Notes: a model not told the origin generated them from the sequence alone. Counted from the stretch's first letter, positions 1 to 64,000 are shown. The stretch is 64,000 bases of DNA from Blasia pusilla (GCA_050084515.1 CM114271.1:48050001-48114000), one strand, 5' to 3'. A program made the numbers and translations.

Positions 1-186
1 ATGGACAAAAGACAGAGCTTCCGTGTAAGCAAATTCTCTAGTGCCCCGCTGCCCGTGTAACTTAAACAGGAGATGTCCTCCGCTGTTGGCCTTCAATGTA
101 TGTGTGCATGGTAAGAGTGCACGGATGGTTGCAAGTGGATCAAGGTTTGGATTAATGCCTTCTTTCGGAACAACGCAAGTTTCATT

Positions 187-1170
187 ATGTGCAAAGCATG
201 CTTGTTTCCGATCGGAGGAAGTGTATCAATCGATCGGACCCTGCTAAATAACTATATCCACCAACCCCACTCATATATCTCGTGCGAGTCAGACAGTCAA
301 ACTGTTTCAAGGTGCTGCTTCCCTACCTCCTCCCCTAAACCCTTCATCCCGGCTTTCTATATCGCACCACATACCTACACTACAACAATCTGGTTTCGAT
401 TGGGTCTCCCCCAACCATCAATGGTTGGTTCGACACATTATGAGTGTCGTCGGAGTCTAGATCCACTTGGTGTGCATTTGGCACGTTGTCTAGTTGGGGA
501 TGAGAGGATAACCACTCACGATGCACTGCTGGATATCCTTTTGTGTATTGCTCGCGATAGTGGCTTCCATGTGCAAAGAGAGAGGCACTACTCCATGCGA
601 AATTCCCTTATCCGTGCTGATCTACACATGACGCGGGAGTCCGAGGTGGTGGTGGCAGATGTTGTAATGACGGATCCTACACAAGAGGCGGTACGATCCC
701 AAGTGGTGGCACAAGGGAGATTGCTACAAGGAGCGGCGGCGGTAAAGAAGACCCATATTTATAGTCGACTTCATGATGGACATCGATTTGTCCCCTCATC
801 CATTGATATGTATGGGGCTATGGGGGAGAGGTTTGATTCGTTCTTTACGGATTGCGCCCATCATCTCCAGTCGAGAAATGGGTTGTCCTTAGCTACTCCG
901 ATTCTTTATTGTAGGCAAAGGGTCTCTATAGCTTTGGAGTGTGCCCATGAAAATGGGCTTTTTTGGCGGGCTTAGGCGATTGGAAACACCAATGTTAGAG
1001 GCCCACTTGGTATTAGTCATAGTTCTCTAGATGTTGTTGATATTGTCTCTATTGTTGGTGAGTTTGGTCGATAGGGAGGGAAGACCCCCTTCTTTCTTTT
1101 CAGCGCACTAAAAAGACTATCATTGCACCTTCTGAGTATATAATAATATCCATTTTATTATTAAAAAAAA
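187..1170 (+). mobile_element. 3' end of a CRE-clade (restriction-like endonuclease) non-LTR retrotransposon, degenerate
   Basis: ORF 187..975 has a CCHC knuckle (ECRRSLDPLGVHLARC), an RHD-like motif (TTHD), an RLE core (RADL...VADVVMTDP...KKTHIY) and a C-terminal RQRVSIAL; A-rich tail at ~1163-1170. Confidence 0.7.
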
Positions 1171-1259
1171 CCTCAAAAGAGGACAAACAAAGGTAATAAT
1201 ATCTCAAAAGAGGAGACAAAAAATGCATCATGAAAAGCAAAAAGAAAATGACAACTAGC

Positions 1260-4200
1260 CAACACCAACTCAACGAGCTACACGATTGTTAGCCTGAAAT
1301 GAATCTGACAACAATATTAGTGGTTGGTGAGATGTGAATAGACGACCAAGTGAGTGACCCCCCACCACCTTCACACAACGTATCAATGCCAAGGCTTATG
1401 CACGTTGTAAGGCCATTGAGATGCATTTCCAAAAATAAGAAGTAACTACATAGAGAGGAGGACTACGGTAAGGGCCAGGTGATGATTCTCGAGGGAGTGG
1501 TGAGCACATGTTTTTAGGAAAGTATCAAAAGAAACATGTAAATGACCGAATACTTCCACTACAAAATGAAAAAAGTCCATCAGTCGCATGCCTCACAGCA
1601 TAACTTAACGATGTAGCTACTTTGGCCGCCGAAGCTTTGGTATGTGCAGCTTGATACACCAAGTCATAATGTGTTGGATCAGCAACCATCATATCATCTA
1701 GTGTCCGGAATCCACCTCGAGACATAACAAGATCAACTCTCCGACGACAGGTTGCTTGTGTGGTTGAAGGTAGGGCATGGAGCTGATCTTGCGCAACGGT
1801 GTACCCTTCAGTACGAGCCACCGATGCTACTGCCACTCTAATGGCATCATGTTTGGCCATTTATTCTCCACCATATACACATCGGAGAATATGGATACCC
1901 TTTGCATCAATGGGATCTCTACATACACAATTCGGCATACCTAACAAGGAAGGATGGGGAAGTACGAGGCGTGACCGCTAAGCTATCGTGAATATACTTC
2001 AAGGAAGACGAAATGGAAGAAAAAAAGGATTTGCACTAAGCCACGCCCCCGCTCCTCTACCCGCACATGACCGCAGACGAGGTCGATGAGCGTTAGAGGA
2101 TGCCTAAGAGAGAATGATGGAAAATTTGATTTGCTACAAATTCTCAGAGATATGCTCTTGTAGTCAATCAAGCCCTTCCATAATCAATTGATGGAAAGGG
2201 GGTTGAATTGCTTGTGTAGCAAGAGGAAGAAGAGCTCGGGCGGATCTCAATTATTCTTAAAATAACAGGTCCCCCTCCTCTACATGGGCGACATGATCCA
2301 TCAAGAAAGGTGTATCTCCTTGGAGAAACCTTGAAGCCATAATCGATGTGACCAACACCCAACTTCCCAAATAAGGTGTTGGAGCAGATGCATATATGGA
2401 GGAAATCCCTACCCCTCCAAAAGAAATAGGCATGATATCTTATCGTGAAGCCAAGACACCATCCTCTCCCTCAAATGTATTCGGGCCAAGAAATTGACCA
2501 AAAGTTGCCAAGATAGAAGCATCAAAAGAGGCCAACCGATGTAAGAACCTTGCAAAGGGAGGACAAGTGCGAAGAATGTCATAGAAAATATTGGGAGATA
2601 ATCCCATAAGCCACTTGGGGATCCCTAGATGAGGTAACAAATGAAGCCATTCCACCTCTTTCAAAAGGGCCTCATCTAAGAACTTTGAGACATAGTCGAT
2701 GAAGCCATTTGGGATCCCAAGAACCTTAACCCCTTCAATGCATATGGGAAAATCATGAGTAGGTGGGATGAATGTTGAGGGAAGGCATGAAGGAGACCAC
2801 GCCCGACATTTACAATGATTTACTATGTTAGACTTTAAGGTTTAAGAAAGAGAATTGCTCCACAAAATGGGTATAAGCAAGAAACACTTCTTAGATGGAG
2901 GACCTATACTATAAGTGTCATTATGAATAGAAGGGAAAAGACAAAATGGAAATTCTTGGGCTGATGCTCAAAGGGCACAAAAATGGCCAATGGCAAAGAG
3001 TAGGCCATCCATGGGATCACCGTGACGTGTGTCACAAGCTGATTGGAGAATATTCTATTCCTCGGAAGTAGCATGATGAGAATAGATAATGGGCATGTCA
3101 TAGGCATAGAAGGAGCCGAAAAATGGAATGAGACTCACAATTTTTCCTCTTGTATAACGTAACTCATGAGAGATGTCCGCACAAGAAATTGAATTGAATG
3201 CGTTAGCCACATCAACTTAGATTGCTATCCACTCTAGATGAATATTAAGAGTGGAGTGAATCCCATGCACAATAGCCTCGCAACCACCAGTGGTTGCCAC
3301 TCCAAATTGATGAGGAAATAAGTGGACACTAAATTGAGGAAAAAATTGCAAGCACACGTATCGACTAACCAAGCGGTATAAAACCTCTCCATTAGCCAAA
3401 GGAAGGAGACTTGAAGGAGGCTTGTCCATAGCCAACAAACAACAAGCCCTAAGAGCCTAGAGATAGAGAATGGGAGACGAAATTGTGCACACACCTTATA
3501 TAGAGAGACAAAGCAGCTTGTTAAATATGTCGGGATAAAGCAATCGCAAAGATGCTTAAAAATCCTCCTTGATATCCCGCTTGCTAATAATTGAGGAGAA
3601 TGAAGAAAATCCCTTGTGAAAACCTACAAGTCAAGCTCCAAGTCAAGATCCGTTGCATAGTCTTCCACAAAAGATGATGCATCGTCACTTGAAGGAGGAT
3701 GAAGAGCTTTTAAGAAAGCCACTGTGTCTGCACTTAGAACCACTAGAGAGAGAGGACCCAATGCTCAAGCCGCATGTGAAAACTCACCAACTTGCCCCAA
3801 AAGTAGACTTCACCGAAGACGTTGTTATATTGAAGGCCTCCCATGATTGGCACGTTGAGTGGGATGAGCCACACCTAAGGCCTTTGCTTGAAGTACACGC
3901 TCATTCTAAAGATTCTTCCAATCCCCAAACATAAAGCACTAAATACGTGTCGAGGTTTCACGATTACCCGTCGCACCATGTCCCTTGGAGGGAGGACTAA
4001 AACCCATTGTGGGAAGAGTAATAGGAGATACCAAGCATTGATATCTGTGGGAACATGCGCTAATTAACATTTCGAATGGGAAAAGAAAACGTTTTTTGGT
4101 GATGGGGCGAAGAGCAATAGAAATGCGAGTGTAGGGACAAGGACGATGGAGTCCTAGATAGAAAGAGCAAAAGAGATCAATGTGGCTTAACTAGGTCCAA

Positions 4201-4608
4201 GAAGTTTTCATGGGGAGTGCAATAGGAGTAGGTATCGGTTTGGGGATTGAAGACCCATGCGGAGATCAATAGTACCGTTGATGTCATTAGGAGCAAACTC
4301 CTTACCACAAGATATGCAAGGAGCCTTTGGAACAAATGCACAAGTAGAAGGATTACAAGGAGAGGAGGTGGGAGATGCATGAGGTGGTGATGGACGATGA
4401 TGAGGGGGTAAATAGGTTGGGGAAGGAGGAGGATGAAGAGGGGAGATAACAGTAGAATAGATGGGAGTTGGAAGCAAGGCACAAATGAGATATGTGAGGA
4501 TGGCAAAGTAGTAGGTTTTGGTAATAGTGGATCAATATTAGGCTCAATAGAATAAGACAAAGAGGGGAGGAAAGGAGAATCGGGAAGAAATATAGCGAGT
4601 GTAATGGT
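1260..4608 (-). mobile_element. CRE-clade non-LTR retrotransposon (RT plus RLE), frameshifted, 5' part interrupted by element A
   Basis: Minus-strand RT motifs LPLANGEVLYRLV, PHQFGV..GGCEAIVH, DVANAFNS (~3180-3215) and GDPMDGLLFA; RLE in ORF 1525..1860 (KHDAIR...RRVDLV...DMMVADPT). Confidence 0.75.
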
Positions 4609-5270
4609 GGGGGCTTGTATTCTGGAAGGAGAGAGAAAGAGAGGAGAGTCTCTCTTCTAAAAGGACAAAATCCTAGAACTCTCTTCAAACCTTTCCACTA
4701 TTTTAAAATTTTCTCCTCTACTTAAAATTCAAGAAATGTTTTAAAGAGAGTAACAAGTGGACCAAGTTGGGGCGTCGACTAACATCATTTTTCACATTTG
4801 GATGGGAAGATAGAACACTGGAGACCACTTCAAACATGCTTAAATAACTCTCTATGTAGGCCAGTGTTATGGGGCAGGTAGGAGGGTATCTTATTAATGC
4901 AGATCCATTAGATGGGATTTTAGCAATACTAAACTAATCAAAGCCCCGTTCAAAATACACTCTGACTATGGGGTCTAGCCCAAGACTCTTATCCGCATTC
5001 CCAACACATTGTCATTTTCATTTGAGAAAGAGGAGAGGTGATTTGGTGAAGTTTGTAGAAATTGGAGGTTTCAAAATTTCCAACAATGATTCACAAGACT
5101 CAAAGGCCACGAATGACTTAGAAGACTTGGGTCACGAATAGGTACATGGAGTTTTTAGAAGGCTGATAGGCATTTGGCAACTATGTTTAAACCCACATGC
5201 CAAAAGTGAAGGAAGCCAACAAGAATGCCTAAAGGATGGACTTAGAGCAAAAGAGTAGCAATCAAGCAGC

Positions 5271-6221
5271 CAACTTGTCAAAATCTGACAAGTTCGAGGC
5301 CGTCAAAAGTGAAGAAACAAAGAAGCACCACACGATGAACAAAAAAGAAAGAGAATGACATAAATAGAAGCCTATCATCATGACATGCAACATGTCGGAA
5401 TCCGATAGGTTGCATGACATGATGTAAGAAAAAGAAAAAAATGGTACTAGAAACACTACGAGCAACCTGGATAGATTTTGGGCTCTTTATTTCGAACTCC
5501 AACCTCATTCTCGACATTTCGTCAGAATTCAACAACCGGTCATTACAGTCTTGGAGATAAAGGAACTCAGAGAGAATTGGTCATATGACCTACAAATGAA
5601 GATATGACAAGAAACCTACAATTTCCATTCTGATCAACGGTGAGAGAAAAAAAATAGCGGATAACAACCTATTCCAAAAAAAGGATAATAACCTATCGTA
5701 TATGTGTAGATAAGACAAGAACCCCACACATTCAGATCAAAGATTACAAAAAAGAGAGAGAAACTCAAGTCACAAAGATCTACAACTCGTCCAAATCCGA
5801 TTGGTTGCATGACATGATGTAAGGAAAAGGGTAGGAGAAAGTTTTGTCATGAGGGGCTATATGAATAAATGTTAGGAAACACAAGTTCCATTCAGACGTG
5901 CAACCCGTCGGAATCTGACAGGTTGCAAGAGAGTAGAGGAAGAGATGAAAAGTTTAAAGATAAATCCCAGAGGAAACAAATAAAAAGATAAGGAAAATAA
6001 TGTCACCTCTTACAACGTGTTGGAATCCAACATGTTGCAAGCATTGTCTTTGGTTATTTATTTTGCAATCCTTCGGAATCCGACGAGTTGCAAGCAAGTA
6101 GAACTAACCATAAGAGGTAACCATAGACCTATTTTAGAAAGATTGAACCAATCGGAAAGCAAAACATGACCAAAAAAATCCCCAATTAGACATACACCCG
6201 GTCAAAATCCGATTGGTTGCG
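5271..6221. repeat. Cluster 1 of the 29-bp palindrome TGCAACCCGTCGG-AAT-CCGACGGGTTGCA
   Basis: Copies at ~5271, 5386, 5781, 5899 (tgcaacccgtcggaatctgacaggttgca), 6011, 6064, ~6193. Confidence 0.85.
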
Positions 6222-6376
6222 AGCCACCAAAATTTCCCAATAGAAACCAAGAGAGTCCATACAAAGAAAAGCCAAAAGTGCAAAATCACTTCATGAATGT
6301 GTGAAAACATGGAAGTCCTTTATTACAATCCGATCGCAACTCGGAAATTTACATTTGATTTCCTAAACTAGAAAGT

Positions 6377-7134
6377 CTAGTTTATGATCTCTAATGCCTC
6401 ATCATCTACAAGAATACTCCTTACTCTCCTCGGTTCATGTACAATAGAAATCTCTGAAGAAACAAGTGGCTTCAAAAGCTTTTCCCCCCTAGGTATACCA
6501 TATGGTTCCCAACGCCTTTCCCAAAAATATATCTTGTATGGTCTGCAAGATGACGCCCATCCAATATCAACACGTGCTCCACCGCTTGAAACCACTACAT
6601 CCCATATCCCAAACGCTTGAATTGATTGAACCCGATAAATCAATTGAGCTCACTCGTCATTAGTGGTTTGCTCTTCCAAAATGATTTTCGGCCTTGGCCG
6701 CTCTATTTTTGGGATCACAAGTAGTGAGAGTGGTATCACTACCAATGGCTCTGCTCGTGGTGCACTTTTCCTCGGAGGCGAGTTGTATACTCCCACCATC
6801 CTTTTCTAGTATGCCTTTGCCTCCTTGCAAAGGTCAAATAGTTCCTACCTTCCCTCGAGGCATAGTATGTTCCTTCCACTCTGTCAAACACCTCTAATAT
6901 TTATCCCTTATAGGCAGACCAAGTCCAAGACCAAGTCACCCAGTCTGGAGTAGAGCTACATGAGCGTCTACATGAGCTCGAGTGACTTCTCCTTTCCTCC
7001 AAGCATAGGTGTACCTTCTTGCATGAAAATTCCCAAGGGGGCATTGTAAAGGCTATCCAATTTGAACCCATCAAGGGATGGATCAACTCGATTCGGGATC
7101 CCAAACACCTAGAAATTGTGCTCCGATTTGACAA
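6377..7134 (-). pseudogene. Accessory ORF 1 of element A, unknown function, frameshifted
   Basis: C-terminus ...RVRSILVDDEALEIIN matches element B (...RVRNIFIDDEA, 61538-61609 plus 60870-60893), so coding is conserved between the copies. Confidence 0.5.
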
Positions 7135-7211
7135 AAAAATTATACATAAGGGTACTCAATCTGTGCAAAAGACAATGGCAAAAGGATGTCAGCTTTAAGG
7201 AGAAAGAAGCA

Positions 7212-7488
7212 AGCAACCCATAAAAAACCAACGGGTTGCTCTACAATTAGGAGAGAATTATAGTTGCAACCCATCAAAAACCAACGGGTTGCAAGGTCTA
7301 GTAAGCCACCCGTTGGGTTCCAACTGGTTGCTCTATAACACTCAAAATAGTGGATCTACAACCCGTCGCGTTCCGACGGGTTGCAATTCGAGTCTTCTGG
7401 CTCTATATGCAACCTGCTGGTGTCCGATGGGTTGCACTTCAGCTCACAACACAATTTCCCGCAACCCATCAAAATTTAACGAGTTTAA
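7212..7488. repeat. Cluster 2: six regularly spaced 29-bp palindromes with non-identical spacers
   Basis: Starts 7212, 7265, 7304, 7357, 7408, 7460 (periods 53, 39, 53, 51, 52). Confidence 0.9.
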
Positions 7489-7699
7489 TGTCCGACCCAA
7501 ATGTTTGAAACAAATCATATAAAAAAGCAACAGAGTTTGTTTTTTGGGACATACGTAGAGTTCCTTTGATAGAGATCTCAATGGATAGTCATTCTTGATC
7601 ACCGGAGATTGGGCTATCCGCCACTTCAAAGATCTCTTCATGCATTGAAGATTGAAGAGCTTGACTTTTCTCCTTCCAGTTGGAACCAAGAAACATCCC

Positions 7700-10350
7700 C
7701 TCTACTCATATACGCGTCCGCGAAAGAAAAGAAAAGCGCGATCTTGTCGGAAGTTAGTGGAGTCCCTAAGGTAAATCTACTACAAGGAGGTCCACTTCCA
7801 CCTCCTCAACTACCCCATGGAAAATCTATGGGCTGTGCCCATTCGGAGAAGCTCTTGTCCTAAAACAATTAGCTTCTTAATTGCAACGGTGGACTCTTGA
7901 CTAGAAAAAACTCTAAAGTTCATCCAAGAGAGAGGTTTGATGGATCATGATAGTGATCCTGCTCATACTGTCTCTGCGCCTGCCTACGAATGATGGAGTG
8001 TATTCCACATCCTTATTTCCTCCGTTGGAGGATCTTGGCACCTCCTGCTTTTGCTTCTCGCAAGTTTGATGTCTTCTTGTTGGGGTTTAAGTAGCTTCGG
8101 ACTCTACAAGCATCTTTTTTTAGACGACTCCCTTGTCTGTCCTTTGCATCTTGAGGATTTTTCCTAAGAAATCCTTGACCCCTTTGCCTTCGCTTTCAAG
8201 CCCGGTGTGGATTTATCCTTGGCTGTAACCACCTTGGAGACCAACTCAACGGTCTCGATGGCTTGCTCCTCCGCATCACCTTCAAACTATTCCTTAACCT
8301 TCTATAGATTGGGGATGTCATCCTTGCCAACAACGATTGGATCATAGACCACTTATAGGTTCTTGTCAATCATGTCTTTTGGGTCGTTGAAGTCCAACCA
8401 GATTGGATAATTCAACACTTCCCAGTCACACATATCCTGCCCCATCTCCATGTCGTACATGGAGAATCCCTCTCCATTTGGAAGAGAAGCCAAAAATTTG
8501 CATGCGGCAGGATATTTTATCCATGTACTTGCATTCACACAGGAGATGAGGAACCTGTACACCATCTGATGGGAAACTCATTGCCGGGATGAATCAGCCG
8601 CTTGTTCCATAAGATCCCTCTTTTTCTTTGCAAAATCTTGGTTCTTTGCGTCGCCAATTTCCTTGTCGAAATCTGCTTGTGGGAGGATATGATTTTTTAA
8701 CATCGTTATCAGTCCGGGGGTTTTTTTCCGCCTTATCACGAATGTCATCCAACCACAGTTTGTAGTCCTCAACAGCCTCTAGGTTGGCCTCTTGCGGAAC
8801 AGGCTTAGTCTTCTTGAGCTCGGCTTGGAGACTTGCGATCATGGACTTCCCGAGCAGCCGCAATGCATCCCACAAGGACCATTCTCTTAGCTAGTGAGAG
8901 ATTACAGGGTGTGACAACCCAGGCGGGTGGTGTGCCTCCCGCTTCTGGGCCTTCGTCCCCTTGAGACTCATTTTAATTAGTCAAATACGCCTTAATTTCT
9001 GAAATCCGAGAAAGGGTAAACTTGTGGACACGATCTAGAGAAATCTTCTCTCCAATTCGACCGTATGGATCTTCGTCCCTCTTCCGCTGGAATTTTTTTA
9101 TCGCCTTCAACTCCTTGTAGAAGTCTTGGCCGAGTTCACGGCTCAACACAATGATGTAGCACTGTATTTTGCTCACTATGTACTTTCTGGCTGCTGACAC
9201 AACAGCCTGGATAAATTTTGCTCGCTCCGACGTTGAAATGTTTTCCCACTGCTCCAACTCCAGTGTTGCGCTTTTCCTCGCTGCCTGGATTTGTTACCAA
9301 CATAAAATGGTGATAGCTGCATCTTGGGAGATGAATTTATTTGCCCCAAGTCTTCTTTTTGATCTGTGCTCTCTTGGCGAGCATCTCATCCACTAAGTCG
9401 TCTCCCAAGAATCCTTTGTACTGCGATGGGTGTGTTGTAAGCACCTTATTCACTTTGTTGCATTCCTCAATCCAGTGATGGGTGAAGTTCCCCACTGAGA
9501 CAATCCTCCAATAGTCAACCCAATGTAAGAATTATGATCTCCTACAACCCGTCAGATTCTGACACGTTTTACACGGTATCAAAGAAGAAAGTATGTATGG
9601 CAGATGTTGTAGGGACTAACTGCAATCCGTCAAACTTTGACAGGTTGCACCAAGCATTTGGAGATCACCTCTATGAAAGGTTCACAATGAAGTTGTAGAA
9701 ACCCATCTGAGTTCGTCAGGTTGCTCATCGATGATATCGGCCTAGAGTGGTGCAAACCGTGGAAGTCCGACGGGTTGCAATCAGGCCCCAAAAGCGCAAG
9801 TCATACATTCAGAGTTCTAGTAATGTGTGTCCAAAAACCTGCTTGCAGGATGGTCTATTGAACTAGTCTTGGAAGCCCTAAATGCGCCCTCGGCGAAGAA
9901 GATGATTCTTCTCCTGCTTTTTCAGAGATGTCCACCATCTCCACGCTTCAGGTCCTCATCGCCTCCTCAACGATCTCCGGAATATATATCATCATCAGTT
10001 CTTTCGTTCATAGTTCCTCTGGACTTCAAGTAGGAGACGTCCTCCATTTCAACTCTATCCGTAGGACGTGCGGGACTTTCTTATTCCATGGTGATAGCCT
10101 TCTCCTTTCACACTTCCGCGCTTTTGCCAATTCAGTCCTCCTCGCGGCGGCATTTTGATGCTTCTTCTCTTTATTCTCATCCGCAATCCTTTTCTTCATC
10201 GCCTTGGACGCCTCTGCCTTGGCGTTTCGCTTAGCGAGTTGCTCCATAGCAAGCTTTGCCTCCAACTCTTGCGTGGGCATTTATGCTTCCTTCTCTCACT
10301 CCTCAATCTCTTGTTTCCTGATGTCTGTTGCCGAGCGTTGGCCAAGAAAA
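7700..10350 (-). pseudogene. Accessory ORF 2 of element A; long, K/E-rich coiled-coil protein, probably spliced, disrupted
   Basis: Successive protein-like minus ORFs 10026..10280, 8973..9257, 8594..8875, 8353..8565; candidate donor ~9838 and acceptor ~9286; similarly K/E-rich minus sequence at 61990-62330. Confidence 0.45.
9543..9779. repeat. Cluster 3 of the 29-bp palindrome (in a putative intron of accessory ORF 2)
   Basis: Copies at ~9543, 9621, ~9697, 9751. Confidence 0.75.
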
Positions 10351-10847
10351 GTCAACAAAGGAGTCTTGTTTGACTTGGGAGTGGTGCTCCCAACCTCTCG
10401 GGAGTGTGGCGCTCCCAACCTTTGTGGCTTGGGGCTTTTCTCTCATTATTCTAATTTTCAAAGATATGCAGAATAGGAGGAAATCTCAGACCTTAGTGGA
10501 AAAAATGACTAGATGATCGACTTCTCGACAGACGTGATGAGTCAAACCTCAAAGCGTCATCACCTTCCTGACAACTTATATTCATCATCGACCCTCAAAG
10601 CATTGTCACCTTGCAGTGAAGGAGTATTTATGTTAACTGTTGTGACCAGCAGACGCGGGGTGCTTAACTGTCGATAGGAGTCATTGGAGGATGAAGAGGT
10701 GGAAGTGAAATCATAGAATGAAAAAGAAACATGAATCAAATACGGGCCTTATATAGTTTCTTGGTCGTTGAACTCACCGTTGGTTATAGGGAACCGTTCG
10801 ACCGATGGCGACGTGTGGCCGTTACAATGCTCTCTATGTGGGAACCG

Positions 10848-11374
10848 TGCAACCCGTGGCACTCTAATGGTTTGCATAGCAACACTGTACCCTTACGATG
10901 CGTGGACCCCGTGCAACCCGTTGGAGTCCGACGGGTTGCACAGACAAAGTTGGCCAATACTGTTCCAATCCGTCCTCAAGGTGGATGGGTCGCGTGCAAC
11001 CTATCGCAACCGGACGGATTGCACGGCGATGTTGTTGCGTCTTGAGAACCCCATGCAACCCGTCAAGATCAGATCGGTCCATCCTCTAGGTGGGGCATCT
11101 GCAACCTTTCACAACTCGACGGGTTGCTATAGCGATAGTGGACTGCCCCACGATTCGGGTTCATCGCCCGTGGGATGGCGTGGACCATATCGACGGGTTG
11201 CGACAGGGACATCCAGCTGGCCCAATCTTTTATCTGGCTGACCGAGTGCAATCCATTGCGGTCCAACGGATTCCACTTTGGCAAATTTCTTAACTTTCTC
11301 ATCCATCATTTTGATTTTTGCTGCAATCTGTCAAAATTCGACGGATTGCAACCTAACAGAATCTGACGGGTTGT
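10848..11374. repeat. Cluster 4 of the 29-bp palindrome, CpG-rich, between divergent ORFs
   Basis: Copies at 10848, 10912 (tgcaacccgttggagtccgacgggttgca), ~10964, 10995, 11054, 11100, ~11172 (right arm), 11246, 11322, ~11346. Confidence 0.85.
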
Positions 11375-11623
11375 ACTCACCTCGTGAATGGGCCAATTGG
11401 AGCCAAAATCAACGTGTTTAATCCCATAGGTTGAGTTTTAGGGTTAGACTTTCCTTGGTCCAACCAGCAACCGATAGTGAAACCTAACAATCAACTGCGT
11501 GTCGGAGAATTTAGGTTAGAATTTGAACAATCACTATTCACTATAAATTCAACATTCTCATTCTCATTCTCATTCTAATTTTTATTCTCGCCTTGGTGGA
11601 ATCATCTCTACTATCATCTCCAA

Positions 11624-13400
11624 ATGGATAATTATGTGAAACTCACATGTGGCAGTTATCTAGCGTCCCTTCCTCAATCCAAGATAATTCAAGCACAATC
11701 TGATGATTCTTACGTACAAGAGGATAAAATTTTCCTCACTCTGATTTCTTCTCCCAATTGGAACAATCTTTGTTTCCAAGAATGATAGGGTGGATGGAAC
11801 GGAGGACATTATAAGTGAAACAATCCATCGAGGGATTGAAGACTCCAATATATGGAATCTCTTACCTTACACAAATGGACAATATAGAGTGTATGGCTTG
11901 CCTCTAAAGCCCTATGTTTCTCGACCTGACGTTCAAAAACCTCCAAGTGCGCTGAGCTCCAAGTTTGCCACCACTACATCAGAAGATCCAACATCGAGAC
12001 AATGTCCATGACAATATTGTTCTTCCTGAAGCCATTCCGGATGTTGTCAACCTCAAGGGATCTGTTGAACACCAACCAGACCGTGCCTTTGCATACTCAT
12101 TCATGTTGCAAGTTTCGGGCAATAATTTGCTTTTGTCTCTACCCTTGAAAACATCAAACACACTCTTATGGACGAGCTGCCAGCCATGTATGAAGGAAAC
12201 TATTTGTTTGAATTGCCTCCATTTGCTAATCCAACTCAAAAGAAAGATGGAGGACACTTGAAGGGTATGGATTGAAAGTCCGACTATCGTCGATGGTGCA
12301 AGCTACAGTGGACAAGTGCTTCAATTGGATCAATCCTAATTGGTCCATGGATTTTTTCTTGCTGCCAATGGGTTAGAGCCATGGAGTGTAGAAATCATGG
12401 TTGCATGTTTCTAGAGCGCAATGAGCAAGTCAATACGTCACAATTCGCCCTTAAAAATGCAAAAACTCCTTATGAGGTTGGTGCGATCATACCACCAATC
12501 GGCCATTGGCCATCAATGTCCTCATTGTTAGGACTCTTCTTTATGCATTTGATTGTGTCTTGCATAGTTTTTTTTTCATTGTACACAACTACAGTTCTAC
12601 GTCCAAGTACACCAAGTTGGAAATTCATGTTGGGTCCCACACTTATCCTGTTACCGGTGCAATTCAGAGATACATCAAGGAGGATGTGGCAAAGAAAGTG
12701 GCGGAGGTATATAAAAAATCTCCAAAATCAAAGCCCGGAGTGATCAAACTGAAAAAGGCATCACAAATTTGTGAACAACTCGTTGGAATCCCTAGCCAAG
12801 GGGAGATCACGGCAGTTGAGGAGAAATAACTTGGGGAAAATTTGGCATTTCTGGCTCATCCTAAATGCTTCAAGAAACAACTGTGTCAAAAATGAATACT
12901 TGATGGAAAGATGACCCAGATGGATGCCTTTGCCAAAATCAAGGCTAACTCCAAGTTTCCATTTATTCAGAGATGGAAATTTATAGGCCAAGGAGGTGAG
13001 GGATCTAGAAATTATGTCTTCAAAATGTCTACTACAGGGCCATCTAGTGGCCTCGATCTTATTCGTAGAATGAGGGAAGGAGAAGATCTCTTTGAAAATT
13101 GGGTAAACTTTAATATTTGCTACAAGGTGTTGAATGGATGGTTGACCATGGGTGCGCATGTTTACGACCATGTGGAGAAGGGACTCAGAACCATCTTTGT
13201 GTGTGAGGTAAAAGAAAAAGATATTGGAAGCTCGAAGATGTATTCGGTACTCTTACTGGTTGTGTTGAAGGAAAACAAAAGGCCACCTCCTAAAATTTAT
13301 GGGTTCATGGTAGAGAATGCACAACCAGGATGGATTGCTATCAAGGACGTGTGCAGGGGTGGTGAAGTTCAACCTGAGAGAGAAAGGTCATATGCTTTCC
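11624..13400 (+). pseudogene. Mutator (MULE)-like DDE transposase remnant with an upstream Cys-rich domain; C-terminal half missing
   Basis: ORF 12911..13468 has FKMS..GPSSGLDLIRRM, WLTMGAHVYD, GFMVENAQPGW.AI (GFMAD-like) and ERERSYAF (C-x2-H position), resembling the MULE transposase core; Cys-rich segment ~12350-12420 (LECRNHGC). Recognised by eye only. Confidence 0.5.
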
Positions 13401-13751
13401 AATCCGTTGAATTTCGACTCATTGCTATAAGTCTTTTTTTCGACCAAATTCTACTTGCAATTCATTGAAATCCAACGAGATACACATGTCTACAACTTGT
13501 CGGATTCTAATAGGTTGCAAGCCTTGCATTGTCAACACTTGTACTTGCAACCCGTCAGAATTCGACGGGTTGCAAGTTCATATTTTGGAGAAAATTATTC
13601 TTGCAACTCGTTGGAATACAACGGGTTACACATAAAAAATCCTTGGTGAGATCTGGTAGAACTTGCCTCCTACTTGCAATCCATCCAATTCCGATGGTTT
13701 GCAATAGAAGGTTCCTGGGTGTTAAAATCTGTCAGATTTCGACATGTTGTA
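13398..13751. repeat. Cluster 5 of the 29-bp palindrome
   Basis: Copies at ~13398, 13456, 13491, 13546 (tgcaacccgtcagaattcgacgggttgca), 13602, 13675, ~13723. Confidence 0.85.
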
Positions 13752-13776
13752 ATTTGTTCGTTTAGCGAGCTTTCTT

Positions 13777-14157
13777 TGTGAGAAAATAAAAAAATGACAA
13801 AATCACTGAAATCTTTACAAAACTTAGATATACAAAGTGGCCTAATCTGTACGTGCGCTCACAGAAGAGCTTCGATGGAACCTGAACATAGAGATAACTC
13901 GACATACGAGAATACGCTACCGCTTCGGCTCCCAAAAATTTTAGGATTATCTAACCCTATATTGCATCAGGGTGCGAGGCACCCTAATGCAATATAGGGT
14001 TAGATAATCCTTGTAACACTACTCCTAAAACCATCTATCTCATATTACTATGACTCCTCCGACGTCTAAGTTAGAACCATCAATCTAGGCTTCTCCTCAT
14101 ACAATGGGGCCGATCAAATTAATAGTGCTCAGAGAAGTGGATGTTGAGAATCCAATA
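13777..14157 (-). mobile_element. Solo LTR of the copia family at 23426-28363
   Basis: Reverse complement aligns over its full length with LTR 27968-28363; perfect 5-bp TSD TTCTT (13772-13776 and 14158-14162). Confidence 0.95.
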
Positions 14158-16648
14158 TTCTTCTTCCCTCAATTCACATTTTTGTCTATGCAAGGATTGA
14201 ACTTTCATGTAAATGCCCTTTGCCCAAACACAAGTGGAGCCAAGAGTGTTTATTCCTCTTGGAAGTCATCAAAAGCATGCCAAAAAATATCACTTGTGGA
14301 GGCATACCACCAAGACCAAAGAAGAGCAATGCTACAATCTGCAACATCCCATATATTCCTCTCAAAAGGCATAACCAAGGGAAAAAGGCCTTCAATTTAA
14401 GAGCTCTATGTAAGGGCCGTTGTGAGATGTGGTGAATTGCATGATGAAAAAATATATGTGGAAGCCTTCAATCGGTGCGTAGCCGGAACTCCTAAACAAG
14501 CCACTCTAAGGATGCAATATGAGGTCTTAGAGTGTACTTTCAAATTCCAAAATGTTCACTACGAGCTTGAACTCTAATCAGCTAAGGAAATTTTGATTCT
14601 TTTTTGTGGGTGTGAAATGTCATATTACAATATGCTTTAAATTCAAGTTGTGATACATTGGAAGTTGTAGTTCTGACTTTAAAACATTAGAAATGAATTT
14701 TTCCAAGCATTCTTAACAACATCTACATGCATCAAACCGAAGAAGAGAAAATTGTGGAAAACGCACCAAGTCTTTTGAACTTGAGATTGTATAAACTATA
14801 ACAGAAAAGACAAGATGTTCAAGAAATCAGGCATGATTAAGAAACATGGAATCGAAATTTTGTTCCTTTCAATAGTAGCTGTAAAAGAATCAAGTTGCAG
14901 TATTGTTTAAGAATCCAAAGAGTTGGCAAGGTCTTAACTTTGAGTATGAAAAAAAACAGCAAATTACAAATCATATGCATGATCTATGAATCTAAAGTGA
15001 TAGTGGCATTAAAATATCATTCTGTTATCACCAAATATGCCAAAACCAGGTATCCAACGCCTCCACATTGTCATAAAAAAACATATGTTCCATTTTCTCT
15101 TAACAATACTTCATGACCTACTCCAATGGGCATTCTTTCTTGAGCAATCTCTCAGGCCATAAGGTGTGAGACCCAACAGATCCCTTCAAGAGCAATTGTG
15201 GAGGATCATCTTCATGATTTGGATATGGTAGCTCTACTTCACCATTGAGAATAATCTTCACATCAACTCTCACACATCCAAATGGGATTTCTTTCCCATG
15301 GATTTTATCCCGACCAGCAAGACTTGATACATATCCTTCTCCCACAGATTGGCAAGTATTCTTGTTTTGCATCATCTAGACATAATAACCTACCATAAGC
15401 TGATGGGAGCACAAAGACAAACACTTTAGAAAAATCAATACAAATTTGGTTACCTTTAATGTATATAATTGAAATACATACAAGAAAGTCAAGTAGATCA
15501 CTATCTAAAGCATAGAATTTACCATTGTTAGGAATGTTGGAAGAATATATAAGATTTGGTTGGCTTGTCTACAATTAGTACATAAACATGGTCAACAAAT
15601 AAGGTATCTCTCATCTCTTGTGAATGTGATATGAACATGAAAGAAAGTGGAAGCTAGAAGACAAATATAGAAACAACATCCCAAGAAATTACTACTTACA
15701 GCCATCTTCTCTTTCTTCTATGTGCGAGATTCCTTTCTCTTCTTTAGGAGGACTTGCTTTGGTTGGATGCCTCGTGTGTTATATCATGCCCCGTCTGAAC
15801 TTGTGCCTTGGAACCCAAGATTGGCTCATGTACCTTGTCTATTTGCTACAAGGAATTAGAGTTCTCCCCAACCCCAATATGATGTTCTACACCGGAAGTC
15901 ACAAAAGGAGATATGGATGGAAATGTTTGGGGTTTAGGAAACAAATTTCCATTTATGACCTCTACATCCACAACCTCTGTAGGTAGGCCCTCTTTAACTT
16001 TTACATTCAAGCGAGGAGTAGAAGAAGGCAAAGGGTCTATAGGTGCGTCCTTGGTAATCTTGGAAAGCATTTCTTGAATTAAATTCAAGGTCTCCCTTAT
16101 AGCTTTCAACTCACTCTTAGTAGACTCTGCCTCCTTCTCTATATTGTCCAACCAATCTATCAAAGAAGGACCAGATCCCTACACAAGAAGAGTTTCATCA
16201 AAACACAGGTTAGTGACTTTGTGATCCTATTAAAAATGATACACTTTTGCTCCTGATTGATGGAAAAAAAATACTAGAATCAGAAAATTCAAGTTTAGAA
16301 ACTTGATTGAAAGTTTGAAAACTATTTACCTTACTGCCTATAGTATTATGACTAAGTCCAACTCCACTGGTCCCTAGCGTTTCTTCCAACTCATTCAACA
16401 AAGGGCTTTCACCTCTTTCCTTTGTCTACAAGTTTAAAACCAAATACCACAAAATTTTTAACCAATATCAAAATGATGTTGACGCTAGTCAACCACTAAA
16501 CTTGAGTTCTCCATATACTAAAGAAAACAAACTTTTAATGAACTTTACCACTCAAATTGCACATGGATGGAATTTCATTGAGTATGCTGGAAAATGGAGT
16601 GAGTGTTTGAACGAATTACATAGCAAGGAATGTTTCACTCCTTTTTGA

Positions 16649-17272
16649 TGTCGTGCGCATACACATCGTTGTCACCGAACACACACACAAACACGCAGGA
16701 TCCCATGCTAACTCATGGCATCCAAATAACGAGACAAGAAGTACTAAAATATCTCCAATAAATTAAGATCCAATCTCTCTCTACACCATCTCACACCATA
16801 GCTCTCAAAGGTGTGCACTCTCTCTCATATCAAACCAAACCCACTCTCCTAATGAGAGGCTTGGGTTACACTCACAAGGCAAGGGACCATAGCTCCGCCG
16901 CCTTATGCCAAGAAGTTCAACAAAGAGAGAATGAGCTCTCAAGCTCTCTCTCCTTGAGGTATACCCCTCCCCTCTCCCAAGCTCTCTCCATGGTAACCTA
17001 TTCTCCCAAGTCACCTCCTTGGCTCTTGACCTGATATAGGAGGTCAAGGGCTACTTAGCAAAAATAGCAAGTTGATCATATACTCAAAATGATATATACC
17101 TAAAATAGTAAGTTCGTCAATATGGCTCCAAATGAGTTGAAACGAAGGGGAAACTTGCTCTCTCAGGTTTCCCGGGGCTTCAGCAGGTCATCCTTGACCT
17201 ACTGAGCCTATCCTCCACTACTCACAAAGGTGATCTACTAGATCTCACTGATCTTTCCTAAAAGGCGTGATA
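16649..17272. mobile_element. Solo LTR (~624 bp), same family as 60894-61537 but in the opposite orientation
   Basis: Ends tgtcgtgcgc...ggcgtgata; full-length reverse-complement similarity to 60894-61537; 4-bp TSD ttga/gtga. Confidence 0.85.
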
Positions 17273-17462
17273 GTGACCAATTCGACCCATCTTGTTAAGT
17301 TGCTCAACGTTTCCTCTATTCATCTTCATCCTTTGTGATTTTTCCTTTTCCATTGGTGAGAGCCAATATTTTTCGAGGGCTTCCCAAGTTTTAGGAACCA
17401 CATCTAGAGGAGTTGGACATTCCATACTAAGACCTAAAGTATAGAAGAGTCTTTTTCAAACG

Positions 17463-17568
<106 letters not shown>

Positions 17569-19129
17569 GATATTTCCAATGTCGACTTAAAAAATCGATC
17601 GATTAGCTCACTCCCTACATACTCTCAACCTTCATCCATCTCCCTTCTCGTAGTTTTGATGTCAAACTCAGATGGCTCAGCCACATTATGTGTACTAAGG
17701 TCCAAACAACGAAGGACACAAACCTTCAATTCATCATGTCATGTTGTCTTTCCGACACAACCAGATACAATTTCACCTTAAGATGTAACTTCAACTCTTG
17801 AATTTAAACCCCTCTCGATAAGAGACTTTGCAGTTATCTTCCATTCTCTAAGGCTTTCCCAACGAATATGTCAAACTTTAGAGCTTGTTGTAACATCATT
17901 ACCAATTTGAAGGGAAACATTCACGAAGTGTTATAAAATAAGGAGAGGGGACAACTACATCAAATGACAGACACAAGAAGGAATCCTCTCAATAGACACT
18001 AGAAAATACAACTAAATGTAGTTGCAAAGGACCATTTACCACTAATAACTATGATTTGCAACCAATCAGATCTTAGTGTCAAAGGACTCGTTATTTGGGA
18101 TGGGTTTTTATTAATTGACATGTAAGGTTGATGACAAGGCTTGTTTGTGTCTAATGACATGGATCCTACTCATCTTGTGACATGGATCCGAATGTACGAT
18201 GCCATTGACATGATAGTATGATGACGTGGAAAAGGTTATTCCTAGTCACGTGGTATTTTTACCCTAAAGTTAGTTGTAATTTTGTGTCATATGAATAAAG
18301 ACACAACACTTAGTTGTATAATATAGTTCAGATATTTACTTTTATAAAATTTCAGGCGTCCATATACAATATTGAGTGTCGTGATTAGTTATATTATTCC
18401 GCATACTTACTTCCTATCGATTTGATACTAATTTTAGTTGATTATGTAGTTGTGCTCTTGACATATGTACTTTCTTCTATTGATTGTAGTTGTAAGAAGT
18501 AATTAGGATGACCTTTGAATGATTTTATATAGTTGTAACAAATGACTAGGATGATTTTTTAATGACTATCTGTAGTTGTATGTATAATACTAACAGTTGT
18601 ACAATTGAATGCATTTATTTGCATTCATTCTTATGTGGCATCAATTTTATTTTAAAAAAAATCTTTGTTATCTAAACCCATACATTCATAAGCATCACAT
18701 ACATCTTCATATCTACTATGAGACCTGAATTGTTTTCCTCCATACAATGACAAGATAATCCCAAAGATTGAGCGAGAGAAAATCATACACTTCCAAGGGA
18801 TCACAAATAAAATGGTTTAATTGAAACTCTGTTGACTTCTCAGTTTACAAAAATAGTAAGAACTAAACTTATTCAATTGACTAAAGCCACAACACACGTG
18901 AAGAAGAGGATTGTATTGCCAAGCTCCATAAGTACACCAGCAAAACTTACTGAAACATGAGAGGGAGAGAGATTATTCCAAAATATCTTCATAGTACATA
19001 AAACACTCAAAAGCTTCCGAATACATTGCAAATTTTGTTCATTAAAACAGAATTCTAGAAGAGACTTGTACCATAGCTAAAACCGCAATACAAAATAAAT
19101 TAAGTAGAACAAAACTAGGATGGAGAAGG

Positions 19130-21254
19130 TGGGCACTTCTTCATAGCTTTCTCATACCAAAGCAATGAAGAATTGAGTACATGTTTCATGTGTGTCTATG
19201 GAGGATCATCTTGAATGTTTGGAAATGGTAGTGAGGCTCCTCGGTGATTCACGATGGTTACATCCACCTTCACACATCCAAGAGGAATTGTCTTTCCATG
19301 AAACAAGTCCCTACCCGCTAGTCCACATATTTTTCCTAATCCCACATGTAACCAACCTTTTCATTCCAGTGCCAAGAATACCTAATCTCCCACTGCCAAT
19401 TGCACAAAGAACACACATTTATTATAAAAAATCACAAAGCTAAATTTCTTTATCAATCACTTTCAAATCAATTTCAAGGACTTTATTCTGTACCTTCATG
19501 ATACTCCAACCATTTCGCGGAATGTTTGAAGAAGATGTGGGAACCGAATAATTATCCATGCATTTCTACAATGAAAATAGAACATAAGTATCAATCTTTG
19601 GATATCACTTTATAATACATGCATGTTGTCCTCAAGTACATACTGAAAATTTTTTTCCAGCAAAGAGGTAATGTCAAGCTACTTACAACATTCTTCTCTC
19701 TCCGCTCTTGAATTGTTGTTATCAATTTCTTCTTTGTTCCCCCCTTTAACAATCCTGATTGCTTGCTCTTTGTAGTGTCTTCAACTTGGTCTCCAACTTT
19801 AGATGCAAGAATACTAGGTGGATGATCTTGAATATGAGTGTTTTCAATAGGATTAGATAGCTTCTCTATTATATTATCAAGGATTATTGGAGCTAATTGT
19901 TTTGATGCCCCAATGTCATATACGTTTATTATATCCTCAACATCTTCTATAATTGCTATTGGAGCTTCTTGTATATTCTGGCTAGAAGTGGGGAGAGGAC
20001 TTACAATAATAGGATTAACTTTTTGCATTGTTACACCAATAAAGGAAGAGTCTTCCCTTAAGGGCACTAAGGTGGATTTAGAGGAAGGGTGCAAGGATGG
20101 ATTGATATCAAGTGGATAATGAAGTGGAACACAATAGGGCCCTACTTTGGTCAATTGCGTCAACACGACCATCATCTTCTCTATAGAGGACTTAATCTCC
20201 ACTAGTTCCATCTTTTTGGACTCACTTACTGTCTCAACAAGGTATAGTCTAGTGGTCCAGGTGGAGACTCCATTGTGCAAGATTAAGCGATCACATTTTG
20301 ATTTCAGTCAGTAGAACTATGATAGTATTGGAAATGAAGCCGATGAAATCATTATTATTTACATAACAAACACTCCTCCAAGAAGTTGATTGACTTACCT
20401 TTGTGCTCACAATTTGGAAACTTGGTTGTGGTTTTGTTGTTCCCAAAGAGCCTTCAATGGCTTGCAATAAAGGACTTGCCCCGTGCTCTTTCTTCTACAA
20501 GAAAGAGGTCAAACAAAAAATCATTAAATCAAGATCATAAGAACATGAAACAACCATGCATGGATTTTACAGTAATGTATCGAAGACCAAAAACACAAAA
20601 CACATTATTGTTCAACATGTTAATGCATCAAGAACTTGAAAAATCTCTTAATTTACTTATTCAAACTTACCAAAATATGTTTGGCACCCGTGTGTCCACG
20701 TCTACCATAAGGATTTGGGTTTTCCACCTTGGATCTATTCACCTTCATCGGTTCAGATATTTGTTGTCCCATGGGAGACAACCAATACCCCTTCAGAGTC
20801 TCCCATGATCGTGAGTTCACATCTGGAGGTGTGGGACAATCAGCCTCACCCCCAAGGTCCATCCACAGCCTCTTCAAGTATGCCCATGATCTCCATATCT
20901 TCATGCAAAATTTATTCTCCATAACTTTATCAATAAGAACACTCGACCACGGAACGGAACTTCTTGCCGAGTTCTAATGTTATTTACCTCACAAGTTTGC
21001 ATCGCTCCTCCCTAGCGTGTAAGTATTTAAGGTCCTCTTCTGTAGGACCATCTTCGCAGATAGTACCACATTCTAGATTTTTGATATTCTATTTCCTTAG
21101 GTGTTGATCCACTATATGGTGTGCTATAGTGGAGTTTAAGGTTCTCTTCAGACAAAGGATCTTCATCAAGGCGGATGGAGAATCTATGATAAGAAAGTAA
21201 TAGTGATAATGGAAAATCACATAACGAGATGGGTAAGAGAATACATGTCAACAT
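19130..21254 (-). pseudogene. CACTA ORF2 (TnpA-like), spliced and disrupted
   Basis: 20653..20922 (SWETLKGYWLSP...KVNRSKV...GRRGHTG); 19591..20280; C-terminal domain ~19130-19340 (FHGKTIPLGCVKVDV...LPFPNIQDDPP). Confidence 0.7.
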
Positions 21255-21650
21255 GTTAGTTTAGGTGCTACTATGGAATACTTGAAACTCACTCAATCTT
21301 ACAATATTTAGTCACACTACATTAGCTCTTTCAACTTGTTTTCAAGTTATTCAATCTAAGAAAGCAATATGGTTTGCCATTCCCATCCATAAATTTTGAT
21401 TAAAATACAATCAATTGCTCTCTTCTCATATAACAAGAAAATAGAAATACCATCAAAGTTGCAATATGAAGTTTGATCACTTATTGGTTTAGTCACTAGA
21501 CTCATCGTTAGACATTAGTTATGAATATGAACTATTGTAAGTATCTTCTATAGGAATAGATGGAGACTTATTTGTAGCCGTAGCATATTCTGTAATTATA
21601 AGGGTAATAGCCCCCTCTAAAGATACTCCCAAAGTTTCTATATCAATACT

Positions 21651-22770
21651 TCAATGAGTTTTAAACCCCAAAAAGTCGAGGTGATCATAGTAATCATGGT
21701 CAAAACCACCACAAACCACTCTTCTACCATGGGCTTGTTTTTGGAGCACTATTTTCCATCCTAGTTTTTCTTCCACATTTGCAAAGAAGACTTGCACTAC
21801 CTGGCTAGAAAAGACAAACGGCTCTTGTTCAAGTGTTAAACACTTCCAAAAGTTTTCCGATAAAAGCCCGTGTTCATCAAGTACCATGCTTGGATCATGG
21901 CCATTCGATTGCAATTGGAGCCACTTCCCCCTCATAATGATCACTGGTTGGTCTCTAATATCGTAGTCCAAAACTAGAATATTACTTAGTATCCCAACAT
22001 AAGCATAGTTTGAGACTCTCTCAATCCCTACTACATTTTGAGAAGAAAAAATAGAAGTTATCCCTGTGTCATAAGTAGACCATCTTGTTGGTCCCCCTTT
22101 GTTAACCCGAAAATGATTTCCATAAGCCTTCATTCTTTTATAGGATCGATAGATTAGAAATGGTGGAACTACTAGTTTCAAAACCAAAGCATCCACCTCT
22201 TTACCTTCCTCAACCCACTCTTGAACCTCAGGTCTTATCCATGATGCAAAAGTCTCCTCCGTCCTTCCCTCTACCTTGAAAATTGTGCCACAATTCAATA
22301 AGCATTTGTGAATAAGTACCTTCAAGCTACATAGTGGTTATACCCTACGCTTGATATTTACTTATGAACAAGAACAGAAAATATATCAATATAAAAAGAA
22401 GATGAATTTGTACTTACTCCCACCATTGGCTCATACATGATGTGTTTTCCAACACATATTGATGAGCACTTAAAAGGAGAGTTTACAATAGAGTTATCTT
22501 CACACTTGCTCCTTCTAGGACCTCTCCATCAACACCCTCCTCTTTTGTTGCATCCCACACTCTTGTTTGTACCACTTTGAGACCCTCCATATATTCAGTT
22601 ATGAAGCCCAATGCTTCATCCAATTTATATCCTTCGTCCATGCATCCTTTAGACCTAGCATGAGATCTTACATAGCCTTTTAATACACCTAAATATCTCT
22701 CAATAGGATACATCCATCAACATGCCGATGGACAACAAATATCCAACTCTTCAACTAAATGGACATGAAA
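21651..22770 (-). pseudogene. CACTA transposase (TnpD/TNP2) C-terminal remnant
   Basis: MYPIERYLGVLKGYVRS.A...GCMDEGY (DUF4218-like) and YGNHFRV...YVGILSNILVLDY...KW...EPFVFSSQVVQVFF (DUF4216-like). Confidence 0.85.
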
Positions 22771-22789
22771 GTTGTTCAAGGAAGTAAGG

Positions 22790-23425
22790 GGCAGATAAAA
22801 AAATAGGAGACAACATTTAGGCTTTACGATTTTTTTTCCCATGTGTGGGTGTTCATTTGAAGTTTTGATTTTTTTTCCATGTGTTCCTAGGTTTGGAATG
22901 CCTCTTTGGGAAAAGTTTCATGATTTTTGGAACCATGGTTAAGGGGCAGGGGAGAAAAATAGATATCAAGAAGGAAGAGGAGGGCTTCGAGTAGGAATGT
23001 TCCAAGTCTTTATTTCATTTTCATGTTCACATTGAGGTAATTTTTTTGCAACCATTGGATAGTGTTGAAGACCGTTTTTAGGGTTTTAAATTTTTATTTT
23101 CATGTGTGGGTGTTTATTTGAAGTTTTGATTTTTTCCCTATGTTCCTACGCTTGGATTTCCTCTTTGACAAAAGTTTCATGATTTTTGGAACCTTGGTTG
23201 AGGGAGAGGGGAGAAAAAGAGGGGTCAAGAAGGAAGAGGAGGGCTTTGAGTAGGAATGTTCCAAGTCTTTGTTTCATTTTCATATTCACATTGAGATATT
23301 GTTTTCAACCATTGGATGGTGTTGACACTTGGCAAATACCTTGATATTACATCCCTTGCGATCTTCAATGGTTTGGATCTACGTTTTTGGCTTCCATGCT
23401 CAAAAGCAAAATAGGATACTATTTT
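22790..23425. repeat. ~347-bp tandem repeat, left part (split by a copia insertion)
   Basis: Anchor catgtgtgg(g/a)tg..catttgaagt at 22840, 23101, 28391, 28739. Confidence 0.8.
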
Positions 23426-23857
23426 TGTTGGATTCTCAACATCCACTTCTCTAAGCACTATTAATCTGATCGGCCCCCTTGTATGAGGAGAAGCCTAGAT
23501 TGATGGTTCCGACTTAGACGTTGAAGGAGTCATACTAATATGACGTAGGTGGTTTTATGAGTAGAGTTACTAGGTTTATCTAACCCTATATAGTATCAGG
23601 GTGCGGGCACCCTGATGCAATATAGGGTTGGTGCAAAATTTTTCTATTAATAGAAACGAAAAAAGGTAGAAACCCTAGTTTTCTCGAGTAGTCAAATAGT
23701 CGGGAGCCGCAGCGGTAGCGCATTCTCGTATGTCGAGTTATCTCCCAGTTAAGGTTCCATCGAAGCTCTTCTGTGAGCGCACGGACGGACTAGGCCACTT
23801 TGTATCTCTAAGTTTTATAAAGATTTCAGTAATTTTGTCACTTTCTGTTTTCTCAAA
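23426..23857 (+). repeat. 5' LTR of copia element
   Basis: Begins tgttggattctc; roughly 94% identical to the 3' LTR by manual count, with an extra ~36 bp at ~23630-23667. Confidence 0.95.
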
Positions 23858-23869
23858 TGGTATCAGAGC
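23858..23869 (+). promoter_or_regulatory. Primer binding site (tRNA-iMet)
   Basis: TGGTATCAGAGC immediately after the 5' LTR. Confidence 0.95.
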
Positions 23870-23929
23870 AGTAGGTTTTCCAGTATTTTGTATCTGGCGA
23901 TCTAGTGTGTTTGCACAAAATCTTTAAAG

Positions 23930-26900
23930 ATGGCTACCTCTCTTTCAATTTGTGCTCGCCCTCCTCCGCTGGGTGAAGGGAAGTTAGATGGGTCTAACTA
24001 TATGTTGTGGAAGTTCAAAATGAGAACTGTCCTCGAATCATTCGAGATATGGGAAATGGCCACAGAGGTCGATTCAAATCCACACGCTAGTTTGAGTTTT
24101 GCATGTTCATCTTCATATGGGGATATTGATCCTGTTGTATTGTTGGCATGGAGACGCAAAAATGCTGATGCTCTATATGCGATTATCAAGAATGTAATTG
24201 ATTGTGTCATGACTCTCATTCAACATACAACCACTGCTGCTGAGGCGTGGAACATTTTGAAGAATCAAAATGAAACGAGGAATGAGACTCGGATTCAAAA
24301 TTTGGAGGATCAGCTTACGTCAGAGAAATTTTCAGAAGGAGAAAGCGCGGAGCAATTTTTGACAAGGATCAAGAATCTTCAAGATCAGATGGCGTTTGTA
24401 GGAATTTCAAAGTCTAGCAAAGATTTGGCATGTCGGTGCATGAGGATTTTGCCTCCAAGGTATGACAATTTGGTCATTGCAGTGAATACTAAAGTAAGAT
24501 CCACGCTGCTTACTTTTGAACAATTAAGTGCAATGTTGGTAGAAGAGGAAATGCGCTTCAAAGCAAGAGAGGGAAGTGATGCAGCATTTACTGCCAAGGT
24601 ACTGAGAGGTAGAAATCATGATTACAGTTCAAATGTCAAGAAGAAATTTCCAAGAAAAGCCTTCAAATTCTTTTATTGTGGTAAGCTTGGTCATCTTATC
24701 AAAGATTGTAGAAAGAGGAGTCAGGATGAGAAGAACGGTTGTTTAAGACCTAAGAAGGAGTCTGGAAATTCTGTAGAACTAGGAGAACATGAAGTAGATG
24801 CTTGGGTAGCAATAGAAGAGTTTTGCACACAGGCAGAACATTCTAATAAGTCAAAGAGTGAAGATGCATGGGTGCTCGATAGTGGAGCATCTAGACATAT
24901 GACCAATCATAAGGATTGGTATAGCTCCTTACAGCCTCTACAGGAGCCCATCGTTGTTAGTGTTGGGAATAATGCAAAGTGCCCTCTAGAAGGGAAAGGC
25001 ATAATTTCTTTAGTCTCATACAAAGGAGATGAAAAGAAGTTAACTGATGTACTATACGTACCAGAGTTGAAGCGAAATTTGATTTCAGTGGCAGTATTAT
25101 GTGATCGTGACCTAGAAGTTCGTTTCAAGAAAATCGGAGCAGTCATTGAGGATGCCAATGAGAAAGTAGTGAATGAAGGTATACGACGTGGAAATATCTA
25201 CGAGTTGTATGCTTTCACGACAAGTGTAGGTACAGATCTAAGTAGCAATAAGTTGTGGCATGAAAGATTTGGTCACCTAAGCTTTCCCTTACTAAGTCAG
25301 ATGCAGAAATCTGGCATGGTTGCTGATTTACCAACAATTTCTGGAGTGTCAGATACTTGTGAAGCTTGTATAATGGGCAAGCAACACCGAAAACCATTTC
25401 CACAAGAGTCCAGCAATAGGGCAAAGGCTCCTCTAGAGTTGATACATGCTGACCTCTGTGGTAAAATAAGAATAGTGGCATTAGATGGTTCTTCCTACTT
25501 CTTTTTAGTTATCGACGATTATAGTAGGAAGATGTGGGTGTATTTCCTTCGTGATAAGACAAGTGCTTTTGGAAAATTTAAAGTATGGCACAAGCTGGTT
25601 GAGAATGAGACAGGAAAGAAGGTACAAAAGCTTCACACCGATCGGGGAGGAGAATTCTTATCAATAGAATTCAACAAATATTTGGGGGAGCATGGAATCA
25701 ACCGACAGTTAACCACGACACATACACCACAACAAAACGGAGTTGTTGAGCGTCAAAACCGTACAGGGGTGGAGATGGCAAGATGTATGATGAAAGAAAA
25801 AGGTTTGACAGAAGGATTTTAGGCTGAAGCTATGAACTTCTAAATAGAAGTGCTACCAAGTCAGTGCAAGACATGACTCCTCATCAATCATACTCAGGTA
25901 AGGTACCATCAATCCAACATTTCAGGACTTTTGGTAGTGAGTGTTTTGTACACATTCCTGAAGCATCTAGGACCAAGCTCAAGTCCAAGAGCAGGAAGTA
26001 CATCTTTATGGGATACAGTGATGAATCTAAAGCTTATCGCCTTTGGAGTCCTGAGGAAAAGAAGATGCTTGTGAGTCGTGATGTGGTGTTCGAGGAACAA
26101 CCTCATCAAGTGGCGGATATGAGTGGTCCTTCCACATTATCATCAAATGAAGAGATAACCCACCAGAGCACACCACAAATATTTACACCAGATCATCAAG
26201 AAGAAGAATTTGGTGATGATTACAAAGAGAAACCTTCTTTTCCACTACAGTCGTCATACCCTAAGTGGATAAAGCAGCTCTTGGATGGTAAGGATCCACC
26301 AGCAACTGATGAAGTTGTTACACATCCAAGGAGATCCAAGAGACTAGAGGAGCAGAATAGAGCTTGCGCACATCTCGTCAACATGGCCTTGATGACAAGG
26401 TCTTTAAGGTGGAAGAGCCATCATGCTTGGATGAGGCCCTTGCGCATCCTCAATGGAGAGAGGCCATGGAGATGGAGATGGACGCTATTTAGAGGAATGA
26501 AACTTGGACTTTGGTTGAAAATCCAAAGGACAGGAAGATAATACGCACCAAGTGGGTGTACAAGATCAAGTACAAGTCGGACGGTACATTGGATAAATTC
26601 AAAGCGAGGTTGGTCGCACAAGGATGCTCACAAATCGAACGTTTTGATTACTATGAGACTTTTGCTCCTACTGCAAGGATGACAACGATTCGAATTGTTC
26701 TAGCGGTTGGAGGAACAAGACGTTGGCCTGTATACCAATATGATGTGAACTTTGCCTTTCTGAACGAGAGTCTCAAGGAGGAGGTATATGTTTCCCAACC
26801 ACCAGGTTTTGAGACACCCAGATCAGAAGAGAAAGTTTGTTTACTTCATCGAGCATTGTATGGGTTGAAGCAAGCCCTTAGGGTATGGTATCAACAAATA

Positions 26901-27938
26901 GATACATTCTTTCGAGAGAAGGGTCTCATCAAGAGTCCGTTAGAAGCAAATTTGTATGTGTTTTGCCAAAATGGGATATATATGTTGATAGTCCTGTATG
27001 TGGATGATATGATCATCACAGGAAAACACAGTAAGAAAATAGAGGAAATGAAGGGAGTGTTAAAATCTGAGTTTGAAATGTCAGATTTAGGTCTTCTGCA
27101 CTACTTTATAGGGTTGGAAATTTGGCAACAGTCAGATTCTATTTTTCTCTCTCAGCAGAAGTATGCTAGAAAAATCTTGAAGGCATTCGGGATGAGCGAG
27201 TGTAAGGCAGTGGTCTCGCCAATGGAGGTAGAATTGAAACTCTTGATGGAGGATGTTTCACCATTGGTAGATGAAAAGTTGTACAGAAAGCTTGTAGGCA
27301 GTTTGATATTTGTGTGTAACACTAGACCAGACATTAGCTTCGCTGTGGGAGTGTTGAGTAGGTTCTCAACTAAGCCTCGTGAGAACCATTGGAAGGTAGG
27401 GATGCGTGTGTTGAAGTACATCAAAGGCACTATCGAGTACGGCATCACCTATGGAGCAGGGACGAAAATGACAGGTTTTTGTGACTCAGATTGGGCATGA
27501 GATTCAGATTCTCGAGGATCAGTTTCGGGTTATTGCTTCTTGGTAGGATCAGGTGTGGTGTCATGGGTCAGCAAGAAGCAACCTACAGTGGCTCTTTCTT
27601 CTACCGAGGAAGAGTACAAGGCGGCTTGTTATACTTCTTATGAAGCAGTATGGTTGAGATGGATCTTTGAGGACGTAGGAAAAGCACCAGAAAGTGCTAT
27701 TGTAATGTGGTGTGACAATCAGAGTTGCATTGCCATAATATATAATCATGTGTTTCATGCTCGTACCAAACACATAGAGATCCAGTATCACTTTGTTCGT
27801 GAATTGATCGAGAGAGAGGTTTTGAAGTTAGTTTATTGTCCAACAGAGGATAACATTGTAGACATCTTCACGAAAGCTTTGAGCGGAGATCAGCTTCACC
27901 GACATCTGAAGGGTCTTGGCATAGGTCCAAGACAGTAG
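23930..27938 (+). pseudogene. Copia gag-pol polyprotein, disrupted by stops and frameshifts
   Basis: LDGSNY..WKFKM (gag), WVLDSGASRHM (protease), LWHERFGH and TDRGGEF...PQQNGVVER (integrase), KARLVAQG and LYVDD (RT), CDNQS...RTKHIEIQYHF (RNase H); premature TAG at 25820 in place of the FWAEA Trp. Confidence 0.95.
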
Positions 27939-27967
27939 TCCACATGAGAATGGATATTGAGGGGGGA

Positions 27968-28363
27968 TGTTGGATTCTCAACATCCACGTCTCTAAGCAC
28001 CATTAATCTGATCGGCCCCCTTGTATGAGGAGAAGCCTCGATTGATGGTTCCGACTTAGACGTCGAAGGAGTCATAGTAATATGACGTAGGTGGTTTTAG
28101 GAGCAGCGTTACTAGGTTTATCTAACCCTATATTGCATCAGGGTGCGGGGCCTCCTGATGCAATATAGAGTTAGATAAACCTAGTTTTCTCGAGTTGTCA
28201 AATAGTCGGGAGCCGCAGCGGTAGCGCATTCTCGTATGTCGAGTTATCTCCAAGTTCAAGTTCCATCGAAGCTCTTCTGTGAGCGCACGGACGGACTAGG
28301 CCACTTTGTATCTCTAAGTTTTGTAAAGATTTCAGTGATTTCGTCACTTTCTGTTTTCTCACA
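27968..28363 (+). repeat. 3' LTR of copia element, containing a ~75-bp hairpin at 28111-28185
   Basis: tgttggattctc...ttctcaca, preceded by the PPT. Confidence 0.95.
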
Positions 28364-28830
28364 ATTTGTAGGGTTTAAAATTATTTTTTTCATGTGTGGA
28401 TGCTCATTTGAAGTTTTGATTTTTTCCATGTGTTCTTGGGCTTGAATTTCCTCTTTGGGATAAGTTTCGTGATTTTAGGAACCATGGTTGAGGGGAAGAG
28501 GAGAAAACGAGGGGTCAACAAGGAAGAGGAGGGCTACGAGTAGGAATCTTCAAAGTCTTTGTTTCATTTTCATGTTCATATTGAATTTTCTTTTGTTCCA
28601 ACCATTGAATTGTGTGGAAACATGGAAGATGCTTTTTTATTAAATTCCTTGCAAACTTCAATGGTTCAGATGGCCCATTATGGCTCCCATACTTAAATAA
28701 AAAGGGAAACAATTTGTTGGGTTTATGACTTTAATCTCCATGTGTGGGTGGTCATTTGAAGTCTCTATGTTCATAGGCTTGGATTGCTTCTTTGAGAAAC
28801 TTTATTGGTTTTTTTTGGCTTGGATTGATT
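28364..28830. repeat. ~347-bp tandem repeat, right part
   Basis: Continues the units of 22790-23425 across the copia insertion. Confidence 0.8.
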
Positions 28831-29117
28831 TCTTGGTTGGAAAATTTTGGATGATTTTTTAATCGCTAGCTTATGTGACACCGTGAATTTGATGTGGCAA
28901 GGTATGTGGCTTTGGGACATTGGGATTTGTAGGTTTTTTTAGTTCAAAATTCCCGCTTTTGAAATATTAAGTACTATGCTTTTTTCATCCCGACACATCC
29001 AAGCCGTAGATCAAACGGATCTATTCTCTCATTCTAGTCGCATAGTGCGGCCGCGCTTTGGACCCTTATTTGGATCTATTCTCTCGTTCTAACGTGGGAT
29101 GCCGCCACACTTTGGAG

Positions 29118-29119
<2 letters not shown>

Positions 29120-29196
<77 letters not shown>
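29120..29196. repeat. (CT)n microsatellite, about 38 units
   Basis: Direct reading. Confidence 0.98.
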
Positions 29197-29198
<2 letters not shown>

Positions 29199-30633
29199 GT
29201 GTTCCGGTTGCCAATAGAGATTGAAGGTGCTCAGTGGATTTTCTTGCAAGGCAATGATTTTGCATAAGCGCAGCTTCATACTCTCATCTAGTAAGCTTCA
29301 ACACTGCTCCCTGTATCAAGTTTTTAGGGCCCGCTGATTTTGATTTGGAAATGGTGTTGGAGAGTGCTCAACTCACATTTACGTTTCCAATGTTGTCTCA
29401 ATAGAGCTCTACGTAAGTGCCAATCACTCAAAGAAGGAGAAGAAACATTATAGCATAATCATCGATGAGGAAGTAAAGCCAAGCAAGATTTGCAACAAAC
29501 CGCGATCAGGTGGGTGTGGCTCGTATTCTTGCTTATCGGTTAGACTCATGTCTCTATTTTATTTTGATATGGTCGATTGAGGAGACATTTCTCCGTCTCC
29601 CTTGTGCATCTGAACCGTGAAAGAGAGAATGTGGTAAGTGCGTTAAGTTGAAAGAGAGAACATCGACAACAATAGGGAATGGAAGGGCAAGGATTTCAAT
29701 AAATGGGGAAGAATCTGACAGTGCTTCTCACTATTTTTATGGATCTTGACTTGGGATGCGTATTTAGGTAGAACGGGTATAGGTTAGGAGTGATCGAATC
29801 ATAATCAGCCAACTTGGGATTTCTCTTCTTATGATCGAGGGTTAGTGCGGCCAATTCTAGAAGAACAGGGAGATTTTGTAAAATCGGCAGTGTGCTGAAC
29901 AAAAATGATGCCAATCGAATGCTTCAAATCTCTGTTCAGAGGCGCCTTCTTTTGAGTCTCCGCTCCTTTCCTCCGTCAAACTTTCTTGATTCTAACAACC
30001 TTCTCTGTCAACCAGGATCTCTAAGGCCAAATTTTATGATTGATTTTGCTTTGTCCAAAATTTGCTTGATCAATTTGATGACATCCATGCTTTTTCTTCA
30101 ATCAAAGTTTCTATGAATTGATCCGTGCTGCCCCCCTTATAGTCGCCGAGTACCCAAATATTTGATGTCTTCTAATGCTTTCTTGATCCTCACCAGGGAC
30201 GAGGAATTATTTCCCGTAGATTACTTTTTACCTAAACTTGCTCTCTCAATTCTGCGTAGAAAATAGAAAAGTACAAAAGAAACATCATCCTGACATTGTA
30301 GGCAAACAGGTTTGTACATGTTTAAACAAAATTCATGCTACTGATTTTGACTGTCATAGAGATATGTAAACGATTCTCTTATATATGGTTGGTGTAGAGA
30401 GACTACACTCATCAAGTAGTGTCTGTCGTAGCCTTGTAACCATAGACCCAGCGCCCAGGTTGGACGGTGCTAGAGACTAGGATGGGTGTAGAGAGAGGAA
30501 AACGTCAAGAAGGTATCATGAGGAGGGAGGCACTCTAATATAGTTTGAGTGCAGACCATACAAACTGCCAATTGGAAGCTGCTTACACCACTATCTATAT
30601 TACTTTATTGGAATTCCCAATACACATTACTTA

Positions 30634-32085
30634 CTAGTGTGGCAGCTTTGGGTTTGTGAAGAGAGAGAAAGAATGAATGAATGAAGTGATTTTTTTGTCT
30701 ATGGGGACCCAAACTGAGTCACGGGACTTGGATGCGCAAATTGTGCAACCATGGACGAGGAAGAACACAAACAAAGATTTTCCACAAGATCCTTGATCAG
30801 GTGTTGTTCTCTCTTCACACATCTATGTAAGAATTTAGGATTTTTGCTTAATGCAATTCTTTCTTTGTTGTCAACCTACAGGGATGTAGGAGTCATCTGT
30901 TCATATCCAAGATCATTCAAGAAGCTCCTCAACCAGATCACCTCTTGAGCAGCAAAAGAAAGCGCCATGTACTCTGCCTTTGTTGTAGAGAGTGTATCAA
31001 TTCTTCGTTTCTTATTGCATCAACTGATCACCCCTCCACTTAACAAGAAGACATATCCATTTGTTCATTTCTTTCATCAATATCATCTCCCCAACTTGCA
31101 TCTGAGAACCCTTCCAAGATTGGTCCATTTTCTTCATGCATGTATTCCAAGTATGTTCTTGTTGTGCCACGCAAAGATCTGAGTACTCTCTTCAGACATT
31201 TCCAATGTTCTATTGTAGGTTTGCTTGTGTACCTGGCTAAGACACCAACTTGGTATGCTAAATCTGCTCTAGTATACACCATAGCAAACATCAATGACCC
31301 TACAGCCCTTTGATATAGTGCTTGTAAATTGTCAACCTTTTCAGTTGAAGTTCCCATATCTTTGCTGAGTTTGCAGCCAGGATGTAGGGGTGTTGATATA
31401 GGCTTACAATCTTGCATGTTGTACTTGATCAAGATATTCTCTATATAATTTTCTTGACTTAATCGAATCCAACTCTCTTCTGGATTTCTCTCAATGTGAA
31501 TCCCCAATAGCCACTTTGCTGTACCCATATCAACCATCTCAAAGTTGCAACAGAGGTCTTTCTTCACACTCTTTACAGTGTCTAAGCTTCCTCCTAGCAT
31601 CAGAAGATCATCAACATACAATGCTATGTACATAGTGGAGTCTAAGGAGTACACTCCTTGATCTGCATTGCTACGTTGGAATCCTTTCCTAATCAGGTAA
31701 GCATCCATCTTCTCATACTAGCATCCAGGTGCTTGCTTTAGGCCACAAAGGGCTTTCTTCAAGAGACACCTCTTTCCTTGATGAATATATCCATATGGTA
31801 CCTCCATGTAGATCTTCTCTTTGAGTTCTCCATTTAAGAATGCAGTCTTCACATCCATCTGTACGACCTCCCAGTTTTGTTGAGTTGCTAATGCCAAGAG
31901 AACTCTAATGGATCCATACCTTGCAACAGGAGCAAAGGTCTCCTGATAGTCCAAGCCAGCCTCCTCATTGAAGCCTTTTGCAACCAGACGTGCCTTGTAC
32001 TTCAAGATCTCATTCTTTGGTCCCCTTTTTATTCTAAAGACCCATTTGCAACCAATGGTCTTTCTACCATGTGGTACTTGTGGTC
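30634..32085 (-). mobile_element. Ty1/copia RT-RNaseH fragment
   Basis: KYKARLVAKGF, QMDVKTAFLNG, LKQAP, LYVDDLL, GFSDASW in ORFs 31718..32005 and 31040..31708. Confidence 0.92.
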
Positions 32086-32529
32086 GCCATTTTCACTGGA
32101 TTGGAGGTGGCATGCCCACCAACCCAGATAGTGGCAAGGGTATGACGTGCATCCTTGTTGTGCTCCTTGAAAATCACGATTGGACTGGACCCTGGGTATG
32201 TGACCTATAAATCACCAACCTAGTCTTATTTTCTTAACCCTTTGATCCATTAATGTTTCGTAAGAGAATGATTGGTATACCAATCTTCAAACATAAACGA
32301 CGTGGAGGTAGTCCAAAAGGAAAATAGTTGTTAAAGAACCCGGTTGGATATATATGACTCATGCACTCGTTCAGAATGGAATCAACATTGAGGTAAATGC
32401 GCTCATGTACACAATGATGTCCAATTCATTAATGGAAAGTACTTATTATACACATCCAATTGCAATTTTATGTAAAGAATGCGAAATGATTATTACATCG
32501 CAAGAAATCAAGACATGATGTCAGCATTT

Positions 32530-33384
32530 ATATCATCAATATCTTTATTTCTTGGTATCAAAATAGCCATAGCTTTCATGACATGATGTTTTCCTTAGAT
32601 CATTAGAGACCACTCCCATAATATGCTGGAAAGAGCAATTTACTATCTCAAATGTGTGACGATGAGTCATGGATGCTTCATGCCATACAATGAGCATTGT
32701 AGCACGAATTAAGAAGGGTATATAACAATTGACTGATAAACTACAAATCACATAAGAAAGTGAATTAGAAGTTATCACTAATACTTAGAGGAATGAAGGA
32801 TTATTTTTATAATTGGTTTTAAAAATTAAGAAATGCTCATTTGCAAGTAGAGCTCTCATCAAGATTTATGGGAATCTGGAAGCGTGAATGTGATGTATGT
32901 CCTCCATCTAACAATATAGCAACTATTCGGGATGATGCCACAACTAACGCTATATCTCTTGTACATCACACACTACCAAGGAGTATATTATATAGAAATG
33001 TCTTTCCTGTTCCACTTAGGCCTCTGATGACAAATATTATTGGAGATTGTGGTTTGGGAGGATTCAAGCATATTCAATCAAGTTCATAATATTTAGCATC
33101 CCAAATAATACGTTGTTCATCATTCAAACTCGCTTCTCCCAATTGAACTTGTTCAAATAAGTCCTCTACATTATATAATCACTCTTGTTCTTCAAGAAAT
33201 GAATGTGCATCCATGTTTTGGGAGTTAGCTTGAGGCATGTCTAGGAAGTCAAACAATCTCTTTCCTTGATTTTGCAAATAATGATGCACTTCCACACAAC
33301 GTCAATGATAGAATCATCGACGGGAAGATCATGAATTATTATTTTTTGCAATGGAAGGGCCAAGGCAAATGAAGAGGTCCGGAT
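32530..33384 (-). mobile_element. Helitron PIF1-type helicase fragment
   Basis: Minus-strand LNDEQR, GTGKTFLYN (Walker A), VASSRIVAILLDGGHTSHSRFQIP and LIVWHEASM (DE motif decayed). Confidence 0.85.
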
Positions 33385-36300
33385 TATTGAAGACTGAGTT
33401 ATAATCAAACTCATGAGACACTTGAATTGCAACATTTGGTACTCACACAAAGTAGGGAAGCTTAATCTTGGTTAATCATTTAAGCGCGATTATCTTAACT
33501 AGGGTTAGTTAATCATAATTAGTCTAACTCGAGACTATGGTTAAAATTTGGTTAGGGTTATTTGTACATACCCTATATAATTTAGAAGAGGACGAGGCCC
33601 CACTCATTCCAAAATTTTGTTCTCCATGAAAGTGTGAGAGTCTTTTTCCACCATATATGTTTCTTTAGCAATTTTCTATATGGTATCAGAGCGATAGGAG
33701 AACATCACTTGAAATTCTTTGTGTTTGAGGAGAGAAGAGAGGTGAGAGAAGGCACAATTTCAGTTTGGGAGAAGGAAATTTTGTTCAAAACTCAATGGGC
33801 GTAGATTTTACATGGAGTTTTGACGGTGATAAAACTTTGGAGGCGTTTTTTAGGGCTTTCCCAATCAATTTAGCCATTTTTGTCCACATGAATAAAAATA
33901 ATGCCATATTTTGGTCTAACCTTCTTATAGAGCTTGTTGAGAGCTTTCCAACGCATCCAAAATCGCTCAATTTTGGCATTCTAAACTCCTGCATTAGCAA
34001 TTTCAGTGTAGGAAAATACAATTAGTGAAGAAAAGTTGTGTAGTTTGCTCTCTATAAGCCAATTTCTATTAGTTCTTTCATACAGTTTATCAATTTTGGC
34101 AAATTTCAAGTTGATTTCTATTTAGGAGGGATCTATGCTTCAATTGGAGTGGTGGAGAGCATAAAATTATATTTTTGTGAGTGAAATCGTTCGTCATGGA
34201 GTATTCCTCAAGAGCAATCATATGCGAGAATCTAGATAAGCATAATTACAATGTTTGGAAGTTTCGCATGAAATAATGAGTCAAGAACTATGGGAGCTTG
34301 TCACAGGTGATGAGGCCGAGCCAGAAGGTGACTCAACAAGCTTGAATGTTCACGCTTGGAACAAACACGCAAGCCAAGTAATCCATTATATTTCAATACC
34401 TATCAGCTCGCCAATGATAGGTCACATTCAAGATGTTGATACTCCAAAAGAGGCCTAATGTGCATTGGAAAATTTATTCTAGACATCTACAAAGGCTAGA
34501 AAACTTCAATTGAAATATTAATTGGAAAAGTGAGGAAAGGATCGTAGAGCATCAGACATATTGTTGATCAGTTGAATAACATTGGAGTGATAGTAGAAGA
34601 CGATAATTTGATTTTGTTCACTCTTCAAGGCCTTCCAAAGGATTACAAATTCTTCAAGAACTCTATCTATGTGAGAGAGAAGTATCCAACCTTTCAAGAG
34701 TTAGTCCCACTGTCAATCAATGAAGAGATGCGTCTCGTAGGCAGCGGTAACTCGTCTAGTCTACAAGAGAGTGCGTTATTTGATATACCTTCCGGTAAGG
34801 AAACTATTGGTTGCAAATGGGTTTACAAAATCAAACGTAATCAACATGGTACAATTAAGAGATACAAAGCCAGATTGGTGACTAAGGGCTATACACAACA
34901 ATATGACATCGATTACGAGGAAACATTTAGCCTGGTTGTAAAGATGGAGACTACGAGAACAGTGGTTGCAGTTGTAGTAAGTAAGAAGTTGAGATTATAT
35001 CACATGGACGTCAATAATGTCTTATTGAATGGAGATCTATATGAGGAGATATATATGACTCAACCACTTGGATACGAGCATCTTCAATTTCCATTTCGCG
35101 TATGCAGTTTGAAGAAAGCTCTATACGGGCTCAAACAAGCTCCAAGAATTTGGTATGACAAGATTACATACGTCCTACAAAAGTTGGGTTTTAGGATATG
35201 TGATCTGACTCCTCGTTATATGTCTTGAGAGGACAAGATCATATGGTTATCATTGTGTTGTATGTTGACGACCTCTTAATTATTGGGAGTATTGAGGATA
35301 TGGTATAATAAGTCAAGCTACAATTACAAGCATAATTTGATATGAAGGACTTGGGAGAACTCAAGTACTTGGTGTTGAGTCTATCAAGGTTGGAGAGAGC
35401 ATGTGGCTATTACAACAATAATATGCTCTTCATGCTTTCAAAATATGGTATGACAACTTGTAAGCCAATCTCTAGATCGTTGGACCAAAGTGTGAAGCTA
35501 AGAGTGGACAAAGGAGAGTTGCTTGCAGATTCTAACATGTACAGACACATGGTTGGGAGTTTGATGTATCTGACTATAACTATCCCAAATTTGAGCTATG
35601 CAATTGGCCTAGTAAGCCAATTTATGCAAGCACCTCGAAAACCTCATCTTGATGATGTGAGGAGGATTATGCGGTATGTGAAATTATTTTTCGATTCTGG
35701 CTTCAATTTGACCCTTCTTAGAGTTTACAATTACAGGGATTCAGAGATGCAAATTGGGTAGGAAGCATGTTTGATAGACACTCCATATTTGGTTATTCAT
35801 TTACTTTGGGAAGCGCAACTATAAGTTGGGCTTTAAAGAAGCAACCTACAGTTGCTTTATCTTCAATAGAGCCTGAATATAGAGGAGCAACCAATGCAGC
35901 ACATGAGGCGGTGTGGTTTCATCTATTACTTGTTGAGATTGATGATAGTAACTTATGATCTAGTGTATTATATGCATACAATATATGTAGCATCAAGTTT
36001 GCTAATAACCATGTGTTTCATGCTCGAACAAAGCATGTTAAGGTGCACTATCATTTTCTCAGAGAGAAAGTGCTTGCGTGATAAATTGATCTTGTGTATA
36101 TAGGTACAGATCCACAAATTCCTGATATATTTACAAAGGCATTATCTAGAGATAAGTTTGAGATATTTAGAAATAATTTAGGCGTTAGAAATATCGATAT
36201 GAGCTTGAGGGGTAGTATTGAAGAGTTACAATCAAGCTCGTCACACATCCGGATTGCTACACTTGGTTCTCACACGAAGTATGGAAGTGTAATCTTGGTT

Positions 36301-36523
36301 AGCCAGTCAAGCGCGATGATTTTAACCAGGGTTAGTTAATCACAATTAGTCTAACTCGAGACTATGGTTAATATTAGGGTTAGGGTTGCTTGTACATACC
36401 CTATATAATTGAGAAGGGGATCAACCTCCACTCATTCTCTCATTGCAAAATTTCATTTTCCATGGTGGTGTATGAGTGCGAGAGCCTTTCCCACCAATTA
36501 TGCTTCTTTAGAAAATTTCTATA
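33385..36523 (+). mobile_element. Old, internally deleted Ty1/copia element (no protease or integrase) adjoining the Helitron fragment
   Basis: 5' LTR ~33385-33680; PBS tggtatcagagc at 33681; PPT ttgaggggtag; 3' LTR 36216-36523; flanks ggat(t)/ggac(t); gag fused to RT in ORF 34572..35228; YVDD at ~35260; RNase H to ~36200. Confidence 0.9.
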
Positions 36524-39129
36524 GGACTTTTAACTCCAAGTTCCGTTGCTCTGCATTATGTTGTAGGACTTGTAATTCCAATTTCGGCATCTCAAGGTCT
36601 ATAACATCTACTATGGAATCAGTGGATTATTGCATAGCTTCGTCTAAAGAGCTCCTTTGTTAACGTTTACCTCTAATCCTAGTACCAAGGTTCTTCTTTT
36701 TCAATGTTCCCTCTTTAGTTTCAATTTCCTTGCACGTCCTTGAGTCTACATTAACACAACAAAAGTCGTTTCTTGAATTGAAAACATCCCATTCATGTGA
36801 AAATCATTGGAACATACATAAACAAATTAAAGGTGAAAGGCACCAAAATTAAGGGTATTATAAGCACCTTTAATAGGAGGAGAGGATGGTGGTGGATTGG
36901 TAGACATCCCTTCTAGACCCATTGGGGTCTCAAATGGCTCTTCCTCTATATTAGCAAACAATGAATTAGTTACATCTTGTATTTTCTTCATATGTAATGT
37001 TAAGCAACAAAGAAACATTAGGAATAACATTGATGTACATGGAGTCATAGGATCATGTATGATAGTGATGGGTGGAGTTTTTGTTGTATTTGATGTTTCC
37101 TCCTCCATTTGGTATCCATAAGTACCTCTCACGTCACTATTAAGACCAGGAAGAAGAGAAGTATCAAAGCTTCATACTCCCATGCTCTCTTGATCCACCT
37201 CTTGCCGCTTTGGAAGCCAATCTACTAGATCCTTATAGACCATCTTTTCAAAGGTTGGAGGTAGACCTCGATGCTTTCGATCCTTTTTTGATATACATGT
37301 GTCAAAAAAGGATAATTCCCCACTTATTGCCTTGCGTTCCCAGTCATGAACTTGAAAATTACATGATTATAAAATGAATTAAACCACATCATAATAAATT
37401 ATTTTTTATGGCAAACTTGCCTTTTTGAAGTCTTGGACAAGAGCACTCAACTTCTTTTTGCACGCCTTCCCATCACGAATGGATTGCGTCATTCTATTGT
37501 TGAAGCAAAAGTTGGCCACTTTTTTCCATTTCGTTTATACTATGGCCATAGTAGATTGAGTAGTGTGATTCAATTCTACTACTTCCATCTCATGTCGTTT
37601 TGCCGCTATCAACATTTTGATCTCCATAGGCATCCATGTAATCAACTTGTCCTTTTGTTGTGGTACTTGAGAGTCAAGTATGATACAATCATCATCTACA
37701 AGAGTTGCTTGCTACAATGAGAAACACACAAAACAAAAATGAGTACTAAAAATTTCAGTAATGAAAAGTAAGAAATACAACTTCCAAAATTTACATAATG
37801 CAAATTGGTACAAACCTCTATAGTAATTCAAATGAGTACCTATATAAGTAGAGTTGTACTCTAGCTCTCTCTTGTCTACCATGCAAGTCTCTATTGAGAG
37901 AATTTTAAAAATAAAAGAAAATTTTAAAATTTTCATTCAATTTCTCAAGAGAAAAGGTTGATAATACCTTGCCCATATTATAGATGTAGTCTCACTTGAA
38001 AAACCTGAAATTCAGAAAATAAATTTGGTGACTTTATTTGTTGCTTGATGTTATTGTTTGGCTTAAGCAAAAATTCCAAGAAAATAGATATAATCTTAAA
38101 ATTTTCTTACTTACAAATGTCATCACCTACAAACGTATATGGTTCACGACAAACGGAGAAAAGAATATGCGGTCTTTCTTGAGAGGGGATGTGTAGCGGC
38201 GGTGTTAATCCACAACCCGTTGAGACGTACATGTTAACCGGGGTTGAATCACAACGGCTTTCCAACCAATAACGAGGCGGCTCAATGATGTGCCGTAGCT
38301 CCTTGACACACCCGCTAGCTTGGATATGGCAATGCCTCCATGGAATGACGAGAATTTAGTTTTTTTGGGAAACATGAAAAATATTCCGAGAGTGTCACGG
38401 TTGAACGGCCCTTGTTCTATGTGGGTTCTGCCCACACTCGACGCAAGAGGGGAATTATTGCGCGAGATTGTGGTTTCCACTTTCAAATCGGGTTGATTAG
38501 TTTTGCAAGGAGTCCAACACTAGCACTCGTTGGGAAGGAGGAAGAGGACGCATAACAACATGTGGATTTCATTTCATTTTGCCTTATGCTGGAGGTCCAT
38601 GTAATCTCCCACGTGATGGCTTGATGGAGAGAAGTTCGTTATGCAAGGAGCTCAAATGTGTTGGATTTTCTGCGCCCAACACTTTCACGCACAGGAAATG
38701 TCAAATGAAGGTCGGCGCTCTGCCCAAGAGATTGGTAGTGATAGGGGCGGCTGAGGCATCTCTTTCTTTGCTTCTATTGTTTAGAGAATTTGTGATACTT
38801 CTACTCCGCTTAGGAAGCCTAATAGAGGCTGTTGCAAAGGTAGGAAGGCGCAGGTCTTGGGGCGTAATTTTGGGGTACTCACTAGTTAAAAGGAGTCTAA
38901 GTTGTTGAGAGACACCTGCGTTTGTTTATAACCAAAGGAACTTTGTTCACACAATGTCCGTATATTCACAACAATTCCTTCTGAACCCGCTTCACTAAGA
39001 ATAACATGGAATGATGCAATGTGTTAAGAATGATGCTTGCTGTGGCCTCTCACACGGTCGATAATCTCAACTCTAGCTGCTTGCATGGCTCCCCTACTTT
39101 TGCGGACATTACTAGCAAGACAATATGGA

Positions 39130-39286
39130 TGTGATGATGACTCATACTAGTGGGGACAATGCAGAAGGGTTGGATCCTTTTCGTAGTGGACGCCACGAAG
39201 GAACCTTTCAACCATCTCTTCATGTTTGATTACGACGCTTGGAAATGCTCTACCAATTGCAAGCACAATCGCCTTTTCGAGCGTAG

Positions 39287-39334
<48 letters not shown>

Positions 39335-39760
39335 GGGATATCACATTAGAAGTAAAGCGCTCTGTCATTTTGCATACCATTCGTCCCTCGATGGAATACG
39401 GGGCAGCAGTGTGGGATGCCAACACCAAACAAAGGGATAGGCTTGAAGTCGCATGCAGGTATAGGCGTTTGCTGGTATGATGTCAACCTCATCACGAACA
39501 ACCCGAGTTGGTGTGAGATCAGAACTAGGTGTGGAACCCTTGGAGGATAGACGTGACATTGCCAAGTTGAAATGGCGGAGGTGGATGGAGAAAATGGACT
39601 CCCATCGATATTCTAAAGAGGTGATGGGGAAAACCTGGACCCAAAAAAGACCCGTAAAGCAGGCCAAATCTTGGGCGAAAAAGGTTCAAGAGATTGTGCA
39701 AGCTTCCAAGCTCCCAGCAGGGCCTTAACTGTGGGAGCAAGATGAGAAAGCATTCGTGGA
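39130..39760 (+). mobile_element. LINE (RTE/RTEX-like) post-RT fragment containing a (TC)n tract at 39289-39331
   Basis: IRPSMEYGAAVW, GVRSELGVEPLEDRRDIAKLKW; 39342-39448 is the reverse complement of 54101-54208. Confidence 0.65.
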
Positions 39761-39776
39761 TACAATAACCAAAGCA

Positions 39777-39955
39777 TAACCTCCTTGGCTCTTGACCGGC
39801 TGTAGCGGGTCAAGGGCCACTTCCCAAAGTGGGAAGTCAACTATACTCTAAATGGAAATTTGCCAAGAATAGTAAGTTTTTCTATATGGCTCCAAATGAG
39901 CCGAAACGAAAGGGAAATCTGCTCTCGCAGGTTACTCGTGGCCTCAATAGGTCAT
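39777..39955. mobile_element. Fragment of the 16649/60894 LTR family
   Basis: cctccttggctcttgacc...tatggctccaaatgag...aggtcat aligns to ~17012-17190. Confidence 0.75.
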
Positions 39956-40389
39956 AGAAAGCTACAAAAAGAACCGGTTTGTTTTCAAACAACAATCGGC
40001 GCTGGAAGGTATGACAGGGGGCTAGGATGACGCCAATTTCTTGCGCCCAAAATTTGTGGTGGCAAGAATTACAACAACCCTGCCAAAAACCAAGGACGTC
40101 GACGAAAAACCCGTGACGCCGACCGTTTCAATAATATGTAGACCGTAGGATGTCTATGATTTGGCGTAACTACCAAGGTCGCCAACACAACTAGCCCCAT
40201 GGAATCGGGCCCTTAGTGTGAAGGACACATGGATATGTTAGATAGTGAAAAAAGGATATTAGATTGTATGTAGTGGCCATAATTATTCCCTTAATTCATG
40301 AAATAAAACGGCCTCGTACTAATTACATTTTCTCTTAACTCATAAGTCGTATCGTATTTTGGTTTGTAATAAGTCCCCATCTTATGAGG

Positions 40390-42020
40390 CCGCCACACTA
40401 GTTCGTCTAACCTATCCACGAACGAATCACATCTAATGAGTTTCTCCCCACCCCTCCGGGCCTCTCCATGCCTGCACATCGGTTGACCTTCGGATAAATA
40501 TTCGGAGCGCATTCCCCAAACAACCGGAAGCTTCCGTGAAACAGACTTTCAGTCCGTCCGGTTGGAACGGAAGAGTCTCCGGGAGGGAACTAAGACAATC
40601 CGTTGGTACGCGGCGCATACGACGACTTGCCTGCCGCTGAGGTAAGAAGGCAGGCGGAAGTACAGGAGGAATCGGGGTGGCGGACGGACCTAGTTAAACC
40701 GGCTCGAAAGGAGGACGGTGTATGGCTTTCGGCCGAGTAGGGTTTTAAGGCGGAGTCAGCAGCGACTCGGCACGGGGCTTCGGCGCTGGGCTTTGCCCCG
40801 GGCCCCGCTACGGCTTTGAGGCGAAGTGGTACGGGACTGCTGGAGCAGCCTCGCGCGGCCGCCAGAATGTCGATTTTTGCGCCGGTGCCGTGGCTGTCAG
40901 GACTGAGGACGGTTGGATGATTGGATCGGGAAGGTAGCGGAGGCGAAAGTTTGGTGTTAGGGTTGCAGGCGCTGACAAGCGGCAGTGGCAGCGGAATGGA
41001 CCATACGGTGACCTTGGAATGCAAAATCGGAGCGGAAAGTCCAGCAATGGATGGCAGGAGCAGGGAGTGTGCTGCGCAGGTGCAGGCGGTCAGATGTTCA
41101 AGGCGGGGCGGCGAATCATATCAAGGTAGCGGGGTTGACTGGAGGCGGTGGCGTGATTCGTTTCGACGAGACTCTGAACGTGTATAAGAGATCCCGCCAA
41201 GCCCGGCTGACCACCGAGATGTGAAGGAGAGGCGGAAGGCATGTCTCTGGATGGCATCAAGCCGATGGTTGTCGTTATTTGTATTTGTAAATGTGGTCCG
41301 TGAAACAGCGAGAGAAGCGGAGGTGCGACAACCGTGAGGAACTTGAATATGCTGACAGCAGGAAGGATTGTTGGTTTAGGACTAGATATTGTCGGGGCTT
41401 CGGATTGGGGTTGAGGTCGATTACCGAACTTACTAACCGAAGGAAGAAGAATGAAGAATCAGACTCCGATCCTCGAATGTCGTTAAAGTTACTCCTTTTA
41501 TGGTTCTGCCTTAACGGTACCGCCGCATGCAGTTACTGCTGTTGACTCATATACGCTACGTCTTATAGTCGGTTTGTAGCCACTCCGTCTTCCCTCGAAT
41601 GGTGGTTGTGCTTCGTCACCAGCTTTTATCGATCTTTCGTGAGCGTCAACCCTAAAGCCACCTGTAGTCCCCCTGCCGATGCACTCTCGCGATAAACCCT
41701 AAACCCCCAAGTGTTCAGAAAGGGGGAGGTTGTGTTATTACTTTTCCGCGAGTCATCCAGAGACCCATGTCATGCAGTCTAGGAAGGCTACAGACTCTAC
41801 CAATTCAAATACCAAGAAAGTCGGCGAAACTGAACGACGCGTCTGGGTACGTGCCCGCAAGTTCCCTTCTCATCAACGCCTGAGGGCTCGACGAACTCAA
41901 AAGTCTCAAATAACGGAGAGAGCCAGAGCTGCTGTAAAATCTCACCTCGAGGCGGCAGGGAAACTAGGACCTTGAGCGACTTGTGCTAGTTGGAGTGAAG
42001 CCACCAACTCGATCAGCGAT
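40390..42020 (+). promoter_or_regulatory. CpG-rich promoter / 5' leader region of the CTP synthase gene
   Basis: Abrupt rise in GC and CpG content compared with the CpG-depleted TE surroundings; lies directly upstream of the ATG. Confidence 0.55.
41694..41702 (+). promoter_or_regulatory. Telo-box (AAACCCTAA), with a second near-match at ~41648
   Basis: Exact motif ~320 bp upstream of the ATG; known in plant promoters of growth and translation genes. Confidence 0.45.
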
Positions 42021-45000
42021 ATGAAGTACGTGATTGTGACGGGGGGTGTGGTGAGTGGCCTGGGAAAAGGAGTGACGGCCAGCAGCATTGGCGTGGTTCT
42101 CAAAGGATGTGGACTCAGAGTTACTTCCATCAAAATAGGTATGAAATTGTCTTGTGATTTTTCCAGTAGTAATCCTGTTTGTAACGTCAAGCTTCAGGTG
42201 CACAGAATGGACTTCGGTCCGGACAATTGCACGTCTACCGAGTTGGTAACAAGGTATGGCTCATGGGATGGGGCAGTGAATTCTATAACTGTGCTCAATG
42301 CGAATGTGTTTTTCAACCTGGACGGTGAAAACTTGTTTCTTGAGCTCTTGCAGATCCTTACCTGAACACGGATGCCGGGACCATGTCGCCATTCGAGCAT
42401 GGGGAAGTCTTCGTTCTCGATGACGGCGGCGAGGTAACACTAGTGGAGTAGACCATGTGTATCCTTTTTCCTTCCTCTCTGTTTGTGCTACTTCCTCGCG
42501 CCCCTTATCTTCAATTTTCTAAGTGTGAGGCATTGTTTTCTTCCATGGTTTTTTGTCAGATGTTCTCTTTCCGACTTCATGTCCATTTCACCTCGACTAT
42601 CCCATCTGCGGATTGACAGAAGAATTACCAACAATTCCTTTTAATTCTGCTGCGTTGAGCTGGATAAAATTGATTACTGAATTCGCTGTTTCTCTCTGAA
42701 GGTGGACTTGGATCTTGGAAATTATGAGCGTTTCTTGGACATCACGTTGACGAAAGACAACAATGTCACCACTGGCAAAATTTACCAGGTATTTGCCTCG
42801 TTCCCCCATAGTGGGTTTCGCAATCATGTTTGACCGAAGTGAAAGTCGCCAAGAGAGAGCTGTCCACTTCTCTCATCCTTTCGAATGTTTTGCATACTTC
42901 GCAAGATTTTGTAGTCGCCTTTCTCTTTGGTCTGGATGGGGTTGTAGGAACCAATGATTTTCTTGGTGTGGTGGTCTCTTCGTGGACAGTCAGTGATAGA
43001 TAAGGAGCGCCGCGGGGACTACCTTGGAAAAACCGTGCAGGTTCGTAAGCATTACCCAATGCAATTCTGTAGTTTTAATCTTTACTTTTCAGATTGCTGC
43101 TACTGAGGTCCTTTCCGCTCAGGACGTTTATGACACTGTGCCCCAAGGGCGGTGGACCGCTTACGTAGTACTATCCCGATTTCGCTGTCCAAACTTATGC
43201 TAAGTTTGATTTACCGTTCGTAAGGAAAACTCAGGCTGGCTCGGGTTTTTAATCACATTTTGAGCATTTCTATTTGCCACTACACGCCGAATTACCGAGG
43301 ATTACCTTGACTTGGACTTACTCTGCGATCATCAGTAGAAGTTTGCACAAGCGGATGGCCGTGAATCACTTCAGAGGTACGTCGAGTAGAGTCGGCCTGA
43401 AATTATGGGTGGATTTGGTTGTTTCTCAGGTCGTGCCCCACATCACCAACGCAATTCAGGACTGGATTGAGCGAGTAGCTAAAATCCCTGTCGACGGTCG
43501 GGAAGGGGAACCTGATGTTTGTGTCATTGAATTGGGAGGCACCGTTGGTAAATAAACTATCCCCTCTTTCCCGTATGTTGCGAGACATTTCTGACGAAAT
43601 TTCGTGCCTGCCAAAATGCTTGCTACCCGGAGGAAACTCTAGTTGCGAGTAGTGCTTGTCATAGAGAGGAGAGTGCACTCATTCACTTGTACATGTCGTA
43701 GCTTTGCTACGGTTGGCCTACCTCCAAACGGGGACAGCTCTATTGACTGTGATGAGTCTCGAAGGAGGGAGTCGTGGACAATGTAGAATTTGAAGAGAAG
43801 GGAGACCACGTGGCTAGCTGGGAGTCTACTCAGACAGAGAACGGAAATCTTGGTGTGAGCATATCTTAAACTGGTACCTAGGCATGTTTGGAGACCGCCA
43901 ATGAGTTTAAACAAATAAGTGATAATTAACTGTATGACCACCCTGAAGTATCTCCCAGTTTTGTGTCATTCTTCAGATACTTCGGGGTTATCAATGAAAA
44001 GTGGGGATGCATAGAGTGCTAACCTGCAGGTTTCCCTGCAGGACATGATGTCAAGAGTTTTCATCCCGTAATGTACAAGTGGGACGACTTTCCTCAATGG
44101 ATTCTTGGAACAACTTTCCATGATTATGCCCATGGTTGTAGCCAGTCACCGTGGAAAGAGGATAGCTGTGATGAAGTAGGGTAGAAGTAACACTTCTGTG
44201 CTTTCTCTTAAGTCCGTGTAGGTTTTTCTAAAGTCTGTTACTCGTCTTGGAAGTGAAACCTAACCTAACCTAATTCTGTGATGAGAGAGTGCCCTCCAGC
44301 GGAAGACTGCCTTAGACTTTTGCAGCTGTGCTTGGTATGGTTAATTTGGATGTTAGTGCAATGCAATCTATGCACCATGAAAAATTAATCCATGTTTGAA
44401 ATTTGTGAGAGCCCTTCTACTCTATGGTCTATAGAAAGTATTATGGACCAGCTTAACCTGTATATCTATTGCACAGATTTCAAATTCAGTAGCCCAACAA
44501 CCATTCACATCTGACATGCGTTTTTCTATTGCTACTCAGGTGATATTGAGTCCATGCCATTCTTTGAGGCTCTCAGCCAGTTTCACGATCGTGTTGGTAA
44601 GTATGGTTCGCCAGGGATGGGTGTGTGTGTTGTCCTCTCTCAGTAAGTTTACTTGTCTTGTGGCCCATCACATCTCCCTGGAGTCAACTTGATACTTGGG
44701 ACTTATGTGTCTTCTATATCACCTGAAAGAACTTGTTATGGTAATGGGTTCGGAACTGCTCATGAAGAAGCCTTGACCTGCATCCTGCAAGTGGTTGGTA
44801 TTTTGTGAGGATGGGGCTATGCTTTCTTATATGATCCTCTGCTGTGCAGGTGCTGAGAACTTTTGCCTGGTTCATGTGAGCCTTGTGCCAGTGCTTGGAG
44901 TTGTTGGAGAGCAGGTCTGTCCTATACCTGTGCATGCACGGTTGTTAATCTGGAAGCCTCCATGTAAGAGTGGCTAGTACCAGCCTGAGCATCTTTGTGC

Positions 45001-48000
45001 TGGTTAGAAAGTACTCTTGGTGTGATCTACAACCCTTGTGGGAACAGGACTGCACTTGATGCATGTGTCAGTGTGTTTCACAGTTTGTCAATTGAGAGGA
45101 GGGAGATCAGAATATAAGTTAATACTCTGTCCGAAATTAAGGGTGACACTGTTCCCTCTCTTGATAATGCTTCTGGATTTGGTAGGGGTTGTATGTAATA
45201 TGGTATGAGTCATCAGCATGGAGATAATAGAAAGGGATAAGACAGACACGTAATTGAAGTTGTCCTTTCAAATATGTGCTAGGCCTGCGCCAGTTGAGGC
45301 TTTGTCTCTAGAGAGTTCTCAGTATTTAACAGACGTATTCTGATACCCAAAGGCTGATGGAACTCTCGAAATCTGTCTTTGTGGTGATTTTGTCAACTTT
45401 CCCCTACTAATTCTAGTCCCTGTCATCCCTTTGGCAGTTCCTACCTGTCTTCCTTGTTTTATGGTGTGTTGTCCAGATACTTCGTTGAAACAAACATTAT
45501 AGTTGGGTTGGATTGTGGTAATGTAGAAGAACATAGTGTCTTGTGTGATGATTGAAGACAGGCCCTAAAAGAGGACTTTTGACGACTGGTTGCAGAAGTC
45601 AAAGCCTACCCAGCACAGTGTCCGCGAACTACGAGCCTTGGGTCTAACCCCTCATCTCCTTGCTTGTCGCAGTGCTCAGGTACTTTCACTGCTAAGTTCA
45701 CCTGTTACCATCATAGTCTCGTCCGGTTCTCTTTGGATCAGTCATGCAGCTAACATGCTTCAAATGTTTCCATCTTGCAGCCTTTGGAGCAGTCAACAAA
45801 AGATAAGATATCTCAGTTTTGCCATGTCCCGGTAGGTTTGGTGTCATACTTAGGATGGTTTCAGCGCAATGTGGTTCATAATTAAGGTATTAAGGAATAT
45901 GTAGGGTGGAATGGTTTTTCTCTGGAAACGGTCTCCCTGAGCCGGTATGCTATGCAGACCTCATGAAATCTTCTTCGGCACTTATATCTTCTTGAACTTT
46001 AGAAGCCTAATGGTAAACTCTCATGTGAATAGGCAGCGCATATCTTGAATGTCTATGACGTCTCCAACATATGGCATATCCCACCACTTCTCAGGGTGAG
46101 TGGAAACAAAATTACATCTCTTTGTCCTCAAATTTTCCTTGCAAGCTGTGAGCATCGTGCTTTGTCATTGATGATACTGATTTTTTAATGATTTTCCTAT
46201 TGAGATAGTTGGTAGAAAGGGAGATACCCGTCAGAGCTCACATCCTCCCTTTGATCGTGCCAAACAGGACCAGAATGCTCACTTGGCAATCTTGAAGAAG
46301 TTCAATCTCTTCGATTCAAGGTTTATTACCCTGGTTCTAAATGATGCGTGTTATTTACTTATGAACCTACTCAGTTTTGGGAGATAATGGTAGAGGATTA
46401 TATATACTCAGAGAATGTTGTCTTTTGTGTTCTCAAGTTTATTACAATTGTGGGTGAAATTGACTTTTTGCTGCAATTGAACTTACAATGGATAGTGTGG
46501 TGGTATGTTATGCTGCAGCAAGATTCCTCATCCTCAACTTGATGAGTGGGAAAAAATGGCTGATGGTTGTGATAAGCTTACAATACCAGTAAGTCTTTCT
46601 TATCTGCAACTTCTGTATCATCTTGAACAGGTTGTAATGTCTCCATATAATGATACTACAAGATTAAGTGTGTTTTACCAGCTTAAGTGCTGATGTTGTC
46701 AGTGGTTGGGGTCTACTGTGATAGTGATATCTGGCTGAGTATGTCTCTACATTATTGGGGCATGTGTGATTCTATGTCTGTCTCTGTCATCACTTGTTCT
46801 ATTTCTCAATATGGTTTCCAAATATATGGAATGCATTCATTGTTAAAATCTCCTGATTCCAACATGGCATGAATTGTTACCTGTGGTTGTACAGGTGAAA
46901 ATTGCCATGGTGGGAAAGTACACTGGGCTTTCAGATTCTTATCTCTCAGTCATTAAAGTAAGTGTCTGGCTTACTCCTAAAAAAATTGGGTGCTCCTGAA
47001 TCTCGACATCTCTGATCTGAAGTTCTTTTTACTATACATGATGTTCACGTTTATAAATTGTAGTCATGGTAGTCTACAATCTGTTTCTTTGCTGTCTGTG
47101 AGCTTTTGTTAGTACCAAACCCTGAGATAGTTAAGCAAATTACTCTCTATGGTTCGGATTCATTTATAGAAATGCTGGGAGATAGTGTGAATGGAGTGAA
47201 TCAGCCAAGTGAATCTGCTTCCTTTTTTCATAAGTATTCATATTTCATTTCCTCAGAAGCTTTGCACTTCAGGTATGCAGAATTTGTACACATCTCAAAT
47301 AATGTGAACTACTGCCCAAGATGATTCTGACTTTATCATGGGATAGATGCACTCATTATGAGACAGGTTGTGCTGAATCTTAGTGCTAATCAGAAATTAA
47401 TTACTTCCCCACTAGTTACTCATTAGAATGTGTTTCCATAACTGGCAGAAAGTATGATCTGTGGGTGGATGTTAGCTTGTTGAAGTAATAGAAATTTCAC
47501 TTATAGACCTAAGTATAGTGATAGGTGTTCCTCACTACTACCAAGGCGTCCAGATTCCATTATTGGATGGTGTCATTGGTTGAAGATCCATTCTACTTCC
47601 GGGAAGATTTTGAAATTCATGTAGGAGATATTGAACTGTGGAGTGTCACTAAGTCAGTCAGTCATAAATCTGATTCCATAAAGTTGGAATATATAGAGTA
47701 TGGTCACAGTGTTCTAGGCACCTTTGAAGGTTCCTCCTGAAATTGTGTCAGTTCAAGGCCTATGATGATCTGTAATTGGAATCAGATGATGTTCTGGACA
47801 GAGCACATGTTGTCCCAAAATTTGTCACTACCACTGAGGCACTTGAAATAGCTATCTCTGATAGTTCTGGAGCAATAGCTGTTTGAGTAACTAATGGTTT
47901 CTTTCTTATTCTGTAGTTTTTTTTCAGTTTTAACTCTCCATGCATTCCAGGTCTTTGCTGGCTTGGATCGCCTAGTTTTATATCGCTGTATTGTGCCTAA

Positions 48001-51000
48001 GCTGATGTAGTTCAATGCAGGCTCTTTTACACGCAGCCAATGCCTGTTCAAGGAAGCTTACTTTGCAGTGGGTAGCAGCGACAGATCTAGAGGAAAGTGC
48101 AAAATTAGAAGTAAGTGGTAGCATTCATGTGTGTTGCATAGTGCTGGAAACTGACGACTTAGCCAGTGTTGGAACTGATTGTTATGGATGCCGGGATGGA
48201 TTCCAGATTTTCTTCAGATTAGGAGTGATCGTGTGTTGATTCTTGATATTTTTGATACTGCCTCTCAACTGATGGAAGTTTCTAGGGTGTACGTAGATAG
48301 TTACTGGTGGTATTTTGGACACTGCTGCATTGTTTTACAGAACCCTGAAGTACATTCAGCAGCATGGCAGGCCCTCAAGGTGAGGAAAGTTAATCCTATT
48401 TATTCTTTACCTTGAAGCTTAGTGTCTTCATACTTTTCATCAGATTTTAAACCAGGTGTGGCAGTGTAAGCACTAATGACTTGGACCTAAATAGATTTGC
48501 TACCTGCTAATTTATGTGTGCTTGGTAGAGTGCTGATGGAGTTCTAGTTCCGGGAGGTTTTGGCGACCGAGGTATTCAAGGGAAGATCCTAGCTGCCAAG
48601 TATGCACGTGAAAATCAGGTTCCTTATCTTGGGATTTGCCTTGGGCTTCAGATAGCTGTTATCGAGTTTGCTCGCTCGGTGAGTCTAGTCAGGAACCCTT
48701 TGTCATTCAAAATTTGAAGTAATGCTCTAATGTGATTTCGCACTCTGTGATTTTAGCAACAACTTATCCCTGCGTTTCATTAATTACAATTTGTATTCGT
48801 GTAGGTTCTGGGGTTGAAGGAAGCAAACAGCACTGAGTTCGATTCAGCTACACCTCAGCCCTGTGTTGTTTTCATGCCTGAGGTAGAAATCACTTTTCTA
48901 GTGTAGGCTCATCTTACTTCAATTGGGTGCTTACAGCTTCTCATTTCTTACAGATCTATGTCTTGCCTATGCCTGAGCTTCTGGGAAGCATGAAGGTCTG
49001 TGGCTGTGCATGGAAATTCTAGGGCCGATCTGTTCATCGTTTGGGGATGAAATTGCTCTGTTAACTGAGTAATGAGCGTCTAGTGTCTTTGGAGTATTCA
49101 ATTTTTGATTAAATGACCACTTTTGGGAAAGGCAAAGCACTACAACCCCATTAGATAAAAATCTCCAGGGCCTCCCTGAGTCTCAAACCCTTGATCAACC
49201 CCCATATTGGCAATAGCAAAGTATTGTCTTGGTTGCACTAGAACGTTCAGAATTCCTACTGTTTCTCTGGTTGTGTTGGAACAGTTACATTTTGGTTATG
49301 CCGAGTGAATTGTGTTTGGGGTATGCAGCCTCATCCAATCAAAAGCCACATGAGGACTCTGGTACCTTCATGGATCTTGTGTTTTGGCTCAAGGAATGGA
49401 CATGGAGAGAGCCAACCATTTGTGTTGAATGTGATGAACTCCTAAGAACATTTTGTGTCTCTCTCACCTTGAAAACTTTTGGAAAGCAATGAGAGGACAT
49501 GCAGTACTGTTGGAATAAAATTGTAATTGGAGTCCCACTGTACAGTGTATGTTGCTCTTTCAAGAATGGCTTGTAGAAAGAAGCCTAGGAATTCTCAGGT
49601 CCTAGTCATGGGGTTGTTAGGTTTCAATCCTTTATAGATGGGGGTGCCTCTTTTCAGTCCACCCTTGTTATAGTTTTAGGAATATAACGTGTGAGGGGCT
49701 AATGCTATGAATGTTAAGATCCATATCTAAAATTTATTTGTCTTACCACTCGATGCTTTCAGGTTTCCAAAACTCACATGGGTGCAACAATGAGGCTTGG
49801 ATCTCGGAGGACTTTCTTCCAAACCCCAAATTGTCTTACTGCTAAACTGTGTGTGATCTTGAATCCTTAGCAGATTTAAGTATCTTTTTGATATGGATGT
49901 TTTAGTTTGACGCATCTGTCTATCTTGTTGATCTCACATTGCAAGAATATAGATTGTGAGGTAAAGTCGTAAAGTGGCGAGTGCCTTAAAGAATTGGTCA
50001 GTATGTATTCGTACTGATTTACCTATAAATTAGTAGCAGTCTAAATCTCATTTTCATATGAATGTGCCCTTTTCTGACGAGTTAAATGGAGTAGTCAATG
50101 GTATGAGAGGTAGGTGTCATTTTGGTCCACAGCATCCTGTATTGTTTATGATAGGGATCTCAGTTAATTGATAGAACGGGTTGATATGTGGCAGCTATCA
50201 GACCCAGAATTTCATTGATGAACGACACAGGCATCGATATGAGGTAGATACTCAATAAAATCTTACAGAGTCTCTTCCATATAAAGGGTATGAAATCCTT
50301 AGTAGTATTTGGTATGACTTTTTTTGGGGACAAAGCACAGATGGTAATGTAATCATTTTGCTTCATGGTTATGCAGGTCAATCCTGAGATGGTGGAGAAG
50401 CTTGAAGCAGCAGGCCTTCACTTTGTAGGAAAAGATGCAACGGGCAAGCGGATGCAGGTACGCTGACAGGTCTCCTGTAATGGATACTATTGTATAAACT
50501 TCAATGTGGATGTTACATTTCCTTGTGATTGTTGAGGTATTGGCTTATGGAAGGGCATAGCTTGTTCTGTCCCACTCTGGTTCTGAAGTGAATAAGCTTG
50601 CAACAAATTAGTCTTTTGATCGGAAATTTTCCCCCTCTTTCTGGTATTTGAATACAGAAGGAGCTGGTGTATTTCACGATTCTAACTAGTTGGATTATTT
50701 TTTCCAGATCCTGGAGCTGCCTGGTCATCCTTACTATGTGGGTGTGCAATATCATCCTGAGTTCAAGTCTCGGCCTGTAAAGCCTTCGGCTGTCTTTCTA
50801 GGTGAGTTCCTAGTGAGGCATTCTTGGCTAGATACAATACAGTGTACAATTTTCAGTAAGTAGGAAAATTATGTGGGAAGTTGTCAACTAGAAGTTGGAT
50901 TATGAAATTTCTCAAAAGGAACATCCATCATCACGTCCAGTTGTGTGCAATCATGTCTTTTTGTCTTTTGGTCCTTGTGGAGGAGGGTTGTGTGGAGGGT

Positions 51001-51488
51001 GTAATGAAGAAGCAATCCAATGTTGGTGCAATGTCATATAACACTTAATTATGCCGAGACAGAAGTGAAGAGACTTATGATAGGGGTTGTCAGTTGTATA
51101 GAGATTGCATGTAAAGGATTGGCAGGAAGACAGGTTGTGCATGCATTTTATATTTGAATAGCTAAGAAGAATCCTAAACCTTAAGTTGGCTGTAAACATG
51201 CTTTATCGACTTCCTCATTGCAAGGTTTAGAAAAGCCAACAATATTTAGGGGTTTGACCTGGTGGAAATTGTGCAGGGCTTGTGATGGCGGCATCAGGCC
51301 AAATTGAAAAGTACTTGAAGGGTGATGGCGGATCTCTCTGGACACCTTATGAACTTTCAACTCAAAAGTCACTCCCAAAGGAAAGCTATCAGAATGGACA
51401 TGCGAATGGGGTAGTTGAATCTGTGAAGGCCAATGGCAACACCAAAGTCGGTCATACTGTAAGCCACTCCAATGGCTTCCTGAGATGA
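42021..51488 (+). CDS. CTPS: CTP synthase (UTP-ammonia ligase, PyrG family), 22 coding exons, 612 aa
   Basis: Exons: 42021-42138, 42354-42433, 42702-42788, 42990-43040, 43430-43547, 44540-44596, 44850-44914, 45596-45679, 45781-45831, 46033-46095, 46268-46320, 46519-46588, 46895-46957, 48021-48110, 48341-48379, 48529-48678, 48805-48882, 49763-49848, 50195-50243, 50377-50457, 50708-50801, 51277-51488. All introns GT-AG; 1839 nt in frame. Motifs: [63 protein letters not shown] (catalytic Cys), [16 protein letters not shown] (His/Glu). Confidence 0.97.
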
Positions 51489-53089
51489 CCTGGGGAACAA
51501 CGGAATGATTTTGGTTATAGATACTGCCTACAGCTATGTTGCTACTCGAATAAGTGTGTCCTGACCGAGCTCAACATTTATTTTGCACGAAGAGTGTAGG
51601 TAGTGTAGTACCCTCAACTCTGTGGGCAGCCAAAGGCAATCAATGAGCTTCAGAGGCGCCCTGGCATGTAGAAATAATTCCCCTGTACGTCAGCTGTTCA
51701 TAATAGTTTCGCCCAGTGCGTAGCTTGTAAGGGTTGCTCATGGAGTTGAGACTTGCGAGATCCCCATAACATAGAGCTTAGTCCATTATGCTGTTTAACA
51801 GGTCGCTTCTGGTAGAGAGGTTGGATCCTAAAAAAAATGGACTGTAAGTAAAGTTTGTCCCACGGTTACGTTGCTGAGAGCGTGGAGGAGACAGAAATGC
51901 AGAAGAACTTACCCTGCACATGGGTTTTGCAGAGATATCAGATACTTCCATATCGTCCATTTCTGATGGATGTGTCTCACTTAGGGTCTTCAAAACTGGG
52001 GTCTGGATTTGGACCTTTGGTTCACAGTATCAGGGTGGGGAAATTTGCGTCCAACCCTTTATTCTTGAGATACAGTGTCTTTTCAGTAGTGTCACTTTAC
52101 CTGTACTCACGCACAGTTTCTTGTGCTTCTTTGTGGAGTGCTGGCAGAATTTAGTGCAGTGCTGTTGAGCTTGTTGCCTTAGCAACTTCAGTGGCACTTC
52201 TAGTCTACTCTGTGTCTATCGTACCATGAGGTCGTTTGAAGTCAGGGTGGGAAGAGATGGACAATGGGTCGTTTGAAATCAAGAGAGGAAGAGGTGGACA
52301 ATGTGAGCCATATTATGTCTTTTCTTTCTTCTTTCCGTTGTACACCAATTCCTACATGCAATGAAAACAATTTTGTCTTTCAACATCTGGTGTCTTCAAC
52401 TTTGCCCATCTGAATTAGATTTATCTAGGAAGATGTCTGGTCTTATTGTACTTTTCCAGTCAGTTGGGAAGGCTCAAGGCTGATTTAGTGAATAAGTGAT
52501 TTAATTATCTTCACTTTATAATTTCCCCTTCCTTTCCTTAAGATTATTTTTTGAACAAAAGTGGTGTAACTCTTCTTCTTTTCTTAGCCATGGTAGTCAG
52601 GGTGTGTTGATCGCAAGAATGTATAAAGCCCTAAAGGATGAGAGCCACAATTCCCTCCTAAGTTGTTCTAGTTTCCATAAATGTAGTGTCTACTTTTACT
52701 ACATTGAGCATCTCTATGTGACCTATATACTTAAGACAACAGAAGACTCTTATGGTGTTTCCTTCCATGGAGAACATTGAAATGTTCCTAGGAAGAGAAA
52801 AGACAATTTGATCTACTCAATTATTGCAAGAACTTGATATTTACGCCCGCCTGTTCATTATCGAGAGAACTTTCCAGGCGGTCAGATACTTTGCTATTCT
52901 GGGCAATTTTTTACATTCAATAAAGAAAACCTACTCATCTGAAATTTGACTAAAATTTTCAGCTTTGGACACAAAATCACGTTCTCACCTTGTTACTTTG
53001 ACAAAGAATGTTGTTTCATGTCAAGCACATATCTGAATGTGAGGAATGGGAAGAGAAGAGCCTAAAAAATTAACAAGGAAAAGAGCATT

Positions 53090-53520
53090 ATTAGGTACTC
53101 TCTTGGGGAGGACGACTGGGACCATCCTCCCAAATATCCCGAAGGTGTTGGAGGAATATGATCAGATTTTTCATGGCATGAATCTCCATTGGGACCTCCC
53201 CAAACTCAGCCAGTAGAATGTCACGGGAGTGGTTCTCCTAATGCCCCAGACTCTGTCACTTGAAGGGTTTTTGGGTGACTTGTAGACATTGGTGCCATGT
53301 CGTGGGGCCCCACACCTCATATGCATAGAGTGTGGCTGGGATCACGATAGCTTTGAAGAGATAGAATTTTTCTGGACTATGCCAGAGTTCCATTCTTCTG
53401 CAATTGGATTGCAGCATGTGTAAACCCCTCAATTTTCACTAGCTCGTGCTCAAGGAAAGGCTGGGGTGAATCCTCTTTCCTCATGGGCCTCTGAAAAGCT
53501 AGTAGAAGGAGAGTCTTGTC
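53090..53520 (-). mobile_element. LINE (RTE/RTEX-like) C-terminal fragment
   Basis: Minus-strand TLYAYEVWGP...DILLAEFGEVP, resembling the LYGCEVWG...LLAE.G..P thumb region. Confidence 0.5.
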
Positions 53521-53899
53521 TCAAATTTGCATGTCGCAAGGTTTATTTAAACTTCCAAGTGCATGTGGAGTGTGTGTATGTATGACATCCATGTTGTCGT
53601 GACCCTTATACCAAATGCACACCAACTCAGAACATTAGAACGCCAGTGGGATAGAGTAATTCGAGTAAGACATGAGTTGTAGACGTCAAACACAAGCCTT
53701 GATAGGCGTCTCAAATCATGGGGGTTATGACATAGCAGAGCCAGCCAAACATCAAGCGGGATTGGAGAAGAGTTTAAATTCCACAAGAGTTGGGCACCAA
53801 GGGGATTGCAACTTGGCTTGGAACTTTGTATTTCGAGAAGTGTCCCTTGATCCACTACTGTAGGTTAAGAGCAAAGGATATCACATGTGTGCACAAATC

Positions 53900-54095
53900 A
53901 CCAAGAAGAGAGCTTGGGGAGAAGGAACGGGTATACCCAAGGTGAGCAAAATGTAATGCTCATTCTCTCTTTGTTGAACCTTTTCACATGAGGCGGGATC
54001 TGTGCCTTGGTTGGATGATGCTTGAGATTGGGATGGGTGTAGAAAGAGGAAAAAGTGAAGAAGGTATAGTGTCGTAGAGTGTGAGTGTTGACCAA
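53900..54095. mobile_element. Diverged fragment related to the 60894 LTR family
   Basis: gagagcttgg...gctcattctctctttgttgaacct aligns to ~61178-61265. Confidence 0.6.
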
Positions 54096-54100
54096 ACAAC

Positions 54101-55320
54101 CTTCAAGCCTATCCCTTTGTTTGGTGCTGGCATCCCACACTCCTGTGCCTTATCTGAGTGAGGGACGAATGCTATGCACAATGACAAAACGCTTCACTTT
54201 TGGTGTGATGTTCTGGCAGTGTAGGGATTTAAATAGACCGTTCACCTTCTTGTGGCTTTTCTCATTAGTCTTCTTAATGCAAGCATTTCACATGCAATCT
54301 TATGAGAATTCTATGCCTAGATAGGTATATGTGGGCTCACATGGGATCTCTTGTTTGTCGGAATACTTGAATCTTTAGTCAAAGAATCTTTGTCAGCTAG
54401 GCACCACAAGGGCCTGATGTGCCATACTACTACCTCATCATGATCAATAAGTAGCTCATGATCTATGACTTTTTCTGCCCTAAAATCTCGCTACTTAGCC
54501 ACTTTCTAGGACTTGATCTTTTGAGTTGGAGCGAGACACTTCCATTAGATCCCTCTCTTTTAATCGAGGGTCAAAAATTGCTGGTCTTAGTCTTCCTCCT
54601 TGCCATTGAAGATAATACTTAAGTACATTTTCTTCCATGCCCCACATCTCACACCAAATTTTGGTTAGGGAGATCATCTTGTGGATTTTCTCTCCGGTTT
54701 CCTCTAGGCCACCAAAGTCATCAATAAACAAGAGGGAAACAACAGAGGTGTTTCCCACCTAGATGCCTAGTCCACTATCCCACCTTCACCACCACACACC
54801 GTAAAACGTTACGGCGAGGGCTTTGACTAGCCTCTACTTAGAAACTCCCGTGAAGGCATGCGGTCGTTCACCGTCAACCTCACTGCCGCTGAAATCCGTT
54901 GGCGAACGTTGACAAGGACGACGCGAAAGTCGTCGACTGTCCACGTGTGCCCGCATACCGCGGGAAAAATCCGCCTGTTGGTGCATGGGCCAAATCCATC
55001 CCGAGTTGAGTGGTATCTCCATTTCCTCCAATAGGAAATTGACGAAAACGTTGAAGAGGTTGGGGGAGACCGGGCATCCTTGGGCCACTCCCTTATGATA
55101 TCAAATGTCCCACTCTGGTGGCCATTCACTAGAACTCTATTAATTGTGTTATGGTACATCTTCTCCACCACCTTCCATATCTTTCCTCTAAACCCGGCCT
55201 TCCCCAAGCTATAAGATAGCCTATCACGCCATACAATGTTATAGGCCTTCTTGAGGTCCAAGAAGAAGCAATAGGTGGATTAATTGTCTTTTTTCATACC
55301 TTGGATAATCTTACTAAAGG
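54101..55320 (-). mobile_element. LINE (RTE/RTEX-like) reverse transcriptase, fragmented
   Basis: FLDLKKAYNIVWR, AQGCPVSPNLFNVFVN, LLFIDD; thumb fragment at 54101-54210; the N-terminal RT part probably continues at 58095-58338. Confidence 0.85.
54788..55014. mobile_element. 227-bp CpG-rich insertion into the LINE RT (MITE-like)
   Basis: Removing it rejoins ...EEME|KVG...; short terminal inverted match ACCAC/GTGGT; flanks ttc/atc. Confidence 0.4.
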
Positions 55321-55622
55321 TGAAGACCTCAAAGTACTCCAAACCTTTAGATTTATAAGTGGAAGACTCAGATTGAGTCCTAAAGACTCAACTGGTTGCG
55401 CATTCCATAGGAGCCGAAAAGCCACCAAGCACTACTGAAGATGAGTCTCCCCAAGTGCGTATCATCTCCTTAAGAATCCTCTTCTCTAATCCTTGGCCAA
55501 TCTCTCCAAGTCGCTTGCCTAAACTGGAATGCGTTGGTTAATTCCTAAAGGTGCGTCCCTTAGTTCAAACCTAAAACACGGCCACACACACATCATGGCT
55601 AGTTCCTAGTTCAAGGGCTTGA

Positions 55623-55837
<215 letters not shown>

Positions 55838-56349
55838 CCCCTCCTCTATAGGTAATTTTGGGGTTCTTTACCACAACCCCACCTTTCTCATTTCCCCCCT
55901 TGGGCCCTCAACCCAAACGTAGTTCATGACCCGCAGATCGACGTTTGACTAGTTATCCATCAACATGATTTGGCGGAGGCTTTTTGCAGCTTATGCAACT
56001 ATTGGCTTCGCAAATGCATCTTGGAGCTTGGGCCTACATTTCATGTCTCTCATCGCTAGTGCCCATATTTGTATTTTGACTTATTTTTTGGCATCTCATG
56101 GTTGTCTTTATGCCCTTTGCATTTCGTGACTAGTCTCGTATATAGCATCTTGCCCATCTTCACTAGTCAGTCCACTTGGTCTCTACACAAGTCTCTTGCT
56201 ATTGCCAACTCCCTCAGTAAGATGAAAATCTATGAGGATAAATTTATGTTTGTGGGTAATGGTGTAGCCAACACCCATGTTTCGTGCTCCTCCTCTGACA
56301 TTGGAACCCCTATACTGCCTCAAATGCCGTTGTCATTGTGTAATGACGA

Positions 56350-57270
56350 CGATCCCAAGTGAATATGTTGATGATTGTTTACATGCACTCTAAAACAATT
56401 CTGGTCCCATTCTTGAACTCAGATATAATTTTGTTCCCGATAGCTTGAAAATTTGTTGATGGCCGCTCCATCCACACAACTTACACAAGCAAGCTCTACT
56501 CAAAGATAAGTCACACCATCAAGTGAAAAAACTTCTTCACCATTGATATTGCATAATATCCAAATTGGCTCAACAAAATTGCCACATTTGGTCTACCCTT
56601 ACTCCACAATGGGGTTCCTTACTATCTAGTCGACTACAGTAGGCCCTCCTATTGAAGCCACTACTTTCGCTTCCGCATCTCACACTATCATACATAGCAA
56701 TGGAACTAGGCAATTGTAGATTATATCCATGTGCATAGGAAAGATGTTCTAATGCCTCCTCCAAGCATGATACCATACCTCTTGCTCCTAGCACTCTGAC
56801 ATGTGGAGTGCATGCTATTGTGTTATAATCCACGACACACAATGCTCCACTTATGTGGAGATGTATCGCTCAAGAGTGCTACTTTGAGTAACACACACTC
56901 TCAATGTGGTGGTCTTATCAAACCACACCCAAAACCCTCTCCTTGGCTAAACCTATGCCAAAAGGGGAGAAAAAGACAAGAGAATATGTAATAGAAAATG
57001 GCAAGGGCTTTGTTGCATCTGAGATGAAGACTTTGAGGATGATAGGGGAAAATATTTGTGCCCTTGTCCATAGGGCCAGAACATCAATGCCACCACCGCC
57101 TTCCTTAAAATTGAGGTCGACCAACCAATGGTGAGCACTTGAGCATCTGATGTTGGCCATCAAGTCATTAGATCCCATAGCAAGGAGACACAACCTTAAG
57201 TTTGGATATTTAAGTATGTACCTAACGTTACCAACAAATAGGATCCTATGGAGTTGATATGTCATTCAAT
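56350..57270 (-). mobile_element. Degenerate L1-like LINE post-RT fragment
   Basis: HWLVDLNFKEGGGGIDVL resembles the L1 W...K..GG.GI motif. Confidence 0.35.
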
Positions 57271-58094
57271 AGAATACTACTTGTAGTGCAATACGACCCT
57301 ATAGGGATGTCCTTATACCATCCCCGATACTGAGTCTATAGAGGTATGGACCGTATGGGGTAGAAGATACACAATGAAATATTCAAATGAAATATTCAAC
57401 TTTAGGTCTTGGGATGGGTCTTGGGATAATTGCACTAGACAAGAAATTCAATAATGAAGAATGTGACATGGATGATAAACCCATCTTATTCCCTTACATT
57501 GGTGTCATATACTCCCTCACTATATAGAGGGAGTTGGTGAATATGACCCCATCTTTCTTGGAGTATCTTTTTTCCCCACACGCTCTTACTATGAGAAACT
57601 CTCATCTTTGATATTATATTGATGATGATCTTGAACAATAGGGTAACAAACTTGGGTACAATCAATCATTTGGTCAAGTATGTGGAGTGATAACATGAGC
57701 ACTTCGGTTCAAATTGGGATGAAGATTTTTTAACATTTCCGTTCTTGCTACAAAATTATAGAGATAGGTGAGGAGACATTTGTTAGTTGCGAATGTGTAA
57801 GACCCATGAAAAAATTGTACATATTTGTCATGTAGAAATGTATCAGAATTTTTTTTTCCATGTTTTTTGTGGATGTTGCTATTTACTTACTCATTAGGGT
57901 GCATAAACTCTAACTCCGAAATAAAGTCCAATATGTCTATCACCCATACAAAGAGGATCCTCCCATCTCGTAGGCATCACGAGTTGGATGGTCTTTTCAA
58001 GGTAGAGGGTGCCCTTTCATCCTCATTAGAGGAATAGATGGAGGTTGGGATAATGACCGAGGATTGACCTATAATCCATGCATCCTCGGGCTTG

Positions 58095-58338
58095 CTAGAA
58101 ACCAAGGTGGCCTTCCTTGATGGAAAAATTCTCCTCTAGGTACATAAGGATCCTATTGTGTAGTATACGGCACAAGAGCTTCCGGACTACACTAAAAAAT
58201 TTAATACTCTTACAATTTCCAAGGTCTTCTCGTTCACCCTTCTTGAAGAAGTTTACGATGAATCCCACTCGCCACCTTTGGGGAATGACTTTTTCCCGCC
58301 AAACCAAGTTGAAGAGACTCACTAGAAAACGAGCCATT
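58095..58338 (-). mobile_element. LINE RT N-terminal fragment
   Basis: LFNLVW...IPQRWRVGFIVNFFKKGEREDLGN.KSI...VVRKLLCRIL.NRI...E..GF. Confidence 0.85.
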
Positions 58339-58939
58339 GGGGGGTTGTTATTCTGGCTGGAGATAAGAAGAGCGGAGAGTCTCTCTTCTAAAAAAAGAAC
58401 AAAATCCTTAACCTCTCTTCAAAAAATTCTTTTTAAAAAAAATATTCTCCTCTATTTGAAATACAAGAAATTTTTAGGAGAGAGTTATAAGTGGACCACG
58501 TTGGGGCAAAAACTATCCTCATTTTCTCAAACGAGGATGTGAAGATGGAAATGTGAAGACCCAACCCGACATACTTAAATCACTCACTATGTAAGCGAGT
58601 GCTTGCGGGTATATTATCATCGCAAAACCATCACGAGGGGATTTTATCACTACAAAAATATTGTCACAACAATCACATGTGCTCAAAATACACTCAGACT
58701 ATGCGGTCAAAAGAAGGTATTGAATCCTTGTGTTTGACAATACAAGTGATTATAGTGCAGCTAAGGAGTAAAGGATATCAGACTTCTCAATAAAAGAAAA
58801 GACTATGGGCTCATAGCTAGAACCATGCATGTTGCAAGAAATTAATAATAAAGATGGACTTGGAAGAGAGGGTACACAATGTTGACTATATTCATGATAT
58901 TGTAATTGTAGATGAATTGGAGAATCGTGGAAGGGTTAT

Positions 58940-59250
58940 GAATAAATCTTTGGATCTAGACATAGACATCTTGAAAGGGCTCAAGACATGTTGCATGAGT
59001 GCAATCCATATGTGAAGACCTTACGTCATATGGCATGTGAAGCAAGTGATCTTAATATGCAGATCATTCTGAAGGCAAGTAAGAGAGGTCTCGATGCAAA
59101 GCATTATAACTTACCAACTACTTCCGAGGTTGTAGCTATATTACAAGGTGATGGAAGTGAACATGTTGACCATCTTGATATGATTGTACGACTTCATGGA
59201 GGAGGAGTGAGGTGCATATCTGACCTCAATGAAGCATATATTCCATTATA
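58940..59250 (+). mobile_element. Helitron Rep N-terminal fragment
   Basis: MLHECNPYVKTLR...HYNLPTTSEVVAILQGD...DMIVRLHGG...ISDLNEAYIPL. Confidence 0.85.
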
Positions 59251-59623
59251 TAGTAAAGAACTATTTTGGGTTTGTGGAGTCTCATGGGGGCAGACGAGGC
59301 ATTGTAATGGTCAGTTTATCATTGATCTTAGAAGGTTTTCCTCAAAATTTTGAATGCAAACAAGTTCCAAGAAAGAAGTAGCAAAGAGATCGTGTGGATG
59401 TGAAGTTGGTAGAAAGTGGAGGATTTCCATATTTCCAACAATTACTCAGAAGACTTGGAGGCAACGAATGACTAACAAGACTTGGCTTAGGAATGGCTAC
59501 ATGGAGTCTTAAGAAGGTTGATGGGCGTTTGGGTACGGTGGTTAAACACAAATGTCAGAAGTGAAGCAAGCCAACAAGAATGCCTCAAGGAAGGAGTAAG
59601 AGGAAAAGAGAAGAAATCAATCA

Positions 59624-60681
59624 CCCTAGTTGTCAAATTTGACAAGTTGCAAGACTTCAAAAGTGAAGAACAAAATTATTCATTAAATGAAAAATTAGAG
59701 ATGGGAAAAAGAAACAAAGAAAGAAATGAACAGAAACAACATGACAGATCAAAGGCCATAATATAAAATTGAGGAATGAGAAGAAAGAAGAGCATTCACA
59801 CAAGCAACCTGCCAAAATCCGACAAGTTGCAAGACGTCAAAAAGTGAAGAAACTCTTCCAACACATGAAAAATCATAGATCTCAAAAAAGAAAGAGAGAA
59901 TGTAATGAATATAAGGCAATCATCATGACATGCAACTTGTTGGAATCTGACAGGTTGCATGACAATATGTAAGAAAAAGGGGGTAAGAAAAAAGAAAGAA
60001 TGGGGTTACCAAAGACACTACGAGCAACCTATGCCTCTTGAAGGTTAAAAAGAAGTAAAATTCTAGGAAAAAACTTGAAATACATATGAAGAAATAACCA
60101 CTCAAACATTACATGTTGCAAGACATGACAAGAAGAGAAACAATTGTGAGATTATGACTCATCAAGATCAAGAAATAGAAAGAATTGTGATAACATAGAC
60201 ATTGCTTGCAACCTGTTGGAATCCGAGAAGTTGCAAGACCTGAAAACTGCAAAATTTTAGGAGACAACTTCACATCCACATGAAGAAATGATGGAAAATA
60301 GACAGATTCTATGCAGACATGCAACCAGTCAGAATCCGACAGGTTGCAAGACATGACAAGAAGAGAAACAGTTGTGAGACATGACTCATCAAGGTCAAGA
60401 AAAAAGAAAGAATTGGGATAACCTAGCCATTGCTTGCAACTTTTCCGAATCTGATAGGTTGCAAGACATAACGATTGCAAAATTTCAAGAAACAACTTGA
60501 CATCGATATGAAGAAATGATAGGAAACAGACACATTCAATGCAGAGAAGCAACCTGTTGAAATCCTACGGGTTGCAATAGATTAAAATTTTCCAAAAAAG
60601 ATTACAAGAGACACCATAAAAAAACCATACATGGAAGAGTAGAAAATCAAGTTTAAACTCGTCAGATTCCGACATGTTGAA
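59624..60681. repeat. Palindrome cluster in element B, including a ~229-bp tandem duplication
   Basis: Copies at ~59624, 59803, 59931, 60206, 60320, 60435, 60548, ~60653; 60115-60342 is repeated at 60343-60575. Confidence 0.85.
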
Positions 60682-60893
60682 GGTTGTAGACAATGTGAAA
60701 AAATATTTGGATTCCAAAAGCACAAGTTTCAATGTGTCAGAAACGGACAACTCAAAAAATGCCTCACTATTCAAAACTAGAGCCAAGGAATTTTGAGAAA
60801 GGTTTTTAAAGTCTTTTATTGAAATGTGTTTGCAACTCGGATATTTAATTGGATTTCTTGAACTAAAAACTCTAGTCTATGATCTCTTCCGCA

Positions 60894-61537
60894 TGTCACG
60901 TCTTTTAGGATAGATCGGTGAGATATAGTAGAGCGCCTTTGTGAGAAGTGGAGGACAGGCTCAGTAGATCAAGGATGACCTGCTGAGGCCCTGGGAAACC
61001 TAAGAGAGTAGGTTTCCCCTTCGTTACGGCTCATTTGGAGCCATATTAAGGAACTTACTATTTTAGGTAATACCATTTTGAATATACGATCAAATTTATA
61101 TTTTTGGTAAGTGGCCCTTGACCTCCTACATTAGGTCAAGAGCCAATGAGGTGACTTGGGAGCATAAGTTATCATGGAGAGAGCTTGGAAGAGGGGAGGG
61201 TTATACCTCGAGGAGAGAGAGTTTGAGAGCTCATTCTCTCTTTGTTGAACCTCTTGGCATGAGACGGGGGAGCTATGGTCTTGCTTTTCTTGTGTGTGTA
61301 ACCCAAGCCTTTCATTAGGAGAATGGGTTTGGTTTGACATTGAGAGAGACGTGTGAGAGTGCACACATGTGAGAATTATGGTATTGTGAGAGAGATTGGA
61401 TCTTATTTTATTGGAGATATTTTGGTACTTCTTGTCTCGTTGTTTGGAAGCCATGAGTTAGCATGGGATCGTGCGTGTTTATGTGTGTGTTCGATGAAAG
61501 GGATGTATGTTGTGTAGCGATGTGTATGCGCACGACA
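60894..61537. mobile_element. Solo LTR (644 bp, TGTC...GACA) inserted into accessory ORF 1 of element B
   Basis: TG...CA ends with a short terminal inverted repeat; homologous to 16649-17272; removing it plus 4 bp restores alignment with 6384-6410. Confidence 0.88.
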
Positions 61538-62869
61538 TGCCTCATCATCTATAAAAATGTTCCTAACTCTCATCGATTCTTGTACAAGGGACTTCACTAG
61601 GCTAACCAATGGCTCCTCTTGACGATTGTAGATAGGGATTGAGAAAGAAGGGGAACTAGAGAGTCATGCCCCCCTAGGTGCTCTATATCGGTCCCATGTC
61701 ACTTCACATAAGTCCCAATGCCTACTACGGCATGTTATCTTGTATGCTATGCAAAGTGACACCCATCCAAAATCAATGTGTTCCTCCGCTTGAAACCACT
61801 ACTGCCCCACTCCAAAACACTTTTAAACGAACGCACCAATGCTCACTAGTCATCATTAAAGAGCTCTTCCAAAATCACCGCCGGTTTTGCCCGCCCGATT
61901 TTTGGAATCATAGGTAGTGACTATTACTACGACCGCCGCAAAGAAGTCTTCCTCACGACTTTCCTTCAATCCATTGTCTTCAAAACATTATTCCTCTTCC
62001 TATTCTTACTCTTCATACATCTTTCTGCTTTGTGAAGACTCTCGCTGATTCCTTCTTCTTCTTTCTTTTGCTTCTTTACTTTCTTAGTCTTTGCTCTTTG
62101 TTCTTCGGTCTTCGTTTAACAATTCTTACCATCTTTCCACACTGCGGTCTTTGCTGTAGTCTTTGCCACAAAGCACCCGCACCCGCGCCTCGTACTCTTA
62201 CGTCTTTCTTGTCGCTTCAGGGGAGCTTCTCCATTCCATACTTCCATGACTCAACATGCTTCAACACAATTTTTGCATAGCTTTCTTCTTTACCTCCCAT
62301 CTTAAGCCTTTAGTCTTCAATCAGTGAAGACTTCCCTACAATTCTATACAAAAATAATCTTCCTATGAAAATTTCAAAGATGTGAGTGAGTACTTAAATT
62401 AAATTTTCCAACTTTCTTTAGATAAGAGACGATCCTACATTTCAAGGGATATGGATGGTTTCCATGACTACACCTTGGAATTGCAAAGATGTCCAATAGA
62501 GTTGCAAAGGCATTTGACTAGGAAGTGGATGCCGCGGAGGCTGATAGGTTAACTAAATTTTGTGCGCAACAAGGTGTTAACCTAGAGAGAGCATATGTCG
62601 ATCTTAAGACATATAAGGATGAGAAGCAGAATGATGCAGAGTCGGCTCTCCTAGAAAGATTCTGTGTAGAGTTAAGAAGTGCGCAACATCTTTTGAGGGG
62701 ACGTACTACTTCTTTGGGGATGACATTGACAATTTCATGTGCAATAACATTGATTTCTCATAAGAATGTAGTAGTAGGACATGATCCGAGCAATATTGTG
62801 GGAACCGGTTTATTTTGTACCATTCGAAAACTTACGGAACCCATGGCTTTAGGGAAGAAATGTACTATT

Positions 62870-64000
62870 GCATGAAGGTGTTACCGTAGACTAGGTTATC
62901 CATTAACAACTGTAATCAGGTGATATTCGTTGGTGTTGATGCCACGTCCCTGAGTAAGTTGTATGCTTCTAAAACCAATGGCGAGGTCAAGGTGGCTTGT
63001 ATTGTTGGCACCTTTTATGTCCTTTATCTTTCTCCTATCTGTTGTGACACCAGTTCTTGGCCTTGGTCTTGGCGGACTTGAGCACGTACCTGGTCCTCAA
63101 CATCATGATGAAAGTACTTGGGATGACTTCTATCAAAGGTCGGGTCCACATCTCCTTTGAGAATGGCCTTCCTTGCCTGGTAGGTGTCAGTGCTTTTCTT
63201 CTTGGAGTCTTTGACTTCGCAAAAAGACGGAGCCCCCTACCCTCGTCTTGGTTGTCTCAGCGGTCTTGGTCTTGGAACTCGTGGTGACATCGAAGGCTTC
63301 GTTTAGGAGTTCCTTGGGCCACTCCGAGGATTCTTCGGGTGCCTTTCTGTCGGACTCCTCTTCCCTGATGGTAACTCTCCTTCTCTTGGGGGATGCTAAC
63401 TCCTCCACTAGGACAAGCTGAATGTTTTTTTTATTCTTAGACTATGCTTGTGCTATTGGGGTGGTCACATACTTGACCAGCAACCGCGGAACCTTGGGCT
63501 CCGGGCACTCCATTGTAGTGTGCCCGCCCTTCTTGCAATTTCCGCACAAAAGATTCAGTCCTACTGGCCTCTTGGGGTTTGGGCAATTATTGACCCAAAG
63601 GTTGGCTGCCCCACAATTGTAACAACACTTCCTTTTTATTGGTGGCGTGAAGGCCACAGGGCCCATAATCTGTCTCAAGGATCTCTCTTCCCCGTATTCC
63701 AGGGGCACATACCTTGGGATCCAACTCCGTGCGGGATTAGGGGTTGGCATGGCCTGAATTGCATAACAACCTTCCCATTGGTTGGCTTCATACCACCCTT
63801 CTTCTATAGTTGGGTCTTCCTAGATCCAACGTAGATCTATCTGAAGGTGACACTCTTGGGCAGTATTCCCTTGGGTTCCGCAGGCACTGCACCATACGTT
63901 TGGCCTCATAAGACCTGGTCTTCTTCTAGGGTCCTTCTAGGCCGCCAAATGTACCTTCAACTCCGCCATTTTTTTACTTTACTCCTCAATGGCTGACTTG
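62870..64000 (-). mobile_element. Ty3/gypsy-type gag fragment with two zinc knuckles, running off the window end
   Basis: CYNCGAANLWVNNC and CGNCKKGGHTTMEC in ORF 63442..63750; downstream YNLLRDVASTP.NIT.LQLL gag-protease linker motif. Confidence 0.75.

What the first reader, a model, noticed from the sequence alone, without database searches (positions are those of the whole stretch)
4609..14560. Multi-ORF Mutator-like element whose non-coding segments are loaded with one 29-bp palindrome: candidate TE-encoded protein/binding-site (anti-silencing-type) system
Seen: a MULE-like transposase remnant on + (11624-13400), divergent unknown ORFs on - (7700-10350 and 6377-7134), and more than 30 copies of TGCAACCCGTCGG-AAT-CCGACGGGTTGCA. 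The copies lie in every inter-ORF gap and a putative intron, and I saw none inside the coding blocks or outside elements A and B. Known: Arabidopsis VANDAL MULEs encode VANC proteins that bind short motifs accumulated in the element's non-coding regions and cause sequence-specific demethylation. Inference: this may be an analogous, undescribed system with a much longer dyad operator bound by an element-encoded dimeric protein. I see no sequence evidence of VANC homology.
Basis: partly seen in the sequence, partly recalled or inferred. Interest (0 to 1): 0.8.

Follow-up and report, generated by a model that had tools for sequence, protein, structure and literature searches.

The report
Palindrome-box arrays in decayed plant retrotransposon
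A long palindromic DNA motif really is repeated about thirty times in this stretch, but the stretch looks like the worn-out remains of an LTR retrotransposon carrying known-type regulatory "boxes", not a Mutator element with its own binding protein.

Summary
The motif is real. TGCAACCCGTCGG-N3-CCGACGGGTTGCA occurs 33 times at 8 or fewer of 26 mismatches, against 0-1 in 20 shuffles. Twenty-six sites form five clusters between 5386 and 13703, seven lie at 59803-60681, and none lie elsewhere. Only six loci are within 3 mismatches.

The Mutator reading fails. I found no terminal inverted repeat. No Pfam family matched any ORF, nor any of six frames of 6700-14600 read through stops. Three sequence searches found no homologue.

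"Element A" is composite.
- A 2.1-kb unit (4608-6728) is shared with copy B (58338-61920). It starts with TG and is followed 3 nt later by TGGTATCA, the start of the tRNA-Met primer-binding site that follows both verified Copia LTRs in this window.
- A gag/pol-less region follows it.
- A solo Copia LTR (13777-14157) carries a perfect TTCTT duplication.

The boxes have a CGG-N3-CCG dyad core. They form CpG-rich islands, one upstream of a TATA box, and only the core is conserved, not the spacers. They fold strongly and show CpG decay.

The closest match is the repeated-motif boxes of Sirevirus LTR retrotransposons. CACTA TnpA-site arrays are the main rival. An element-encoded binding protein is not supported. 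This is a new member of a known kind, of modest interest.

The parts
4608..6728 (+). LTR-like repeat unit, copy A (starts TGGGGG..., ends ...GTAGTGAG)
   Evidence: It is homologous to 58338-61920 at 72-85% identity. A contig of coded run X2 covering the upstream repeat stops matching at 4607.
5386..6221 (.). Cluster C1: 6 dyad boxes inside the LTR-like unit
6731..6742 (+). Primer-binding-site-like TGGTATCACTAC, 3 nt after the end of the unit
   Evidence: The first 8 nt are exact and 9 of 12 match the PBS TGGTATCAGAGC. That PBS follows the two verified Copia LTRs at 23858 and 33681. The 12-mer match on its own is at chance level.
7212..7436 (.). Cluster C2: 5 dyad boxes spaced about 39-53 bp apart
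   Evidence: Sites. RNA fold z = -8.46 for 7200-7480.
7444..10351 (-). Fragmented minus-strand open frames (longest 106 aa) with no recognisable family
9543..9779 (.). Cluster C3: 4 dyad boxes
10848..11375 (.). Cluster C4: 7 dyad boxes plus half-sites, forming a CpG island (GC 0.56-0.57, CpG o/e 0.96-1.11 over 10800-11199)
   Evidence: Sites, composition. RNA fold z = -5.86.
11541..11548 (+). TATA-box-like CTATAAAT, 166 nt after the last C4 box, followed by a (CATTCT)6 microsatellite at 11553-11589 and an ATG at 11624
   Evidence: Read from the sequence. Microsatellite.
11624..13468 (+). Plus-strand open-frame block in at least four frames (longest 190 aa). No family was found.
13491..13703 (.). 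Cluster C5: 4 dyad boxes
13777..14157 (-). Nested solo LTR of the window's Copia family, flanked by TTCTT (13772-13776) and TTCTT (14158-14162)
   Evidence: It matches 28364-27967 at 85% and 23855-23428 at 78%. The ends and duplication were read.
14163..14560 (.). Continuation of the repeat beyond the solo LTR. The true right end is undetermined.
   Evidence: The perfect TSD shows the flanks were once contiguous. X1 contig depth falls between bins 14350-14783 and 14784-15217.
58338..61920 (+). LTR-like unit, copy B. It carries 7 boxes at 59803-60681, an extra segment at about 58709-59399 and a nested insertion at about 60888-61536.

Best explanation
WHAT IT IS. The region is not one intact multi-gene transposon. 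It is the methylated, decayed remains of LTR-retrotransposon-type sequence.
- A 2.1-kb LTR-like unit spans 4608-6728, with a second copy at 58338-61920.
- It is followed by a primer-binding-site-like TGGTATCA.
- About 7.5 kb of gag/pol-less internal sequence follows, interrupted by a solo Copia LTR.

WHAT THE PALINDROME IS. The 29-31-bp palindrome is the family's repeated cis-acting box. It is a dyad with a CGG-N3-CCG core, present 6-7 times per LTR and again in internal non-coding clusters. One internal cluster is a CpG island upstream of a TATA box.

HOW IT LIKELY WORKS (INFERRED, NOT SHOWN). By analogy with the repeated-motif boxes of Sirevirus LTRs, the boxes act as clustered enhancer or promoter sites for a dimeric DNA-binding factor. 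I saw no evidence that the factor is element-encoded, so a host factor is more likely. As transcribed hairpins they would also attract small-RNA-directed methylation. That would explain their CpG decay here.
For: SHOWN: THE MOTIF.
- There are 33 boxes against 0-1 in shuffles, confined to the two related regions.
- Core identity is 0.71 within clusters and 0.69 between clusters. Spacer identity is 0.54 against 0.53 for shuffled spacers. TRF finds no tandem array. The box itself is therefore what is kept.
- CpG o/e is 0.77-1.01 in the clusters of region A and 0.24-0.73 between them. C4 is island-like, with CTATAAAT 166 nt downstream.
- The arrays fold far better than shuffles, z = -5.9 and -8.5.

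SHOWN: LTR-TYPE ANATOMY.
- The A/B unit starts with TG at a junction that a contig of coded run X2 confirms.
- TGGTATCA lies 3 nt after its end. Of the 5 plus-strand TGGTATCA in the window, 3 lie 1-4 nt after the right end of a repeat unit, and two of those are perfect PBSs of verified Copia LTRs.
- AGTGGTATCA equals 10 consecutive nt of the Sirevirus junction variant CA/AGTGG+TATCAGAGC (PMC2829016, passages).
- One X1 contig joins 6660 to 6736 with at least 76 nt on each side. The unit and the start of the internal region are therefore contiguous in another genomic copy.

LITERATURE (passages read).
- Sirevirus boxes are palindromic with a CGG-CCG core, for example GTCGGACGTCCGAC.
- They number 8-32 per element and sit in the LTR and again upstream of the env-like gene.
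- They form CpG islands upstream of a TATA box and are siRNA and hairpin hotspots.
Against: - No second LTR copy flanks region A. Only B exists, 54 kb away, across a CTP-synthase gene.
- There is no gag, RT or integrase signal in any frame of 6700-14600, and no tblastx match to the rest of the window, which includes its Copia.
- The PBS-like 12-mer has 3 mismatches, a level expected by chance (40 hits against 52 expected). Both copies share the deviant ...CTAC.
- The unit does not end in a clear CA.
- The Sirevirus PPT octamer AGGGGGAG is not clustered upstream. Of 35 hits at 1 or fewer mismatches, only two lie within 500 bp upstream of 4608 (4210 and 4424), and none abuts 4608 or 58338.
- The boxes sit at 37-76% of the unit, not in the first half.
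- The box (13+3+13) is longer than the 10-20-bp published ones.
- B shows no homology to A beyond the junction.
- The unit's right end reads GTAGTG, which also fits a CACTA terminus.
Confidence: 0.45

Rival explanations
1. The region holds CACTA (En/Spm)-type DNA transposon fragments. The palindromes would be subterminal repeat motifs bound by a TnpA-like accessory protein supplied in trans by an autonomous relative. That protein would control transposition and local hypomethylation.
For: - The A/B unit ends in GTAGTG in both copies.
- In B, CACTAG lies 18 nt before the homology start, and ACT flanks both 58320 and 61919.
- CACTA elements carry arrays of inverted motif pairs. Soybean Tgmt* has 12 + 2 stem-loop-forming pairs (PMC2613891, passages).
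- Spm TnpA binds dense clusters of a family-specific motif, CCVTCGCAAA, and causes hypomethylation (bioRxiv 10.64898/2026.08.24.746577, sections 4 and 6 read). Our half-site contains CCGTCG.
- A CACTA-type DUF4218 fragment lies at 22486-22716 (E = 1.5e-12).
Against: - Copy A has no CACTA at its left end. An independent contig shows the neighbouring repeat running up to 4607.
- CACTA...TAGTG pairs with matching 3-bp flanks occur at chance frequency in this window, 22 seen against 21 expected from 1354 pairs.
- No TIR beyond 5-6 nt was found.
- The arrays are central or internal, not subterminal.
- No Transposase_21, TNP2 or Transposase_24 signal appears in 6700-14600.
- No boxes lie near the DUF4218 fragment.
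Confidence: 0.2
2. One reading: a Mutator-like element whose accessory protein (VANC-like) binds the dyad and removes silencing.
For: - The motif clusters in non-ORF DNA.
- ORF-like blocks diverge either side of a CpG-rich array.
- With boundaries shifted by 2 nt, the flanks of unit A give GAGTGTAAT and GAGTGGTAT, 7 of 9 identical. I read this from the sequences printed.
Against: - No TIR was found.
- The same 9-bp test in copy B gives 2 of 9 (read).
- No MULE, DBD_Tnp_Mut, SWIM or any other family matched at E<=10 or in six-frame read-through.
- No homologue was found.
- Heavy CpG decay of the boxes argues against protection from methylation: 78 of 173 mismatches are C>T or G>A at the 8 CpG positions.
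Confidence: 0.04
3. The region is a nest of several unrelated or only distantly related repeat fragments that happen to share a self-propagating hairpin or minisatellite-like palindrome, with no protein-binding role. The palindrome would spread by slippage, gene conversion or recombination at hairpins.
For: - Contig depth from coded run X1 varies by more than 100-fold between sub-segments. Conserved breakpoints lie at 9910, 11534/11623 and 12747-12778.
- X1 contigs join boxes from different clusters through other 13-33-nt spacers (tables 5 and 5c).
- Box similarity between clusters equals similarity within clusters.
Against: - Spacers show no residual similarity at all, so recent duplication is unlikely.
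- The CGG-N3-CCG core, the CpG-island context and the downstream TATA box fit described regulatory boxes.
- Contig depth is a poor measure of copy number, as the tool's own note says.
Confidence: 0.2

Closest known systems
Repeated-motif (RM) boxes of Sirevirus (Ty1/copia, Pseudoviridae) LTR retrotransposons: Bousios et al. 2010 (PMC2829016) and 2016 (PMC4728375), passages read
   Same: - The motif has dyad symmetry with a CGG...CCG core. GTCGG-AAT-CCGAC here compares with GTCGGACGTCCGAC in Usier.
- There are many copies per element, 6-7 per LTR-like unit here against 7.3 per Ji/Opie LTR.
- Extra clusters lie in internal non-coding DNA.
- The clusters coincide with CpG-rich islands, and one has a TATA box downstream.
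- Hairpin-forming potential is strong.
- Only the arms are conserved.
- A tRNA-Met-type PBS junction (AGTGGTATCA) is present.
   Different: - The box is 29-31 bp against 10-20 bp.
- There is no gag-pol, no env-like homology test is possible, and there is no second LTR.
- The canonical PPT octamer cluster is absent.
- The PBS deviates after 8 nt.
- The boxes lie in the middle of the unit, and the TATA-like element in the LTR-like unit lies before them, not after.
- Genus membership cannot be tested without a pol sequence.
CACTA/En-Spm subterminal repeats bound by TnpA: Tgmt* (PMC2613891, passages) and Arabidopsis Spm1 TnpA (bioRxiv 10.64898/2026.08.24.746577, abstract and sections 4 and 6)
   Same: - A family-specific motif occurs in dense clusters, often as inverted pairs that can form stem-loops.
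- A TE-encoded protein binds the clusters and causes local hypomethylation.
- One end of the unit reads GTAGTG.
   Different: - The clusters here are internal, not within a few hundred bp of the termini.
- The CACTA terminus and 3-bp duplication are not reproducible between the two copies.
- No TnpD or TnpA coding remnant lies in the region.
VANDAL (MULE) VANC anti-silencing system: Sasaki et al. 2023 (PMC10398659, passages)
   Same: Motifs accumulate in non-coding parts of the element, and the motif-bearing regions evolve quickly.
   Different: - VANC targets are short motifs in tandem repeats. Here a long dyad sits among unrelated spacers.
- There is no MULE transposase, TIR or 9-bp duplication.
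- The boxes carry the signature of methylation decay.

Membership tests
Mutator-like element (MULE/VANDAL) | Long terminal inverted repeats at both ends | tested here: not met
   All 25 inverted pairs listed of the 42 found in 4000-15500 involve the motif, an internal hairpin or a chance pair. None joins the two ends. The left 400 bp of A and of B have no minus-strand match in the window apart from a microsatellite.
Mutator-like element (MULE/VANDAL) | 9-11-bp target-site duplication | tested here: not met
   Copy A gives 7 of 9 only after shifting the boundary by 2 nt. Copy B gives 2 of 9 at the same positions (read).
Mutator-like element (MULE/VANDAL) | MURA-type transposase (Pfam MULE / Transposase_mut / DBD_Tnp_Mut / SWIM) | tested here: not met
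   The only Pfam hits were off-target: DUF1642 at E 0.0096 among 16 ORFs at E<=0.01. Urm1 and PUB62-63_C at E>=0.1 among 6 plus-strand ORFs at E<=10. ATP-synt_B at E 0.7 in six frames of 6700-14600 with stops as X. No homologue was found for 12896-13465.
VANC-type anti-silencing system | Element-encoded protein that binds the motif, with local hypomethylation | not testable with these tools
   No reference VANC sequence, binding data or methylome was available. Indirectly, 78 of 173 box mismatches are CpG transitions, which points to past methylation.
CACTA / En-Spm | CACTA...TAGTG termini | tested here: inconclusive
   The right end reads GTAGTG in both copies. The left end reads CACTAG only in B, 18 nt outside the homology. 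A starts TGGGGG.
CACTA / En-Spm | 3-bp target-site duplication | tested here: inconclusive
   B has ACT/ACT. A blind scan gives 22 such pairs against 21 expected. A has none.
CACTA / En-Spm | TnpD (TNP2-type) transposase or TnpA-like gene inside the element | tested here: not met
   None is found in 6700-14600. The only DUF4218 fragment lies at 22486-22716, outside the region and without boxes.
LTR retrotransposon | Two LTRs in direct orientation with a 5-bp duplication | tested here: not met
   Only one copy of the unit lies in region A. The other copy (B) is 54 kb away.
LTR retrotransposon | LTR starts TG and is followed by a tRNA primer-binding site | tested here: inconclusive
   The TG start at 4608 is met. 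TGGTATCA is exact 3 nt after the unit, as at the two verified Copia LTRs. However, only 9 of 12 positions match the full PBS, and that is chance level for a 12-mer.
LTR retrotransposon | gag-pol coding region | tested here: not met
   No RVT, rve or gag family was found in six frames. There is no tblastx match to the rest of the window, which includes its Copia. A non-autonomous derivative would explain this.
Sirevirus genus (Ty1/copia) | Palindromic repeated-motif boxes with a CGG-CCG core in the LTR and the internal linker, forming CpG islands | tested here: met
   Definition taken from PMC2829016.
Sirevirus genus (Ty1/copia) | Multiple AGGGGGAG polypurine tracts clustered before the 3' LTR, with an AT/TG attachment site | tested here: not met
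   Of 35 hits at 1 or fewer mismatches in the window, none abuts 4608 or 58338, and there is no cluster.
Sirevirus genus (Ty1/copia) | Sirevirus-clade reverse transcriptase / integrase | not testable with these tools
   This copy has no pol sequence, and no genome is held from which to find autonomous relatives.

The most novel reading that the evidence does not exclude
The orphan open frames either side of the CpG-island array (minus strand 7444-10351, plus strand 11624-13468) are decayed genes of a lineage-specific accessory protein. That protein would bind the 13-3-13 dyad as a dimer. This would be a retrotransposon-borne, self-encoded operator/regulator pair comparable to VANC or TnpA, but in an LTR element and with an unusually long operator.
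Probability: 0.07. Interest if true: 0.7.

Novelty: new member of a known kind. Interest (0 to 1): 0.28.

Why it matters
If the best reading holds, this is one more family of plant LTR-retrotransposon sequence with palindromic CpG-rich control boxes. The dyad is unusually long, 13+3+13. The boxes are still recognisable after the spacers have lost all similarity.

That pattern adds to the evidence that such boxes are the selected functional unit of these elements, acting as promoter modules and probable small-RNA triggers. The result is useful for annotating repeats in this genome. It does not open a new question.

The main value of this check is negative. The attractive 'new VANC-like Mutator system' reading is not supported.

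Tried and rejected
DATA SOURCES THAT GAVE NOTHING.
- The whole genome is not held.
- An exact-pattern scan of metagenome contigs found 0 loci.
- A full-text search for either half-site string found 0 papers.
- The look-up of sequencing runs listed one small-share DNA holder and no RNA holder.
- When laid, runs X4 and X5 covered almost only the CATTCT microsatellite, plus a trace of X4 at 4802-5669. X2 (RNA only by guess) gave low cover of parts of the region.

PROTEIN-LEVEL ATTEMPTS.
- Single-sequence AlphaFold2 of 12896-13405 (pLDDT 38.8) and of 8976-9293 minus strand (pLDDT 59.0) was too poor to search folds.
- The Atlas gave no usable hit, with recognition 1606, below the 2300 mark.
- phmmer of 8973-9293 (minus strand) against 1.84 billion representatives gave 0 hits.
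- tblastx of 6700-13800 against the rest of the window gave nothing.

STRUCTURAL ATTEMPTS.
- TRF found only a microsatellite.
- A search for CACTA TIR pairs found nothing convincing.
- A 10-nt match, CACTACCAAT at 6737 against 38740, has no boxes nearby and non-matching flanks, so I rejected it as chance.
- The sequence that continues the upstream repeat in another copy was not found in the window. Region A could therefore not be shown to be a simple insertion with a definable duplication. Other loose-end consensus strings gave only chance matches.
- Local alignment of A beyond 6727 with B beyond 61920 scored 13, against 12-19 for shuffles.
- The Helitron reading was rejected. There is no CTRR end and no A/T flanks, on my reading.

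Full report
OBSERVATION.

The palindrome is real and highly non-random. I scored the 26 specified positions of TGCAACCCGTCGG-N3-CCGACGGGTTGCA. Thirty-three sites have 8 or fewer mismatches, against 0 or 1 in each of 20 shuffles.

The sites are distributed as follows:
- Twenty-six lie in five clusters: 5386-6221, 7212-7436, 9543-9779, 10848-11375 and 13491-13703.
- Seven lie at 59803-60681.
- None lies elsewhere in the 64 kb.

Half-sites tell the same story. Of 34 hits at 2 or fewer mismatches, 33 fall in these two regions.

The copies are worn. Only six loci match the 29-mer within three mismatches, and none is perfect. So 'more than 30 copies' is right only for degenerate copies and only when both regions are counted.

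WHAT THE REGION IS MADE OF.

Self-comparison shows that regions A and B share only A 4608-6728 and B 58338-61920, at 72-85% identity. B carries an extra segment at about 58709-59399 and a nested insertion at about 60888-61536. Beyond the shared unit the two loci are unrelated: the local alignment score is 13, against 12-19 for shuffles.

The left junction is independently supported. A contig of coded run X2 follows the upstream repeat up to 4607 and then diverges.

At 13777-14157 sits a reverse-oriented solo LTR of the window's own Copia family. It is flanked by a perfect TTCTT/TTCTT duplication.

In run X1, 2179 contigs lay on 3500-16500 at 80% identity or more, and all 30 bins were covered. 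The whole stretch is therefore repeated in that genome. Coverage was very uneven between sub-segments, with recurrent breakpoints at 9910, 11534/11623 and 12747-12778. X1 contigs also show the box in other arrays, with 13-33-nt spacers.

CODING CAPACITY.

Nothing recognisable is encoded. The evidence is as follows:
- Sixteen ORFs of the region scanned at E<=0.01 gave only a below-threshold DUF1642 hit (E 0.0096).
- The six plus-strand ORFs scanned at E<=10 gave only chance-level hits.
- All six frames of 6700-14600, with stops read as X, gave no family at E<=1 except a 0.7 coiled-coil-like hit.
- The 190-aa plus-strand ORF has no relative among longer or similar-length proteins.
- The 106-aa minus-strand ORF has none among 1.84 billion representatives.
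- The Atlas recognition value, 1606, is below the level most real families reach.
- Single-sequence folds were unusable, with pLDDT 38.8 and 59.0.

Open frames of 151-168 aa run straight through the arrays. ORF length here is therefore not evidence of genes. The 'MULE-like transposase remnant' is not supported.

PROPERTIES OF THE BOX.
- Only the dyad is conserved. Core identity is 0.71 within clusters and 0.69 between clusters. Spacers are no more alike than shuffled spacers, 0.54 against 0.53. TRF finds no tandem array. The cores were chosen by likeness to the consensus, which inflates their identity.
- The immediate flanks extend the dyad to about 31 bp, T before and A after.
- Of 173 mismatches to the consensus, 78 are C>T or G>A at the eight CpG positions. 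This is the signature of methylated DNA.
- In region A the clusters have higher CpG o/e (0.77-1.01) than the DNA between them (0.24-0.73). The B arrays are lower, at 0.39. Cluster C4 is island-like, with GC 0.56-0.57 and o/e about 1.0-1.1 over 400 bp.
- After C4 come CTATAAAT at 11541, a CATTCT microsatellite, and the ATG at 11624.
- The arrays fold far better than shuffles, z = -5.9 and -8.5.

CLASSIFICATION TESTS.

Mutator fails. I found no TIR, no reproducible 9-bp duplication (7 of 9 in A after a 2-nt shift, 2 of 9 in B) and no transposase.

CACTA is possible but weak.
- For it: the unit ends in GTAGTG in both copies. In B, a CACTAG 18 nt outside the homology start gives an ACT/ACT duplication.
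- Against it: copy A has no such left end. A blind scan of the window finds 22 CACTA...TAGTG pairs with matching 3-bp flanks, against 21 expected. No TnpD or TnpA remnant lies in the region. The only DUF4218 fragment, at 22486-22716, has no boxes near it.

An LTR-type reading fits best.
- The unit starts with TG.
- Three nucleotides after its end stands TGGTATCA. The window has five plus-strand copies of this 8-mer. Three lie 1-4 nt after the right end of a repeat unit, and two of those are the perfect tRNA-Met primer-binding sites of verified Copia LTRs at 23858 and 33681.
- One X1 contig joins the end of the unit to at least 76 nt of the following sequence in another genomic copy.

Points against the LTR reading:
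- There is no second LTR and no gag-pol.
- The 12-mer PBS match (9 of 12) is at chance level. Both copies share the deviant tail.
- There is no clean CA end.

COMPARISON WITH KNOWN SYSTEMS.

Passages of Bousios et al. 2010 (PMC2829016) describe the repeated-motif boxes of Sirevirus LTR retrotransposons:
- They are palindromic with a CGG-CCG core, for example GTCGGACGTCCGAC.
- They number 8-32 per element.
- They cluster in the LTR and again upstream of the env-like gene.
- They define CpG islands that lie just upstream of a TATA box.
- The 5' junction is CA/ATTGG or AGTGG plus TATCAGAGC.

Bousios et al. 2016 (PMC4728375) shows that such palindromes are hairpin-prone siRNA hotspots. Their arms are conserved while the surrounding sequence turns over.

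The boxes here share the core (GTCGG-AAT-CCGAC), the copy number per LTR-like unit (6 and 7), the internal clusters, the CpG-island and TATA context, the hairpin potential and AGTGGTATCA at the junction.

They differ in length (29-31 bp against 10-20 bp) and in position within the unit. The canonical AGGGGGAG polypurine cluster is absent. Genus membership cannot be tested without a pol sequence.

CACTA elements carry arrays of inverted subterminal motifs (PMC2613891). Arabidopsis Spm TnpA binds dense clusters of a family-specific motif and triggers local hypomethylation (bioRxiv 10.64898/2026.08.24.746577). VANC is described in PMC10398659.

MECHANISM, MARKED BY STATUS.
- Shown: a conserved dyad box in clusters; a CpG-island and TATA context for one cluster; strong hairpin potential; methylation-type decay; and no recognisable coding capacity.
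- Inferred: the boxes are multimerised cis-regulatory sites for a dimeric DNA-binding factor that drives element transcription. When transcribed, they would form hairpins that draw small-RNA-directed methylation. This locus holds silenced relics.
- Not shown: the identity of any binding factor. An element-encoded one has no support here.

VERDICT.

The motif observation is confirmed and the Mutator/VANC interpretation is not. The most likely reading, at about 0.45, is decayed LTR-retrotransposon sequence with Sirevirus-type repeated-motif boxes. CACTA-type arrays (about 0.2) and a mixed nest with a self-propagating hairpin repeat (about 0.2) remain open. This is a new member of a known kind, with modest interest (0.28).

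The limiting factor is that no genome was available. Family structure therefore rests on two decayed copies and on summary tables from one coded run.

Noticed in passing
window 23427-28364: A near-complete Copia element. Its LTRs are about 430 bp (23427-23856 and 27969-28364). The PBS TGGTATCAGAGC lies at 23858 and a G-rich polypurine tract lies before the 3' LTR. The gag-int-RT-RNase H region is split over four open frames (23906-25822, 25828-26541, 26493-27500, 27501-27938). It appears to sit inside a roughly 260-360-bp repeat (22810-23434 matches 28361-28813).
   Followed up: partly
window 33385-36523: A second, short Copia derivative. Its LTRs (33385-33680 and 36216-36523) are 78% alike. 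It has a perfect PBS at 33681 and gag/RVT_2 fragments at 34548-35225.
   Followed up: partly
window 21654-22716 (-): A CACTA-type transposase fragment: DUF4218 at 22486-22716 (E = 1.5e-12), with a weak DUF4216 hit at 21654-22337. It lies next to the Copia insertion, and no palindrome boxes are nearby.
   Followed up: partly
window 41976-45832 (+): Exons matching the CTP synthase N-terminal domain (three ORFs, E from 1e-13 to 5e-7), separated by kb-sized introns. This is a host gene lying between the two box-bearing regions.
   Followed up: no
window 58946-59353 (+): A 135-aa open frame inside the segment that copy B has and copy A lacks. From memory it resembles the region upstream of the Rep domain in plant Helitron proteins. 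Pfam gave no hit, so this is unverified. A PIF1-helicase fragment lies at 32548-32784 (-).
   Followed up: partly
window 16663-17270 and 60896-61506: A roughly 610-bp repeat in inverted orientation, 86% alike. The second copy is nested in the LTR-like unit B. Partial relatives lie at 39779-39955 and 53838-53997.
   Followed up: no
window 17460-17566, 29117-29196, 55626-55834: Three long period-2 microsatellites of the same unit, up to about 210 bp. They are seen as staggered self-matches.
   Followed up: no
window 115-975 (+) and 2001-6000: A 286-aa open frame with no Pfam family. The 2-6 kb stretch has a strongly purine-rich plus strand (AT skew up to 0.245, GC skew up to 0.234). This is a different, highly repeated element that ends at 4607.
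   Followed up: no
window 6721-6742 and 61914-61930: In both copies the junction after the unit forms a small inverted repeat: GTAGTGA...TCACTAC in A and GTAGT...ACTAC in B. It overlaps the PBS-like sequence and its meaning is unknown.
   Followed up: partly
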